This document shows, piece after piece, positions 1 to 64,000 of a stretch of 64,000 nucleotides of DNA. The position numbers and the translations under genes were made by a program. The stretch is from Candidatus Poribacteria bacterium. Its GTDB lineage: Bacteria; Poribacteria; WGA-4E; WGA-3G. The notes under the pieces were generated by a model. That model worked only from the letters and a program-made list of their open reading frames with translations, searched no databases and was not told the origin of the DNA. The stretch covers positions 2,528,001 to 2,592,000 of the forward strand of contig OZ242029.1 of NCBI GenBank assembly GCA_965205015.1, given 5' to 3'. How positions within the stretch are numbered: the first letter of the stretch is position 1; the number at the start of each line of letters is the position of its first letter.

Positions 1-477
1 GTGCTACTTCCACAGGCGATGAAGGATCAGGGGGTTCCCTATACACCGAGTTGGAACAGGGTTGATCCGTTACCCGGTCAGGTCGCTATTCGGCTCAAGC
101 CGGGAGAGGCACTCATCCGCAATGGCAACAACATCCATACGGGACACACCGTGCCTGAGCGCGAGCGGAACACATTGTCGATCGGCTGGTCGAAATGGTC
201 GGGCGAATTCACCGGTGAGCCTTCAGTCGCGGACGCACGAAACGCTTGGCAACTCGATCCTGCTGTCCGAGACGCTTTGCCGCACGAGTTTATGAAGACG
301 GCGTGGGACCGGTGGGCAGAAACCCAGAAACTCGGAGACACGCTTGAGGACAGGTACGCCGGATTTGACGTCAGGCAGATTAAGTCTGGAAAAGTCGTTG
401 GGTGGCAGACTGAATTGGAACGTCAAGCCGCAGCAGCAGGCGACGCGTGGGAAGCCTTCCAAACCGCTGCATCATAA
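1..477 (+). CDS. C-terminal part of a PhyH-like (phytanoyl-CoA dioxygenase-type) protein, 5' truncated by window edge
   Basis: LKPGEALIRNGNNIHTG resembles the distal His strand of Fe/2OG dioxygenases; ORF runs off the window start. Confidence 0.55.
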   Translation: MLLPQAMKDQGVPYTPSWNRVDPLPGQVAIRLKPGEALIRNGNNIHTGHTVPERERNTLSIGWSKWSGEFTGEPSVADARNAWQLDPAVRDALPHEFMKTAWDRWAETQKLGDTLEDRYAGFDVRQIKSGKVVGWQTELERQAAAAGDAWEAFQTAAS

Positions 478-754
478 TTAGACAGGAGCCAACCGTATTG
501 CCTAAAAAATTAGCAAGCGACAATAGGGGTATAACCTGTGTTCTCATCTCCGTACAACGTCCGAAGTGGGGTGGCTTACGCATGCGTTGAGACAGGTTAT
601 CATTCTTCCGTATACATTGACCTTGGCATAAGTATTGCATCATGCCTGAGTATAGGGCTTACGCAATCTGCAAACCGTAACCCATAGTATCTTTGCATCC
701 TCGCTGCGGAATCACTGTATTCTTGACAGTACGAGATAGAGGAGGTTCATCGCG

Positions 755-2197
755 ATGGCAGGATTTGATGGATATAATACTGATGGATTTTATGATGAGA
801 TGTTTACGGCTGATGGAAGTGCCCGTCCCGCGGTTCAGATGTTGGTAGAACGCATTGAAGGTTTTCCGGAAGGCGAGTTAGCGCGTCGTCACATTGCCGC
901 TGAACATGCTTTGCTGCGAATGGGCATAACCTTCAATGTCTATGCGGACGAACAGGGCATCGAAAAGATTTTTCCGTTCGACCTGATCCCGCGAATCATC
1001 GATGCGAGTGAATGGAACTGGATAGAGCGCGGGCTCAAACAGCGCATCCACGCGCTGAATCTATTCATTGACGACGTTTACCACGATCAGAAGATCCTCA
1101 AAGATGGCGTTGTCCCGGCAGATGTCGTGCTTTCATCGGAACGGTATCTGCAGCAATGCATCGGCTTGGATCCGCCGCGCGGTGTTTGGTGTCACATCAC
1201 TGGGACGGATTTGGTTCGCGATGGCGATGGGCAGATTTATGTCTTGGAAGATAATCTCGGGTGTCCGTCAGGGGTTTCCTACGTCGTGGAGAACCGACAG
1301 TTAATGAAACGGACCTTCCCGCAGCTTTTTGGGATGTCGCAGATTCAACCCGTGGAGGATTACCCGAGCCAACTTCTGAATATGCTTCGGTACCTTGTGA
1401 CTGACAAGGTACTGACCCCTGAAGTGGCTGTGCTGACGCCTGGCATTTACAACTCCGCCTACTTTGAACACTCTTTCTTGGCACAGCAGATGGGTGTCGA
1501 ATTGGTTGAGGGGCGCGATCTTGTCGTGATGGACGGATTTGTGCACATGCGAACAACGAAAGGTTTTGAGCGTGTTGATGTCATCTATCGCCGTATTAAC
1601 GACGATTTCCTTGACCCAACGGTGCTTAATCCTGAATCAATGCTGGGTGTTCCAGGCTTGATGGAGGTTTACAAAGCGGGACGGGTCGCTTTGGTCAATG
1701 CCCCCGGGACTTGTGTCGCCGATGACAAAGTCGTCTGTTCGTTTGTGCCACAGATTATCAAGTATTATCTCGGCGAAGATATTATCGTTCCAAATGTTCC
1801 GACCTATATGTGTTGGGAAGATACGGATCGAAAATACGTTTTGGAGCATCTCGATGAACTCGTTGTCAAAGAAGCAAATCAGTCGGGTGGTTATGGGATG
1901 TTGATCGGTCCGCATTCAACCAAGGCAGCGTGTGAGGAATTTGCCCGCCGCATCAAAGAGAACCCACGCAACTACATTGCGCAACCGACGCTCTCGCTTT
2001 CACGGGTGCCTGTGTTGATTAACGACCATTTTGAAGGACGACACGTTGACTTGCGTCCGTTCATCCTTTACGGCGAAGATATCTATGTGCTTCCGGGTGG
2101 ATTAACACGGGTCGCCCTCAAGAAAGGCTCACTGGTCGTCAATTCGTCCCAAGGTGGTGGTAGCAAGGATACTTGGGTCTTATCGAACTCGGCGTAG
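755..2197 (+). CDS. Circularly permuted type 2 ATP-grasp protein
   Basis: FPFDLIPRII, GTDLVRD, LTPGIYNSAYFEH, RHVDLRPF, VVNSSQGGGSKDTWV motifs; AGGAGG RBS upstream. Confidence 0.92.
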   Translation: MAGFDGYNTDGFYDEMFTADGSARPAVQMLVERIEGFPEGELARRHIAAEHALLRMGITFNVYADEQGIEKIFPFDLIPRIIDASEWNWIERGLKQRIHALNLFIDDVYHDQKILKDGVVPADVVLSSERYLQQCIGLDPPRGVWCHITGTDLVRDGDGQIYVLEDNLGCPSGVSYVVENRQLMKRTFPQLFGMSQIQPVEDYPSQLLNMLRYLVTDKVLTPEVAVLTPGIYNSAYFEHSFLAQQMGVELVEGRDLVVMDGFVHMRTTKGFERVDVIYRRINDDFLDPTVLNPESMLGVPGLMEVYKAGRVALVNAPGTCVADDKVVCSFVPQIIKYYLGEDIIVPNVPTYMCWEDTDRKYVLEHLDELVVKEANQSGGYGMLIGPHSTKAACEEFARRIKENPRNYIAQPTLSLSRVPVLINDHFEGRHVDLRPFILYGEDIYVLPGGLTRVALKKGSLVVNSSQGGGSKDTWVLSNSA

Positions 2198-2206
2198 GAG
2201 GATGTC

Positions 2207-3175
2207 ATGCTAAGTCGCGTTGCGGAATCAATTTACTGGATGAGTCGCTACATTGAACGTGCCGAAAATGTTGCGCGTTTTGTAGATGTCAACCTCCACC
2301 TCATTCTCGACCTACCGGTCGGTGTACAGGCACAGTGGGAACCCTTGGTAGCCACGACAGGTGATGATGAAGTATTCGCTGAACGCTACGGTGAAGCATC
2401 ACGCGAAGCGGTGATTCGGTTTTTAGCATTTGACACTGAAAATCCGAATTCAATTGTCTCTTGTCTGCGGGCTGGACGTGAAAATGCCCGATCGGTCCGT
2501 GAAAATATCTCGTCAGAGATGTGGGAACAGTTAAATGATGCCTACTTATTGGTGACAAACACCTCCGAACAGTGGGCGATGGCGGAGCCTCATGAATTCT
2601 TTAGAGACATCAAACTTGCATCACATCTCTTCATGGGACTCACAGATAATGTGATGTCCCATAGCGAAGCGTGGCACTTCTGTCAGTTGGGGCGTTTGAT
2701 TGAGCGTGCCGACAAGACATCAAGAATCGTAGATGTTAAATATTTTATTCTACTTCCATCCGTGTGGGATGTGGATACACCGTTTGATGATATTCAGTGG
2801 GGAGCATTGTTGCACTCTGCCAGTGGTTTTGAGATGTATCGTCGGACCTACGGGCTCATCTCCCCAAATGAAGTCGTCTCCTTTTTATTGCTGGATCGTG
2901 AGTTTCCGCGGTCGGTACTTTATTGTCTTTCCAAGGCTGAAGAATCATTGCATGCGATCTCCAGCACCCCGTTAGAAACCTTCTCCAACCCAGCGGAACA
3001 GCGGTTGGGGCAGCTGCGTGCTGAATTTGCGTATGCCCAAGTCAAACAGATTCTCAGGATGGGTTTGCACGAGTTTCTCGATGCCTTCCAAACGAAGCTG
3101 AACTTAGTCGGTGATGACATTCACAAGACCTTTTTTGCTTTGCGGCCCGTCAATGGAGAACCCGCGGAGGAATAG
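2207..3175 (+). CDS. Alpha-E domain protein (DUF403-like)
   Basis: MLSRVAESIYWMSRYIERAEN and GRLIERADKTSR; adjacent to CP-ATP-grasp gene. Confidence 0.92.
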   Translation: MLSRVAESIYWMSRYIERAENVARFVDVNLHLILDLPVGVQAQWEPLVATTGDDEVFAERYGEASREAVIRFLAFDTENPNSIVSCLRAGRENARSVRENISSEMWEQLNDAYLLVTNTSEQWAMAEPHEFFRDIKLASHLFMGLTDNVMSHSEAWHFCQLGRLIERADKTSRIVDVKYFILLPSVWDVDTPFDDIQWGALLHSASGFEMYRRTYGLISPNEVVSFLLLDREFPRSVLYCLSKAEESLHAISSTPLETFSNPAEQRLGQLRAEFAYAQVKQILRMGLHEFLDAFQTKLNLVGDDIHKTFFALRPVNGEPAEE

Positions 3176-5908
3176 TTGAAGGTGATAGACGATAATTATA
3201 ACATCCCTATAGAAGAGGTTCGTAACCTCGATTCTTTTAGTTTGCCTTATGGACGGACAGGCGACTTTCCGGGTGGACAGATCGATGAGATGCTGAACCG
3301 GGATGGACAGGTCAATCCGCATTGGCGCGCCTTCATGCAGGCACTCGACATCTTGGGACTCACAGAGATGGAATCTCGCGACGAAGAGGTAAAGCGGCTC
3401 CTCCGTGAAAATGGTGTTACTTACGTCTTACACGGGGAGCAACAGGGACACCGCCCGTGGGAACTTGATCCTATTCCATTTATCATTTCGAACACTGACT
3501 GGCAAACTATCTCTGATGGACTTATCCAGCGCGCCGAACTGCTGAACCTAATTTTGACCGATCTCTACGGGGAACGCACTTTAATCAAAGAGGGGGTAAT
3601 ACCCCCAGAAGTGGTTTATGCACATGCCGGATTTTTACGCGCCTGTGTTGGGCTTGCTCCGTGTGAATTCCCATTCCTTCTGAATTATGCCGCCGATTTA
3701 GCACGCGGACCGGATGGCAATATGTGGATACTCAGTGATCGGACACAGGCCCCCTCAGGGGCAGGTTATGCGCTTGAGAACCGCACTGTCCTCGCGCGAG
3801 CACTGCCGAATCTCTTTGGTGAAGTTGGTGTTCATCGACTCTCCTTTTTCTTCCGAGCACTCCAGAACAGTGTAGCAGATCTGCAATATCAACTCGAAAG
3901 TGCCATCCGCATTGCCCCGAACCAGACAGAAAATCCACACGTCGTTGTACTCACCCCTGGGCCCCTCAACGAAACTTACTTTGAGCATGCCTATCTCGCG
4001 AATTACCTCGGTTATACTTTAGTCCAAGGTGACGATTTGACGGTGTGGGATGGGCGTGTTTGGCTAAAATCGATTGATGGTCTACGTCCTGTTGATATTA
4101 TTCTGCGTCGGGTAGACGACATCTTCTGCGATCCATTGGAACTCCGACAAGATTCGCGCCTTGGCGTTGCAGGCTTGTTGGAGGCAATTCGGCAGGGAAA
4201 CGTGATCGTGATAAACCCACCCGGCAGCGGTGTTTTGGAAAATCCGGGCTTGATACCGTTCCTACCGAGTATCGCAAAACGGTTGATGGGCGAAGACCTC
4301 CGTCTTCCCTCTGCTGCAACGTGGTGGTGTGGGCAACCGAAGGAGCGAGAATATGTATTGGCAAATCTTGAGACGCTGGTTATTAAAGCTATTCATCGTC
4401 AACCGGGCGATCAACCTCTGTTTGGGACCCAATTGAGCAAGGCAGAACGTGACGCGCTCCGCATCCAGATCAATGCTAATCCATACTTATACGTGGGACA
4501 GGAACAGATTCACCTATCGACAACACCCTCGCTGATTGAAGGAAGACTTGAACCCCGCCGTGCAATCCTGCGTTGTTTTCTATTTGCTGAGAAAGAGGGA
4601 TACGCCGTGATGCCGGGGGCACTCACGCGTTGTGCGGGAGAGAGAGACGAGGTAACGATCTCGATCCAAGATGGTGGTGTTAGCAAAGACACTTGGGTGC
4701 TCGCTTCAGAACCTGAACCACATGTGAGTTTATGGCAGCGGCGTATCACCGAGGTGCGGGGTCCTGCTTCTACGAATCCTGCTGGATTGTCGAGTCGGTC
4801 GGCTGAAAACCTATTCTGGGTCGGTCGCTATGCGGAACGCGCCGAGGGGCAAGCGCGGCTCCTCCGAATTATGTTGGATAAAGTTAAGATGAGTAAAATG
4901 GGTTTGGAGACTTCGACTTTAGGCGAGGTGCCACCGTCCACTGTTTTCACAGAGATCGTTGGCGAAGATGCGAGAAAGGTTTCTGAACTTGCGTACCTCC
5001 GTAGTATGCTCCATTCTCTCACGGGTTTGCGGTCATCTCACCCGGGTTTTGTCAGTAAGGACGAACAATCATTGGAAAGCGATCTCCTTTCTATCATGCG
5101 GGATACAGAAAACAGTGGGAGCCTGGTGTCAACACTTCAGGCGCTCCTCAGCGCGGCGTATGCTGTCCGGGATCGCTGGTCTACCGATACGTGGCGTGTG
5201 ATGAACAATATTGAGGATTTATGTGCTACACTTGATAGGAATATGCCCGAAGAAAGTGGCACAGATGCACAGGTACTAACGAATTTTATTTTACAAGACA
5301 CAGAATTGGCTGCACTTGACCAACTCGTGATTTTTCTTTCTGCATTAAGCGGACTTAATGCAGAGAGCATGACGCGAACGATCGGTTGGATTAGTTTGGA
5401 TATAGGGCGGCGTATTGAGCGCGCCCTGCTTCTGATTGTGCTTTGTCGTTCAAGTCTCGTCGCGGTGCAAGATGAATGGATCGAACGCCTCCTGCTTGAA
5501 TCTGTTCTCGCTGCGGCTGAAAGTCTGATCACTTACCGCAGCCGCTATCGTGCGGCACTTCACTTTCCAACTGCTCTTGAATTGCTACTTCTCGATGAAC
5601 ACAATCCACGCTCACTTCTATATCAATTGAAACGACTGGAGGAACAAATCCAAGTGCTTCCGAGAGAGAAACTCGGCTATCGGCTCAGCGAAGAAGAACA
5701 ACTCATTTTGGAGGCACTCACGCAGTTGCAACTCTCCGATACAGTGGACCTCTCAGAACGTTCAGAGCATACGACACAACGGAGGGGATTAGAAAAACTC
5801 TTGGTTCGGCTTGCCCAAATACTAATTGCTATTTCCGATGTCCTGACGCAGACGTATTTCAGTCACGTCCAAGGACCTCAGCAGCTTATTACCACGAATA
5901 ACCCGTAG
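3176..5908 (+). CDS. Fused CP-ATP-grasp + alpha-E protein
   Basis: N-half has LTPGPLNETYFEH and GGVSKDTWV; C-half has SRSAENLFWVGRYAERAE and GRRIERA. Confidence 0.9.
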   Translation: MKVIDDNYNIPIEEVRNLDSFSLPYGRTGDFPGGQIDEMLNRDGQVNPHWRAFMQALDILGLTEMESRDEEVKRLLRENGVTYVLHGEQQGHRPWELDPIPFIISNTDWQTISDGLIQRAELLNLILTDLYGERTLIKEGVIPPEVVYAHAGFLRACVGLAPCEFPFLLNYAADLARGPDGNMWILSDRTQAPSGAGYALENRTVLARALPNLFGEVGVHRLSFFFRALQNSVADLQYQLESAIRIAPNQTENPHVVVLTPGPLNETYFEHAYLANYLGYTLVQGDDLTVWDGRVWLKSIDGLRPVDIILRRVDDIFCDPLELRQDSRLGVAGLLEAIRQGNVIVINPPGSGVLENPGLIPFLPSIAKRLMGEDLRLPSAATWWCGQPKEREYVLANLETLVIKAIHRQPGDQPLFGTQLSKAERDALRIQINANPYLYVGQEQIHLSTTPSLIEGRLEPRRAILRCFLFAEKEGYAVMPGALTRCAGERDEVTISIQDGGVSKDTWVLASEPEPHVSLWQRRITEVRGPASTNPAGLSSRSAENLFWVGRYAERAEGQARLLRIMLDKVKMSKMGLETSTLGEVPPSTVFTEIVGEDARKVSELAYLRSMLHSLTGLRSSHPGFVSKDEQSLESDLLSIMRDTENSGSLVSTLQALLSAAYAVRDRWSTDTWRVMNNIEDLCATLDRNMPEESGTDAQVLTNFILQDTELAALDQLVIFLSALSGLNAESMTRTIGWISLDIGRRIERALLLIVLCRSSLVAVQDEWIERLLLESVLAAAESLITYRSRYRAALHFPTALELLLLDEHNPRSLLYQLKRLEEQIQVLPREKLGYRLSEEEQLILEALTQLQLSDTVDLSERSEHTTQRRGLEKLLVRLAQILIAISDVLTQTYFSHVQGPQQLITTNNP

Positions 5909-5951
5909 CGGGATACCTCGTGTTCTGTTTCTCCAATATTGGATTATTGTC

Positions 5952-6833
5952 ATGAATTATAGGATTATTCACAAGACTGAATACAGTTACAGCGGCTCCG
6001 TGAACCTCTGTTACAACGAAGCGCGCTTGACACCTCGAAGTTTTGTGCATCAACACTGTAGCGACAGTCAATTCGTTGTCGATCCCGAACCTGGCGTGTG
6101 CCGAGAACGTCAGGATTTCTTCGGAAATACCGTCTACTATTTCACAATCCAGCAGCCCCATCGGGAACTCACCGTTACAGTTACGAGTCATGTACAAGTC
6201 AGAGGCAGAGAGATGCAATTGGATTTCGCCGAACATTTGGCGTGGGAGGAAGTCCGTCAGCGCATACAAACAGATATGGATCCAGAGGTTCTGGAGTTGC
6301 GGCAGTACGTTCTCGACTCCTCTATGATTCCGACGATACCTGAACTCCGGACGTATGCTGAGAAGTCATTTCCCAAAAATCGACCCCTGCTGGAAGCGGT
6401 TGAAGCGTTAACCGCTCGTCTCTACACCGACTTTACGTATGACCCAAATTTCACGACAGTCGCGACACCGTTGGCGGATGTGATACAGCACCGCCGAGGG
6501 GTTTGTCAAGACTTCGCGCATCTCGGTATTGGCTGTCTACGGTCGTTGGGGCTTGCTGCGCGGTATGTCAGCGGGTATATCGAAACCGACCCACCACCCG
6601 GCCAGGAACCTTTAGAGGGTGCCGATGCTTCCCATGCATGGTTTTCGGTCTATCTCCCACAACTCGGTTGGGTGGATTTCGATCCGACAAATAATCAGAT
6701 ACCCGCAGATCAGCATATCACAGTCGCGTGGGGACGAGATTACTCGGATGTAACGCCATTGAAGGGCGTTATTTTTGGAAGTGGTACACACGCATTATCT
6801 GTTTCGGTGGATTGCCAACGGGAAAATTTTTAA
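5952..6833 (+). CDS. Transglutaminase-like protein
   Basis: GVCQDFAH, ARYVSGY, ASHAW, DFDPTN catalytic Cys-His-Asp motifs. Confidence 0.92.
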   Translation: MNYRIIHKTEYSYSGSVNLCYNEARLTPRSFVHQHCSDSQFVVDPEPGVCRERQDFFGNTVYYFTIQQPHRELTVTVTSHVQVRGREMQLDFAEHLAWEEVRQRIQTDMDPEVLELRQYVLDSSMIPTIPELRTYAEKSFPKNRPLLEAVEALTARLYTDFTYDPNFTTVATPLADVIQHRRGVCQDFAHLGIGCLRSLGLAARYVSGYIETDPPPGQEPLEGADASHAWFSVYLPQLGWVDFDPTNNQIPADQHITVAWGRDYSDVTPLKGVIFGSGTHALSVSVDCQRENF

Positions 6834-6932
6834 TGAAAGGGGTGGTTTAATGACGGTTTTCGCGCAAGAGTCGTCTATGCCTGCTTCGCTGTGGGAATAT
6901 AGGGACTCGCGATTTTCTCAGTTAAAATAGCG

Positions 6933-7021
6933 CGTAGCTTGGAACGAAGTGGAAAGCGGATCTACGGAGAAGGACGTGCAAACCTCCGATCACCTAACCG
7001 ACCGCAAGGAAAATTAAAAAA
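6933..7021 (+). repeat. Dispersed ~90-bp repeat (GTAGC...CCGCAAGG tail), copy A
   Basis: Aligns with 15806-15897 and with 41890-41978 on the minus strand. Confidence 0.75.
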
Positions 7022-7306
7022 ATGACAATTGAAGCGTTTCAGAAACAGATTGAAGATATCTACTACACCCGCGATGCTGAGCGTGGCGTGCCGCTAACCT
7101 TCACATGGTTTGTTGAAGAGGTAGGCGAGTTGGCGAAAGAGATCCGCAAACAGCCACAGGACATGACGAGACTCCGCGAGGAATTCGCTGATGTTTTCGC
7201 GTGGCTCGCGACCTTAGCAAGCCTGTTCGGTATCTCCCTTGAGGATGCCGCGAAAATCTACGCAGCGGGCTGTCCAAAGTGCAGCGAAACGCCTTGTCGA
7301 TGTTAG
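7022..7306 (+). CDS. MazG-like nucleotide pyrophosphohydrolase
   Basis: EEVGELAKE...EEFADV motif, 94 aa, C-terminal CxxC. Confidence 0.85.
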   Translation: MTIEAFQKQIEDIYYTRDAERGVPLTFTWFVEEVGELAKEIRKQPQDMTRLREEFADVFAWLATLASLFGISLEDAAKIYAAGCPKCSETPCRC

Positions 7307-7319
7307 CCCGTGGCCGAGT

Positions 7320-8600
7320 TTAGTTCCCGTTCAGAAACTGATCAAAGTTGCCGCCGAATAGGTTATTGACATCCCTTTGAATCTCCGCTGAAGTCAAGGT
7401 CCATCCGACATCAAGAAGCGTCTGGTATTTCTCTACCAGGACCTCTGCAATAATTTGGCGTGAATGTTTCCACTTGTAGAGGAGCTGATCCAAAATTCGC
7501 GCATCGGAGTGTTGCGGGATAACGCTCAAACCGAGCAGTTCAATCCGCTCTCGTGTGATTTCCTCAATGACACTCGGATTGTTCATAAACCACCAACATC
7601 CGAATATCATGAGATTTTTGAATTTCCGTCCGATCACACATAACTCGTGCTGATTTTCACGCGACAGGAGTGTAACGAGAAACTTGTTGTCAGGGTTTTC
7701 ACGGAGTAGTGTTTCCAGACTTGTCAAGTCCGCCTTTCCACTGCCATCGCCTGCCATCTGAAGTTGTGGATTCACCGCACGCTTCACGCCGATCATGAGT
7801 GCGAAGGGAACGTTAAATTCACGGGAGATCGGTAGTATACAGTTATCAAACAAGCGTCCGAGAACACCGTAATCGGGGTATTGGAAATCGGGTGGGAGAG
7901 AGACCGCCATGTACTTTGGATTCATCCGCTGAATCCATGTCTCTAAAAATCGGCGGACCTCTTTGTAGGTTTTCTCCATTGATAGACTCGGATCGACGTC
8001 GTAGCCGAGACGGCGGAGGTGTTCGTAACCGACTTCTTCATAGGTGTTGATGAGGACATCCATTCGGAGAGCCGCTTCAAAGCGTGTGTCACCGAGGTCG
8101 CCGGATTGCCATACGGGTGCCTCTGCCGAATCGAACGGATCGTTCGTCATCACCACTTTAGCGACTTTGGCGCGTTCAAAAACGGTGTCGATAAAAGCAT
8201 CGACGGTCGTATCCGCGAAATAGTCTCGGTAGTCCTGTAGGTTTCGCGAATCTACATCCAAGCCTAACGTGTCTAAGGTCGTCACGACACCGCGGCATGC
8301 CTCGCTCAGCGGTGAATTTTCGATAAACAGCGTCTGCCAAATCAGTTCCGCTTGTTCCGCCTTTGACATCGCCCAGAATTGCTGGTATGAGACATCAGAT
8401 TTGCGGAATACTTCAGCGATGAGATAGTGATAAGTGAGCAGTTCATCAATACCCCACAGCAACAACTCACCGAATGGTGGACTAAAGAGGTGTGTGTGAA
8501 TATCTGTGACACTTTGTGTGTCCACGGCATCTAAAACGGCGGTTTTCAATTCATCTGCGGTTTTAATTTTTTGTGCGTGGTTTGATTCAGGAACGTTCAT
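7320..8600 (-). CDS. uxaC: Glucuronate (uronate) isomerase, amidohydrolase superfamily
   Basis: DIHTH metal motif, MTNDPFD, FGCWWF, PQHSDAR; start chosen at ATG 8600. Confidence 0.8.
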   Translation of the reverse strand: MNVPESNHAQKIKTADELKTAVLDAVDTQSVTDIHTHLFSPPFGELLLWGIDELLTYHYLIAEVFRKSDVSYQQFWAMSKAEQAELIWQTLFIENSPLSEACRGVVTTLDTLGLDVDSRNLQDYRDYFADTTVDAFIDTVFERAKVAKVVMTNDPFDSAEAPVWQSGDLGDTRFEAALRMDVLINTYEEVGYEHLRRLGYDVDPSLSMEKTYKEVRRFLETWIQRMNPKYMAVSLPPDFQYPDYGVLGRLFDNCILPISREFNVPFALMIGVKRAVNPQLQMAGDGSGKADLTSLETLLRENPDNKFLVTLLSRENQHELCVIGRKFKNLMIFGCWWFMNNPSVIEEITRERIELLGLSVIPQHSDARILDQLLYKWKHSRQIIAEVLVEKYQTLLDVGWTLTSAEIQRDVNNLFGGNFDQFLNGN

Positions 8601-8660
8601 CGTGATCCTCTCTTGTAACAAAATCAGCTAAAAAAACGGACATTGACACCTTTGTGAAAT

Positions 8661-9170
8661 TTAGGAAGAAGATTCTGACGCAATCTTGCTGGTGATAAAA
8701 TTAACGACTTCCTCAGGGGAGTGTTTTCCGAATCGGACGTAAACACCACGGAAGTTTTCAAGGCGTGTCGGATGGGCGAATGGACTGAGCAATACGCCAT
8801 TCGCGTCAACGTAAAAACTGCGAAATGTTTCCCAGGATCGCTCTAATTTATAGCAGCAACTTGTGATGATAAGTTTATCTGCTTCACAGTGATGGTGAAA
8901 CGGGAGAAAATATTTGTAGAGCGACCCGAGTAGAAAAGTGGCGGATAGCAGGGCGATGTAAATTGATTGGAAACCCCAATAGATGCCGATGAAAAGAAGG
9001 GTTAGAAAAACCGCTAATAAGATGGACTTGCGCCAATTTTCAACGAGTGGATGGACTGTCCATGAAAGCTTAGGTGGAAGGGTGGAAGGGTGGAAGGATG
9101 GGTGTCCACTCTTCCCTTCTTCCCTTCTTCCATCCGAGCGTCTTCCATTCCAGCTACTATTCTGTCCCAT
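8661..9170 (-). CDS. Hypothetical membrane protein with repeat-derived N-terminus
   Basis: Two hydrophobic helices followed by a small soluble domain; ATG 9170 overlaps secG end; start uncertain. Confidence 0.6.
   Translation of the reverse strand: MGQNSSWNGRRSDGRREEGKSGHPSFHPSTLPPKLSWTVHPLVENWRKSILLAVFLTLLFIGIYWGFQSIYIALLSATFLLGSLYKYFLPFHHHCEADKLIITSCCYKLERSWETFRSFYVDANGVLLSPFAHPTRLENFRGVYVRFGKHSPEEVVNFITSKIASESSS
9073..9153. repeat. GGAAG/CTTCC purine-pyrimidine quasi-palindrome
   Basis: (GGTGGAAG)3 followed by CTTCC-rich arm; similar element at 22292-22373. Confidence 0.65.
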
Positions 9171-9567
9171 CGCTGTCGAGTTCTGTCTTTGATGCGTCGT
9201 CGGTAGCGGTTCCGCTGTCTCCATCTGTTGTTGTTTCAACGCTTCCTTCGTCTGTCGTGTCAACAGGTTCGGTCGTGGCTTCCTGTGTTGTTTCCTGCTC
9301 AAGCGGTGTGAGTTCACCCCCGCTATCTTCGCCATAGAAACGCATCAGGAACAGTGAAATAACCATGAACCCGATAGCAAGCCATGTCGTCAGTTTACTA
9401 AGAAAGGTCGCGGCCCCGCGCCCTCCGAGAACAGACTGCATTTCCGCGCCGCCAAATGCGCTTGATGAAAGCCCTTCACCCTTACTGTCCTGTAACAAAA
9501 TGATCAGCGTCAGAACGACGCAGACCGGCACGAAGAGAAACACTACGAAACCGATAATAATTTCCAT
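9157..9567 (-). CDS. secG: Preprotein translocase subunit SecG
   Basis: ILLQDSKGEGLSSSAFGG...FLSKLT, two TM helices, directly downstream of tpiA. Confidence 0.9.
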   Translation of the reverse strand: MEIIIGFVVFLFVPVCVVLTLIILLQDSKGEGLSSSAFGGAEMQSVLGGRGAATFLSKLTTWLAIGFMVISLFLMRFYGEDSGGELTPLEQETTQEATTEPVDTTDEGSVETTTDGDSGTATDDASKTELDSDGTE

Positions 9568-9581
9568 CTGATTCTTTCCTC

Positions 9582-10337
9582 CTATTTGGCGTTTTTCACG
9601 ATTTGTGCGAATGATTCCGCTTCGAGACTTGCACCGCCAACGAGTGCGCCGTCCACGTCAGGTTGCGCCATGAGTTCTGCTGCATTTTCCGGTTTAACGC
9701 TGCCACCGTATTGAATACAAATCTGCGACGCGACTTCTGCCGAATACGCCTTCGTTAGCAAACCTCGAATGAAGTTATGGACCTCCTGTGCTTGGGCAGG
9801 CGTGGCGGTTTTTCCGGTGCCGATTGCCCAAACCGGTTCATAAGCGATGACGCAGGCCGAAAGGTCATCAGCGGATAAGTCCGCAATGCCGCCCGTAACA
9901 TGGTTCTCAATCACCGTTTCTGTGTGTCCGGCTTCCCGTTCTGCGAGTTGCTCACCGACACAGATGATTGATTTTAAGTCGTGTGCTAACGCCGCTTTCA
10001 CCTTTTGGTTGACGCTGGCGTTCGTTTCGCCGAAGTATTGTCGTCGTTCCGAATGCCCGATAATGACGTAATCACACCCTGCATCTTTCAGCAGTGGCAC
10101 AGAGACTTCGCCGGTGAAGGCACCGCTGTCCTCCCAATAGACATCTTGGGCGGCAAGACGAATGTTGCTGCCCTTTATGGCATCGTTGACCGCCGAGAGC
10201 GCAGTAAATGGCGGCGCAACAATGACTTCAACGCCGGTGTTGTCCGCAACGAGTGACTTTAACGTCGTTGTGAGCGCGACCGCCTCTGAAATGGTTTTGT
10301 TTAGTTTCCAATTTCCCGCAATGATAGGTGTTCTCAT
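9582..10337 (-). CDS. tpiA: Triosephosphate isomerase
   Basis: [37 protein letters not shown]. Confidence 0.98.
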
Positions 10338-10348
10338 GATCTTTTCCA

Positions 10349-11395
<1,047 letters not shown>

Positions 11396-11492
11396 TCAAG
11401 TTTCACGATTTACGCCTTTTTAATTATACTCTAAAGTGCAGTAAATTGCAAGCGCGTTGTTAAAGTCCATAGCTGTTCTGAAGCAATTTGAC

Positions 11493-11521
11493 TTGACAAT
11501 TCAGGCGGTTTCAGATACCCT
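11493..11521 (+). promoter_or_regulatory. Sigma70-like promoter, probably leaderless for trmJ
   Basis: TTGACA-17 nt-TACCCT, 6 nt before ATG 11528; no SD sequence. Confidence 0.45.
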
Positions 11522-11527
11522 ATTGGT

Positions 11528-12349
11528 ATGTCAACAAACACCCCCAAAAAAGCGATTCAACCGACTGGAAGTTTCCGCGCGATTCCTGTTGCGGTGCCCG
11601 AGAATCTCACGAACGTCCGAATTATCCTCTTTGAACCGCGTGAACCGGGCAACATCGGCTCTGTCGCCAGAGTTGTCAAAGGGATGGGACTCTCTCAACT
11701 CTATCTGGTGAACCCAATTCCGTTCCGCGACGTAGACGCGGCGTGGTATATGGCGCACGGTGCGAAGGATATCCTTGAAAATTGCCACGTCGTTCCCGAA
11801 CTCAAAGACGCACTTGAGGGTGTCCAGTATCTGGTTGGGACGACGCACCGTCGTCGTGATGTGCGTCTGCCGCCACCTGTCCCCGCAAGGGAAGCCGCAG
11901 AAACGATCGCCACAATTTCGCAGGATAAACCCGTCGCGCTGCTGTTCGGACGTGAAGACTTCGGCTTGTCTACCGATCAGATGAGTCTTTGCCAGTTGAC
12001 TGCGAGTGTGCCGATGGCGACAAAGAACCCCTCCTTGAATTTGGCGCAGGCAGTCCAGATATTTGCCTATGAGGTCTTCATTGCAAGTCTGAATGAGTAT
12101 CCTCCCTCCGAAATTGACTATGCCGAAGTGAACGCCTTGGAAGAGTTCTATGGACGTGTGACCCGCTTGCTGGATAAGGTCGGTATGTCGCCGTATAACC
12201 ACGAATGGGAAACGTATCTGAAGTCGCTGCGAAGGGTTTTTTCCCGTGCACCGTTAGAAGCACGAGACATCGCTACGTTGGACATGATTTTCTCTACAAC
12301 GTTTCGATACATTGAGCGATTGGAGAAGGAATTAGAGGATTCTACTTGA
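11528..12349 (+). CDS. trmJ: SPOUT RNA methyltransferase TrmJ/LasT family
   Basis: EPREPGNIGSVAR, LLFGREDFGL, SLNLAQAV. Confidence 0.85.
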   Translation: MSTNTPKKAIQPTGSFRAIPVAVPENLTNVRIILFEPREPGNIGSVARVVKGMGLSQLYLVNPIPFRDVDAAWYMAHGAKDILENCHVVPELKDALEGVQYLVGTTHRRRDVRLPPPVPAREAAETIATISQDKPVALLFGREDFGLSTDQMSLCQLTASVPMATKNPSLNLAQAVQIFAYEVFIASLNEYPPSEIDYAEVNALEEFYGRVTRLLDKVGMSPYNHEWETYLKSLRRVFSRAPLEARDIATLDMIFSTTFRYIERLEKELEDST

Positions 12350-12433
12350 AATTGTGGCGTGAACTAACGTATCATATATGTTAAGACTTTAGAAGAGACC
12401 TGCAAAGTGAAATATCTATAAAATACACGAAAA

Positions 12434-15400
12434 ATGCGATACATCAAGCCCATCGTTTGGTTCATTTTTATCTTCTCCGGTGCCAGTGGACTTATCTATC
12501 AAGTCATCTGGATGCGGCAACTCACGCTCATTTTCGGGAGCACTGTTTTCGCAACGAGTACCGTCCTGACGGCGTTCATGGCAGGCCTCGCACTCGGTAG
12601 TTACTACTTCGGTAGGAAGATCGACGAAAGCACACTTACGGGCGAGGCGACCTCGCCCCTACGGATGTATGCGCTTCTGGAAGCCGGTATCGGTGCGTTC
12701 TGTCTTGTGTGGCCCCTCATTTTAACGGCACTTGGCGCGATCTATGTGCTGATCCATCGCAACGTCACATCGGAATTCTATACCCTCTCTCTGATTCGGT
12801 TTCTGTTGACCTTCGGGGTCATCTTGATTCCCTCTACGTTGATGGGCGGCACACTCCCGGTGCTGACCCGATTCTTTGTGAAAAGATTGGAGCAACTCGG
12901 CACGAACATCGGAATCCTGTATGCGTTGAACACGTTCGGTGCCGTTGTTGGAACTGTGGCGGCGGGTTTTTTCCTGATTGAGGCGTTGGGCATCCGATGG
13001 ACACTCGGGATCGGGATCGCTATCAATTTCGCTGTCGCAGCGGTTGCATTAGCATTAGCACAGAAGGTATCGGGAACAGAAGCGGACGAACCGCCTGAAG
13101 AAACACAACACGCGGAATCTGAAGATGTGCCCTATCTACCTGAAAGGCAATTAGTGTTATGGGCGATAGGTATCTCCGGGTTCTGTGCTTTGGCGTATGA
13201 AGTGTTATGGACCCGTATCATGGTCTTCTTCCTTGGGAGCACGACGTATGCGTTTGCGACGATGCTTGCGGCGTTCCTGTTCGGCATTGCACTGGGGAGC
13301 ATGGTGTTTTCGCGCTGGGTTGACCGGATTAAACAACCGATCGCGGTTTTCGGCATCGTTCAGCTCGGTATCGGGCTCTTCGCGCTTATCTTGATGCCGG
13401 CGTTTGAGGAGTTGTACGGGATGAGCCAAGCGTTCCAATCGACGTTCGGTGTGAGCAGATTTTGGGCGTTTTTCTCCTGTTTTCTTGTGATGTGTCTGCC
13501 GACGTTTCTGATGGGCGCGAGTTTTCCACTCGTAACGAAAATTTACACAGGTAACGCACGCCAATTGGGGAGGAGTATCGGAAACGTCTATGCAGTCAAC
13601 ACGGTTGGAAGTATTTTGGGCGCGTTTTGTGCGGGGTTTATCCTGATTCCATTGCTGGGTATCCGACCGAGTATCGTGCTGACGGTGGTTTTGAACACGG
13701 GCATTGGATGTTTTCTTGTTTTAAAAGATAGGGCGCGGGAAACCGAAACAGGAAGATCGCTCCTACAAGGCGTAGGCGTAGGGATACCGGTTCTCAGTGC
13801 TGGGTTGGCTGTGATTCTCTTGCTTACGGTGAATCAACCGCTCTTTCTGAAGAGTACTATTTTCAAAACGCAACGTCCCGGCGATACACTCATTGATTAC
13901 AACGAAGAGGTGGATGCCACCGTAACGACGTTAAAAGATGATGAAGGGGTCTACCGTCTCTATGTGGATACAAATCAAGCAGCAGATGCCTCGCGCTGGG
14001 ATTCACCGTCGCATCGCGTCATTGCGCACCTACCGTTACTGTTGCACCCACGTCCGAAACAGGCACTCGTCGTCGGGTTCGGTATGGGGCTTACCTCACA
14101 TTCAATCACACAGCACGGTGTCCGCGTCGATGCGATAGAATTGTCCAGTGGTGTGATTTCCGCGGCGCAAAAGCATTTCACGCACATCAATGGAAATGTG
14201 TTTGAGAATCCATTGTTCAATTATAGACTCAATGACGGACGAAATCATATCCTGATGACGAAGACGAAGTACGACATGATCTCAACGGGTATTATCCATC
14301 CGCTTGTGAGTGCGGGGAGTTCCAATATCTATACAGCGGACTTTTACCGACTCTGTCGTCGGATTCTGAGTGAAGATGGGATTATGTGCCAGTGGGTGCC
14401 GTTGCATCGCTTACCGGAGGCACACTATAAGATGATTGTGCGTACCTTCATTGAGGTGTTCCCACAGACGACGCTGTGGTACAAATACACACCCGATTTT
14501 GTGATTCTCATTGGCACGCCTGAGCCGCTCCGAATTGACTACAAAAACTTCATGGCACGTGCACGGATCGCGAGTATCCGCGAAGGGCTTGCTGCCGATG
14601 ACCTTGACGGTCCGTCGCTCCTCGATTCATTCATGATGGGACCCGAAACTGTGCGTAAATACGCTGGCGTTGGACCGATTCACACAGACAACCGTCCTCG
14701 ATTAGAATTCTTTCGGGGGATAGACTTGGTGGGGACGACACTGCAAAACGTTAAAGGGATGTCAGAATATCGGGAGCGGGTGCTACCTTATCTCGAAAAC
14801 TACGGCGCAACACTTGCAGAGAAACGGGGTGTCCGAGAGAAGCTCGACACTTACTTCAGAGCCACACAGCGGTTAATCCGTGGACAGATTGCTTACGCCA
14901 GTGGGCAGTATCAGAGTGCCGCATCGCTCATGAATGATGCTGTAGAAATCAACCCTGTTGACGAGACAATTCGTTACAACTTCGGTGTAGTTGCAGGCTT
15001 AATCCGTGAAGGTGAACAGGAAGAACTCCGACAGATTGAAAAGCAGGTACAGCAAACAATGGCGCAAAATCCTGATGACCTTCAGGGACACCTCCACTTG
15101 GCGACCTTATATGAGATGCAGGGTGAACTTGGAAAGGCAACGCGGGAACTGGAAGCGCTGCTCAGACGCGATCCAAAAAGATTTGAGGTCTACCTACTCT
15201 TGGGTCCCTTATATGAACGCCAAGAGCGATACCAGGATGCGCTTCGGACTTATGAACGACTTGAACGGCAGGCAACAACTTCGCAGCTGCCTGCGCCTAT
15301 TTTTGCGGCAATGGCGGGGCTCCATCTGCAATTAGAAAATCTAAAGGAAGCTGAAAGATATGGAAAGAAGGGCATCGCGACAGATGCCAATTCGTGGCGT

Positions 15401-15577
15401 TCACATTACATTCTTGGAAACGTTTACGCCGCTATGAATCAACCGCGGAAACAGATAGCGTCCTACGACACTGCCTTGAAAGTACTTGATGGAATCATCC
15501 GTGTTACCACAGATCCGAGTGAGTTATTGCGTGCCAGAGAACAGATCCAAAATGAACTTGAACGGCTTAGAAAATAA
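12434..15577 (+). CDS. Fused membrane (MFS-like)/spermidine synthase protein with C-terminal TPRs
   Basis: SGASGLIYQVIW, LYALNTFGAV TM repeats; VVGFGMG and DGRNH SAM-fold motifs; TPR-like helices. Confidence 0.85.
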   Translation: MRYIKPIVWFIFIFSGASGLIYQVIWMRQLTLIFGSTVFATSTVLTAFMAGLALGSYYFGRKIDESTLTGEATSPLRMYALLEAGIGAFCLVWPLILTALGAIYVLIHRNVTSEFYTLSLIRFLLTFGVILIPSTLMGGTLPVLTRFFVKRLEQLGTNIGILYALNTFGAVVGTVAAGFFLIEALGIRWTLGIGIAINFAVAAVALALAQKVSGTEADEPPEETQHAESEDVPYLPERQLVLWAIGISGFCALAYEVLWTRIMVFFLGSTTYAFATMLAAFLFGIALGSMVFSRWVDRIKQPIAVFGIVQLGIGLFALILMPAFEELYGMSQAFQSTFGVSRFWAFFSCFLVMCLPTFLMGASFPLVTKIYTGNARQLGRSIGNVYAVNTVGSILGAFCAGFILIPLLGIRPSIVLTVVLNTGIGCFLVLKDRARETETGRSLLQGVGVGIPVLSAGLAVILLLTVNQPLFLKSTIFKTQRPGDTLIDYNEEVDATVTTLKDDEGVYRLYVDTNQAADASRWDSPSHRVIAHLPLLLHPRPKQALVVGFGMGLTSHSITQHGVRVDAIELSSGVISAAQKHFTHINGNVFENPLFNYRLNDGRNHILMTKTKYDMISTGIIHPLVSAGSSNIYTADFYRLCRRILSEDGIMCQWVPLHRLPEAHYKMIVRTFIEVFPQTTLWYKYTPDFVILIGTPEPLRIDYKNFMARARIASIREGLAADDLDGPSLLDSFMMGPETVRKYAGVGPIHTDNRPRLEFFRGIDLVGTTLQNVKGMSEYRERVLPYLENYGATLAEKRGVREKLDTYFRATQRLIRGQIAYASGQYQSAASLMNDAVEINPVDETIRYNFGVVAGLIREGEQEELRQIEKQVQQTMAQNPDDLQGHLHLATLYEMQGELGKATRELEALLRRDPKRFEVYLLLGPLYERQERYQDALRTYERLERQATTSQLPAPIFAAMAGLHLQLENLKEAERYGKKGIATDANSWRSHYILGNVYAAMNQPRKQIASYDTALKVLDGIIRVTTDPSELLRAREQIQNELERLRK
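12639..12662 (-). repeat. GTAG-type REP hairpin, in-frame within CDS
   Basis: GTAG-GGGCGAGG-TCG-CCTCGCCC on the minus strand. Confidence 0.7.
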
Positions 15578-15729
15578 TATTTGTTTCTGATATGAATTTC
15601 AGAAGCGATCTGGTGTTTAATAATAGAATATAAAGGTCAAGGACTCGACCGCTTGACCGAACCGCAAGGAATTTTTTAAATGTTCGCGAGGCGAGAAATG
15701 GGGTGTTTTGTTTATTGAGGATTTCCTCT

Positions 15730-15920
15730 TATATCCGCCTGCGTGTTTTTGCTTGGGTATTTCTGTGTATTGTTGCAGGCTGCTGTCTTGGATAGAACGA
15801 AAAGCCGTAGCCTGTAACGGAGTGGAGGGCGGATATACGGAAAAGCGCGTTATTCTTCAAAACCCACCTGACCGAGCCGCAAGGAACAATTAAAAAACCG
15901 AACCGCAAGGAAAATTTAAA
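15730..15920 (+). repeat. Long hairpin repeat (copy B of GTAGC...CCGCAAGG family) with duplicated tail abutting aspS ATG
   Basis: TATATCCGCC/GGCGGATATA and TTGCAGGCTGC/GTAGCCTGTAA arms; CCGCAAGGA tails at ~15877 and ~15903, another at ~15662. Confidence 0.7.
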
Positions 15921-17960
15921 ATGTCTCAAGAAACTCAAGAAGCTACATCACCTTGTTTAAAACGGACCCATTATTGTGGGGACCTGCGCTTAGCCGATGC
16001 AGGCGTCACTGTGCAACTCAACGGCTGGGTCAACCGCCGTCGAGACCATGGGGGCGTCATCTTCGTTGATTTACGCGATAGAACAGGCATCACACAAGTT
16101 GTCTTTGATCCACAGATTGATGAAAAAGCACACGTCCTCGCAGATAGTATTAGAAGCGAATATGTGCTGAACGTCAGCGGCATCGTCCGCGAACGGGATC
16201 CAGGCGAATTGCTGTTCCATGCGGACGCTGCGTACCAGACGGAACTCGCCGATGGCACCCTCTCCGCAGCGTTCCGATCTCTGTTTTCGGATGTCGATAC
16301 GAAGTACACCCTCTCTGAAGAGATTGAGGTAGCGACCCGCGTCGCCGGCACGCGGTGGCTGCTCACCGATGTCGAAAACAATCGGACGTATCACATCGTC
16401 AGTGAAGATGCGGGGGCGGAAAACGGTCTCAGCATTTATCAAGGCACGGTCAACCCGGAACTCGATACGGGTGAAATTGAAGTCGCTGTGGATTCTCTGA
16501 ATATTCTGAATACTGCCAAAACGCCGCCGTTCCCAGTTGAAGACGACGTTGACGTAGCGGAAGACATTCGGATGCGCTACCGATTCGTCGATCTACGCCG
16601 TCCTGAGATGCAGAAGACTTTGGCGATGCGGCATAAGGCAGCACTTGCAGCACGCAACTATATGAACGAGCAGGGTTTCCTTGAGATTGAGACTCCCATT
16701 TTGATGAACAGCACGCCAGAGGGGGCGCGCGATGTACTCGTTCCGAGTCGTCATTACCCCGGCAGGTTCTATGCGCTTCCACAATCCCCGCAGCAGTTCA
16801 AACAGATTTTGATGATGAGCGGTGTTGATCGGTATTTCCAGATAGCACGGTGCTTCCGCGATGAGGATACCCGTGCTGACAGACAGTTGGAATTCACCCA
16901 GCTTGATATTGAAATGTCATTCGCCGACGTGGACGATGTACTTGAGGTGACCGAGGGGTTGATGAAACGCATATTTGAGGATGCGGGGGGTATTCCCGTC
17001 CAAACGCCTTTCCTACGGCTCCCATATTACGAGTCGATGGCACGGTTCGGGAACGACAAACCCGACACGCGGTTCGGTATGGAGCTGACCGATCTCTCGG
17101 ATGTCATGGCGGACTGTGAGTTTCAGGTATTTACACGCACCTTGTCGGCAGGTGGGCAGGTTAAAGCCATTGCCGCGCCAGGGGGTGCAGACTTTTCACG
17201 CAAAGATATCGATGACCTGACGCAATTTGTCGCCATCTATCGCGCGAAAGGATTGGCATGGGTTAAGGTCACAGCAGACGGATTTTCCTCGGGTATCGTT
17301 AAGTTCTTCACAACAGAGCAACTTGAAACGGCACAGGAGAGAACGGGCGCGAAACCGGGCGATATCATGTTCTTTGTCGCCGACACACCGAAGGTCGTCG
17401 CCGATGCCCTCGGCAACCTCCGCCTCCACCTCGGACGCAAACTCAACCTCATTGACGAAACTCGGTACAACTTCCTGTGGATCGTTGATTATCCGCTGTT
17501 TGAGTGGAACGAGGATGAGAATCGGTATGAATCGGTACATCATCTATTCAGCGCGCCGAAAGAAGAATTTCTACCGCTCTTAGAGACGGATCCGAGTAAA
17601 GTCCAAGGTCAACACTACGATCTGGTGTGCAACGGCTATGAGATCTGTAGCGGAAGCGTGAGAATTCACCAGTGGGATGTTCAACAGAAGGTGTTTAAGA
17701 TTATAGGCATTACACCCGAGGATGTCAAAAATCGCTTTGGCTATTTCATAGACGCCTTGGCGTATGGCACGCCGCCGCATGCAGGTATTGCCCCGGGTTT
17801 AGACCGGATTGTTATGTTGATGCGGAATGAGGAGAACATCCGAGAGGTCATCGCGTTCCCGAAATCGCAACAGGGACTGTGCCCGCTCACACACGCTCCC
17901 TCTGTTGTAACGGATGCCCAACTGGAAGAGTTATCAATTCGCGTTGATGCAGAACTCTAA
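15921..17960 (+). CDS. aspS: Aspartate--tRNA ligase with 80-aa insertion
   Basis: RTHYCG, RRDHGGVIFVDLRD, ALPQSPQ, RCFRDED, GTPPHAGIAPGLDR. Confidence 0.97.
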   Translation: MSQETQEATSPCLKRTHYCGDLRLADAGVTVQLNGWVNRRRDHGGVIFVDLRDRTGITQVVFDPQIDEKAHVLADSIRSEYVLNVSGIVRERDPGELLFHADAAYQTELADGTLSAAFRSLFSDVDTKYTLSEEIEVATRVAGTRWLLTDVENNRTYHIVSEDAGAENGLSIYQGTVNPELDTGEIEVAVDSLNILNTAKTPPFPVEDDVDVAEDIRMRYRFVDLRRPEMQKTLAMRHKAALAARNYMNEQGFLEIETPILMNSTPEGARDVLVPSRHYPGRFYALPQSPQQFKQILMMSGVDRYFQIARCFRDEDTRADRQLEFTQLDIEMSFADVDDVLEVTEGLMKRIFEDAGGIPVQTPFLRLPYYESMARFGNDKPDTRFGMELTDLSDVMADCEFQVFTRTLSAGGQVKAIAAPGGADFSRKDIDDLTQFVAIYRAKGLAWVKVTADGFSSGIVKFFTTEQLETAQERTGAKPGDIMFFVADTPKVVADALGNLRLHLGRKLNLIDETRYNFLWIVDYPLFEWNEDENRYESVHHLFSAPKEEFLPLLETDPSKVQGQHYDLVCNGYEICSGSVRIHQWDVQQKVFKIIGITPEDVKNRFGYFIDALAYGTPPHAGIAPGLDRIVMLMRNEENIREVIAFPKSQQGLCPLTHAPSVVTDAQLEELSIRVDAEL

Positions 17961-17977
17961 GCACAGTCGCGCTTTCG

Positions 17978-18211
17978 CTGGCGAGGTTTCATGAAGATTA
18001 ATTTTTTAATTCGGTAATATGCGGGCAGGCACGAGACCTGGGGAAACACCCAAGCAAAAACCCCCTACAATGTCTTTTTTGCGATAGGATTTTCGGTAAT
18101 ATGCGGGCAGGCACGAGACCTGGGGAAACACCCAAGCAAAAACCCCCTACAATGTCTTTTTTGGGATAGGATTACCGAAATATTTATTTAAACTTCATCT
18201 AACCTCGCCAG
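17978..18211. mobile_element. MITE (ATGAAG...CTTCAT ends, 17991-18198) inserted in a REP hairpin; internal 82-bp tandem duplication
   Basis: 28-bp imperfect TIR (22/28); flanks CTGGCGAGGTTTC|CTAACCTCGCC rejoin to the intact REP at 48398 and 58305. Confidence 0.75.
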
Positions 18212-18254
18212 TGGTGCCTGAAATTAACGTTCAAAAAAAAGAGGGAATCAAACT

Positions 18255-19838
18255 ATGAACGAAAATGGAAATAAGCCAAAGGTCAGCCTCGGTCTGCTGT
18301 ACGGGATTGTCATTGCGATTATCGCTGGAGCGATTATCGGTGGGTTCGCGCCAGACTTTGCAGTCCATACAACAATACTCGGTGAAATATTCCTAAACCT
18401 CCTGAAAATGATAGTCGTGCCGCTCGTTGTTCTATCCATGGTAGTCGGGATAACGAATTTAGGCGATATTCGCAACATCGGTTCCATCGGTGGACGGACT
18501 GTTCTGTACTACATGGCGACAACCGCTATTTCCGTTCTCATCGGCATCATTCTCGTCAACATCATCTTGCCCGGGAAGGGACTCTCACAAGGCGAAGAAC
18601 GCTCGGATCTGAGTTACACACTCTCGGGTCCTGAGATGCTCACTGCTGAGTTGAGTGGGGAATTCAATCGGACCTATAACAATAAATACGTCATTACCCT
18701 CATCGACCAAGACATCCGGGGTGAAGTCGAATCAATTTCGGGAGCAACCGTCACAGTAAAATCGTGGCAACCCTTCAAGGACGCCCGTTATGTCACCACT
18801 GACGATGGGGAACGTTTGTTGTTCTCTGAGGGTCGGCTCGTCAGGATAGAACCCAACGCTACCGGTAAAGGCATTGACATCAGCTTACCGATCGCTACAA
18901 GAATGTCCGACAAAACGGAGCGGACGATGGGCAACACCATCAAAGAGGTATTCCTCGGCAACGAAAAGACCGGCAAAGAGGGGATGATCCCTTCGAACGT
19001 TTTCAAAGCGATGGTGCACACTGACATTCTCCCCTTAATCTTTTTCTCACTCCTCATTGGTGCCGCCTTGTCCATGCTTGGGGATATCGGAAAACCCGTT
19101 ATCTCCGTGATTGCGGGATTAAACGAAGCAGTGATGAAGCTCGTCCATTGGATTATGTATGTTGCACCCGTCGGCATCTTCGGCTTAATCGCCGGTAGGA
19201 TTGGTGAGGCAAAGGGATTCGCAGGTTTCTGGCCCGAACTCATTGCAGTCGGCAAGTACAGTGCCACAGTATTGTTAGGGCTCGGCTTACACGCTGTTGT
19301 CGTTTTACCGCTACTGCTGCTGTTCCTCGGACGCAGAAATCCAATTGACTACTTCAAGGGCATGGCAACTGCCTTATTGAACGCCTTTTCAACGGCGAGT
19401 TCAAGTGCGACCCTGCCCCTAACGATGGAAGGGGTTGAGAATCAGAACGGGGTCTCCAGACGGACCTCCAGTTTCGTCCTTCCCTTAGGCGCTACCATTA
19501 ACATGGACGGCACCGCACTCTATGAGGCGGTCGCTGTCATGTTCATCGCGCAGGTCTATGCGATCAACATGGATCCCGCGCAACAAATTGTTGTGGTGCT
19601 CACCGCGACCTTGGCAGCAATCGGCGCAGCAGGGATTCCGGAGGCAGGCCTCGTCACAATGGTTATTGTACTCAGAGCCGTGGACCTCCCCGTTGAAGGT
19701 ATCACACTGATTCTCTCTATCGATTGGCTCCTTGATCGCTTCCGTACCACAATTAACGTCTGGGGTGACAGCATCGGGGCAGGCGTAATTGAGAGATATG
19801 AATCCGGAGATTCAACTGACGCGCCAGCAACGGCGTAA
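18255..19838 (+). CDS. Dicarboxylate/amino acid:cation symporter (DAACS/GltP family)
   Basis: FSTASSSATLP, PLGATINMDGTALYE, LDRFRTTINVWGD. Confidence 0.93.
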   Translation: MNENGNKPKVSLGLLYGIVIAIIAGAIIGGFAPDFAVHTTILGEIFLNLLKMIVVPLVVLSMVVGITNLGDIRNIGSIGGRTVLYYMATTAISVLIGIILVNIILPGKGLSQGEERSDLSYTLSGPEMLTAELSGEFNRTYNNKYVITLIDQDIRGEVESISGATVTVKSWQPFKDARYVTTDDGERLLFSEGRLVRIEPNATGKGIDISLPIATRMSDKTERTMGNTIKEVFLGNEKTGKEGMIPSNVFKAMVHTDILPLIFFSLLIGAALSMLGDIGKPVISVIAGLNEAVMKLVHWIMYVAPVGIFGLIAGRIGEAKGFAGFWPELIAVGKYSATVLLGLGLHAVVVLPLLLLFLGRRNPIDYFKGMATALLNAFSTASSSATLPLTMEGVENQNGVSRRTSSFVLPLGATINMDGTALYEAVAVMFIAQVYAINMDPAQQIVVVLTATLAAIGAAGIPEAGLVTMVIVLRAVDLPVEGITLILSIDWLLDRFRTTINVWGDSIGAGVIERYESGDSTDAPATA

Positions 19839-19863
19839 ATGCCGCATCGTTAAGAAGTATCAA

Positions 19864-22146
19864 ATGAACACGCCCAATGAACCGAATCCACAGCAGATAG
19901 TGCTCAGTGTTACAGCGATTCTCTCCATTATCAGCGTCGTGCTCGCCGCCGGATGGATAGCCTTTGCCTATTACAAAGGCAGTGCTAACAGCAGTCGAAT
20001 ACTACTGCTGCACCCAGTCGTACCGATACTGCTGATTGTTTTGCTTATCCGCGTTTACCGCTGGATCGACCTAAAAAGTATCGTTATTCTTGAGATACTG
20101 ATGATAACTGTATGGATTTTTATACGTTTGTTGGGCGTGCTGACCCCTTTCATTTTAGGATTTGGCTTTGCTTATATCTTTAGGTTTCTCTGGAATGCTC
20201 TCCCCTTTAAAGCACAATACCAACGTGGGATCGCGACAGTCCTGATTTTACTCGTTTGTGGTGGGCTGCTCTTCTATACTGGAAAACAGGTGAGTAAACA
20301 AGCAAGTCAGATGGGCAGTGGGTTACTGAAGTTTTATCATGAAATTGTTCTGCCTTATGTCGTCGGTGAAACGTTTGAGGCAATCGCTATCAGTGTTAAT
20401 AGCAGTCAGGAAGAGAACCGCTCACCTGAAGGTTTCCCGCGAGAACCGATGGAAACCGATAGCCAATACGTAGAGACGTTCTACCTCGGGACGAACCACG
20501 GTGTCTATGAAATTCGACAGCGGACAGAGGGGGAGCACAGTATTGGTATCACGAACGGTGCCCTTCTTGGTAAACCGATACAAGCCCTTGCAGCAGTTGG
20601 AAATGTTATCTACGCTGGTACGCAGAGTGGGTTATATCGGTATTACAAGGCGTTGCCTACGGATGTCCCGGAAGCAATTGACGGTGAGGCAACAAGTACC
20701 CAGAACATCAAACCGAAGATATGGCATAGGGTGCAAGGGACCCCCTTCGATACTATTTCCGTCCAAACTCTCAACGTTCCGACTTGGGATAATGCCCAGA
20801 TTTATGTTGGAACACAAAAAGGACTCTACAGCAGTAGGGATTTAGGACGAACATGGCGTGAGGTTGCCCCTGACACTTATGGTGAAAGGTCGATCGTCAG
20901 TATTGTCTCAATTGTGGATGCGAATGGCGATAGGACAATTTATGTCGCCAGTACAGCGATAATTGATGCGATGCCTTCAGAAGGGCCGGTCTCCACGCCT
21001 AAAGCTACAACGGTGCATTGGTATCTGGCGGATTCCTCTCTTGAGTGGAATCCGCTTCCTTCTATCATAACGCATCCGGTTTACGCGCTTGCAAGTGGCG
21101 GTAGAACGTGGAGTGATAAGGAATCGGGGTTGCAAACCCCTCCTACACGGGTGTTTGATATTGAACTGTACGCGGGTACGTCCGATGGGCTTTATGAATG
21201 GCATCGTCTCGGCACGTGGCGGAAAACGGAAGGGACCCCTGTCGTCTCGTTGTTAGCGTCGGCACCTTCCGGCGTATACATCGGTACCGAAACTGCTATC
21301 CTTCATCGTGCTACGGCTACTGCGGGTTGGCAGCCGTTTGCGACGCGGAACGAAGGGGTCAGTTACACCTACAGGGACGAGCCTATTGTCCAGCAGGCGA
21401 AAACATACCTGACCGAAAGGCTTCCAACAATAGCCCAAACCGGTAGTGAGGCTGTCAGGGAAGGGGTTCAGTTCGCGGGTTCGATCGCTTTTGGGTTCGG
21501 TGGATTTTTAGCCACAGTGTCACTCGCGTTCATTGTATTTGTCTACGCAAACCAGTCGTTTGACAATTATTTCCGCGGTTTCATCACCTTGGTTCCTGAA
21601 CTCCATCGCGAAACCGTCAAGACTTATCTGCGCGAAATTGATAGAAATTTACAGCAGTTCCTCAAAGGATTAGTTGCGGTCATCGCGATTGTATCTGTGG
21701 TTTCCTGTATTGTGTACAGCATTATCGGTGTACCCTTCGCATTGGTTATTGGTGTTATCGCCGGGATCTGTAATGCTATACCAACCTTTGGACCCTTTAT
21801 CGGTGGCGGTTTCGCCTATGTGGCGATGCTAATGGGACTGGCGGCTGGGGATTTCGGCATAATTGATTTCCTCGTTCGCAGTGCATTTCTGTTAGCTGCC
21901 ATTCTTGGCATTCAGATGCTTGACAACTCATTAATTTCACCGAAAATCATGAGCACCGCTGTTGATGTGGACCCGCTGTTGATTATGTTTGCTGTGATTG
22001 TTGGGGCAGCCGTACTCGGATTTTGGGGTGTATTGCTTGCAATTCCTATGATTGTTGTGGTAAAATCGGTTATTGCCGTTTCTCAATCTGTGGCGACAGA
22101 TGGGCCCACTGTAGGCGGGAACTCCGATTCCCAACTGACGCACTGA
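19864..22146 (+). CDS. AI-2E family transporter with inserted beta-propeller-like domain
   Basis: LTPFILG N-terminal TMs; IPTFGPFIG, SPKIMS, VDPLLIMFAV, LLAIP C-terminal TMs; central YxGTxxG(L/V)Y repeats. Confidence 0.8.
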   Translation: MNTPNEPNPQQIVLSVTAILSIISVVLAAGWIAFAYYKGSANSSRILLLHPVVPILLIVLLIRVYRWIDLKSIVILEILMITVWIFIRLLGVLTPFILGFGFAYIFRFLWNALPFKAQYQRGIATVLILLVCGGLLFYTGKQVSKQASQMGSGLLKFYHEIVLPYVVGETFEAIAISVNSSQEENRSPEGFPREPMETDSQYVETFYLGTNHGVYEIRQRTEGEHSIGITNGALLGKPIQALAAVGNVIYAGTQSGLYRYYKALPTDVPEAIDGEATSTQNIKPKIWHRVQGTPFDTISVQTLNVPTWDNAQIYVGTQKGLYSSRDLGRTWREVAPDTYGERSIVSIVSIVDANGDRTIYVASTAIIDAMPSEGPVSTPKATTVHWYLADSSLEWNPLPSIITHPVYALASGGRTWSDKESGLQTPPTRVFDIELYAGTSDGLYEWHRLGTWRKTEGTPVVSLLASAPSGVYIGTETAILHRATATAGWQPFATRNEGVSYTYRDEPIVQQAKTYLTERLPTIAQTGSEAVREGVQFAGSIAFGFGGFLATVSLAFIVFVYANQSFDNYFRGFITLVPELHRETVKTYLREIDRNLQQFLKGLVAVIAIVSVVSCIVYSIIGVPFALVIGVIAGICNAIPTFGPFIGGGFAYVAMLMGLAAGDFGIIDFLVRSAFLLAAILGIQMLDNSLISPKIMSTAVDVDPLLIMFAVIVGAAVLGFWGVLLAIPMIVVVKSVIAVSQSVATDGPTVGGNSDSQLTH

Positions 22147-22164
22147 TGCTCTGGAGGAAGACTC

Positions 22165-23634
22165 ATGGAAACGCCACGTCCCATTGTTGCGATCGTCGGC
22201 AGACCGAACGTCGGAAAATCATCGCTTTTCAATCGAATCACTGGAAATAGCCGTCGGCAGAATAGCCGTCAGCGGTCAGCCGTCAGGCGTCAGGAAGAGG
22301 GAATGGAAGAAGGGAAGAAAGGAAGAAGGGAAGGATGGGAGTCCCACGCTTCCACTCCTCCACTCTTCCAACCAAATGCCGAAAACCGTGTCTCGCGTAA
22401 ATACGCTGTCGTTCATGACACTCCCGGCGTGACGCGCGACAGGAACTACGCTGACGTGGAATGGGCAGACCGCGCTTTTACCATCGTTGACACCGGTGGT
22501 TTGGACGTTGATCCGGATGACCGACTCATTGATAGCGTTCAAGCACAGGTAGATACAGCGGTGGCTGAAGCGGATCTCGTCCTTTTTGTCGTTGACGCGC
22601 GAGCCGGTATCATGCCCCACGATAGGGTTGTCGTTGATAAACTCAGAACCGCTGGTAAACCTATCTTCCTCGTCGTCAATAAGGTAGATAGCGACCGATT
22701 TCACAATGAAGCCGCTGAGTTTTACGCGCTCGGATTGGCAGAGCCACTGTTGACCTCGTGTGTCCAAAACGATGGAATTCGGGAACTCCTTGACCGCGTC
22801 GTTGATGCCCTTCCAGAGACCGATGAAACTGTCCACGCTGCGCCAGCTACGATGAAAATCGCCGTTGTTGGCAGGCCGAATGTCGGAAAATCCTCGTTTA
22901 TCAACAGTTTGTTGGGTGAAGAACGGATGATTGTTGATGACCGACCTGGTACCACGCGTGATGCAGTGAATATACGGATCGTTCACGACAATATCCCTTT
23001 TGAGGTCGTTGATACAGCGGGAATGCGGCGTAAATCCACTATCAATGATGCGCTTGAATCGGCGACCGTCCAACGTGCGATACACAGCATTCGCCAAAGT
23101 GACATCGCTGTACTGATGCTGGATGTAACCCAGGAGGTCGCGCAGCAGGATAAAACGATTGCTAATTTCATCGAACGCCAAGGGAAAGCCTCCGTTTTAG
23201 TCATGAACAAGTGGGACCTAATTGATAAAGACAACACAACGCATCCAGCGTTTATGGATGCGATAGATGTCCAGTTTCCACAACTCGGCTATGTTCCACG
23301 GGTTTTCGTGTCGGCACTCACTGGACAGCGCGTTACCCAAGTATTAACGACTGCGCTTGAGGTCTACCGTGAGTATTGTACACACATCCCTACACCGGTA
23401 CTCAACGAATTGCTGCTGGAATTGCGGAGTGCGCATCCGCCGCCGCGGGTTAAAGGTGCACGTCCGGCGCTCAAATATATCACGCAGGTGGAAACCAAAC
23501 CGCCGACTTTTTTAATCTTCGGACGAAATATCCATCGCGTGCAGCAGCCGTATGAGGCGTACCTTATCAACAGTATTCGGAAGGAATTTGGATTTCACGG
23601 CACACCGATACGGATTTTTTATCGCAGGTCATAA
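22165..23634 (+). CDS. der: Ribosome biogenesis GTPase Der with 50-aa insertion
   Basis: Two GRPNVGKS P-loops, PGVTRDR/PGTTRD, DTGG/DTAG, NKVD/NKWD, C-terminal KH-like domain. Confidence 0.97.
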   Translation: METPRPIVAIVGRPNVGKSSLFNRITGNSRRQNSRQRSAVRRQEEGMEEGKKGRREGWESHASTPPLFQPNAENRVSRKYAVVHDTPGVTRDRNYADVEWADRAFTIVDTGGLDVDPDDRLIDSVQAQVDTAVAEADLVLFVVDARAGIMPHDRVVVDKLRTAGKPIFLVVNKVDSDRFHNEAAEFYALGLAEPLLTSCVQNDGIRELLDRVVDALPETDETVHAAPATMKIAVVGRPNVGKSSFINSLLGEERMIVDDRPGTTRDAVNIRIVHDNIPFEVVDTAGMRRKSTINDALESATVQRAIHSIRQSDIAVLMLDVTQEVAQQDKTIANFIERQGKASVLVMNKWDLIDKDNTTHPAFMDAIDVQFPQLGYVPRVFVSALTGQRVTQVLTTALEVYREYCTHIPTPVLNELLLELRSAHPPPRVKGARPALKYITQVETKPPTFLIFGRNIHRVQQPYEAYLINSIRKEFGFHGTPIRIFYRRS

Positions 23635-23647
23635 AAGGAGAAATGCT

Positions 23648-24619
23648 TTGTCAAAATTTAAAGTCTTTGTTACGCGTCCTATCCGAGAAGAGATCCGCAC
23701 AAAAATAGAAGAAGAATGCGAGGTTGATATGTGGCACACGAGTGCCATTTTACCGCCCATCGCTGAAAGAATTCCGCCCTTGGATGGGTTAATGACTTAT
23801 GGGCATGAGCCCGTCTCTCCAGAGATGATTGCGACAGCCCCGAATCTCAAAGCTATCTCTGTCGTTGGGGTCGGTTATGATCACGTCCATGTTGAGGCGT
23901 GTAGAGAACGAGGGATCGCGGTTGGACATACCCCCGGGGTGCTCAGTGATACCACTGCCGATATGACTATGGCACTCTTGCTCGCTGCGGCACGAAATAT
24001 TGTTCCTGCCTATAACCATGTTCAAGTTGCTAAACAGTGGCATTACTATGATCCAAACATCCTCTGGGGAACCGATGTACATCATTCGACTTTAGGAATT
24101 GTGGGTATGGGACGTATTGGGTATGCGGTTGCCAAACGTGCCAGGGCTTTTGACATGCGTGTCCTTTACTACAAACGTGAACGCCGACCCGACTGGGAAC
24201 AGGAGCTCGGCGTAGAATACGTGACACTTGAGAATCTATTGAAAGTCTCCGATTTCGTGACGCTTCATGTCCCGTTAACGGAGGAAACGACGCACTTCAT
24301 CGGCGCATCGGAACTCGCTTTGATGAAAAAGACCGCCATTTTAGTCAATATCGCGAGAGGTCCTGTCGTTGACCACTATGCTTTATATGATGCGCTCCAG
24401 CAGGGGCAGATTGCCGGTGCCGCTGTTGATGTAACCGAACCGGAACCCATTAATACCGACCATCCATTACTTGATTTGGACAATGTGATTATTGCTCCCC
24501 ATCTCGGCAGTGCGACTGTGCAGACTCGGATGAAAATGATGACAATGGCGATGGAGAATTTACTTGCTGGTTTAAAGGGAGAGCAATTGCCCTATGGTGT
24601 GCTTCAGCCAAACTTTTAG
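23648..24619 (+). CDS. D-2-hydroxyacid dehydrogenase (glyoxylate reductase-like)
   Basis: GIVGMGRIG, VNIARG, DVTEPEP, PHLGSAT; TTG start after AAGGAG. Confidence 0.9.
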   Translation: MSKFKVFVTRPIREEIRTKIEEECEVDMWHTSAILPPIAERIPPLDGLMTYGHEPVSPEMIATAPNLKAISVVGVGYDHVHVEACRERGIAVGHTPGVLSDTTADMTMALLLAAARNIVPAYNHVQVAKQWHYYDPNILWGTDVHHSTLGIVGMGRIGYAVAKRARAFDMRVLYYKRERRPDWEQELGVEYVTLENLLKVSDFVTLHVPLTEETTHFIGASELALMKKTAILVNIARGPVVDHYALYDALQQGQIAGAAVDVTEPEPINTDHPLLDLDNVIIAPHLGSATVQTRMKMMTMAMENLLAGLKGEQLPYGVLQPNF

Positions 24620-24620
24620 G

Positions 24621-24750
24621 AGTTATCAGTTAACAGTTGTCAGTCATCAGTTAAGACGTGTGGTAGTTGTGTTTTGCGTGAATGCCACGAGGATTTCTTT
24701 AACCAACAACTGAAAGCTGAAAGCCTGCGCAGCAGGCGTACTGAAAACCG
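24621..24750. repeat. TCAG/CTGA short-unit quasi-palindromic intergenic repeat
   Basis: 7-nt units TATCAGT/TGTCAGT in the left arm, CTGAAAG/CTGAAAA in the right arm; related units at 20383-20466 and 22246-22290. Confidence 0.6.
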
Positions 24751-24763
24751 TAAAGGGGGGAAG

Positions 24764-26095
24764 ATGATACTGGAAAAATTATTTGCGTTAAAAGAAAACG
24801 GCACTTCGTTAAGACGCGAATTGGTTGCGGGTCTCACGAATTTTATGACGATTTCATATATAATTTTCGTGCAACCGTCGATGCTGTCGTTGGCCGGCAT
24901 GGATTATGGTGCCGTTATGGTCGCGACCTGCCTCTCCAGTGCCCTCGCGACGTTATTCATGGGATATTTTACGAATTATCCCGTTGTATTGGCGCCGGGT
25001 ATGGGGCTTAACGCCTATTTCGTTTTTGACGTTTGCAGAGGTTCAGGCGTGCCGTGGCAGGAAGCTTTAGGTATCGTTTTCATCGCCGGCATGCTGTTCT
25101 TTGCCCTCTCGTTTGTGGGCGTCCGCGCCACCATCATGAATGCCCTTCCGCGCTCGCTCCAAAATGCCATTGCTATCGGGATTGGGCTGTTTATTGCCTT
25201 CATCGGACTGCAGATGAGTGGAATCATTACAAAGGACCCTGCCACATTTATAACCCGGGGGAACCTTGACTCCACTCCGGTCTTGCTTTCACTCTTCGGC
25301 ATTGCTGTGACGCTCACACTCATCGCACGCAAGGTGCGAGGCGCGATCCTGATTGGTATCCTTGTTTCAACTGCTGCCAACCTGATCGTCGGAACTGCCA
25401 TGTATGAGGGTAGAATCGCTGCGCCGCCCCCCGATATCACGCCAACGTTCTTTAAACTACAGTTTCCCAACATCTTTGCTAAGTTGGAACTCATCCCTGT
25501 CATCTTTGTGTTTTTTGCGATTGATATGTTTGATAGTATTGGGACTCTCACGGCTATCGGCTATAGAGCGGAGTTGATGGAAGAGGGAAAACTCACAAGA
25601 GCCAGAGGGGCGCTTTTGACGGACGCAGGGAGTACCGTTGGTGGTTCCTTACTCGGCACCTCGACTGTGACCTGTTACATTGAAAGCGCGACGGGGATTA
25701 CGGAAGGTGGACGGACAGGGCTTACCGCCGTCGTCACAGCGGTTTGTATGTTGCTCTCTCTCTTTTTATATCCGCTTGTTAAGATTGTAGGCGGCGGGTT
25801 TCAGATCGGACCTTCTGCTTTCCTTTATCCGATTATCGCCCCAGCCCTCATCGTTGTCGGTGGATTGATGCTCAGGAATGTCAGCCAGATTGATTGGGAA
25901 GACATCACGGAATCGATCCCTGCGTTCCTTACGATGCTGATGATGCCGCTCTCCTTCAGTATTACAGACGGCATTGGTTTTGGGTTTATCTCATTGGCGT
26001 TTTTGAAGTTGGTGACGGGTCGTAGAAAAGAGATTCATCCTGTCATTTACTACTTCGCACTCTTCTTTATCGCCTGCTACATCGGTGATCTGTAG
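24764..26095 (+). CDS. NCS2 family (AzgA-type) nucleobase permease
   Basis: LAPGMGLNAYF, DMFDSIGT, YIESATG, GGRTGLT, SITDGIGFG. Confidence 0.92.
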   Translation: MILEKLFALKENGTSLRRELVAGLTNFMTISYIIFVQPSMLSLAGMDYGAVMVATCLSSALATLFMGYFTNYPVVLAPGMGLNAYFVFDVCRGSGVPWQEALGIVFIAGMLFFALSFVGVRATIMNALPRSLQNAIAIGIGLFIAFIGLQMSGIITKDPATFITRGNLDSTPVLLSLFGIAVTLTLIARKVRGAILIGILVSTAANLIVGTAMYEGRIAAPPPDITPTFFKLQFPNIFAKLELIPVIFVFFAIDMFDSIGTLTAIGYRAELMEEGKLTRARGALLTDAGSTVGGSLLGTSTVTCYIESATGITEGGRTGLTAVVTAVCMLLSLFLYPLVKIVGGGFQIGPSAFLYPIIAPALIVVGGLMLRNVSQIDWEDITESIPAFLTMLMMPLSFSITDGIGFGFISLAFLKLVTGRRKEIHPVIYYFALFFIACYIGDL

Positions 26096-26121
26096 ATGTA
26101 ATGTGTCATCCCTGTCCTCTA

Positions 26122-26270
26122 CTGGCGGGGTTTCATGAGGATTAACAATTTAATTCGGTAATGCGTGGGCAGGCACAAGACCCGGGGAAACACCCAAGCA
26201 AAAACCCCCTACAGTCGTTTTTTGGGATAGAATTACCGAAATATTTTCTTAAACTTCATCTAACCCCGCC
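26122..26270. mobile_element. Second copy of the MITE-in-REP element (MITE 26135-26259)
   Basis: CTGGCGGGGTTTC|ATGAGG...CTTCAT|CTAACCCCGCC, same architecture as 17978-18211 with one internal unit. Confidence 0.75.
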
Positions 26271-26271
26271 T

Positions 26272-27144
26272 TTACCCGCGCCAATTCAGGTTGATGCTGG
26301 TGTAGCCGTGTGTGTATTCGTGAAAGTGCGACGGTAAGTCCGCTAAGAACTGTCTTCCTTCTTCTGGGATCTCCCATGGAATATCGATGTGGTGGTCCCG
26401 TCTCCGAAAACCGACGCCGCACGACAACCGAATTTCATCGATCTGGTTCGGAAATGCACCGTGATACGTCCGATGCGCAAATACAATCATGTCCCCCGGA
26501 TTCGTGAACAGTGGCACCAATCCTGGAATATCAAATCCTACATAAGGTTTTTCTTCTTCACCGATCTTATAGAAGGAGCGTTTGTCTGCTGTCAAGTTGA
26601 AGCCTTCGGGACCTTCCCAGTTCTCAACGTGTGAATTCTCAATAACACATAAACCGCCGTGTTCTGGACGAGAACCCGTCAGGTAGAACCATTTACCTGA
26701 GGGCCAAAATCCACGGTTCAGAACATCACCGGAATTTTTGGGGGCATCTGTTGAAAACCCGCACCAGTCCGTGTGCCATGCGACAGGTTGAGAGCCGGGC
26801 ATCCGAATGATAGCGGCAGATCGGTGGAGGGTCAATTCCTTTGTGCCAATCAGGTGCCGATGGATTTTCATAAAGGGTTCGTATCCCATCAGTTGCCAAG
26901 CCCCGGGTCCAGACTCAATCCACGCGTGTCGGGTGCTACTTTGTCCGTGCTCCAATTCTCTTTTCGGATCTGTGCCATCGAAGACGGCTTTTTTTAAACT
27001 GTCGACCAGGTCTGGAGGCAGGACATCTTTGATAATCGCGAAGCCGTGTGCCTCAAGACATTCGGACACGAGAGAGAGTTGATCGGTTTCAAACTCGTAA
27101 GTGTAGTCAAGTTCAGGTTTCTGAATCTGTAGATATTCTTTCAT
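26272..27144 (-). CDS. Phytanoyl-CoA dioxygenase family protein
   Basis: HGFAIIKDVL, WHTD, PGDMIVFAHRTYHGA. Confidence 0.85.
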   Translation of the reverse strand: MKEYLQIQKPELDYTYEFETDQLSLVSECLEAHGFAIIKDVLPPDLVDSLKKAVFDGTDPKRELEHGQSSTRHAWIESGPGAWQLMGYEPFMKIHRHLIGTKELTLHRSAAIIRMPGSQPVAWHTDWCGFSTDAPKNSGDVLNRGFWPSGKWFYLTGSRPEHGGLCVIENSHVENWEGPEGFNLTADKRSFYKIGEEEKPYVGFDIPGLVPLFTNPGDMIVFAHRTYHGAFPNQIDEIRLSCGVGFRRRDHHIDIPWEIPEEGRQFLADLPSHFHEYTHGYTSINLNWRG

Positions 27145-27297
27145 GAGTGGACTCCTAAAATTTTTGATATTCGGAGTGTTGTCGGCATTCTAATAGATAT
27201 TCGTTGTTTCGTCAATCCCAATTTTTGTGATGGATGGATATTTCTCCGGACCGAAACTTAAAACCAAATGACCCTATAGAGAAAAGATTAGATAATT

Positions 27298-27326
27298 TTG
27301 ACATTAATGTTGCATCGTGATACAAT
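27298..27326 (+). promoter_or_regulatory. Sigma70 promoter
   Basis: TTGACA-17 nt-TACAAT with TGn extension. Confidence 0.65.
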
Positions 27327-27360
27327 AGAATTAAAAATTTGCACAGAAAGTTGAAAGCGC

Positions 27361-27903
27361 ATGGGAAAAAATAACATTACATTAACGTTTGGACAAATCG
27401 CCGCGGGGAGTATCATTGGGCTGGCAGGTGGGTGGATTTGTTTGCTAATATTTGAGAATCTTATCTGGCAATTCCTGCTTGAAAACCGAGTCGGCCACGG
27501 TTTCTGGGTAGGCTTGTTCCTCCTTATCTCACTGAGCGTCACATACGGAATTGTGATTATAGGGGCGGGCATGGGGATCCGTCTCGTGAGTCGAAAATTT
27601 GGTACCGATATACCTCTAAAACCGCTCTGTTCGGGGGCATTTTTGGGTCCGCCTGCGGTCGTCGGTTTACTGGCACTGCTTAACGTTCCGTGGGAGATAT
27701 TTGGCAGACCGAATCTGATCTTGGCGTTGCTCCTACCAATCCTTAAGACACTCGCGTATATTGTCTCGTTACCGATGCGCGGGTGGGTATACCTCGGTTT
27801 ACCGGTCGAAATCTGGTACATTCTTGCTGTTCCTATCGGTGCGATATTAGGATACAGGTTAACATCTGTAGAAAAAACGGAAGTGAATGCAGAACTGGCT
27901 TAG
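27361..27903 (+). CDS. Hypothetical multi-pass membrane protein
   Basis: About five hydrophobic segments; good promoter upstream. Confidence 0.7.
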   Translation: MGKNNITLTFGQIAAGSIIGLAGGWICLLIFENLIWQFLLENRVGHGFWVGLFLLISLSVTYGIVIIGAGMGIRLVSRKFGTDIPLKPLCSGAFLGPPAVVGLLALLNVPWEIFGRPNLILALLLPILKTLAYIVSLPMRGWVYLGLPVEIWYILAVPIGAILGYRLTSVEKTEVNAELA

Positions 27904-28037
27904 TTCAAGAAAGGCTTCTTTAATGAACAGTTGCGAAAATCGACCGCTGATTCTTGTGATTTACCCTGATGAGATCTCTGATCATCAGAGTCCATCAGTT
28001 AAATTAGGGGTCCGCGCTGGAGGTTTCACCCGTCAAA

Positions 28038-29447
28038 ATGCAATACGATGATAAACCCAAAGATGAATGCGGTGTATTCGGCGTTTTCGGTCATCCAAAA
28101 GCGGTAGAATTGACGTATTTAGGGTTACGTGCCCTTCAGCATCGAGGTCAGGAAAGTAGCGGTATCGTCGCATCAGACGGCGAGAAGTTCACATATCACC
28201 ACGGTATGGGGCTCGTTCACTCCGTCTTCAGCACTGAGACTTTAGGGGCATTGAAGGGGCATATTGCTATCGGACACAACCGATATTCAACAGCAGGGGC
28301 GAGTACGCTTGAAAACGCGCAACCTTTGGTCCGGAACTACAAACAGGGTCCGCTCGCCCTCGGTCACAATGGCAATCTCGTGAATGCCCCACAAGTTCGG
28401 AATCACTTAGAGAATGCCGGTTCCATCTTTAGCACGAGTTTAGATACTGAAGTCATTTTCCACTTGATAGCGCACTCGCGGAAACATACATTAGAACATA
28501 GAATTATCGATGCGTTGCGAAGTCTTGAGGGTGCGTATTCGTTCGTATGCATGGATAAAAATACCCTGATAGGTGCCCGAGATGCCTACGGATTCCGCCC
28601 GCTCTGGCTGGGTAAACTTGGGAATGCCTACGTGTTAGCCTCTGAGACGTGTGCCTTTGATGTGATTGAAGCGGAACCGATACGTGAGGTAGAACCCGGG
28701 GAATTGGTATTCATACGCTCCACACATCGTGGTGTAGAGTCGTTGCGTTTTCATAAGAGACAATCCCAATTATCGCAGTGCATCTTTGAATATATCTATT
28801 TGGCACGGCCGGATAGCATGATGTTTGGGCAGAGCGTGAACAACACGCGCCGTGAATTCGGCAGACAGCTCGCCCGCGAACATTCCGTCAAAGCGGATGT
28901 TGTTATCCCAGTGCCTGATTCTGCGACAATCGCTGCTCTTGGATACGCCGAGGAATCTGGCATCCCGTTCGATTTAGGACTGTCTCGAAACACTTTCGTC
29001 GGTCGTTCCTTCATGAATCCAACGCAGGATATCCGGGAACTGATGGTGAAGATAAAACTCAACCCGGTGCGCGATGTGCTGCGCGGCAAACGGGTTGTAC
29101 TTGTAGACGACTCAATCATGCGGGGGACAAACAGTAGGAAACTCATCAAAATCGTTCGGCAAGGCGGCGCGACAGCTGTTCATCTCCGCATTGCCTCCCC
29201 TCCGAACAAATTCGCATGCTTCTATGGTGTAGACACACCGACCCGTGGTGAATTAATCGCAAGTTCACACACAATTGATGAAATCCGTAGGTACATCCGT
29301 GCTGACAGTCTGGGGTATCTCAGCATTGAAGGACTGCTCCGATCCGTGAAAACACCTCAGGATTTTTGTACCACCTGTTTTGACGGAAAGTATCCGATTC
29401 CGTTTGTGGAAGAATCCTCACAACAGCTCCCCTTAATCGTAGATTAA
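28038..29447 (+). CDS. purF: Amidophosphoribosyltransferase
   Basis: ECGVFG, LQHRGQES, GHNRYST, LVDDSIMRG, Fe-S cysteines. Confidence 0.97.
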   Translation: MQYDDKPKDECGVFGVFGHPKAVELTYLGLRALQHRGQESSGIVASDGEKFTYHHGMGLVHSVFSTETLGALKGHIAIGHNRYSTAGASTLENAQPLVRNYKQGPLALGHNGNLVNAPQVRNHLENAGSIFSTSLDTEVIFHLIAHSRKHTLEHRIIDALRSLEGAYSFVCMDKNTLIGARDAYGFRPLWLGKLGNAYVLASETCAFDVIEAEPIREVEPGELVFIRSTHRGVESLRFHKRQSQLSQCIFEYIYLARPDSMMFGQSVNNTRREFGRQLAREHSVKADVVIPVPDSATIAALGYAEESGIPFDLGLSRNTFVGRSFMNPTQDIRELMVKIKLNPVRDVLRGKRVVLVDDSIMRGTNSRKLIKIVRQGGATAVHLRIASPPNKFACFYGVDTPTRGELIASSHTIDEIRRYIRADSLGYLSIEGLLRSVKTPQDFCTTCFDGKYPIPFVEESSQQLPLIVD

Positions 29448-29495
29448 CCCCGGTCTTAACAGGGACGTGGCGGCGCGCCTTACGAGGGATATTTT

Positions 29496-29813
29496 ATGCA
29501 GTATAGACAGCGTGGCAACCAGAAGAAACCGAGTCAGATAGGTACAACGATAGGTACAGCGCAGGGGCGATATACACTCATCTCCCTCCTTGGATGCGCG
29601 ATTCTCGGCATGGTTTTGAGTAGAATCCTTCCGTTCTTGATTGGGAAGTTGCGCCCGAAGATGACACCAGCGGAGGCGGAAGAGATCGGTGTTCTCATAG
29701 CCTTAGGCATTAGCGGTATCGTGTTAGTCGTGAGTCTCCTAAGACCCAAGAGAAGCGTTTCACCGCTTCGTAAACAGTTATTGAAGGAACAAGAGAAATC
29801 AGATGGCAGCTAA
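29496..29813 (+). CDS. Small hypothetical two-TM protein
   Basis: Two hydrophobic helices; overlaps purM start. Confidence 0.55.
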   Translation: MQYRQRGNQKKPSQIGTTIGTAQGRYTLISLLGCAILGMVLSRILPFLIGKLRPKMTPAEAEEIGVLIALGISGIVLVVSLLRPKRSVSPLRKQLLKEQEKSDGS

Positions 29814-30843
29814 AAAGCCTTTGACGTACGCCGATGCTGGCGTTTCATTTGAAGCAGAATCCGAGGCGATATCTCGGCTTAAACGCCTTGTTCAAACGAC
29901 CTATCGATCTGAGGTACTCAGTGATGTCGGGAGTTTCGGCGGGCTTTTTGCCCTGAAAACCTATCGAGAACCGGTTCTTGTTTCCAGTACAGATAGCGTT
30001 GGCACAAAACTGAAGGTTGCCTTTAAAGTCGGACGGCACGACACGGTCGGTTTCGATATTGTGGCACATTGCGGCAACGATATCGTCGTGCAGGGAGCAG
30101 AGCCACTCTTCTTTTTGGATTATATCGGCATTAGCAAAGTGGCGCCAGCAGTGATTGAAGATATCATAACCGGTCTCGCCTCGGGATGCAGAGAGATCGG
30201 TTGTGCATTAATCGGCGGTGAAATCGCAGAGCTTTCAGATATCTATACACCCGGTGAATACGACTTAGTGGGGACTATTGTCGGCGCGGTTGAAAAAGCA
30301 GACGTGATTACTGGAGCGAGAATTGCGCTGGGGGATCAACTCATCGGTTTAGGGTCGGCAGGTTTACATACGAACGGTTTTACATTGGCTCGGCGTATTC
30401 TGTTCGACAGGTGTGATTACAGCGTAGACACCTATCTTCCTGAACTCTCTGCAACAGTCGGGGAGGCATTGCTTGCTTGCCACAAAAGTTACGTGAATTC
30501 TATTCTGTCCCTTCGTAAGGTATGCGACATTAAAGGGCTTGCCCATATCACGGGGGGTGGTTTACCCGCAAATATCGCGCGGATTCTACCAGAAGGATGT
30601 ACCGCCTACATTCGGAACGGTGTATGGGAAATTCCGCCCATTTTCCCGTTTCTCCAAGGAAAAGGGGACGTTGAAGCCTCAGAAATGTATAGCGTTTTCA
30701 ATATGGGAATTGGCATGGTCGTGATCGTTGCTCCTGATGCCGTTGATGCTGCGCTGGCGTCTCTCAACGCGTCTGGGGAATCCACGTACCGAATTGGCGA
30801 AATCATCGCGGGGGAAAAGGGGGTACAGGGTGTCCCTGCCTAA
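29803..30843 (+). CDS. purM: Phosphoribosylaminoimidazole synthetase
   Basis: TYADAGV, GAEPLFFLDY, GLHTNG, AHITGGG, FNMGIG. Confidence 0.97.
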   Translation: MAAKKPLTYADAGVSFEAESEAISRLKRLVQTTYRSEVLSDVGSFGGLFALKTYREPVLVSSTDSVGTKLKVAFKVGRHDTVGFDIVAHCGNDIVVQGAEPLFFLDYIGISKVAPAVIEDIITGLASGCREIGCALIGGEIAELSDIYTPGEYDLVGTIVGAVEKADVITGARIALGDQLIGLGSAGLHTNGFTLARRILFDRCDYSVDTYLPELSATVGEALLACHKSYVNSILSLRKVCDIKGLAHITGGGLPANIARILPEGCTAYIRNGVWEIPPIFPFLQGKGDVEASEMYSVFNMGIGMVVIVAPDAVDAALASLNASGESTYRIGEIIAGEKGVQGVPA

Positions 30844-31642
30844 CACAGATTCTCGGAGGGCACACGATGGCGCGCCTCCGCAGCAGACCGCTCCCACCTT
30901 TTTAGACGCGGCGGCTCTGCAAGAACTCCTGGACTTGCTTGACGAAACGCCCGCACAAGTGGCTTTGGCGGCATTCCAAGATGTGGACGATAACGACGCG
31001 GCACTGTTTTTTGTTATGTGTACACACCTAAAAACTGAATCCACAGGAGATGCGCTCGCCACGCATGCTGGAAAACTTTTCGCGCAGCTCCCTTTTGACA
31101 AACAGGTGAGTATTGCTGAGCAGGTGACGATAACAAAGACGGTTGCCTCTGAACACGCCATACAAATTTGGAATGAACAGATTGAGAGGATTAAGGCGGC
31201 AATCCAAGAAACCACCTTCTTGGGGGAAGGTACCGAGAATCTTGCAAAATTGTTATCGTATCTGGACGTAACAGAACAGAACGCATTGCTGGAAGCATTA
31301 GGAGAGAAGCAACCTGGAGTGGTGGATAGCGTTTCTGAACAGTTGTTTACGTTTGAGGACTTGGGGAATTTGGAGAATGAAGCGATCAGAACTATTTTGC
31401 AAGTGTTGGATACACCGACCTTAGCCCTTGCCCTGCACAAGGCACCGCCTGCTATACAGGACCGATTCTTTGAAAATATGTCAGCATCCCAGGCAGAAGC
31501 CGTTGAAGCAGAAACGGCTCAGCTGACATTTGAGCAGACGCAGATAGCGGACACAGCACGCCATTCGGTTGTCAACTTAGTTCGTAACTTTGCAGCAAAA
31601 GGCTTGCTAAAAATTGGACAGTCCACTACTTTTTATCTTTAA
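30830..31642 (+). CDS. FliG C-terminal-domain-like protein
   Basis: LFTFEDL...ILQ...LALAL...FFENMS resembles FliG-C; GTG start inferred. Confidence 0.7.
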   Translation: MSLPNTDSRRAHDGAPPQQTAPTFLDAAALQELLDLLDETPAQVALAAFQDVDDNDAALFFVMCTHLKTESTGDALATHAGKLFAQLPFDKQVSIAEQVTITKTVASEHAIQIWNEQIERIKAAIQETTFLGEGTENLAKLLSYLDVTEQNALLEALGEKQPGVVDSVSEQLFTFEDLGNLENEAIRTILQVLDTPTLALALHKAPPAIQDRFFENMSASQAEAVEAETAQLTFEQTQIADTARHSVVNLVRNFAAKGLLKIGQSTTFYL

Positions 31643-32582
31643 GCGTAAAGGTGTAAGGTATTTCAACCTGAAGGCTGATTGGGTTTCCGCCTTTTGTCGC
31701 AGGCCGGAAAGTGGTTTTCTTCAACGCCGCGATTGCTGCAGCCTCAAATCCAAATCCGACATCTGTAATCGCGACAATGTCTCTCGGAATGCCCTTCTCA
31801 TCAATAGTTGCCTGCAGGATGACCTGTCCTTCCTTGCCTGCCTTTGAGGCAACTTCGGGATATTTAGGTTCCGCCTTAAATTTGTATTGTGGCCTCACAA
31901 CCCCGGGTTCGCTCTCAAAACTAACACCATCCAACCCGAGGGCTGCATCGGGCGCCTCGGTATCGAGCTTGTCAATCAGTGTTGTTGACTCACGCTGTAT
32001 CTCAAATGCCGCTACCTTTGTATCGGGTTCAACAGTCGTTGTGGGCTGTACAAAATCGCGATTGACATCTATGAGCCTTGGTCCCTCATCGGTGCTGGGT
32101 GTTGTGAGGTCCCCCGTCGTCTCAAGCCCCTGATGGATTGCAAATGCGTCATTTGATAGCGGCTGGTCAGTGATAGTCGTCACAGGTCGTTGAACACGGA
32201 GTTGCTGTTGTTCCTGTTTTGCCTCATTAAACTTCGGTGCTTCCCTACGTATGAACCGGCGTCTGGTTTTTACCTCTTCTGTGACGATACTAATATCAAA
32301 CGTCTCTTGTTCAAATTCGATCCGCTCGGCGATATAGAAGACCCCAATGATAATTGCTATAAGGGCATGAAACACCATCGCAACGACAAACGCGGCGGAA
32401 CTGCGTCCGACGTGTATTTGTGTGATAGGATGCTTTGGCATGTTCGTTTGTGCCGTGGAAATATCGTGCTGCTGGTTGGCATCAAGCGAAACCTTTTTCA
32501 ATGCGACAAAACGTTTCGGTTTTTTACGCTCTGCTCGGCGCTGCTGCATCTGACTGAGCATGCCGGAAGTTCTGCTATTCAT
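31626..32582 (-). CDS. tonB: Energy transducer TonB
   Basis: N-terminal TM with His, YPEVASKAGKEGQV...FRPA C-terminal domain. Confidence 0.85.
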   Translation of the reverse strand: MNSRTSGMLSQMQQRRAERKKPKRFVALKKVSLDANQQHDISTAQTNMPKHPITQIHVGRSSAAFVVAMVFHALIAIIIGVFYIAERIEFEQETFDISIVTEEVKTRRRFIRREAPKFNEAKQEQQQLRVQRPVTTITDQPLSNDAFAIHQGLETTGDLTTPSTDEGPRLIDVNRDFVQPTTTVEPDTKVAAFEIQRESTTLIDKLDTEAPDAALGLDGVSFESEPGVVRPQYKFKAEPKYPEVASKAGKEGQVILQATIDEKGIPRDIVAITDVGFGFEAAAIAALKKTTFRPATKGGNPISLQVEIPYTFTLKDKK

Positions 32583-32799
32583 CTGTTTTTCCTCCTATGA
32601 AACAAAAGAGGGAAGTCTCGGGCTCGACACATTGCTCGCTCGTGTTTCCTATATTAAGAGGTGGGCGAAAGTGCCATTAAAAAAATAGCTAATAATTATC
32701 CACAACTCATGCGTCCTATTTTAGCATAAGCATACTCTAATTATAACACATTTCCAGTTTTGTGTCAATTTTTGTATCAAAGCAGGCTCGTTTCTCGGA

Positions 32800-35061
32800 T
32801 TATGGGTTCCACCAATAGGTCATCTTTGCGACCACTGCCGAATCCAATAAGCGAGATCGAGTGGTGCCGTTCGTATCATACGTTTGATTGAAAACGAAGT
32901 AGAAATCGCTTCCGGGACGATAAATATAATTGATGAGGAAGTTGGTGGAGACAACGTTTGTATCGGCATTCCACTGGGCAAATAGTTTTGCAAAGAGCCC
33001 CGTAGTGAAGGAATAGTCAAATCTACCTCTGAAAAGATTGACGTAAACAGGGCGCGGGTTTCCATCGGTGAAATAGGCTGTGGGCAGGTTAACCACCTGG
33101 TTAAATTGGTACTGGGCACTCACACTAATATGACCGTTCGGTTTAACCGTGGTTTGTATATATGCTCTGCGAACTTCACCTTCGTAGAAATCTTCAAGTC
33201 CACCGCCGAGCGTTGTACTAATCGGACGACTATCACTACTCGAGAGACGTACATGGTATGAGTTAGACGAGTAGTCGCCAATCGGAACCTCTACGCCATC
33301 CCTAAAATCGAAAACATCGTTCAGACGTTCAAAGGTGCGTCTTCCATTAAAAAGGATATAGTCTCCGCTGTCAAATTCGAACCAGTTGGTGTAAGAGATG
33401 TTCCACTCTTCCAATTCGTTGTCGTGATTGAGAATATAGTTGACTTCTGGACCGGTCCAAATTTGTCGGATTCCGAATCTTTGAGGCATAGGGACCCAGC
33501 GCGCCTCACCGCGGAATTGCCGGATACCGGTACGTCTTACATATCCGACGGCGGGGTTAAAATCCTCATCAATGTCGGTATACGAACCTTCCATGCGAAA
33601 ACGATTGCTCCGCCAATTGGAACCGATATACCATGCATTATTTCGTCCAGAGGCGTCGGGTTCAAACGTGCGAGACCACAATCCTCGGACATCCATATTG
33701 TCATTGGGACGGTATTCAAAGTCAAAGCCACCTGCGCGATTATAGTCGCCAATTTCATCTTTATTAACGGCGATCATGCCGATGCGCGAACCCGAGGCGA
33801 TGTCTTTCGTAATTCGCATCACAGAATAATTAGTGCGCGGAATGTCAAGTGGATCATCTTCCGTATCAGCATCATAGAATTCATCTGTTAGAACGTTGAG
33901 GAATCCTACGCCGTAAGAACCGATCTTACCGCTGGTTTTTCCCCCGAAGATAATCGGGATGGCGTTCCCTTCAGCGAGTCCAATCCGGCGGCTGTAGAAA
34001 AGGAGCATCGGTGGGGGGCGGCGGTAGCTGCTCCGCGGTATCCCAAAATCAAAGAGTCCGGCACCCTCCAAAAAGAAGGGACGCTTCTCAGGGAAAAAGA
34101 GGCTAAATCGGGTCAGGTTCACCTGTTCTTCGTCGGCTTCAACTTGTGCGAAGTCGGTGTTATAGGTGACATCTGCAGTGAGGTTTGATGTGATGCCGTA
34201 CTTGACATCGACACCCATCTTGAACTTTCCTGCCGTTTCAAGTCCTGCGTCATTCTCATTAATTTGGGTCACGCCGGGAAGGATATACGGAAGGACCTCT
34301 AAGTTCCGAGAGGGGGCAACGCCTGAGAGTCCCGTCAGTCTTCCGAGGTTAGCAGTTCGGTACTTTGCCATGCCGCCATAGGACGCTGGAACGGGGACCC
34401 AGATCATCTCTTCTTGATTTCGGGCGAGTTCGCGACCGGTATTCATACCCCATACGATCTGATCGCTCTGCTTGAAACGAAGTTGACTAAATGGGATACT
34501 CAGCTCGGACGTCCAATATGTGTCGTTGATTTTCGATTTACATTCTACAACGGCGTCCCAATCCCTGTTGAGCGTGTCCCCACTGTTCGTTACGGCTCTG
34601 TCCTGTATTGCGCCGAGAGCGTTCATACGGAAGAAGAAACCGCTCCGTTTGTCGTCATACGTATCCAATATCAGAAATACGGTGTCGTTTTCGTGCAAGT
34701 CCCGGGAGTCACGACGCATCTCATTGGCGACGAGTTTCGATATCTCCGAATCGAAGCAGGTAAAGCCGAAATAGATATTCTCGTTATCGTAGAGGACCCG
34801 AACCTCCATTGACTCGGAACCGATCTCGCCTTCATAGGGTTCAATCTGCACAAACTGGTCAATTGATTCGGCGTGTTTCCAATCCTCTTCCGTTAAATCA
34901 CCGTCAATCTCAATACTCTCATAAGTGCGATGTGCCTTGATCTGGTAATCGTGCGATTCGGCGTGTACGTTGGTGATAAAGGTATGCAACAGCACAATAA
35001 GGAGTAAATAGGGTGTGACTTTTTGAAATTTTGGTAAAGAAAATAATAGATAGTCGTCCAA
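32800..35061 (-). CDS. CBM9-like/DUF5916 outer-membrane protein
   Basis: IDGDLTEEDW, NTDFAQVEAD, FFPEKRPFFLEG, FYSRRIG, C-terminal KMTYWW. Confidence 0.85.
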   Translation of the reverse strand: MDDYLLFSLPKFQKVTPYLLLIVLLHTFITNVHAESHDYQIKAHRTYESIEIDGDLTEEDWKHAESIDQFVQIEPYEGEIGSESMEVRVLYDNENIYFGFTCFDSEISKLVANEMRRDSRDLHENDTVFLILDTYDDKRSGFFFRMNALGAIQDRAVTNSGDTLNRDWDAVVECKSKINDTYWTSELSIPFSQLRFKQSDQIVWGMNTGRELARNQEEMIWVPVPASYGGMAKYRTANLGRLTGLSGVAPSRNLEVLPYILPGVTQINENDAGLETAGKFKMGVDVKYGITSNLTADVTYNTDFAQVEADEEQVNLTRFSLFFPEKRPFFLEGAGLFDFGIPRSSYRRPPPMLLFYSRRIGLAEGNAIPIIFGGKTSGKIGSYGVGFLNVLTDEFYDADTEDDPLDIPRTNYSVMRITKDIASGSRIGMIAVNKDEIGDYNRAGGFDFEYRPNDNMDVRGLWSRTFEPDASGRNNAWYIGSNWRSNRFRMEGSYTDIDEDFNPAVGYVRRTGIRQFRGEARWVPMPQRFGIRQIWTGPEVNYILNHDNELEEWNISYTNWFEFDSGDYILFNGRRTFERLNDVFDFRDGVEVPIGDYSSNSYHVRLSSSDSRPISTTLGGGLEDFYEGEVRRAYIQTTVKPNGHISVSAQYQFNQVVNLPTAYFTDGNPRPVYVNLFRGRFDYSFTTGLFAKLFAQWNADTNVVSTNFLINYIYRPGSDFYFVFNQTYDTNGTTRSRLLDSAVVAKMTYWWNP

Positions 35062-35166
35062 AGAACGTCGCCTCCTTTTAAAAAAGGGATGTGATTAATA
35101 TTATTATTATTTAAAGACGTAAAAAGAGGCGAATTGGCATATATAAATTTTAATTGAACGGATACA

Positions 35167-37368
35167 TCAGAATTCCAACGTTATTGCAAGGAATGGAATA
35201 ATCGGCAATTGTGAAACGGGTGCCTCTTTTGTAAAGTTCCGACTGTAGCGAACTTCAAGTATGTTGTTGCGGTTATAAACGTTCCATACTTCAAGTGCCA
35301 CCCCCAATTCCCATCCTTGATCCTCTAAATCACCGAACAGTTGCAAGCGGAGACTTAGATCTAACCGATGATAGGGTGCGGTGCGCTTCCATTCTCCGTA
35401 GAGGGGTCGCCACTTTTTTTCCTTAGTGCGGAAGTTCGTGAAAGGCGTACGGCCTACTAAGGGTGCATAAAGGATACCGCTCTGGTATTGCCATTTTGCG
35501 CTTATATCCAATGCGTCGATAAGTGGCACGGAGAAAAGGAATTCTTGGGAAGCACTGTAACTCGTCGCGACAGTTAGGACATGCGGACTGTTGTAAGTAT
35601 AAAATCGATGGAATTCTTTAGGAGAATCGCGGCGTTTGGAGACGGTGTACGCATACGCCACCCACGCATCAAAAGTATCGGTTTCATGCCCTAATGAAAC
35701 TTCAAATCCACGGACAAATCCCGCCTGACCGTTCTGATATTGCTTGTCATCTTTATTGTAGATAATGAGGTCTCGGAGTGTCTTGTAATAACCTGCGATA
35801 TTCATTTGCATATCTAAGGGCAGTGTCTGTTTCAACTCAAGAACATAGTGCGTTGCGAGACTCTGTTCAAGGGCTGCGTTTGATGTTACCCCAAGCACAA
35901 ACTGATCTAATCTCGGGTTCTGTGCATAGCGACCATAATAAAAGGATAGAAATGCGCCCGGTGAAAGACTAAAACCGAGTTGTGCACGGGGCTGAAGGGA
36001 TAGATTATCTGTAAGGTTAAAGTAGCTCGCTCGGATGCCCAAGGTGCCTAAAACTTTAGGGGTAAATAGGTTCTGCCGAGCTTGGAGATATCCCTCTAAA
36101 CGATGGAGGTTTCGGGTCTCAGTGACGTTGACTTTTTTCTGGTTGTGCCAAATTCGGTATTCATAATCAGCATCCCCCTCTTCAACTCTGCGCGCCCCAT
36201 GACTCGTGACGGTTGAAGGGGTGCTTGAAAGTAGGTAGCCGAATTCTACAGCCTCATCCGTATTCTGCGAGGATGTGGTATAAGTGAAATCATTTCGGAG
36301 TGCGTAGACAGAGGCAGCCGTCCGGTAGTAGTACCCTTCACCGAAAGCGAGTTCATTTTCTGTGAACGAACGCGTAAATGAGAGGATAGATCTAAATCGC
36401 GGCAATAGTCGGGAATAGAAATGAATTCCTTGGACATCAAACGGGTTTTCCGAGATCAAGGGACCGTGGAGATCGCTGTCGTGGACTTCATCTGATCCGA
36501 GGTACAATTCGGATGCGTCATACGCTGTGACAGCGTTAAGCACCATTCCATGGGTTTCATTAAGTTTATAAACGCCCTTTAGCTGGTAGCTCCAAAAACG
36601 TGGCGACTCTCGAACCAGATCCTCGATATCTACTAATGTTGCAGCCAACTCGAAAAATGGTTCGAGATAGCTGCGTCTGCCGAAAGCGTACCAATAGCCT
36701 TGCCCGGTTGATGCTACGTTTTCTATGTACTCTTGGTCGGTGTTCGCTGATTTTTCGCGAGGTTCGTTGTCAGGTGGGTCGTCTGCGGGCAGAGCTTTGA
36801 AAGAGAAAGCCCCGCTGAGGAGGGCTTCCGAATAGATGAAACTCGGTTTTAGGGTGCCATCGAGCCGCCCCAAAGACCTTACATTTTTTGGGCGGGAATG
36901 GATATCAATCACCGCCTGTGAGTCCGCGCCGAATTCCGCGCCGAACCCACCTGGATGCACATCCACCTTTCCAATGACTTCGGAACTCACCACTGAGACG
37001 ATACCGAGCAGATGGTACGGGTATCCTAACGGCAATCGATCAAAGTAGTAAAGATTGTCACCGGGTGCCCCACCTCTTATGGAAAGGACCCCCAGGAAAT
37101 CGTTAACTGTACCGACGCTTGGGAGTCGGGCTATCCCGCGAATCGGATCACCGGCACTGCCTGTGGCACGTCTGAGTAAGTCTCCCCTCAACGTCCGTTG
37201 AGGACTTTTTTCAAATCGCTCTGCTTCGACCCTTATCTCTTCTAACGTGGTTACAGGTTGTGATGTCTCATCCTTTGTCGTGTCTGACTCAGTACCATTG
37301 ACTTCATCGGTCTGTCCGAAAGCCCCCGATGGTAATATGAGGATTAGGAGGATTAATATTTGCTTCAA
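35167..37368 (-). CDS. TonB-dependent receptor
   Basis: Plug motif LSIRGG...PYH, C-terminal YHRLDL...NVYNR...EF; start inferred. Confidence 0.85.
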   Translation of the reverse strand: MKQILILLILILPSGAFGQTDEVNGTESDTTKDETSQPVTTLEEIRVEAERFEKSPQRTLRGDLLRRATGSAGDPIRGIARLPSVGTVNDFLGVLSIRGGAPGDNLYYFDRLPLGYPYHLLGIVSVVSSEVIGKVDVHPGGFGAEFGADSQAVIDIHSRPKNVRSLGRLDGTLKPSFIYSEALLSGAFSFKALPADDPPDNEPREKSANTDQEYIENVASTGQGYWYAFGRRSYLEPFFELAATLVDIEDLVRESPRFWSYQLKGVYKLNETHGMVLNAVTAYDASELYLGSDEVHDSDLHGPLISENPFDVQGIHFYSRLLPRFRSILSFTRSFTENELAFGEGYYYRTAASVYALRNDFTYTTSSQNTDEAVEFGYLLSSTPSTVTSHGARRVEEGDADYEYRIWHNQKKVNVTETRNLHRLEGYLQARQNLFTPKVLGTLGIRASYFNLTDNLSLQPRAQLGFSLSPGAFLSFYYGRYAQNPRLDQFVLGVTSNAALEQSLATHYVLELKQTLPLDMQMNIAGYYKTLRDLIIYNKDDKQYQNGQAGFVRGFEVSLGHETDTFDAWVAYAYTVSKRRDSPKEFHRFYTYNSPHVLTVATSYSASQEFLFSVPLIDALDISAKWQYQSGILYAPLVGRTPFTNFRTKEKKWRPLYGEWKRTAPYHRLDLSLRLQLFGDLEDQGWELGVALEVWNVYNRNNILEVRYSRNFTKEAPVSQLPIIPFLAITLEF

Positions 37369-37393
37369 AGTTTTGTCTCCTCGGAAAGAGTTT

Positions 37394-39643
37394 TTAAAAT
37401 TCCGCTGTAATCCCCAGATAAGGGAGGATAGGCAACTGGTTAGCATCTTCTCGCTCTATGTTAACACCTCCCGACTCAATGTCGTCGGTATATCTGTATC
37501 TATAATCAAGTAAATTCTTTCGATTATAGGCGTTGAGGAGTTCCAAGAAGATCCCGAACTTCCATCCTGTAAACTGGAAGGTTTTACTGACACGCAGGTC
37601 CAATCTGTGATAGGGGGGCAATCGGTCGGAATAGGTTTCCGCATAGATAGGGATATAAATAGGTCGTCCGTTCTCTCTCGGGTCGATCCCTTTCGTAGCG
37701 TCTTCAACGGGTGTATAGGGGTTGCCGGTGCGGTACTGCCACTTCGCGCCAATCTCCCATGTAGGCGTGAGGTTGTAGCTCGCGGCGAACGTAGCGACGT
37801 GTGTCTGATCGAAGGAATAGGGGCGATAGGGTTCGCCAGGGCGGTCGCGGCGTTTAGAGAGGGCGTACGCGTAGGAGATCCATGCAAAAAATCTGTCGCT
37901 GCGGCGGTGTCGGAGAAACACCTCGGTACCTTGCGCGTACCCGACACCTTGATTGAGATACCCGGCTTCTTCGTCAACAGTCACCAAGTCGGCAAGGTTT
38001 TTGTAATACGCTGCCATTTTAATTTCTGTATCCTGTGAAAGTTGCTGTTTAAGTTCAAGGATGTAATGACTTGCTTGACTTGATTTCAACGCAGGGTTCC
38101 CGATACTCGGCGAGAGTTGTGGGGGTAGGGGGGTCTGATTGTAAATCCCATAGGCAAATTGGAGTTCAGAACTGTTGGGAAGTTCCACGAGTACACTGCC
38201 GCGCGGCTGGACAGACAGCTGATCAATGCGATTGAAATAATCAAACCGTAGCCCGAACACAACTGACAAAAACGGCAGGACGGTGTATCTGTCTTGCAAA
38301 TAGGCTTCGAGGCGTTGCCCACGCACAGACTCGTCTAAGTCGACTTTTTCTTCCAACCGGATGTCGTAGTCGGCTTCACCTTCGTCAGGGATCCGAGTGA
38401 AGGTGCCAGAGACTTGTCCGGGTTCAAATCCGAGGATTAACCCGGATTCGAGTCGGTGTTTCGGGTTTAACTCATAAATGAGATCCTCGCGAAGCACATA
38501 GTCGGGTGCATCAATTTCAAGTGAAAGTGTTGGGCCGAAATTGACATCGAATAGGAATTTTGAACGGGTCAGCGATAGATAGGAGGTGAGCCGTTCCGTC
38601 AGAAAGGAGCGGAGATGGATGCCTGCTCCCTCGAAACCGCTTTCAAAACTTGCGTTTCCTTGAAAATCTGTGTCTACGTTTTCACCATCGAGTTTCAGGG
38701 CGAACCGATCCCCAGAAGCAAAGATATTAAAAAAGAGTTGGTGCTTTTCGTTGAAGTCGTAGCCGGCCTTTAGTTGGTAGTCCCAGAAACGCGGAAAAGC
38801 CGTGATGGCTCCCGTCTCAAATGAAAAGGATCCGATGAAAAGGTCGATGTAACTCCTACGTCCCGCTGCATACCAGTAGCCTTTTTCGCCGACCTTGCCT
38901 TGAAGCAATCCCTCTGAGAAGAGGAGATTGAGATTAAATTTTCCGCGTAAATCTGCTGGACTGTTGTCTTGGGAATAGATATCAATTACGGCTTGAGAAT
39001 CGACACCGTACTCCGCGCCGTAGCCGCCAGCATAGACATCAATCCGGTCGATGATTTCGGAACTCAGGGATGAGACGATCCCACCGAAGTGGTAGGGGTA
39101 CCCGACAGGCACTCGATCGAAATAGTAGAGGTTGTCTTCATCGGAACCGCCGCGGATATAGAGGGCACCGCTAAAATCGTTTGCGACACCGATACCGGGA
39201 ATCGCTGGCAGCGCGCGAAGGGCATCACCGGCTGTACCGGGGAGGCGTGTAATTTCTTGTGCCTGAAGGCTTTTTTTACTGACAGTCTTCGGGGCAGTTT
39301 CGCCGGTTACCTCGACCTCTTCAAGCCGATACTGTGTTGTTTCGACATAGATTTCAGGTGCGAGTGTTTCTTCTGCCTTAATGACAATAGAGGTGCGTTG
39401 CAACACCTCGGTGTCGGGTACCGTGACAATTAAAGTATAGGTTCCTGCGGGAATAGTACTAACAACGAACTTTCCATTTTCATCGGTTTTCTGACGTGTG
39501 TCGATTTCAACGATAAAAACTTCTGCGCCTGCTAATGGTTCTTTCGTACTGTTGTTATAGACGGTCCCCTGAATTGTTCCTGTCTGAGAAAAGGCAACTG
39601 CCGGCATCCAAAATACCATCAGTAGGCAAAAAAATTTCTTCAT
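37394..39643 (-). CDS. TonB-dependent receptor with carboxypeptidase-regulatory-like N-domain
   Basis: Signal peptide, GTIQGTV...PLAGA, LYIRGG plug, C-terminal AEF. Confidence 0.9.
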   Translation of the reverse strand: MKKFFCLLMVFWMPAVAFSQTGTIQGTVYNNSTKEPLAGAEVFIVEIDTRQKTDENGKFVVSTIPAGTYTLIVTVPDTEVLQRTSIVIKAEETLAPEIYVETTQYRLEEVEVTGETAPKTVSKKSLQAQEITRLPGTAGDALRALPAIPGIGVANDFSGALYIRGGSDEDNLYYFDRVPVGYPYHFGGIVSSLSSEIIDRIDVYAGGYGAEYGVDSQAVIDIYSQDNSPADLRGKFNLNLLFSEGLLQGKVGEKGYWYAAGRRSYIDLFIGSFSFETGAITAFPRFWDYQLKAGYDFNEKHQLFFNIFASGDRFALKLDGENVDTDFQGNASFESGFEGAGIHLRSFLTERLTSYLSLTRSKFLFDVNFGPTLSLEIDAPDYVLREDLIYELNPKHRLESGLILGFEPGQVSGTFTRIPDEGEADYDIRLEEKVDLDESVRGQRLEAYLQDRYTVLPFLSVVFGLRFDYFNRIDQLSVQPRGSVLVELPNSSELQFAYGIYNQTPLPPQLSPSIGNPALKSSQASHYILELKQQLSQDTEIKMAAYYKNLADLVTVDEEAGYLNQGVGYAQGTEVFLRHRRSDRFFAWISYAYALSKRRDRPGEPYRPYSFDQTHVATFAASYNLTPTWEIGAKWQYRTGNPYTPVEDATKGIDPRENGRPIYIPIYAETYSDRLPPYHRLDLRVSKTFQFTGWKFGIFLELLNAYNRKNLLDYRYRYTDDIESGGVNIEREDANQLPILPYLGITAEF

Positions 39644-39787
39644 GAAAATTGGCAACTCCTATCCTAATCGTTTAAGAAAATTGTATGTGATGTGTTTTAG
39701 AAGTATACAATTTTTCTCTGGAGAATTGCCAAAGAAATGTAAGATTTTTCGTTTTTTGGAGAGGATGCGTATCCAATTTTCAGACTC

Positions 39788-39809
39788 GGTACGGTTGGGA
39801 AACCGCACC
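39788..39809. repeat. REP-like hairpin
   Basis: GGTACGGTTGGGAAACCGCACC; related to 55508-55529. Confidence 0.55.
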
Positions 39810-39900
39810 TCCCTTGATTGGGAAACGGGCGAGGTCAGGAAAGCGTGCAGCGGATGCAGATGAAGGGCGAGCCGCGTTGCCCGCCCATTGGGTTTTCATG

Positions 39901-40749
39901 TTAGCGGGCGACTGCGTCAGAACCGAGGTTTTCCTGAATCCATGCGCGAAGTGGGACATCCTTTTCACTGGGGGATGTAAAGCCGTGTCCACCAGTGCTT
40001 TTACCCAAAATCTGTTGACGAATTGGGTCAGAGCCTTCCATGTAATGTTCCACGGTCATATCATCGCGTGGCTGCAGCCAGCGGTAACTGTAGCCGTAAA
40101 ACAACACTTTTCGAGTGATGTCGGAGCTATTCCGTCCTACGGCATGCCAGAGCCTGCGATCGAAAAAGACGGCTGTTCCCGGTTTAGCAAATACGGATAT
40201 CGCCCCGTCGGGATCCGCCGTAGGGTCATCGGGCATTTCTAATGTATTCGATTTTTGACTCCCCGGCACTACAGAGAAATTACCGCGTCCCGGCACGGAT
40301 GTGTCGGTGAGGAAAAATGCCACTTTCAACGATATCCGTGGTCGCGGCTCGCCCTCCAATTCAAAATTGAGCCTTCCGCTGTCTTGGTGCCAACCGAGGC
40401 GTTGGGTTTTATCGCGCTCTTCTGGGGGCAGCGGCGGTAGCACAATCAGATGTGAATGGTAAAGTTTGATGTTCCACCCCAAAATTCCCCAGACTTTCGG
40501 AAAGGTTGTGTGCCAATCGAGCAGCTCGATGAAGCTATCGTCTCTGCCGACAAAATCGAGGAGGTTGAAACGTGCATCGGACGGAAGTTCCTCTTTGCCC
40601 AGATGCTCTGCCCCGACTCGGTCAACAGCGGCGACCAACTTATCAACCATCTCCTGTGGGATGGCATCCTCAACCGCGAAGAAACCGTTGTCTTCAAATT
40701 GCTGTTTTTCTGTTTCGGTCAAACAGTGTTCCAAACATAGCGAGTCCAT
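39901..40749 (-). CDS. Phytanoyl-CoA dioxygenase family protein
   Basis: WHQD, VVPGS, PGTAVFFDRRLWH. Confidence 0.88.
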   Translation of the reverse strand: MDSLCLEHCLTETEKQQFEDNGFFAVEDAIPQEMVDKLVAAVDRVGAEHLGKEELPSDARFNLLDFVGRDDSFIELLDWHTTFPKVWGILGWNIKLYHSHLIVLPPLPPEERDKTQRLGWHQDSGRLNFELEGEPRPRISLKVAFFLTDTSVPGRGNFSVVPGSQKSNTLEMPDDPTADPDGAISVFAKPGTAVFFDRRLWHAVGRNSSDITRKVLFYGYSYRWLQPRDDMTVEHYMEGSDPIRQQILGKSTGGHGFTSPSEKDVPLRAWIQENLGSDAVAR

Positions 40750-40843
40750 TTTTCTCCCCTTATAGAAGCGACCTTCGGTCGCGATGCTTGAGTTTGCATA
40801 AGTTTACACTGAATCTAAATTTTGGTCAACAGGAAAAATACCT

Positions 40844-41935
40844 CTAACGAGAAGGTAGGAAACTTTCGGATTCCACTTGCTTGGCTCGCGCGACCGCCCG
40901 CCATCTCCGCCAGAAATTCACGCTGGCACTGAAAAGAAATCCGACCCCAAGAATACCCGCTGTCGCAGCACCCAATATCAATTCAGGCTTTGCCACGATA
41001 CCGTAGATCGCGCCTCCGATGAGCAGGGCGGCGATGAAGGTATCTTTCAGACTGTTCTTTTCTGCCCGTTTTTGGAGGAGACGTAGATTCGCGAGTTTCC
41101 GTTGTTTTACATAGTCAGCGAGCGGTTCTATTGGAACATGCACCGACTCGACTTGTCCGGTTCGTCCCTCGCTCACACACCGAAAACCGATATTCCCGGC
41201 GGCATAGTCTGGCGGGGCATGTAAACGATTGGCACACCGAAAATAGCGTTCCGCTGTGCCGTCACGCACTTCTAACCATGACCCACCACGTAAGGTTTTC
41301 TGTTTATCCTCCACCCCGTGTTTAGGCGGTTTTGAATCAGGATAGGGTTGGTACCAATCGGCGGTCCATTCCCAGACATTTCCTGCGGCGTCGCCGACAC
41401 CGTAAGGGCTGACTGTGGCAGGGCGAACACCTACAGGGGTGAGATGCGCTGTTAGAATCTGTAAAGTTTCTGCTGGTGTTTCTGTAGCGTCAGATTCATC
41501 GGGAACGAAGACATTCCCCCACGGATAAATCCGTCCATCGGGACCGCGACAGGCTTTCTCCCATTCTGCTTCTGTCGGTAGCCGCTTGCCTGCCCAGTGG
41601 GCATACGCGTTACTATCATGCCAATTGACGTGAACAACGGGGAGGTTTGCCTCTTCGGGCGCAAAGTCGCCGTTTTTCCAATGTGGCGGTGGTGGATGGT
41701 TCGTTTCCTTTACAAAAACCGCATACTCGGCGTTGGTCACCGGGTACTGTTCAATCAGATATGCCCCCAGAAAGCGGACGTGCATTGGTGCCTCATCGAG
41801 TTTAGCATGCTCCGAATTGGCTAAGGCAGTCCCGTAGAATGCTTCAATATCGGTGCCCATGATGAACGCGCCCTGTGGAATAAGAATATTTTTAATTATA
41901 CCTTGCGGAGAAACGACGGCAGTTGCGGTTTTCAC
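40844..41935 (-). CDS. FGE-sulfatase (SUMF1) domain protein with C-terminal TM helices
   Basis: PVTNAEY, RLPTEAEWEKA, GNVWEW, RGGSW, GFRC. Confidence 0.88.
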   Translation of the reverse strand: MKTATAVVSPQGIIKNILIPQGAFIMGTDIEAFYGTALANSEHAKLDEAPMHVRFLGAYLIEQYPVTNAEYAVFVKETNHPPPPHWKNGDFAPEEANLPVVHVNWHDSNAYAHWAGKRLPTEAEWEKACRGPDGRIYPWGNVFVPDESDATETPAETLQILTAHLTPVGVRPATVSPYGVGDAAGNVWEWTADWYQPYPDSKPPKHGVEDKQKTLRGGSWLEVRDGTAERYFRCANRLHAPPDYAAGNIGFRCVSEGRTGQVESVHVPIEPLADYVKQRKLANLRLLQKRAEKNSLKDTFIAALLIGGAIYGIVAKPELILGAATAGILGVGFLFSASVNFWRRWRAVARAKQVESESFLPSR

Positions 41936-41978
41936 GTGCGTTTCTTAAACCCGCCCTCCATTACATTACGGGCTAACG
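41890..41978 (-). repeat. Copy C of GTAGC...CCGCAAGG repeat overlapping the FGE gene start
   Basis: TAGCCCGTAATGTAATGGAGGGCGG...CCGCAAGGTATAATTAAAAA on the minus strand. Confidence 0.65.
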
Positions 41979-42004
41979 TTTCTGATGGTTTTTCCATTAG
42001 GTCT

Positions 42005-42787
42005 TCATCCAAAATTCCACGCGTTTGTAGCATACTTGGTTTCCGCCAAGGTTTCAGCCTGTGCACGTTCTGCCAGTGAGAGTTCTCCTGAATTAAACGC
42101 AATTCCGAGCGCAAATGTTTCGCGAATGGCTTGGATAAGCACATCCCTTGTGATAAAACGGCCATCTACATTAATGGCAGTCGATTTTTCGCGGATGCGC
42201 TGTTGAACCTCTGGATTCTTTGAAACGCGATCGAGAATAGAGTCGGGCGGCATATCCAATGAGATGTACCCTTGAAACATTATCCCGCCCCGATTACGTC
42301 TGACAGAAACACCTGCTAACTTCTTGTCGTCAGACATAACGTCATGTTCAGCAGGATTCGTCAAGCAGATATTTGGAGTGGCTTCGGGAGAGTCGGGGGA
42401 AGTGGCATAGCACTGCGCTGGGACACCGAGTTTCTGAAACGCCTTGGCGAGAGAGTGTCCAATGCGTTGATACGCCTCGGAGATGCCCATCCCTGCAACA
42501 GCGCGTGGGAGCACCAGTGTATAGGTCAGTTCCCATCCGTGCACGACAGTCCCACCGCCGGTCATCCGTTTCACCAATTCGATGCTGTCTGCGCGACACG
42601 CCTCTATGTCAACTTCCGAGGCAATATCTTGAAAATAGCCGAAACTGAAAGCTGGAGACGACCACTCATAAAACCGCAATGTCGGGTTCGGTTGCTCTTT
42701 CTGTGCGAGCAGAATTGCCTCGTCAATTGCCATATTCATCGCGGCGGGGTTCGTCCCCATATTTAAGAGTCGTCCGGCTGTTTGCAT
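42005..42787 (-). CDS. Lipoate-protein ligase A/LipM family
   Basis: NMAIDEA, LRFYEW, KRMTGGGTVVH, KKLAG. Confidence 0.88.
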   Translation of the reverse strand: MQTAGRLLNMGTNPAAMNMAIDEAILLAQKEQPNPTLRFYEWSSPAFSFGYFQDIASEVDIEACRADSIELVKRMTGGGTVVHGWELTYTLVLPRAVAGMGISEAYQRIGHSLAKAFQKLGVPAQCYATSPDSPEATPNICLTNPAEHDVMSDDKKLAGVSVRRNRGGIMFQGYISLDMPPDSILDRVSKNPEVQQRIREKSTAINVDGRFITRDVLIQAIRETFALGIAFNSGELSLAERAQAETLAETKYATNAWNFG

Positions 42788-43419
42788 CAAGATAATGCCA
42801 CGCGGCATACCTCAGTCGTATGTGCATCGCAGTACCAGAAATACCCATCCCAGTAGGTCATGCCGTGGGGTTCCGGATGTGGTTCCGGTATCTCGATTTT
42901 GTTCAGATGGCTGCCATCTTCTGGATTGAGATGGAAGATTGCGCGATGGTTCGTCTCAACACACCAGAGATCGTCGCCTATCCATGCGATACCGTGCGGT
43001 CGAATACCGGGTGCTGGCAGCGTGTGGATCACTTTGAACCCGTCTTCGACATCGACCTGATAGATGGTGGCAGAGGGGGGTACTGCTATCCAGAGTTTAT
43101 TGTCGCGCCATTCTAAGCCGTGTGCGCCTGTCTGCTCTGCGCCGGGTGTCTCGTAAGAAGCGAGCGTTTTGCCGCTTTCTGGATCGGTTGCAAGGATTTC
43201 GCAACTGTAGGTTGAGGCGAGCCAGAGCGTGTCGCCTGTATCCGTGATACCGCTCCCTCTATCGGAGCCGGTGGCGAGCGTCTTTTTCACATCGCCGTCA
43301 TAGGAGACGAGATGCACTTCGTTGGTCTGTTGATCGAGGATCCAGAGTCCGTCTTCGGTGGCTTGCATTCCGTTGGGTTGTGGACCTGGGGTGTTAAAAA
43401 CTTTTTCGATTGCGGGCAT
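42787..43419 (-). CDS. Beta-propeller protein (glutamine cyclotransferase/Vgb-like)
   Basis: Repeated P(H/N)G(M/I/L)xWxxxxLW blades. Confidence 0.65.
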   Translation of the reverse strand: MPAIEKVFNTPGPQPNGMQATEDGLWILDQQTNEVHLVSYDGDVKKTLATGSDRGSGITDTGDTLWLASTYSCEILATDPESGKTLASYETPGAEQTGAHGLEWRDNKLWIAVPPSATIYQVDVEDGFKVIHTLPAPGIRPHGIAWIGDDLWCVETNHRAIFHLNPEDGSHLNKIEIPEPHPEPHGMTYWDGYFWYCDAHTTEVCRVALS

Positions 43420-43691
43420 GAGAAACCTCCGCAGAAAAATATCTTATTGAGGCTTTATTTTATGAGGTTTTGGAAAGGATGTCAAGGATTTTTTTGGACG
43501 GCTCACTATGAGTGCGTAGGAGCGCAATTCGTTGTGCCTCTTACATTCGCTTTCATAATGACGCTGAAAAAAAGGTTGTCCTTGAGGGGGATCGCGTGTA
43601 TAATAATAAGGAGCGTGTCTGAGCGTTTTGAAAAAAGTGGGTGTGTGGTGCGATGTTTCCACAGGCACTGCATTTAACAAGGAGAATCGGG

Positions 43692-44546
43692 ATGGCGATG
43701 TATAAAAAGGGGGCGCACCTGAGTTCTGCCCCGACCCAAGAAAGTAGCCTTTACCCAGAAACGGATGGAAAACCGATGGCGGCGAGTGATGATCATAGAC
43801 GTGTCCTAATGCGGGTCTTACGGGTTCTTGAAGCGTTTTTTAGGGAGACTCCGGATGTGTATGTTTCTGGGGATCTCATGATGTATTATGTTCAGGGGGA
43901 TCCACGGAAAGTTGTGTCCCCGGATGTGCTGGTCTCTTTCGGGATAGGTCAGAAGGCGCGACGGACGTATCAGGTCTGGGTGGAGGGCAAACCGCCAGAT
44001 TTTGTGCTGGAGTTGTCAAGTAAAAGCACGTACCAAAAAGACTTGCGGGAGAAGAAGGAACTTTATGCGGGTCTGGGGATTACGGACTACTTCTTATGCG
44101 ATATAGAGGGTCTGTATTTACCGGAGCCTCTGATGGGGTGGACGTTAGTTGATGGGAGTTATCAAGCGATTACGCCGTTGAACGGGGGAGGGTTTGCTTC
44201 TTCGGTGCTTGGGTTAGAGGTGCACCTACTTCCTGGGGATTTACAGTTTTATGACCCGGCCACAGAGCGGTGGCTTCAGACTCCTGAAGAGGCAGCCGAA
44301 GCCCATGCTGCGCAGGAGGGTCTTGCCCGCCAGCAAGCGGAAACCCGTGCGGCGGCAGAAGCGGAGCGTGCTGCGCAGGAGGGTCTTGCCCGCCAGCAAG
44401 CGGAAACCCGTGCGGCGGCGGAAGCGGAACGTGCTGCGCAGGAGGGTCTTGCCCGCCAGCAAGCGGAAACCCGTGCGGCGGCGGCGGAAGCGGAAGCCGC
44501 AGACCTGCGCTCCGAACTGGCACGTTTGCGGGGCAACCTCCCATAG
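43692..44546 (+). CDS. Uma2 family endonuclease with coiled-coil tandem repeats
   Basis: YPETDGKPM, VSPDV, PDFVLELSS, K...YA..GI.DY. Confidence 0.9.
   Translation: MAMYKKGAHLSSAPTQESSLYPETDGKPMAASDDHRRVLMRVLRVLEAFFRETPDVYVSGDLMMYYVQGDPRKVVSPDVLVSFGIGQKARRTYQVWVEGKPPDFVLELSSKSTYQKDLREKKELYAGLGITDYFLCDIEGLYLPEPLMGWTLVDGSYQAITPLNGGGFASSVLGLEVHLLPGDLQFYDPATERWLQTPEEAAEAHAAQEGLARQQAETRAAAEAERAAQEGLARQQAETRAAAEAERAAQEGLARQQAETRAAAAEAEAADLRSELARLRGNLP
44307..44495 (+). repeat. Three 63-bp tandem repeats (AAQEGLARQQAETRAAAEAER)
   Basis: Units start at 44307, 44370, 44433. Confidence 0.95.
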
Positions 44547-44631
44547 ATTTCCCCGCAGCCTTCGGAAACCTCTGTCTTTTGCCACGACCTTCTCACCGTG
44601 TCCCCTCACCACAAGGCGATAAATCGCCTTA

Positions 44632-44940
44632 CTACGAACCTGAACCTGTCCAATCCCATCCCTTTCCATAATCCCGCACCGGATATGTTCGCCAGAGATC
44701 CCGCAGCCATTCAATCCCAAAATGTTTTTCATACCAATGTAAACTTGAGCATGTCGAATCTTTCGGTTTTTGCACGTAGTTATGCTTTGTCGGATTGTAG
44801 TGGATATAGTTCAAGGTTGTATAGTAATGTCTTTCGCTGCGAATCTGTCGATCACTGAAACGATACCAAACTTGCCGTCCAGATAGCGCTTCGCGACGAT
44901 TTAACTCACGTGCTGTAGGGGCATGAACGCGGCGCCAGGG
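44632..44940 (-). pseudogene. REP-associated tyrosine transposase (RAYT) C-terminal remnant
   Basis: RQVWYRFSDRQIRSERHYYTTLNYIHYNPTKH; N-terminal HUH half absent; GTAG REP at its 3' end. Confidence 0.75.
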
Positions 44941-44989
44941 ATACTGCTTTTGAAAAATACACGTATTTCCGAGGTATATCTGTTTATGA

Positions 44990-45081
44990 ATTAATGCTAT
45001 GATATGCGTTTTTATGCTATAATTGTGGTATATTGTGCATAATTATGCGTTTTTATGCTATAATTGTGGTATATTGTGCAT
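44990..45081 (+). promoter_or_regulatory. AT-rich tandem array with extended -10 boxes upstream of mod1
   Basis: TATGCTATAATTGTGGTATATT at 45013 and 45054. Confidence 0.6.
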
Positions 45082-45128
45082 GTTTTTGATATATTTCGCA
45101 ATAATATAAGATTTTTTTAGGAATCCCT

Positions 45129-46826
45129 ATGCCCTCACTCGATTTCAAAGGTAAACAGTTCATTTATGGACATCACCTCACCGTTCCCATCAGTACTATA
45201 GAGATAGATGCAGATAAATCCTTTACTGGCGAAAACGATCCATCCCTAAATGACAACCTGATTATCCACGGCGACAACCTACATGTGTTGAAGGCGCTGC
45301 TCCCCAAATACGCTGGCAAAATCAAGTGTATCTATATTGATCCTCCCTATAACACTGGCAACGAAAAATGGGTCTATAACGACAATGTTAACAATCCGCT
45401 GATGCAAGCGTGGTTGGAGAAACACAGTCCGGTTGATAATGAAGACTTGGAACGTCACGATAAGTGGCTGTGTATGATGTGGCCCCGACTCCATTTATTG
45501 CATGAATTACTGTCCGATGATGGCGTTATTTTTATCTCAATTGATGATAATGAAGTACACAATTTACATTTGCTGATGGATGAGATTTTCGATGGGCTGA
45601 ATTTTATTGCCTGTTTGCCGACTGTTATGAATCTTAAAGGTAACAATGATGAATTTGGATTTGCCGGAACCCATGAATATACTTTCTGCTGGGCGAAGGA
45701 CAAGCAACTTGCCCAAGTTGGCGAGTTTGAATTGGATGAGGAAGAACTAACAGCGTGGTTGGAAGATGATTATGGATATTACAAAAAAGGAGCTAATCTG
45801 AAATCTACTGGCGTGAACGCTCCGAGAGCTAAGAGACCTAATTTGTACTATCCAATATATGTCAATCAGAATAATGAATTGATAGTGACTGAAGATTTAT
45901 CTAAGAATAAGAATTATGAAAAATTATTCCCGATTACAGGTGGAGAAGAGATGAGTTGGCGGTGGAGTAAAGAAAAGGTATCAGCTGAATCTCACAATAT
46001 TATAGTGGAGCGGACGAAATCTGGAATCAGTTTGTTAAAGAAACAGAGGCCTGGTCTCGGTGACTTACCAACTAAAAAGCCGAAGTCTTTGTTTTATAAG
46101 CCTGAATACAGCAGTGGTAATGGAACCGCCGTATTGAAGCAAATATTTGGAAACAGGGAAGTTTTTAATAACCCGAAGCCAGTTCAGCTGCTGAAGGATT
46201 TGATTGGTCTCACTATCAAACAGGACGACATCGTTCTTGACTCCTTCGCTGGCTCAGGTACCACCGCCCACGCTGTCCTCGCACTCAACAAAGAGGATGG
46301 CGGTAATCGAAAATTTATCCTCGTTGAATGCCAAGATTACGCGGACACGGTCACCGCTGAACGCGTCCGCCGTGTTATCAACGGCGTTGAAAATGCCAAA
46401 GATGAGACACTTCAGAACGGCTTAGGTGGCTCCTTCACCTACTGCACCCTCGGTGAACCTATTGACGAGGAAGGCATGCTCACTGGCGAAAATCTTCCGA
46501 CCTACGAGGCTTTAGCGGACTATATCGCCTATACTGCCACCGGGAGTGCGTTGACTTCCATGGCAAAGCCGGAAGATTATTACTTCGGCGAAACTAACAA
46601 CATCCGTTTCTATCTCATCTATGAACCGACGTTAGAATTTTTAGAAAGTGATAAATCTGCGTTAGATGGGGCGCGTGCAGAGCAGATCGCCAAGGTGTGC
46701 AAGGAGACGGGTAAAAAGGCTTACGTCTATGCGCCTCAAAAATTCATCAGCCAGAAAGAGTTAACCGACATAGGGATCACCTTTTGCCAGCTGCCCTACA
46801 ACATCCATCGCATTGCAGATGCGTAG
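45129..46826 (+). CDS. mod: Type III R-M methyltransferase (Mod), copy 1
   Basis: LIIHGDNL, IYIDPPYNTG, VLDSFAGSGTT in beta-class order; res downstream. Confidence 0.92.
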   Translation: MPSLDFKGKQFIYGHHLTVPISTIEIDADKSFTGENDPSLNDNLIIHGDNLHVLKALLPKYAGKIKCIYIDPPYNTGNEKWVYNDNVNNPLMQAWLEKHSPVDNEDLERHDKWLCMMWPRLHLLHELLSDDGVIFISIDDNEVHNLHLLMDEIFDGLNFIACLPTVMNLKGNNDEFGFAGTHEYTFCWAKDKQLAQVGEFELDEEELTAWLEDDYGYYKKGANLKSTGVNAPRAKRPNLYYPIYVNQNNELIVTEDLSKNKNYEKLFPITGGEEMSWRWSKEKVSAESHNIIVERTKSGISLLKKQRPGLGDLPTKKPKSLFYKPEYSSGNGTAVLKQIFGNREVFNNPKPVQLLKDLIGLTIKQDDIVLDSFAGSGTTAHAVLALNKEDGGNRKFILVECQDYADTVTAERVRRVINGVENAKDETLQNGLGGSFTYCTLGEPIDEEGMLTGENLPTYEALADYIAYTATGSALTSMAKPEDYYFGETNNIRFYLIYEPTLEFLESDKSALDGARAEQIAKVCKETGKKAYVYAPQKFISQKELTDIGITFCQLPYNIHRIADA

Positions 46827-46933
46827 TGAACGGTTTGTGTTGTTCATATGTCATCCAATAGGATGAAGGCTGGTGGATTGGTGACGTTTTCATACAATTC
46901 TGCGATGAGTCACCGCGAAAATGAAGGAGAACT

Positions 46934-47395
46934 ATGGAAGAAAAAGTTTCGCAAAAAGTGTTCATTGTCCATGGGCATGACGAGGCAACCAAGTCCGCTG
47001 TTGCAAGGTTCGTAGAAAGACTTGATTTAGAGGCAGTCGTGCTTGCTGAACAGCCCAGTGAGGGTTTGACGATTATTGAAAAGTTTGAAAAATACGCTAC
47101 AAGTGCCGACTTTGCGATTGTCCTGATAACTCCCGACGATGTTGGTGCCTCTATTCAAAAGAAGAGCGATCTCAAACTCAGAGCACGGCAGAACGTTATC
47201 TTTGAACTTGGGTATTTCTTCCATGCGTTAGGGCGTAAAGGCGTTTGTGCTCTCTACAAAGAAGGCGTTGAGCTCCCTTCGGATATTTACGGTGTTGTTT
47301 ATGTCCTTATTGATGAGTTTGATGCATGGCAACTGACACTGGCGAGAGAAATGAGGCAGGCGGGACTATTTTTCGATGCAAACAAACTTTTATAG
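46934..47395 (+). CDS. Stand-alone TIR-like nucleotide-binding protein (CAP12/Pycsar-type TIR)
   Basis: VFIVHGHD, TIIEKFE, LITPDD, RARQNVIFELG, ELPSD. Confidence 0.9.
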   Translation: MEEKVSQKVFIVHGHDEATKSAVARFVERLDLEAVVLAEQPSEGLTIIEKFEKYATSADFAIVLITPDDVGASIQKKSDLKLRARQNVIFELGYFFHALGRKGVCALYKEGVELPSDIYGVVYVLIDEFDAWQLTLAREMRQAGLFFDANKLL

Positions 47396-47557
47396 AACAT
47401 GGAATGTGAAACTCTTGGTAGGATTCTTGTAAGATTGTCCTTCCAAAATTGGGTTTGACGCTACCAACGGATTAATGTTATCATCAATATAGGGTTCTCA
47501 TCTTATACGAGCGGAGGTCTCTCCGCACTGTATCGGCATAAGAATGGAGGAAAAATC

Positions 47558-48016
47558 ATGAACACGAAAAATCGGCGGAACGTTTTTATCTCCCATGGAC
47601 ATGACGAGGAAGCTATAACAACTGTTGCTAAGTTCGTAGAGACATTAGGTGTAAAGGTAACCGTTCTTGACGAACAACCTAAGAAAGGACAAACAATCAT
47701 TGATAGGTTTGAGGAACAGGTAGATGAGGCGGGCTTCGCAATCGTCCTATTGACTCCCGACGATGTTGGTTCCTCAAAAGCCACAGGAAAACGCAAGCCC
47801 AGAGCCCGTCAAAATGTTATCTTTGAACTTGGTTATCTCCTGGGGGGTTTGGGCAGTGAAAGAGTGTGTGCCCTCTATAAAGAAGGCGTTGAGTTACCAT
47901 CCGATATTCGTGATGTAGCCTATATACCCATGGATAGTGCCGATGATTGGAAACTAAAACTCAGTCAGGGCATGCGAAAAGCGGGACTGCCTATTGATAT
48001 GAACTGGGGCAGTTGA
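47558..48016 (+). CDS. Stand-alone TIR-like nucleotide-binding protein, paralogue 2
   Basis: VFISHGHD, LLTPDD, RARQNVIFELG, ELPSD; candidate promoter TTGACG-18-TATCAT at 47455-47484. Confidence 0.9.
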   Translation: MNTKNRRNVFISHGHDEEAITTVAKFVETLGVKVTVLDEQPKKGQTIIDRFEEQVDEAGFAIVLLTPDDVGSSKATGKRKPRARQNVIFELGYLLGGLGSERVCALYKEGVELPSDIRDVAYIPMDSADDWKLKLSQGMRKAGLPIDMNWGS

Positions 48017-48050
48017 AGAAATAGACCCATGGTGAAATAGAGGAGGAACT

Positions 48051-48132
48051 ATGGAAGAGAAAACATTACCAAAGTTTCTTGTGAGCAGAGAAGAAAATAT
48101 AAGAACGAATTAATAAAGGTCAACAACTCCAT
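48051..48132 (+). pseudogene. 5' remnant of a fourth TIR-associated gene
   Basis: MEEKTLPKFLVSREE then frameshifted ERINKGQQ, matching the N-terminus of 48778-49647; GAGGAGG RBS. Confidence 0.6.
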
Positions 48133-48154
48133 TGCTTGATTGCACCATTGGTTT

Positions 48155-48343
48155 GTAGTCGCGCAATTCATTGCGCATAGAAGCAGGCGATAAATCGCCT
48201 TACTACGAAACTGTATCCCAACATTCACCTTGTCCCCTCACCACAAGGCGATAAATCGCCTTACTACGAACCTGAACCTGTCCAATCCCATCCCTTTCCA
48301 TAATCCCGCACCGGATATGTTCGCCAGAGATCCCGCAGCCATT
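48155..48343. repeat. REP doublet plus 113-bp duplicate of the RAYT 3' end/REP
   Basis: GTAGTCGCGCAATTCATTGCGC and GGCGATAAATCGCCTTACTAC; 48231-48343 matches 44599-44711. Confidence 0.8.
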
Positions 48344-48459
48344 AGGGTAAAGTCCAAAAACATGTGAACACAATTCGGACCTGATACTTCACCGCCGCTG
48401 GCGAGGTTTCCTAACCTCGCCGACTCCTAAGTGTCCATTTAATTGTAGGCTTTACTATA
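48343..48459. mobile_element. IS630-type MITE carrying a REP hairpin
   Basis: TA-flanked ends resemble the IS630 TIRs at 51752/52663; REP at 48398-48421. Confidence 0.65.
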
Positions 48460-48580
48460 AACCTAAAGAAACTATCCTTATAAAAATCGGCTAATGTTCT
48501 CGCTTAGCATAGTTTGGCTGTACTTCGTTAATGAACTTTGTTGACCCATTACCTTCGGTCGCTAATTCTTTCATTGATCC

Positions 48581-48690
48581 ATTAATGCTATGATATGCGT
48601 TTTTATGCTATAATTGTGGTATATTATGCGTAATTATGCAATTTATGCTATAATTGTGGTATATTATGCGTAATTATGCTATAATATGAT
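48581..48690 (+). promoter_or_regulatory. Second AT-rich tandem extended -10 array
   Basis: 48581-48625 matches 44990-45034; motif repeats at 48604, 48644 and partially 48675. Confidence 0.6.
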
Positions 48691-48777
48691 GTATTATGAT
48701 GTAATGTTATGTTCTAATTTCATATTAACAGGGATGTTTTTGAAGTGCCGCGTCGCCACAAAAATGGAGGGAAGATT

Positions 48778-49647
48778 ATGGATGGGAAAAATCGGCGGAA
48801 AGTATTTATGGAAGAGGAAATTCTACCAAAGTTACCAAAACTACACGAAAGTAAAGAAGTAGCACGTCAGAAAATACAAGAGCGAATTTATAAGGGGCAG
48901 CAATTCCGCGACCGACAGATAGATACAAAGGATGAATTGGAAAATGCCGTAGAAAAATGTGAAAGATGGTCAGCATATAACGAATGCCTCTTATCTAACC
49001 TATTTGATAAAATGCCAAGAAGGGGTTATTATTCTGGCTTCTCTGGTCGGGGTATTACTTACTTTGGCACTGGTCTCGGATTGCCTGTGCGTGAACCTGC
49101 TTTTTCACAGAAATTGGACAAATATCGGAAATCTATGAAATCCAGCATTGTTAGTTTGGAAGGGATCCTTGACCTACTTGAGCTATGTAGCGAACCATTA
49201 GACATCGCCCTGCGCACTTCGGGTAACACTGAGCCCTACGTTTTTATCGGACATGGGCGTTCACAGAATTGGCGAGAGCTCAAAGATTTTATAAGCGATG
49301 AACTGAAACTGCCTTGGGATGAATTCAACCGAGTTCCAGTTGCTGGTGTAACCAATATTGCACGCCTTGATGAAATGTTGGGGCAGGCGTGTATGGCATT
49401 CCTTGTGATGACAGCTGAGGATGAACAAGCTGATGGCAAATTACGCGCCCGTGAAAATGTGGTTCATGAAGCTGGTCTGTTTCAAGGTAGACTTGGTTTT
49501 GAAAGGGCAATTGTTTTACTTGAAGAGGGCTGTCAGGAATTTAGCAACATTCAGGGGCTTGGTCAGATTCGCTTTCCTAAAGGGAATATAAAGGCAGCCT
49601 TTGAGGAAATTCGTCAAGTCTTAGACCGGGAAGGAATAATCCGATAA
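48778..49647 (+). CDS. TIR-like nucleotide-binding protein with helical N-terminal domain
   Basis: VFIGHGRS, MTAED, RARENVVHEAGLFQG, FSNIQGL. Confidence 0.88.
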   Translation: MDGKNRRKVFMEEEILPKLPKLHESKEVARQKIQERIYKGQQFRDRQIDTKDELENAVEKCERWSAYNECLLSNLFDKMPRRGYYSGFSGRGITYFGTGLGLPVREPAFSQKLDKYRKSMKSSIVSLEGILDLLELCSEPLDIALRTSGNTEPYVFIGHGRSQNWRELKDFISDELKLPWDEFNRVPVAGVTNIARLDEMLGQACMAFLVMTAEDEQADGKLRARENVVHEAGLFQGRLGFERAIVLLEEGCQEFSNIQGLGQIRFPKGNIKAAFEEIRQVLDREGIIR

Positions 49648-49727
49648 CTCAATAGAGGTTTCCCAATTTAAACCGCGCAATAATTTCCTTGATACATTAA
49701 GTCTATATTTTTCTTAAGGATTCCTTA

Positions 49728-51422
49728 ATGCCCACACTCGATTTCAAAGGTAAACAGTTCATTTACGGACACCACCTCACCGTTCCCATCAGTACTATAG
49801 AGATAGATGCAGATAAATCCTTTACTGGCGAAAACGAGCCATCACTCAATGATAACCTTATTATCCACAGTGACAACCTACACGCCCTGAAAGCACTTCT
49901 CCCGAAATACGCTGGCAAAATCAAGTGTATCTACATCGATCCTCCGTATAATACCGGCAACGAAAGTTGGGTCTATAACGACAACGTCAACAGTCCCTTA
50001 ATGCAAGCGTGGTTGGAGAAACACAGCCCGATTGATAACGAAGACTTGGAACGTCATGATAAATGGTTGTGTATGATGTGGCCCCGACTCCACTTATTGC
50101 ATGAATTGCTGTCCGATGATGGTGTTATTTTTATCTCAATTGATGACAATGAACAACATCGCTTGCAGATGCTGATGGACGAGATTTTTGGATTAGAGAA
50201 TTCTATTGCACAAATAGTTGTACAGACAAATCCACGTGGACGTTCTTTGAAACAATATATCGCGCAAACTCACGAATATGTTCTAATGTACGCTAAAGAT
50301 ATAAAGATGACGGAAGTTTATAAAATTCCGAAAACAGAAAAATCTCTTTCAGAATACAATAAAGAGGATAAGGACGGTTCCTATCGTCTTTTACGTTTAC
50401 GAAATACTGGAGTCCAATTTTTCAATCGGAAGACCCGCCCTAATTTATTTTTTCCTATCTATGTCAACCCAATAACTGGAGATACTTCTCTTATTCCGAG
50501 TGTGGATTTTTCTATTGAAGTTTTGCCAATAACTGACGATGGAGTGGAAGGGTGTTGGACTTGGGGCAAAGAAAAAATTAACGAAGCTCCAGGGTTGATT
50601 GTGGCTCAAAAAGTCCAAAATGGTAAATGGCGGATTTACCGTAAAGACTATTTAAAAGGCGAAAGTCTGCTGACGATGCCTAAATCTCTTTTGACCGGTA
50701 CAGAGGTTAATCATGAGGTTGGTAAGGAAATGCTAAGGAAATTATTTTCCGCTGCTCCTTTTGCGTATCCCAAATCAACAGAACTTATAGCAAATTTAGT
50801 ACGGATCGCTTGTAAGGATGATGCGATTGTTCTTGATTCCTTTGCAGGCAGCGGCACCACCGCTCATGCTGTCCTCGCACTTAACAAAGAGGATGGTGGA
50901 AACCGAAAGTTTATCCTCGTTGAATGCGAAGACTATGCAGACACCATCACCGCTGAACGCGTCCGCCGTGTTATCAACGGCGTTGAAAATGCCAAAGATG
51001 AGACACTTCAGAACGGCTTAGGTGGTTCCTTCACCTACTGCACCCTCGGTGAACCTATTGACGAGGAAGGCATGCTCACTGGCGAAAATCTTCCGACCTA
51101 CGAGGCTTTAGCGGACTATATCGCCTATACTGCCACCGGGAGTGCGTTGACTTCCATGGCAAAACGGGAAGATTATTACTTCGGCGAAACTAACAACATC
51201 CGTTTCTATCTCATCTATGAACCGACACTACAATTTCTGGAGAGCAATAGGTCTGCGTTAGATGGCGAACGTGCAGAGCAGATCGCCAAGGTGTGCAAAG
51301 AGAGGGGTAAAAAGGCTTACGTCTATGCACCGCAGAAGTTCATCAGTCAGAAAGAGTTGACAGATATGGGGATTACCTTCTGCCAGCTGCCCTACAACAT
51401 CCATCGCCTTGCCGACGTGTAG
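49728..51422 (+). CDS. mod: Type III R-M methyltransferase (Mod), copy 2 with different TRD
   Basis: Near-identical N- and C-termini to 45129-46826, highly diverged central region. Confidence 0.92.
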   Translation: MPTLDFKGKQFIYGHHLTVPISTIEIDADKSFTGENEPSLNDNLIIHSDNLHALKALLPKYAGKIKCIYIDPPYNTGNESWVYNDNVNSPLMQAWLEKHSPIDNEDLERHDKWLCMMWPRLHLLHELLSDDGVIFISIDDNEQHRLQMLMDEIFGLENSIAQIVVQTNPRGRSLKQYIAQTHEYVLMYAKDIKMTEVYKIPKTEKSLSEYNKEDKDGSYRLLRLRNTGVQFFNRKTRPNLFFPIYVNPITGDTSLIPSVDFSIEVLPITDDGVEGCWTWGKEKINEAPGLIVAQKVQNGKWRIYRKDYLKGESLLTMPKSLLTGTEVNHEVGKEMLRKLFSAAPFAYPKSTELIANLVRIACKDDAIVLDSFAGSGTTAHAVLALNKEDGGNRKFILVECEDYADTITAERVRRVINGVENAKDETLQNGLGGSFTYCTLGEPIDEEGMLTGENLPTYEALADYIAYTATGSALTSMAKREDYYFGETNNIRFYLIYEPTLQFLESNRSALDGERAEQIAKVCKERGKKAYVYAPQKFISQKELTDMGITFCQLPYNIHRLADV

Positions 51423-51449
51423 TAAGCGGTTTGCATTGTGTCTATTTAC

Positions 51450-51478
51450 TTGACCTCACTATAAATTTATGCTATACT
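51450..51478 (+). promoter_or_regulatory. Sigma70 promoter of PIN toxin operon
   Basis: TTGACC-17 nt-TATACT with TGn extension. Confidence 0.6.
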
Positions 51479-51751
51479 TATTAGTAGCATCTACTTAAAG
51501 GAGGACGGGACTGATCGGAAAGCAAAGAATTTATGAAAACTAAGCCCCGTATTTACGTAGAAACTTCGGTCATTAGTTATCTCACTTCAAGAGCAAGTCG
51601 TGATTTTATTGTCTCTATGTGTCAGCAGATAACTCGCTATTGGTGGGACAACGTCGCGAATCGAAAATTTGAGCTCGTTTCTTCAGCAGTTGTTAGACAG
51701 GAAATCAGTCGGGGAAATACAGACGCAGCACAACAGCGTCTTGACATATTA

Positions 51752-52663
51752 TAGTAAAGTCGATAATTAGTTATACACTTTTATAATTTGTTCAATAGAT
51801 GTTTCAGGGGTGTATTGATAGCGTCGCTTAATGTTAGCAAAGTCCTTCTCAATGGGGTTCAACTCCGGAGAATACGGCGGCAAAAATAATAAACTCGTCC
51901 CCGTTTGGGCAATCAACTGTGCTGTCTCCGACCCCTTGTGGAAGGAGGCATTATCCATAATCACGACGTGTTTCTCATCAAGCAAAGGACATAACTGATG
52001 CTCTAACCACGCATTGAAGGCAAGCGTATCAGAGGCACCTTGAAAAAGCACAGGAGCGGTAAAACGATCTCCAATGCGTGCGGCAATCAAAGAGGTAGAT
52101 TCATACCGATGTGAACCCGATATTTTATCCCTGACGCAGACGCCCCTCGGGGCGTAAGCATACCGACGGATATCTGAAGTCGGGAAACCGCTTTCATCAA
52201 TATAAACGGGCGTTTTCCCCCCGACCCGAACTTCAGCATCAAACGCATCAAAATAGACTTGGCGTTTTTCGACAGACTGTTCTTTATACGTTAGTGTCTT
52301 TTTTTTCGCGTGATGTTGAGTTTGCCAAGCGCATAGTTGATACAACTCTTGGAAATCCCAAAGTGGGTAGCACGTTCGAGTTGGGTGTGGTCAGGAAAAT
52401 CAGCGACATGTTGCCGAAGGGCGTTGTAGTCAAGTCGATGAGGCCCCCGGGGCCCCGGCTTTCGACGACTCAACGGGTCTTCGGCAGCTAACCATTTATA
52501 GATACACGTCCGAGACACCTTATAGGTGCGTGAGGCTTCGGATTTACTGCCACCATCACTGAGAAAATCAAGCACGCATTTGCGTAAATCTGATGAATAA
52601 CTCATAAGACTTAGAGTCTTACATTCACTCAAAAATATGTCAACTTATTTTTCGACTTCACTA
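51752..52663 (-). mobile_element. IS630-family insertion sequence
   Basis: TIR TAGT(A/G)AAGTCGA, TA target duplication at 51750-51 and 52664-65. Confidence 0.92.
51767..52605 (-). CDS. IS630 transposase, two ORFs probably joined by a frameshift
   Basis: HTH ORF (YSSDLRK) and DDE ORF (IDESG, MDNASFH, SPELNPIE) overlap at an A8G run near 52300. Confidence 0.85.
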
Positions 52664-52874
52664 TAAAAGCAATCACCGTATTAGAAACCGTTGTGTAGGA
52701 CTTATACAAATCTCACAAATATGGTAAAATGTATACGAATCTATACACATCTGACATATTTGCTTGAGTGTTGCCATACTTCCTGCTTCGTCGTTTCGTG
52801 CCTCTCTATTGAGGTCTTACCGAAACTCGACAGGCGTTTAGCGTCTCCGCGCAACTCGTGGCGACGTGTGAAGG

Positions 52875-53972
52875 TCAAGCGGGACAGAGATTGATTGCAG
52901 CGTTCAAATCACGGTCCATATCCATACCACAGACGTCGCAGTGATATTGCCTATCTGAAAGCGTTAGGTCTTTTTTCTTCTGTCCACAACGGCTACAGGT
53001 CTTACTCGAAGCAAAGAATCTATCTGCTTCGGTTATCGGTATCCCGCGTCTCTCTGCTTTATATTTCAGCATAGTTAGAAAGCGAGAGAGTGCCGAGTCT
53101 GAGAGGGCTTTAGCAAGTTTCCGATTACGTAGAAGTCCGCTGATATTCAGCATTTCTATACCGATAGCACTGGACCTGCGGACGATCTTTGTCGTCGCTT
53201 GGTGGTGAGCGTCTTCACGGATATTAGAGATGCGATGATGCACACCGCCAAGTCGTTTTTTGGCTTTATACCAGTTCTTTGACCCAAGCACCTTACGCGA
53301 TAATGACCGATTCGCACGTGCTAACTTTCGCTCATATCGCTTCAGGGGGCGTGGATTCTCGTAGGTATCACCATTAGAACAGGTCGCCAGTGTATTGATA
53401 CCTACATCAATACCCATCGGTGCTTTCTCTTGTTTTTCAAAGAGAGAGGGTTGGTGTTTGTAGTTGTTGCTATCGCACCGCACGAGAAGAGAGGCATACC
53501 ATTTATCGTTGCGTCTTGAGATAGACACTCTCGTGATTTCGCCTGTGTATCGGAGGTCCTCACGCATGCGGACCCACCCGATTTTCGGCAGGTGGATACG
53601 CTTTTTGTGGACTTCTACAGTTCCGGCTCCATTGTCTGCTTGGTATGAACATTTACCACTTCGTTTCTTACGGACGGGGAACCTGTTTTGTCCTTTTTTC
53701 CAGCGGGTGAGGGCGTCTCCGAAGTTGTGGATAGCATTCTTGGAGGCATTTTGGGATAACTCTGAACACCAAGGGAACAAATCACGCTTGACGGCATTGA
53801 ACTCACGCTTTATATCCACATGGCTGCGCCATTCGCCTTGTTTCTGTCCCGATTGGAAAGACGACGCGGCGAAGTTATACGCAACACGAGCATAGCCAGC
53901 GTGCTGTGCCATGAGCGTCGATTGTTTGTTATTCGGATTCAGTTCTATCTGCTGGGCTCGGAGAACTTCCAA
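52875..53972 (-). CDS. tnpB: RNA-guided endonuclease TnpB
   Basis: RuvC GIDVG, GIEML, DRDLNAAINL; CSRC/CDVC zinc ribbon. Confidence 0.93.
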   Translation of the reverse strand: MEVLRAQQIELNPNNKQSTLMAQHAGYARVAYNFAASSFQSGQKQGEWRSHVDIKREFNAVKRDLFPWCSELSQNASKNAIHNFGDALTRWKKGQNRFPVRKKRSGKCSYQADNGAGTVEVHKKRIHLPKIGWVRMREDLRYTGEITRVSISRRNDKWYASLLVRCDSNNYKHQPSLFEKQEKAPMGIDVGINTLATCSNGDTYENPRPLKRYERKLARANRSLSRKVLGSKNWYKAKKRLGGVHHRISNIREDAHHQATTKIVRRSSAIGIEMLNISGLLRNRKLAKALSDSALSRFLTMLKYKAERRGIPITEADRFFASSKTCSRCGQKKKDLTLSDRQYHCDVCGMDMDRDLNAAINLCPA

Positions 53973-54603
53973 AACTTAACTCCAGTTGCGATTTTGCTTC
54001 TGCTACGATATTCTCTATTTGCTCTGCCATTTTCTTTGACTTATGGGAACGACGCCCATAAAGTTTGGCACAAAACACTGTCATGATTTCCATGACATCA
54101 TCAGTGAGTTCTTCTTCAAAAGAAGGGGGTTCGCCTTTATTGATAATCACAATCTCAATACCTTTGAGTTCACAGATACGAAATATCAAGTCCGCACCAA
54201 AGCGTAAAAGACGGTCTTTGTGAGTTAGCACAAGTCGTGACATTTTACCCTGCACAATCAGGTCTAAAAGGCGTACTAAGCCTTTATTGTTGTAGTTCAT
54301 ACCACTGCCAAGGTCTCTTATGATTTCAGTCTGCCACCCCTTCTTATTGCAAAACGCTTCAAGGACGGCGTGCTGACGCTCTAAATCCTCCTTCTGATCG
54401 CTACTGGAGACTCTGGCATAAGCAATGGTAGGATAGGAGTCGTCTTTAGCCCCTAATAACTCTTGGAGACTGTAGAGGCGAGTGCCTTTCGGAGTTCGCT
54501 TAAATGGCTTAATAACACCACCATCTTCCCAACGCCGGAGCGTTTGAGGATTCACACCGAGTATTTTAGCAGCTTCGCCAATCTTCACAAATCTGTCATT
54601 CAT
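53929..54603 (-). CDS. tnpA: IS607 serine recombinase TnpA
   Basis: MerR-like HTH, YARVSS, DLGSGMN, KDRLLRFG. Confidence 0.93.
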   Translation of the reverse strand: MNDRFVKIGEAAKILGVNPQTLRRWEDGGVIKPFKRTPKGTRLYSLQELLGAKDDSYPTIAYARVSSSDQKEDLERQHAVLEAFCNKKGWQTEIIRDLGSGMNYNNKGLVRLLDLIVQGKMSRLVLTHKDRLLRFGADLIFRICELKGIEIVIINKGEPPSFEEELTDDVMEIMTVFCAKLYGRRSHKSKKMAEQIENIVAEAKSQLELSFGSSPSPADRTESE

Positions 54604-54610
54604 ACTAATT

Positions 54611-54639
54611 ATTATAGTATTTTTACAAAGCTTTGTCAA
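54611..54639 (-). promoter_or_regulatory. Consensus promoter for leaderless tnpA
   Basis: TTGACA-17 nt-TATAAT, 7 nt before ATG 54603. Confidence 0.7.
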
Positions 54640-54973
54640 GAGAAAAATATCAATGTATAGATGTGAATAAGAATGTATAGATTTGACTATATTTTACTAT
54701 ATTTTTCGCTGCTGCAACTTGCCCCTTTAGCGGAGATGTATCCTCTTGCGGAGGATTTGGTTGCTGCCGGGGCTGTCCCGCTAAGAGCAAAAACAGACGC
54801 ACTTCATATTGCGATTGCGGCGATTCATGGTGTGGAATATCTGGCGACATGGAATTTTAAGCATATCGCGAACACAAACAAGTTACCTTTAATACACAAG
54901 GTGTGTGAAACCGCAGGTTATACGCCTACAACTATTTGCACCCCTTTGGAATTTTTGTGGGAGGCTTTTTGAA

Positions 54974-55204
54974 ATGTTCAAGGACCCAATTATTGAGGAA
55001 ATCCACCGGATCCGTGACGAATGGGCGGCTTCTTTCCAGTACGATTTACGGGCACTCTGTGAGGACATCAAACGGCAAGAGAAACGGGACTTTCTCACCG
55101 ATGAACACGGAAACTTCATAAAAAACGAAAAAGGAGGCTTGATTCTTAAGTCTAAAGTTGTTCGCGGGAAAACCTCCGGTTTCGAGAAGAAGCACCGTAG
55201 TTAA
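54974..55204 (+). CDS. Small partner of PIN toxin (putative antitoxin)
   Basis: DPIIEEIHRIR...YDLRALCEDI motif typical of genes downstream of this PIN family. Confidence 0.7.
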   Translation: MFKDPIIEEIHRIRDEWAASFQYDLRALCEDIKRQEKRDFLTDEHGNFIKNEKGGLILKSKVVRGKTSGFEKKHRS

Positions 55205-55288
55205 CCGACGTTGCTGCTTAGCGAATTCTAAACCCTAAGAATATAGAATTTTCTTCGTTGCATGTCTGCAAAAAGGAGGACGGAATCG

Positions 55289-55504
55289 GTGACACAAACC
55301 TACACCGCAGTCATCCAACAGGACGAAGGCTGGTGGATCGGGTGGATACAGGAAATTCCCGGTGTAAACGGCCAAGAACGGACGAAGGACGAATTGCTTG
55401 AATCGCTGCGAATTACGCTCCTCGAAATGATAGAATACAATCGCGAAGAGGCAATTCGCCGAACAGAGAGTGAGACTTTTGAGGAAGTTACGATCGCGCT
55501 ATGA
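55289..55504 (+). CDS. hicB: HicB-family antitoxin (orphan)
   Basis: YTAVIQQDEGWWIGWIQEIPGVNGQERT; AGGAGG RBS. Confidence 0.8.
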   Translation: MTQTYTAVIQQDEGWWIGWIQEIPGVNGQERTKDELLESLRITLLEMIEYNREEAIRRTESETFEEVTIAL

Positions 55505-55580
55505 AAGGGTGCGGTTAGGAAACCGTACTACCGAGTCTGGAGATTTGTGAATTTGAAAATTTACTGTAGGTGATGAAATA

Positions 55581-58223
55581 ATGGAACTGAAAGAGTACCA
55601 ACAACAGGCATTGGATGCGTTGGACCGCTATCTGGAGGCACTCAAGGAAGCACACCAACAAGCGGATAAAGCCACCGCATACCTTGCATCAGAGGGGATT
55701 CCGGACTTCCTGATAGAGCAGGCGGAGAATTTAGCAAGACAAGCAGAGGATTACCCACACATTGCTTGGGAAAGTTTACGACAAGCCGCTATATTGCCGG
55801 GCATCACGGATGCACAAGGACAGGACCGAATTCCAGAACACATCTCTCGTGAGAGTGCCGCCGGTGAACCGATTCCGCATGTCTGCTTAAAAGTCCCGAC
55901 GGGGGGTGGGAAGACTCTATTAGGTGTAGAGGCGGTGCGCCACTTGAAACTCGGTACAGGTTTTGTGCTATGGCTTGTCCCGACCAAAGCCATCTATACG
56001 CAAACGTGGGACGCTTTTCGCAACAAAGAACATCCGTATCGGCAAATTTTGGAACGTGCCTCCGGCGGTCGCGTTAAGCTCCTCGAAAAAGACGATAGGT
56101 TCACGAAGCAGGATATTGAGAATCATCTCTGTGTGATGCTCCTTATGCTCCCTGCCGCAAATCGGAACCGAAACAAAGAGTTCCTGAAGATTTTTCGAGA
56201 TAGTAGCGGTTATGCCTCGTTCTTTCCTGTCGAGGACGACGTGCGAGAGCATCAGGCACTCTCAGAAAAACATCCCGACCTTGAAACAGCAGAAGATGAT
56301 CAAACCGCACAACCCCGGCTCGCCAGAAACCCCAAAGACGCACTCATCAAACAGAGTCTTTTTAACGTCCTGAAGTTACTCCGTCCAACCGTGATTTTAG
56401 ATGAGGCGCATAAGGCTTACGGAAGTCCTGACATGGTCCGCAATAAAGGCTTTGTGGAAGCGGTAAATCGACTCAATCCTCGCTTCGTGTTGGAACTCTC
56501 CGCCACACCGAAACTCGGTATCAGCAACATCCTCGTCAATATCTCCGGTCTCACCCTGAAAGAAGAGGAGATGATGAAACTCCCGATTCAACTCCGAAAT
56601 TTCCCGAATTCCGATTGGAGATATACGCTCGGACAGACGAAAATAGAGCGCGATAGACTTGAAGGGGTAGCAAAGCAATTTCAGCAAACAGAGGACCGCT
56701 ATATCCGACCGATTGCTGTGATTCGTGTCGATCGGACCGGCAAAAACCAACGCGACGGTACGAAGGTCCATGCCGAGGATGCTCGTGAAGAACTCATTGA
56801 GGCATTAGGAGTGCCAGCGGAACAGATCAAGGTGAAATCATCAGAACAAGATGAACTCACAGGAATAGACCTCATGAGTCCCTTCTGTCCTGTCCGTTAT
56901 ATCATTACCAAAGATGCCTTGAAAGAGGGGTGGGACTGTCCGTTTGCTTACCTGCTTGCCCTTCTTGACAACACCACCGCACCGACAGCAATGACGCAGC
57001 TCATCGGGAGGGTGATGCGCCAACCCTACGCCCGTGTCACAAACCGACCGGAACTCGATAGTTGTTATATCTTCTGTTACAATCAGGAGGTCAAAGGGGC
57101 AGTAGAGAACGTCAAGAAAGGATTAGAGGCAGAAGGGTTGACAGAATTAGGCGACTTTGTTGAGGGGACGGGTGTGGAGCGCGTGCAGCGAACCATCGAA
57201 CGTAAACAGGAATACCGTGAGATAGACATCTTTCTACCGCGTGTTCTGCATAAGCAGGGACGAGGGTGGCGGGAACTCAATTATGAGCGGGACATCCTGA
57301 AGGCAATTGACTGGCATCAACTCGGTCCGGTAGCCCCTATCAACTTCGACGAGACGGCACCACTTCAAGAGATCCGTGCCACTATCCATCTCCAAGACGA
57401 AGCGGTAATTCATAAGAAATTGCAAGAGAGCGCGGCACATAACTTGGAGGTAGCGTTTTTCGTTCGGCGACTCGGCGATGTGCTGCCGAATCCGTGGCAC
57501 GCTGCACGCATCGTGAAAGCCACACTTGCTGCTTACCGGGAAGAAGGCGTTGGCGAAGATACGTTGTATACACACCGGTTGTATCTCTCCGAGCATTTGA
57601 AACGCTGTTTGCGCGATCGCATTGATAAGTTTGCTGAAGCCGTTTTTCGAGAGAAGTTGAAAGCCGGAGAAATCCAGTTTAACCTGGAAACAGATGTGGC
57701 GTTAAACTACCAACTGGAAAAAACGATTGCGATCAGTCTCACACCTGAAGCAAGGCCGATGATACATCCACACGGCGATCCGTTACAACTCAACCTTTTT
57801 GAACAGGTGTTTGAAGCGGAATTTAACAACTTGGAAACGGATTTTGCACTCTATTTGGACAAACAGAACGCGATTCAGTGGTGGCATCGCATTGCCGTGA
57901 AGCAGGGGTATTTCTTGCAAGGGTGGCGACGCGACCGCGTCTATCCCGATTTTATTGCGTGTCTCCAAAGGAGTGAAACGGGATCCCAACGGCTCTGTCT
58001 CTTTGAAACCAAAGGGCAGCACCTTGAAGGGAATCGGGACACTACGTATAAACAGCAGCTCATTGAAACGTTAGAGACAGCCTACCGAAACGCCACGCAA
58101 CACGGCACGATGAATATCACGGTGTCTAATAACAAAACGATGTCTTTCCGTATGTTATTTGAAGATTCGTGGTATGAAACGGTGAATGAAACCATCGCTG
58201 ATGTTTATAAGCAGAGTTCATGA
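55581..58223 (+). CDS. res: Type III R-M restriction subunit (Res)
   Basis: VPTGGGKT, DEAH, SATP, EGWDCP, QLIGR, YPDF...ETKG nuclease. Confidence 0.92.
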   Translation: MELKEYQQQALDALDRYLEALKEAHQQADKATAYLASEGIPDFLIEQAENLARQAEDYPHIAWESLRQAAILPGITDAQGQDRIPEHISRESAAGEPIPHVCLKVPTGGGKTLLGVEAVRHLKLGTGFVLWLVPTKAIYTQTWDAFRNKEHPYRQILERASGGRVKLLEKDDRFTKQDIENHLCVMLLMLPAANRNRNKEFLKIFRDSSGYASFFPVEDDVREHQALSEKHPDLETAEDDQTAQPRLARNPKDALIKQSLFNVLKLLRPTVILDEAHKAYGSPDMVRNKGFVEAVNRLNPRFVLELSATPKLGISNILVNISGLTLKEEEMMKLPIQLRNFPNSDWRYTLGQTKIERDRLEGVAKQFQQTEDRYIRPIAVIRVDRTGKNQRDGTKVHAEDAREELIEALGVPAEQIKVKSSEQDELTGIDLMSPFCPVRYIITKDALKEGWDCPFAYLLALLDNTTAPTAMTQLIGRVMRQPYARVTNRPELDSCYIFCYNQEVKGAVENVKKGLEAEGLTELGDFVEGTGVERVQRTIERKQEYREIDIFLPRVLHKQGRGWRELNYERDILKAIDWHQLGPVAPINFDETAPLQEIRATIHLQDEAVIHKKLQESAAHNLEVAFFVRRLGDVLPNPWHAARIVKATLAAYREEGVGEDTLYTHRLYLSEHLKRCLRDRIDKFAEAVFREKLKAGEIQFNLETDVALNYQLEKTIAISLTPEARPMIHPHGDPLQLNLFEQVFEAEFNNLETDFALYLDKQNAIQWWHRIAVKQGYFLQGWRRDRVYPDFIACLQRSETGSQRLCLFETKGQHLEGNRDTTYKQQLIETLETAYRNATQHGTMNITVSNNKTMSFRMLFEDSWYETVNETIADVYKQSS

Positions 58224-58251
58224 AACTTTCTGTCCTATAAATTCTTAAAAT

Positions 58252-58365
58252 TATGGTAAACCCGAAAAATAAAGACCTTTCAGTGGAACAGTCCCCTTGT
58301 ACCACTGGCGAGGTTTCCTAACCTCGCCGACGCAAAGGGTTTAATTAATTCTAATATCTACCCTA
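58252..58365. mobile_element. IS630-type MITE carrying a REP hairpin, copy 2
   Basis: TATGGTAAA...TCTACCCTA ends; REP at 58305-58328. Confidence 0.55.
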
Positions 58366-58394
58366 AATGACCCTATTCAATCGCCTATTTTGAT

Positions 58395-58423
58395 TTGACA
58401 TCACTGCGAATTCGTGCTATACT
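58395..58423 (+). promoter_or_regulatory. Sigma70 promoter
   Basis: TTGACA-17 nt-TATACT with TGn extension. Confidence 0.65.
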
Positions 58424-58452
58424 TTTTTCATCGTCTCAAAGGAGGAAAACAG

Positions 58453-59064
58453 ATGGCATTTACGGATTTCAAATCCATTGCACAAGTTCAGGAAACTTTT
58501 GACATTAGATATAGCGAAGCGGACTACATCCAATACACCCCTAATATTGAACCCTCCTCGGCGTTTTTGGAAGAGTTTACATTTAGCCGGGAACATATCG
58601 ACGTATTTGCCTCAGAGACCTCCCGGTGTGAGAATGTGATCTACCCGATTCTCAGAGATGTTTACAAAAGGTATGTAGACTGTTTTTCATTGTGGAGCCA
58701 TAAATCTATCGCTTACGACGCGCAACTGAGTGGTGCGCCTGATTACCTTATCTCAACAAGATCGGCATTAGGAAAAACCGTGCTTGGGACTCCGATCATT
58801 GTTGTCGTGGAAGCAAAACGGAACGATTTTATCGAAGGATGGGGGCAGTGTCTGGCGGAATTGGTTGCAATTCAAAAAATTAAAGATGATGACATCAGCC
58901 CTGTTTATGGCATTGTAACCGATGGTGAGTTGTGGCAATTCGGGAGGTTAACGAAGGATTTGTTTACACGGCACAAGACAGCACTTTCCATCGGCGAGTT
59001 AGAACGAGTGTTTGGCGCGATAGCGTATTTAATGCAGACCCATTTACCGGAGGCGACGGCATAA
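58453..59064 (+). CDS. PD-(D/E)XK-fold protein (HsdR N-terminal-like)
   Basis: GAPDY...VVEAK...GQCLAEL, YGIVTDG.LWQF. Confidence 0.7.
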   Translation: MAFTDFKSIAQVQETFDIRYSEADYIQYTPNIEPSSAFLEEFTFSREHIDVFASETSRCENVIYPILRDVYKRYVDCFSLWSHKSIAYDAQLSGAPDYLISTRSALGKTVLGTPIIVVVEAKRNDFIEGWGQCLAELVAIQKIKDDDISPVYGIVTDGELWQFGRLTKDLFTRHKTALSIGELERVFGAIAYLMQTHLPEATA

Positions 59065-59104
59065 TTCTGTCCTATCTTAAAATACAATACCTTGGAGATT
59101 ACTT

Positions 59105-60343
59105 TTGAACATTGATACATTAAAAGGAAAAACGGTTGGAGCTGCCGTCTCAGGTGGTTTAGATAGTTGCACCATCACGAAGTGGTTGGTCGATAACGGG
59201 GTCAAGGTCGTCTGTTTTACGGCGGACCTCGGACAACCTGACGAACGGGACGTTTCTGAAATCCGGGAACGGATGTTGGCATGCGGTGCTGAAGACGCCA
59301 TTATTGTCGACGCGAAAGACGCACTTGCGGAAGCGGGTATCCGCCTCGTCCAGTGTCAAGCCATGTATGAAGGCGGGTATTGGAATACAACTGGCATCGC
59401 GCGACATGTCACCGTGAAAGCACTCCTGCCGGAGATGGAAAGACGCGGTATCACCATCTTAACACACGGTGCCACGGGTCGAGGCAACGATCAGGTGCGG
59501 TTTCAACTCGCCACCAATATGCTCAATCCACATTTTTCTGTCTACGCACCGTGGCGGGATCCGAGCTTCCTCAAAATCTTCGGTGGCAGGAAAGAGATGA
59601 TAGACTTCTGCCAAGCACATCACCTACCGATTACTGCGACACACGAGAAACCGTATTCAACCGACGCGAACCTGTTGGGACTCACACATGAAGCCGGACG
59701 GCTCGAATCGTTGAAAACCCCGGCAGGATTTATCAGCCCCGGTATGGGCGTGCATCCGAAAGACGCCCCTGATGACGTGGAGCACTTTACGGTTACCTTT
59801 GCACGTGGGACACCTGTTGAGGTTAACGGGAGCCCTGTTACACCGCTCCAGGGTCTGTTAGAGGCGAATCGTATCGGTGGACGAAATGGGATTGGGATCG
59901 GTATTCACACCGTTGAAAACCGGTTCGTCGGGATTAAGAGTCGTGGTGTTTATGAATCTCCGGGGATGGAATTGCTTGGGAAGTGTTACGAGTTTCTGCT
60001 CCAGTTGATTTTAGATAGACGCGCACGCCGACACTTTGAGGGGGTAGCCACCACGATTGCGGAGCAGATATATCAAGGGTACTGGTTCGATGCTGCGACG
60101 CAAGCATTACTCTCTTCTATTGAACCGCTCACGAACTTAGCGAGTGGAACGATCACAGTGGCACTCTACAAGGGGAATGTCGCCTTCTATACTGCTGGTG
60201 GTGTCCCACACTCGCTCTACTCCGAAGAGACCGCCTCTATGGAGGCGATTGGTGACTTCGATCACGCGGATTCAGAAGGGTTTTTAGCAGTGCTTGGGGT
60301 TGGTGCACGTGCCTCAGCTGTTGCTGGGCAGACAGAGGCATAG
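59105..60343 (+). CDS. argG: Argininosuccinate synthase
   Basis: SGGLDS, HGATGRGNDQVRF, ENRFVGIKSRGVYE. Confidence 0.95.
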   Translation: MNIDTLKGKTVGAAVSGGLDSCTITKWLVDNGVKVVCFTADLGQPDERDVSEIRERMLACGAEDAIIVDAKDALAEAGIRLVQCQAMYEGGYWNTTGIARHVTVKALLPEMERRGITILTHGATGRGNDQVRFQLATNMLNPHFSVYAPWRDPSFLKIFGGRKEMIDFCQAHHLPITATHEKPYSTDANLLGLTHEAGRLESLKTPAGFISPGMGVHPKDAPDDVEHFTVTFARGTPVEVNGSPVTPLQGLLEANRIGGRNGIGIGIHTVENRFVGIKSRGVYESPGMELLGKCYEFLLQLILDRRARRHFEGVATTIAEQIYQGYWFDAATQALLSSIEPLTNLASGTITVALYKGNVAFYTAGGVPHSLYSEETASMEAIGDFDHADSEGFLAVLGVGARASAVAGQTEA

Positions 60344-60346
60344 AGG

Positions 60347-61342
60347 TTAAGGCACTTCAATCTTCGCGAACACTTGCGCAATGATGCTTTCGACCTCGCG
60401 TCCGTCCGCCTCTGCTTCGTAACTGATGATGACTCTGTGTCTCAGGACATCCATGCCGACTGCGTGAATGTCTTCAGGCGTAACGTAACCGCGTTGCGAG
60501 AGGAACGCCCGCGCCCGCGCAGCAAACGCCAGAAAGATGGTCGCACGCGGTGAGGCACCGTATTCAATGAGAGTGCTGAGTTCCTCCAACTGATACGCTT
60601 CCGGCGTGCGCGTCGCACACACCAAATCGACGATATAATTCTCCAACTGCTCTGCCATATAGATATTTCGGACCACCCCTCGGAATCGGATAATATCTTC
60701 CGGGGAAATCACCGGTTGAATCGCGGAGAGCTCTTCGGTTGTCATTCGTCGGAGAATTTGCAATTCCTCTGCATGCGAAGGGTAGTCAACCTTAATCTTG
60801 AGCATAAATCTATCGACTTGCGCTTCGGGGAGCGGATAGGTGCCTTCATGCTCAATCGGGTTTTGCGTCGCCAGGACGAGAAACGGGTCGTCAAGCGGAT
60901 AAGTCGTCCCACCGATCGTCACCTGACGCTCCTGCATCGCTTCAAGTAAGGCGCTTTGCACTTTGGCGGGTGCGCGATTGATTTCATCCGCGAGGATAAT
61001 GTTGGCGAAAATCGGTCCTTTTTTCGTGTAAAAATCACCCTTCTGTTGATCGTAGATGAGCGTACCGACGAGGTCGGCGGGAAGTAGATCGGGTGTAAAC
61101 TGAAGGCGATTGAAAGAAGCGTCTATCGTCTGAGCGAGTGCACTCACAGCCGTCGTCTTGGCGAGTCCGGGTACCCCTTCAAGGAGGATATGCCCGTTGC
61201 AGAGTAAACCTATCACCAAACCCTCTAACAGGGCGCTTTGCCCGACTATGACTTTCCCTGTCTCTGTGAGAATCTGCTGTATAAGCCCACTATCTGCTTG
61301 GATGCGAGCATTCATCGTTTCTAAATCGTAATTTTTTTCCAT
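60347..61342 (-). CDS. moxR: MoxR-family AAA+ ATPase
   Basis: GVPGLAKT, QFTPDLLPAD, DEINRA, ATQNPIE, GASPRA. Confidence 0.95.
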   Translation of the reverse strand: MEKNYDLETMNARIQADSGLIQQILTETGKVIVGQSALLEGLVIGLLCNGHILLEGVPGLAKTTAVSALAQTIDASFNRLQFTPDLLPADLVGTLIYDQQKGDFYTKKGPIFANIILADEINRAPAKVQSALLEAMQERQVTIGGTTYPLDDPFLVLATQNPIEHEGTYPLPEAQVDRFMLKIKVDYPSHAEELQILRRMTTEELSAIQPVISPEDIIRFRGVVRNIYMAEQLENYIVDLVCATRTPEAYQLEELSTLIEYGASPRATIFLAFAARARAFLSQRGYVTPEDIHAVGMDVLRHRVIISYEAEADGREVESIIAQVFAKIEVP

Positions 61343-61382
61343 ACGTCTGAATCAGGATTATAGGATTACCAGGATAAGGGTG

Positions 61383-61406
61383 TCGCGATTCGGAGATCGC
61401 TCCTAC
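61383..61406 (-). repeat. GTAG-type REP
   Basis: GTAGGAGCGATCTCCGAATCGCGA on the minus strand. Confidence 0.6.
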
Positions 61407-61421
61407 CGTGAAGACAGGGTG

Positions 61422-62780
61422 CTACACGAAAAATGGACCTGTTTCGCCCTCTTGGAAGGACTGCTCAAGCCACGGATCCTCGGTTTTCTGACGGAATTCG
61501 ATAACCTTTTGGCGCATTTCGTTGGCTATGTCTTGTAACGCCGGCACATCAATGAGGTTTTGCGATTCCGCTGGATCGTTCTGCATATCAAATAACGCCT
61601 CACGGCTCTGCTGTAGAAAATCGGTTCGCTGTCGATCACCGAGGTGCTGAACGTTGTCGTTCCGCACGGCTGTCCATGAGATTGAACGGAACAGATCGCT
61701 GGGGAGTGGTGTCTCCAATTGGTATGCCAGATTGCGAACGTACTTATACCGTCTGCCCCGTAACACGCGATATGGATAGTAGTTTGTCACCTCGTGGAAA
61801 CAGTGGGAAAAATACGTCTCCTCCCAGTTCCCGTTGCCGGGCTGTGGACTATCGTCCTCCAAGACGGTGAGCAGCGATCTACCCGGAAGTGCCTCTGCTC
61901 CGTCGGGATGTTTAACATCGCACCACGCTAACATTGTTGGGCAAAAGTCTACCCAGTTGACGAGTGCCTGATTGTGGAAACCGCGTTTCTGTTGCGTCGG
62001 GCTGGCGATAAGGAGTGGGCAGTGGTGTCCGCTATCAAAACTGGATGCCTTCGCCCCCGGAAACGGCATTGCGTGGTCGGTCGTAACAAAGACGAGGGTT
62101 TCATCTGCGCGTCCAGAAGCGTCAAGTGCTTCCAAAACCGCACCGACTACAGCGTCCCACCGTGAAACACTTTCGTAATAATCAGCGAGGTCTTCACGGA
62201 CAGCCGGCACGTCCGGTAAAAAATTCGGTACAATGACTTCGTCAGGTGCGTAAGGAGAGGGTTCAATACCAGGGTGCGTTCGATCATTTCCGAAGCCTTT
62301 ACCCGCTCTATGCGGATAACTGCTACCGATGTGGAGATAGAAGGGTGTCTCTGCATTCTCATCGAGAAATTGGGTAACCTTCGCCGCCATGTCCACAGGA
62401 CTCCGGGGATCGACTTTCGGTTCAAAATCGAAAGGGTAAACGCTTTCGGGTTCAACGTGTTTCTTTCCGAGGCACGCCGTAGCAAATCCGTGTGCTTTCA
62501 GAATTTTCGGCACCGATTGCATATATTCATGTGTGCGGAATCCGTGAATACCGTGGCAGTGTCCGTATTGTCCGTGCGTGTGGCTGTGTTGTCCCGTGAG
62601 AATACAGGCGCGACTCACGGCGCATGAGGGACTTGTACAGAATGCGTAGTCAAACACAACGCCGCGTTCGGCAAACGCATCGATATGCGGGGTTCGGATG
62701 ACCTCATTTCCGTAGCATTTCGCGATACGGCTCCAGTCATCAGCAATGACGAACATAACGCTTTTATGGGAATTGTTCAT
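61422..62780 (-). CDS. Sulfatase (sulfamidase-like)
   Basis: IADD, PSCAVSR..LTG, GKKHV, TTDH. Confidence 0.9.
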   Translation of the reverse strand: MNNSHKSVMFVIADDWSRIAKCYGNEVIRTPHIDAFAERGVVFDYAFCTSPSCAVSRACILTGQHSHTHGQYGHCHGIHGFRTHEYMQSVPKILKAHGFATACLGKKHVEPESVYPFDFEPKVDPRSPVDMAAKVTQFLDENAETPFYLHIGSSYPHRAGKGFGNDRTHPGIEPSPYAPDEVIVPNFLPDVPAVREDLADYYESVSRWDAVVGAVLEALDASGRADETLVFVTTDHAMPFPGAKASSFDSGHHCPLLIASPTQQKRGFHNQALVNWVDFCPTMLAWCDVKHPDGAEALPGRSLLTVLEDDSPQPGNGNWEETYFSHCFHEVTNYYPYRVLRGRRYKYVRNLAYQLETPLPSDLFRSISWTAVRNDNVQHLGDRQRTDFLQQSREALFDMQNDPAESQNLIDVPALQDIANEMRQKVIEFRQKTEDPWLEQSFQEGETGPFFV

Positions 62781-62828
62781 AGTTTTCCTTATGTGCGGAA
62801 GTGTAACAAAAAAATCGCCTCAACGCAA

Positions 62829-63395
62829 CTACTCGAAAAGTTGCGAGACAGGACATGTAAATCCCGGCACAACATCCTCACCTGTGAGTGTATCTTCGCG
62901 CGTGAACAGCCCGATGTCGCTTTCAGAACGATAAACCGTCACCGTTTTAGAGCGGGGATCCAGAACCCAAACGAGGCGTGTGCCTGCATTCAGATAAGCA
63001 AATGCTTTGTCTACAACACGCCACTGAACGTCTGATGGCGAAACAACCTCAATCGCCAGATCGGGCGGTATCGGAAACCCTGTGTTTTCGTCTCCATCCA
63101 ACCGCGGCGTTGAAACGAACGCCACGTCTGGTTTCAGTCCACGTTCACCGACCTGAAACGTTGCCTTTACGTGTACCTCCCCTAACTGATTCTCATCCAC
63201 ATACCGATCCAAATGCCGGATAACATTAACACTAATCTTACTATGTATCCTTGTTGGTGGGGACCTCGGCACTAACTCTCCTTTAACGTATTCATATCCG
63301 TCTATATCGTTCTCAAGAAATTCCGCCAACGTCATGGAGACCTGTTCAGGTGCGAGAGTCCCTTCCGCGATTTCGTGGAGTTCTTGTTGTGTCAT
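62829..63395 (-). CDS. Uma2 family endonuclease
   Basis: YEYVKGEL, KPDVAFV, PDLAIEVVSPS, LVWVLDP. Confidence 0.9.
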   Translation of the reverse strand: MTQQELHEIAEGTLAPEQVSMTLAEFLENDIDGYEYVKGELVPRSPPTRIHSKISVNVIRHLDRYVDENQLGEVHVKATFQVGERGLKPDVAFVSTPRLDGDENTGFPIPPDLAIEVVSPSDVQWRVVDKAFAYLNAGTRLVWVLDPRSKTVTVYRSESDIGLFTREDTLTGEDVVPGFTCPVSQLFE

Positions 63396-63455
63396 ACCTT
63401 TAAAACCTCGTTTGATGTTTTATAGCGAATTTTCCATAAAAATTATCGCTTTCTG

Positions 63456-64000
63456 CTAAATCAATCCACCCCGTTTCCGCAAAAACCACTCGAACCCAAG
63501 CAACGCGATAACCAATCCGAAAATTAAGGGCATATCCCAAATGTCAACATCCGTAATCTTTGACGTTGCACTTTCGACGAGCGGAATCTGATTTACAAGC
63601 TGCGGTGCCTCTTCCAGGGTGTAGTACTTTCCGCCGCTCCCTTCAGCAAGCGTCTTGAGAAGTGAGACATTAAGTTCAGCATTACTAAATTCGGCGTAAG
63701 ATGTTTTTACCTCAAAAAGGGTTTGCTGTTCGCCTAAATTTTCGCCATTAAGGGTCCCGGTTGCGGTAACCGTGTATTCGCCGTAACGGTTGGGAATAAA
63801 ACGCCCCGTATAAAGTCCATCCTTACCGAGGACCTGTTCAAGTTTTAACGCCCTGCGTTTCCCCGACGCATCAAGAATCACGGCTCGGATTTTCGCGTTG
63901 TTGGTCAACTGAAACTCTGGATCCGTAGCGGTAACCTCAATGACGACAGGTTCTTTCAAGGCGTAAGCCGTTTTTGCGACATCGAGTTTAATATGTTCCT
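63456..64000 (-). CDS. C-terminus of a large membrane-anchored protein, 5' outside window
   Basis: LLKTLAEGSGG...WD...EWFLRKRGGL ending typical of MoxR-associated VWA/glutamine-amidotransferase-like proteins. Confidence 0.6.
   Translation of the reverse strand, partial: EHIKLDVAKTAYALKEPVVIEVTATDPEFQLTNNAKIRAVILDASGKRRALKLEQVLGKDGLYTGRFIPNRYGEYTVTATGTLNGENLGEQQTLFEVKTSYAEFSNAELNVSLLKTLAEGSGGKYYTLEEAPQLVNQIPLVESATSKITDVDIWDMPLIFGLVIALLGFEWFLRKRGGLI

Follow-up and report, generated by a model that had tools for sequence, protein, structure and literature searches.

The window analysed here is a 64,000-nucleotide stretch of DNA from a sponge-associated Poribacterium. It contains genes for both subunits of a type III restriction-modification (R-M) system, the methyltransferase Mod and the restriction subunit Res, and three genes encoding TIR domains, all located between two copies of mod (Table 1). 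The copies mod1 and mod2 are 69% identical, with nearly identical ends and divergent middle parts. The res gene is 4.1 kb away from mod2 because of the insertion of two IS elements, which split a 163-residue gene. The product of the split gene is weakly PIN-like, with a Pfam score of 19.3 bits, measured on the intact orthologue in locus L085, that is below the cut-off. The small HicB/UPF0150-like gene in front of res is conserved in many related loci, with or without TIRs, where it likewise separates Mod from Res. The 32-nt scar upstream of TIR1 is derived from a gene of this type, the parent of which is usually located between Mod and Res, and the scar is also present upstream of TIR-a in loci L002 and L004.

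Table 1 Features of the type III R-M locus and its TIR genes, with positions in the window
Feature	Position	Strand	Evidence and remarks
41-bp tandem promoter-like repeats, directly upstream of mod1	44983..45094	+	each with TGCTATAAT
mod1, type III methyltransferase allele 1, 565 aa	45129..46826	+	Pfam N6_N4_Mtase 2.7e-34; PADLOC MTase_III 1.2e-161
32-nt scar of HicB/UPF0150-like gene	46850..46881	+	contains stop
TIR1 (TIR-a), bare CAP12/Pycsar-class TIR, 153 aa	46934..47395	+	PF10137 4.7e-39; PDC-S35 1.2e-68
Sigma-70-type promoter in TIR-a/TIR-b spacer	47455..47484	+	TTGACG, 18 nt, TATCAT; TG before -10
TIR2 (TIR-b), bare TIR paralogue, 152 aa	47558..48016	+	PF10137 7.6e-37; PDC-S35 6.2e-62
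Truncated start of long PDC-S35-type TIR gene	48051..48113	+	20 codons, then stop; compare intact gene L003:1471
Repeat block, second copy	48225..48343	.	99% identical to 44593-44711; palindromic GGCGATAAATCGCC units
40/41-bp promoter-like tandem repeats, second copy, upstream of TIR3	48574..48684	+	
TIR3, long form, ~135-aa PDC-S35-type N-domain + TIR	48778..49647	+	PF10137 5.3e-21; PDC-S35 1.1e-13
mod2, type III methyltransferase allele 2, 564 aa	49728..51422	+	different central target-recognition region; MTase_III 1e-166
163-aa gene, split, weakly PIN-like	51533..54972	+	halves 51533-51754 and 54673-54972
IS630-type element, within 163-aa gene	51767-52632	-	
IS607-type element, within 163-aa gene	tnpB 52875-53972; tnpA 53929-54639	-	
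Small HicB/UPF0150-like gene	55262..55504	+	weak, 15.5 bits
res, type III restriction subunit, 880 aa	55581..58223	+	Pfam ResIII 2.7e-13; PADLOC REase_III 7.7e-232, residues 1-867

The tandem promoter-like repeats in front of mod1 belong to an upstream block that is present twice, and represent its first copy. The exact 21-nt motif of the promoter repeats was found in none of 140 loci, and a search of positions 43500-59500 against Rfam, with E values up to 0.1, yielded no matches. Scans of the locus for terminators and promoters gave nothing informative besides the promoter between TIR1 and TIR2. The truncated start of a fourth TIR gene, of the long type, downstream of TIR2 is a recombination scar. 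DNA contigs from three runs of one study, which may represent the source sample of the assembly, covered positions 46601-48260 and 48650-49757 with zero differences, and the independent metagenome-assembled contig L003 has the identical order Mod-TIR-TIR-long TIR-Mod. Recombination between mod1 and mod2 might account for two low-depth contig joints (45301>50169 and 45493>50169); they are unreliable because their sides are shorter than 30 letters.

The TIR domains belong to the Pfam family PF10137 (CAP12-PCTIR_TIR), with scores of 133.5 bits for TIR1, 126.4 for TIR2, and 75.3 for TIR3, all above the gathering cut-off of 24.7 bits. TIR1 and TIR2 contain the motif NVIFELG, and TIR3 contains NVVHEAG. 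In profile alignments, the glutamate of these motifs aligns with that of the sequence RDNVVFEFG in the solved Cap12 chains 9lmq and 7un8, and the glutamate of the R..NV..E.G motif is invariant in 20 of 20 relatives of TIR1 and TIR2 and in 30 of 30 relatives of TIR3. TIR1 and TIR2 are 55% identical, and both retain every invariant TIR motif, including the glutamate. The TIR domain of TIR3 is from a second PF10137 subfamily, other than that of TIR1 and TIR2. The three genes encode intact TIRs of the NADase-effector class, and they are probably NAD-destroying suicide switches against phages. The preliminary description had likewise recognised three intact TIR frames with the putative catalytic glutamate between the mod copies, two of them bare domains of about 150 residues and one with an N-terminal domain, and had placed them in the NADase-effector class.

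The TIR3 reading frame as listed spans positions 48745-49647 (300 aa, plus strand). A 10-codon TIR2-like remnant (48778-48807) is fused in frame to TIR3, and the ATG at 48778 and its strong GGAGG belong to this remnant. Since homologues of TIR3 begin at MEE(K)xLPKL, its own start is the ATG at 48808.

A PADLOC search with six genes of the locus showed that TIR1 and TIR2 each align with PDC-S35 only in its TIR half (profile positions 115-262 of 264), whereas the match of TIR3 (E value 1.1e-13) extends over positions 22-244. The architecture of PDC-S35, an N-domain followed by a C-terminal TIR domain in about 230-280 residues, is that of TIR3 only; there is no space upstream of TIR1 or TIR2 for an N-domain. 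The N-domain of TIR3 aligns with that of the full-length PDC-S35 member in L020 with an hhalign probability of 99.3%, and the Mod-adjacent relatives in L003, L015, and L020 are full-length PDC-S35 proteins with E values of 1e-71 to 1e-76. These profile matches indicate that the TIR genes belong to the already catalogued candidate defence family PDC-S35, not to an unlisted one. The PDC candidates were derived by the principle of "guilt-by-embedding", with type I R-M, BREX, and DISARM as hosts, and the idea of defence genes embedded in defence operons is already published (Payne et al., bioRxiv 10.1101/2024.01.29.577857). The term "undescribed", which had been applied to the module, is therefore not supported. 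The TIR genes studied here are similarly embedded in DNA-modification defence operons, but the host system is type III R-M. Furthermore, PDC-S35 is a single gene, whereas the window contains two members without the N-domain, organised as a fixed pair, and a long form with a TIR domain from another subfamily. A literature search, with supplements left out, yielded no report of NADase activity, toxicity, or phage protection for PDC-S35 members. The name PDC-S35 was not found by this search, COG4271 gave nothing relevant, and nothing was found on TIR genes at this type of locus (type III R-M, Poribacteria).

TIR1 and TIR2 represent clades a and b, as assigned from a quick tree, and the gene that comes next after a clade-a gene belongs to clade b in 17 of 17 determinable loci. 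The pairing of TIR-a with TIR-b is essentially obligate. Both boxes of the promoter in the spacer are near-invariant in all 19 aligned loci. The dN/dS ratios of TIR1 (0.07-0.20 against seven orthologues) and TIR2 (0.14-0.27 against five) are below 1 in 12 of 12 comparisons, with a range of 0.07-0.27 for the pair, which indicates that the bare TIRs are under purifying selection. In 150 genomes, 118 of the 121 TIR1-like matches are free of internal stops. The dN/dS values and the conserved length rule out that TIR1 and TIR2 are decaying fragments of PDC-S35. A split form, with a gene for the N-domain only beside the a/b pair, was rejected because none was present in any locus examined.

The Dictyostelium protein TirC resembles TIR-a and TIR-b in that it is small and consists of a CAP12/Pycsar-class TIR only, without a sensor domain; it differs in being eukaryotic, horizontally acquired, and encoded by a single gene (bioRxiv 10.64898/2026.04.30.722052). 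TirC is described in the same source as a potent self-assembling NADase that is spontaneously toxic in heterologous hosts, and therefore TIR-a and TIR-b may require a partner. Toxicity of a small relative, obligate pairing, and a separate conserved promoter for TIR-b could also be reconciled with a toxin-antitoxin-like, addictive unit, in which TIR-a and TIR-b would be a poison and its partner that stabilise the island, with defence as a secondary effect. An addictive pair would explain why TIRs outlive R-M genes, since the pair persists beside decayed R-M. However, both paralogues keep all the invariant motifs, including the glutamate, and therefore neither resembles a dedicated inhibitor. 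Moreover, long single-gene relatives occur without a partner, and the pair is found in defence-island contexts. We consider addiction improbable.

Pfam scans of all 52 non-overlapping open reading frames of at least 80 residues in the window identified no cyclase, CD-NTase, STING, cNMP-binding, SIR2, or SLOG families, as the preliminary description had stated for cyclase and sensor genes. Specifically, neither a CD-NTase gene as in CBASS nor a pyrimidine cyclase gene as in Pycsar is present among the 52 frames, and the TIR genes gave no Pfam match to a fused STING, cNMP-binding, or SAVED domain. The only relatives with solved structures that sequence searches detected are Cap12, the TIR-STING protein of CBASS, and the Pycsar protein PycTIR (PDB 9lmq, 7un8, and 8jsj). 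Like the TIRs of the window, they belong to PF10137 and carry the motif with a catalytic-type glutamate, but their accompanying cyclase genes and their STING or cNMP-binding domains have no counterpart here. The NCBIfam Cap12 equivalog models score 31-40 bits on the TIRs against a cut-off of 450 bits.

Thoeris systems can contain multiple ThsB genes, which the TIR genes in series resemble. In a Thoeris-like system, the TIRs would be sensors that make an ADP-ribose-derived signal for a nearby effector, possibly Res or the small conserved genes, and TIR signalling has now been linked to about 30 effector types. However, the TIRs studied here are PF10137 proteins without a match to the ThsB family PF08937, and PF10137 is confined to the CAP12/Pycsar NADase-effector clade in a published TIR atlas. 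The window contains no ThsA, SIR2, Macro, SLOG, DUF2270, or other known effector, and in genomes G001-G003 the a/b pair stands alone as the sole PF10137 match. Signalling of this kind is very improbable. Type V Thoeris, composed of a TIR, a small membrane protein, and a second TIR, was ruled out, since neither such a TIR class nor a membrane reading frame is present.

The association of the TIR genes with R-M was evaluated at 40 determinable loci with a Res at least 68% identical to that of the window. A TIR gene is located upstream of Mod, on the same strand and with gaps of about 15-150 nt, in 22 of these loci, and 18 contain no TIR. Eight of the ten determinable TIR-first loci with a clade-a gene are at this R-M family. 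Across 150 genomes, a listed Res is present within 15 kb of 33 of 79 TIR clusters and absent for 46. Mod or Res is within 10 kb in 13 of 80 TIR loci, and in 11 of the 18 loci titled Poribacteria. The TIR-Mod-Res adjacency is lineage-wide in Poribacteria, with a recurrent same-strand order, and the TIR genes are genetically linked to type III R-M far beyond chance. The counting of TIR-mod/res co-occurrence proposed in the preliminary description thus gave a positive outcome.

The ordered, closely spaced arrangement is what a restriction guard would produce. According to this explanation, the TIRs are bound and thereby held inactive by Mod and/or Res, and they become active once the complex is disabled by an anti-restriction factor of the phage, as does PrrC with EcoprrI. 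PrrC is also a suicide effector encoded between R-M genes, in the EcoprrI type I locus (Payne et al., bioRxiv 10.1101/2024.01.29.577857), and TIRs are nested between R-M genes in the window, L003, L006, and L009. TIRs without a sensor require some restraint, which the complex might provide. Of 20 TIR clusters classified as "R-M-less", 9 adjoin a scar left by Mod, Res, or the HicB-like gene, and these clusters therefore share common descent with the linked ones. However, PrrC, an anticodon nuclease, is almost restricted to type I R-M loci, whereas the TIRs often occur without R-M: the 46 clusters lacking a listed Res are at odds with the near-exclusive association expected of a PrrC-like guard. 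Open TIR frames adjoin Mod stubs of 46, 88, 54, and 25 residues in L142, L145, L146, and L161, respectively. Locus L002 is syntenic with the window and contains the a/b pair without Mod or Res, the pair in G002 is 3 Mb from the only listed Res of that genome, and the TIRs in L010 follow a type I-like hsdM-hsdS. Outside Poribacteria, where 40 of 59 loci were scanned for neighbours, the long form occurs alone in varied contexts, with R-M or BREX neighbours at 4 of the 40 loci and type III R-M at none. The TIR family was also found on 1163 plasmid records, including plasmids of Klebsiella and E. coli. The proposal in the preliminary description that the TIRs are triggered by inhibition of Mod or Res does not fit the clusters without Res, the open frames beside stubs, and the 18 close R-M loci devoid of TIRs, and we regard a guard as unlikely. 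It is rather unlikely that the a/b pair is a hetero-oligomeric NADase without its own sensor, licensed by the state or product of the neighbouring type III Mod/Res complex. If true, a type III restriction enzyme would have its first guard in this pair, and the R-M enzyme would be the infection sensor of a TIR suicide effector. Dependence of the pair on Mod or Res would constitute a new kind of guard.

Other TIR clusters adjoin SIR2-APAZ/pAgo, CBASS, Gabija/PARIS-like ATPase, bSEFIR, or PDC genes. The presence of intact TIRs beside stubs of Mod or Res and in other defence islands therefore favours an autonomous NADase module over a guard triggered by Mod or Res. The same contexts bear on the possibility that the TIRs are host-directed, eukaryote-like proteins used by a sponge symbiont against TIR signalling of its host. 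Some bacterial TIR proteins are known to mimic host adaptors, and the organism is associated with sponges. However, the N-termini of the TIRs show no visible signal peptide, the genes are located in R-M operons and defence islands, and close relatives are found in free-living bacteria as well as on plasmids of enterobacteria. Such a role is extremely improbable.

The explanation that we consider probable is that the TIR genes constitute a self-contained abortive-infection module, or two such modules, of the CAP12/Pycsar class (PDC-S35) riding in a type III R-M operon. The TIR genes are co-inherited with the operon and probably co-transcribed with it, and the operon would keep them linked and co-regulated without acting as their trigger. 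Functional coupling would equally produce so strong and ordered an adjacency to a single R-M family. CAP12/Pycsar TIRs turn into NADases upon oligomerisation, according to published TIR work. In an uninfected cell, the TIRs would be unassembled. In the long form, the N-domain may sense a phage cue, which would reach the sensor-less a/b pair by an unspecified route, perhaps with the pair acting as a hetero-oligomer; direct sensing of phage proteins by the TIRs is possible. The cue would induce head-to-tail assembly of the TIRs, which would then hydrolyse NAD+ using the glutamate of the NV..E.G motif, so that growth halts before a phage that escaped restriction can finish. Because the bare TIRs have no sensor domain, the trigger and restraint of the pair are not explained by this mechanism.

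Our results extend the published pattern of defence genes in defence operons to type III R-M, with phylum-wide numbers, and single out a widespread candidate TIR family. Its minimal form consists of two 150-residue TIRs with no sensor domain and with their own conserved promoter. The a/b pair is therefore a clean system in which to study what restrains and what activates a bare TIR NADase.

For TIR3 and long forms in general, the best working model, by analogy, is SpbK from the Bacillus subtilis element ICEBs1, a single-gene protein with an N-domain and a TIR, in which the phage portal YonE clusters the TIR domains head-to-tail and thereby activates the NADase (PMC12847820). SpbK is encoded on an integrative and conjugative element, not in an R-M operon, and is without bare TIR partners; profile searches of PDB sequences detected no sequence relationship between SpbK and the TIRs of the window. 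The profile of the TIR3 N-domain likewise gave nothing significant among PDB sequences, the best hit being an unrelated protein with an E value of 0.009. Among the best 148 relatives of the N-domain, the partner is PF10137 in 73, DpnII-MboI in three, TIR_2 in three, TIR in two, GGDEF in two, EAD7 in two, SieB in one, and Hypoth_Ymh in one. The N-domain is thus a module swapped between several effector domains.

The best-supported interpretation of the three TIR genes is that they form a putative abortive-infection NADase module, which is embedded in the type III R-M operon and co-inherited with it. The preliminary description placed three intact TIR ORFs with a putative catalytic glutamate between two mod copies and reported no CD-NTase, STING, or cNMP-binding family. 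All three ORFs match PF10137, the CAP12/Pycsar-class TIR, and in alignments the glutamate of their NV..E.G motif coincides with the one in solved Cap12 chains. Among all 52 non-overlapping window ORFs of at least 80 residues, Pfam scans detected no cyclase, CD-NTase, STING, cNMP-binding, SIR2, or SLOG family. Together with the type III matches of mod and res, these results demonstrate that the observation was correct. The scores of the TIRs against NCBIfam Cap12 equivalogs are far below the cut-off; therefore, the genes do not encode CBASS or Pycsar effectors.

Genes of the R-M/TIR locus in window coordinates
Feature	Position	Strand	Basis
mod1	45129-46826	+	PADLOC type III model, E 1e-161
TIR1 (TIR-a), 153 aa	46934-47395	+	Pfam PF10137
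TIR2 (TIR-b), 152 aa	47558-48016	+	Pfam PF10137
TIR3 (long form)	48745-49647 as listed; own start 48808	+	Pfam PF10137
mod2	49728-51422	+	PADLOC type III model, E 1e-166
Weakly PIN-like gene, 163 aa, IS-split	51533-54972		label from sub-threshold Pfam
Two small ORFs between IS-split gene and res	55262-55504 (the HicB/UPF0150-like one)		
res	55581-58223	+	PADLOC type III model, E 8e-232

The proposal that the module is undescribed did not survive comparison with PADLOC-DB, because the family corresponds to the phage-defence candidate PDC-S35. TIR1 and TIR2 match this candidate with E-values of 1e-68 and 6e-62, in its C-terminal TIR half only (profile positions 115-262 of 264). The concept of embedding is also already in print, in the preprint by Payne et al., where the hosts are type I R-M, BREX, and DISARM systems and the 145 PDCs are candidates (bioRxiv 10.1101/2024.01.29.577857). 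Stand-alone TIRs were discarded from the survey of Yirmiya et al. Our literature searches found no paper on PDC-S35 itself, only a review on TIR genes in type III R-M, and nothing relevant on COG4271; published supplements may hold more. The new elements are the phylum-wide numbers for the association of TIRs with type III R-M, the paired TIR form that lacks the N-domain and has its own predicted promoter, and the evidence of TIRs outlasting R-M genes.

The link between the TIRs and type III R-M is real within Candidatus Poribacteria, the lineage of the window. When loci were collected by a TIR profile, a Mod or Res homologue was located within 10 kb in 13 of 80 genome loci, and in 11 of the 18 with Poribacteria in their titles. 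Starting from R-M instead, the Res family is present in 100 of the 150 genomes sampled from the phylum, and 60 of its loci were compared. Forty-three have a Res at least 68% identical to that of the window; three of these end too early, and 22 of the 40 determinable loci contain at least one same-strand TIR upstream of Mod with a gap of about 15-150 nt, whereas 18 have none. TIRs accompany none of the four Res that are 56-57% identical (local tblastn) and three of the 13 that are 46-49% identical. An unbiased TIR search of the 150 genomes gave 121 matches in 67 genomes, forming 79 clusters. Among the Res matches listed, a Res lies within 15 kb of at least 33 of the 79 clusters; the true count may be higher, given that the list omits 45 weaker Res rows and that some contigs are short. 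By our arithmetic, a density of about half a TIR cluster per genome of 5-6 Mb would put chance adjacency at well under 1%. A rival explanation is that the TIRs act as a restriction guard. Outside Poribacteria and Latescibacterota, the long form is found nearly always (55 of 59 ORFs exceed 240 residues) and the neighbours vary; R-M or BREX genes occur in four of the 40 loci scanned there, none of them type III.

The TIRs also occur apart from R-M. In the comparison locus L002, both flanks are syntenic with the window, yet only the TIR-a/TIR-b pair is present, and in three genomes the pair is the sole PF10137 match, where "sole" and other absences mean not found in the genomes searched, many of which are incomplete MAGs. 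Of the 46 clusters for which no Res was listed, we examined 20; nine of these retain a remnant of Mod, Res, or the HicB-like gene, or have a Mod but no Res. The TIR frames are open next to the Mod stubs, which measure 46, 88, 54, and 25 residues. Other clusters adjoin SIR2-APAZ with short pAgo, a CBASS cyclase with a 4TM effector, a Gabija/PARIS-like ATPase, bSEFIR, or other PDC genes. The family was found on 1163 plasmid records, 617 of them from Klebsiella. The E. coli IncF plasmid NZ_OQ029478.1 (L141) encodes at 11692-12591 a 299-residue PDC-S35-type "nucleotide-binding protein", which overlaps a 96-residue upstream ORF and adjoins pifC, a P-loop NTPase, and vapBC. Therefore, the TIRs have a past in common with R-M loci, persist after these are lost, and reside in defence islands.

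The bare TIRs are not fragments: dozens of 153-residue proteins in the protein collection are 82-97% identical, and dN/dS of TIR1 and TIR2 against orthologues was 0.07-0.27 in 12 of 12 comparisons. In a quick version of the tree, the clades containing TIR1 (a) and TIR2 (b) consist entirely of bare poribacterial genes. In all 17 loci with a continuing contig, the gene next after the clade-a member belongs to clade b, and a tblastn pattern revealed six further pairs. The spacer of 146-165 nt contains TTGAC and TGnTATAAT boxes that hardly vary in any of the 19 loci aligned, in which the coding flanks are just ~60% identical. TIR-b is therefore predicted to have its own conserved promoter, which probably also drives what lies after TIR-b. 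An alternative explanation is that the a/b pair is addictive. A natural fusion of a TIR-b-type and a TIR3-type TIR (L007:10686-11630, 314 residues) contains two PF10137 stretches.

TIR3 is only 30% identical to TIR1 over the TIR, and in the quick tree its TIR falls, with strong support, into a distinct clade of nine rows. This TIR is 80-85% identical to the TIR of ~367-residue proteins from several phyla, which is unusually high for a defence effector. These relatives (P0180, P0184, P0235, and others) come from Cyanobium, Halomonas, Anaerolineales, and other taxa and have a longer N-terminal region. The N-domain of TIR3 is PDC-S35-like in type, matching L020 at an hhalign probability of 99.3%, and the comparison loci L003, L015, and L020 encode full-length PDC-S35 members (E 1e-71 to 1e-76). 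A profile of the ~135-residue N-domain found 2563 representative proteins (E <=0.001). Among the best 148, PF10137 is present in 73, smaller numbers contain the DpnII-MboI nuclease, other TIR families, GGDEF, EAD7, SieB, or Hypoth_Ymh, and the remainder have no Pfam match at E <=1e-5. No significant relative was detected among PDB sequences. In the loci examined, the N-domain is always either in frame with a TIR or separated from one by a frameshift. Judged by its relatives, it behaves as a swappable, putative sensor or adaptor module. The fusion to the DpnII-MboI family occurs in three of the 148; separately, in a Muiribacteriota locus (L042:3178-4532) a bare 154-residue TIR is followed after 39 nt by a 292-residue protein with a C-terminal DpnII-MboI domain.

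According to a 2026 preprint, oligomerisation of CAP12/Pycsar TIRs results in NADase activity, and TirC, a small TIR-only relative, self-assembles and is toxic in foreign hosts (bioRxiv 10.64898/2026.04.30.722052). SpbK illustrates how the clustering of TIRs can be linked to a phage protein through an N-domain (PMC12847820). For the putative NADase module, we infer the trigger, what restrains the sensor-less a/b pair, and any Mod or Res contact. Thoeris-like signalling is a rival mechanism, and a host-directed role of the TIR proteins is a further rival reading.

The R-M/TIR locus has a mosaic structure. Mod1 shares 69% identity with Mod2: the first ~150 and last ~210 residues are almost identical and the middle is divergent. 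Their central target-recognition regions differ, and one res serves both; the order Mod-Mod-Res also occurs in other poribacterial loci (L117, L118, L140). This arrangement suggests that type III specificity is multiple or is switched by recombination. The block upstream of mod1, which includes a palindromic repeat and two promoter-like repeats of 41 bp, is duplicated upstream of TIR3. Perfect 40/41-bp tandem repeats at 44983-45094 (before mod1) and 48574-48684 (before TIR3), each with TGCTATAAT, could represent promoters or operators that were duplicated; none of the 140 loci searched contains the exact motif. Located 3' of mod1 is a 32-nt remnant of the small HicB/UPF0150-like gene that in other loci separates Mod from Res, and L002 and L004 have this remnant ahead of TIR-a. 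TIR2 is immediately followed by 20 codons left over from a long TIR gene. TIR3 has its own MEE..LPKL start, to which 10 codons of a TIR2-like start, with the ribosome-binding site of the latter, are fused in frame on the 5' side. In L003, an independent contig, the order is Mod-TIRa-TIRb-longTIR-Mod, which is presumably older than that of the window. The local junctions are backed by short DNA contigs, possibly the source data, that come from three runs within a single study. Low-depth joints 45301>50169 and 45493>50169, unreliable with sides of fewer than 30 letters, bypass ~4.7-4.9 kb between the mods and might represent mod1/mod2 recombinants without TIRs, or other strains.

The short palindromic units (GGCGATAAATCGCC; GGCGAGGTTTCCTAACCTCGCC) recur (44593-44711 = 48225-48343; 48395-48424 = 58302-58331) and look like a dispersed REP-like element; in one metagenome run their summed contig depth is very high. 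An adjoining ORF fragment was read as transposase-like and has no library match. IS630-type and IS607-type (tnpA and tnpB) elements, side by side on the minus strand, interrupt the PIN-like gene, which is unbroken in L085, and put 4.1 kb between mod2 and res. The HicB/UPF0150-like gene encodes 80 residues, owes its label to a sub-threshold Pfam match of 15.5 bits, and might be a regulator; many loci of this R-M family conserve it between Mod and Res, with or without TIRs (window, L081-L096). Downstream of res, a PD-(D/E)xK protein (58414-59064) matches the PADLOC Cas-associated model PD_DExK (2e-45), and its relative is upstream of a TIR-Mod pair in another genome (L159:6236-7021). A Uma2-family protein (43641-44546) has a C-terminal Ala/Glu/Arg-rich repeat encoded by 2.8 copies of a 63-bp unit (44306-44484, 98% matches).
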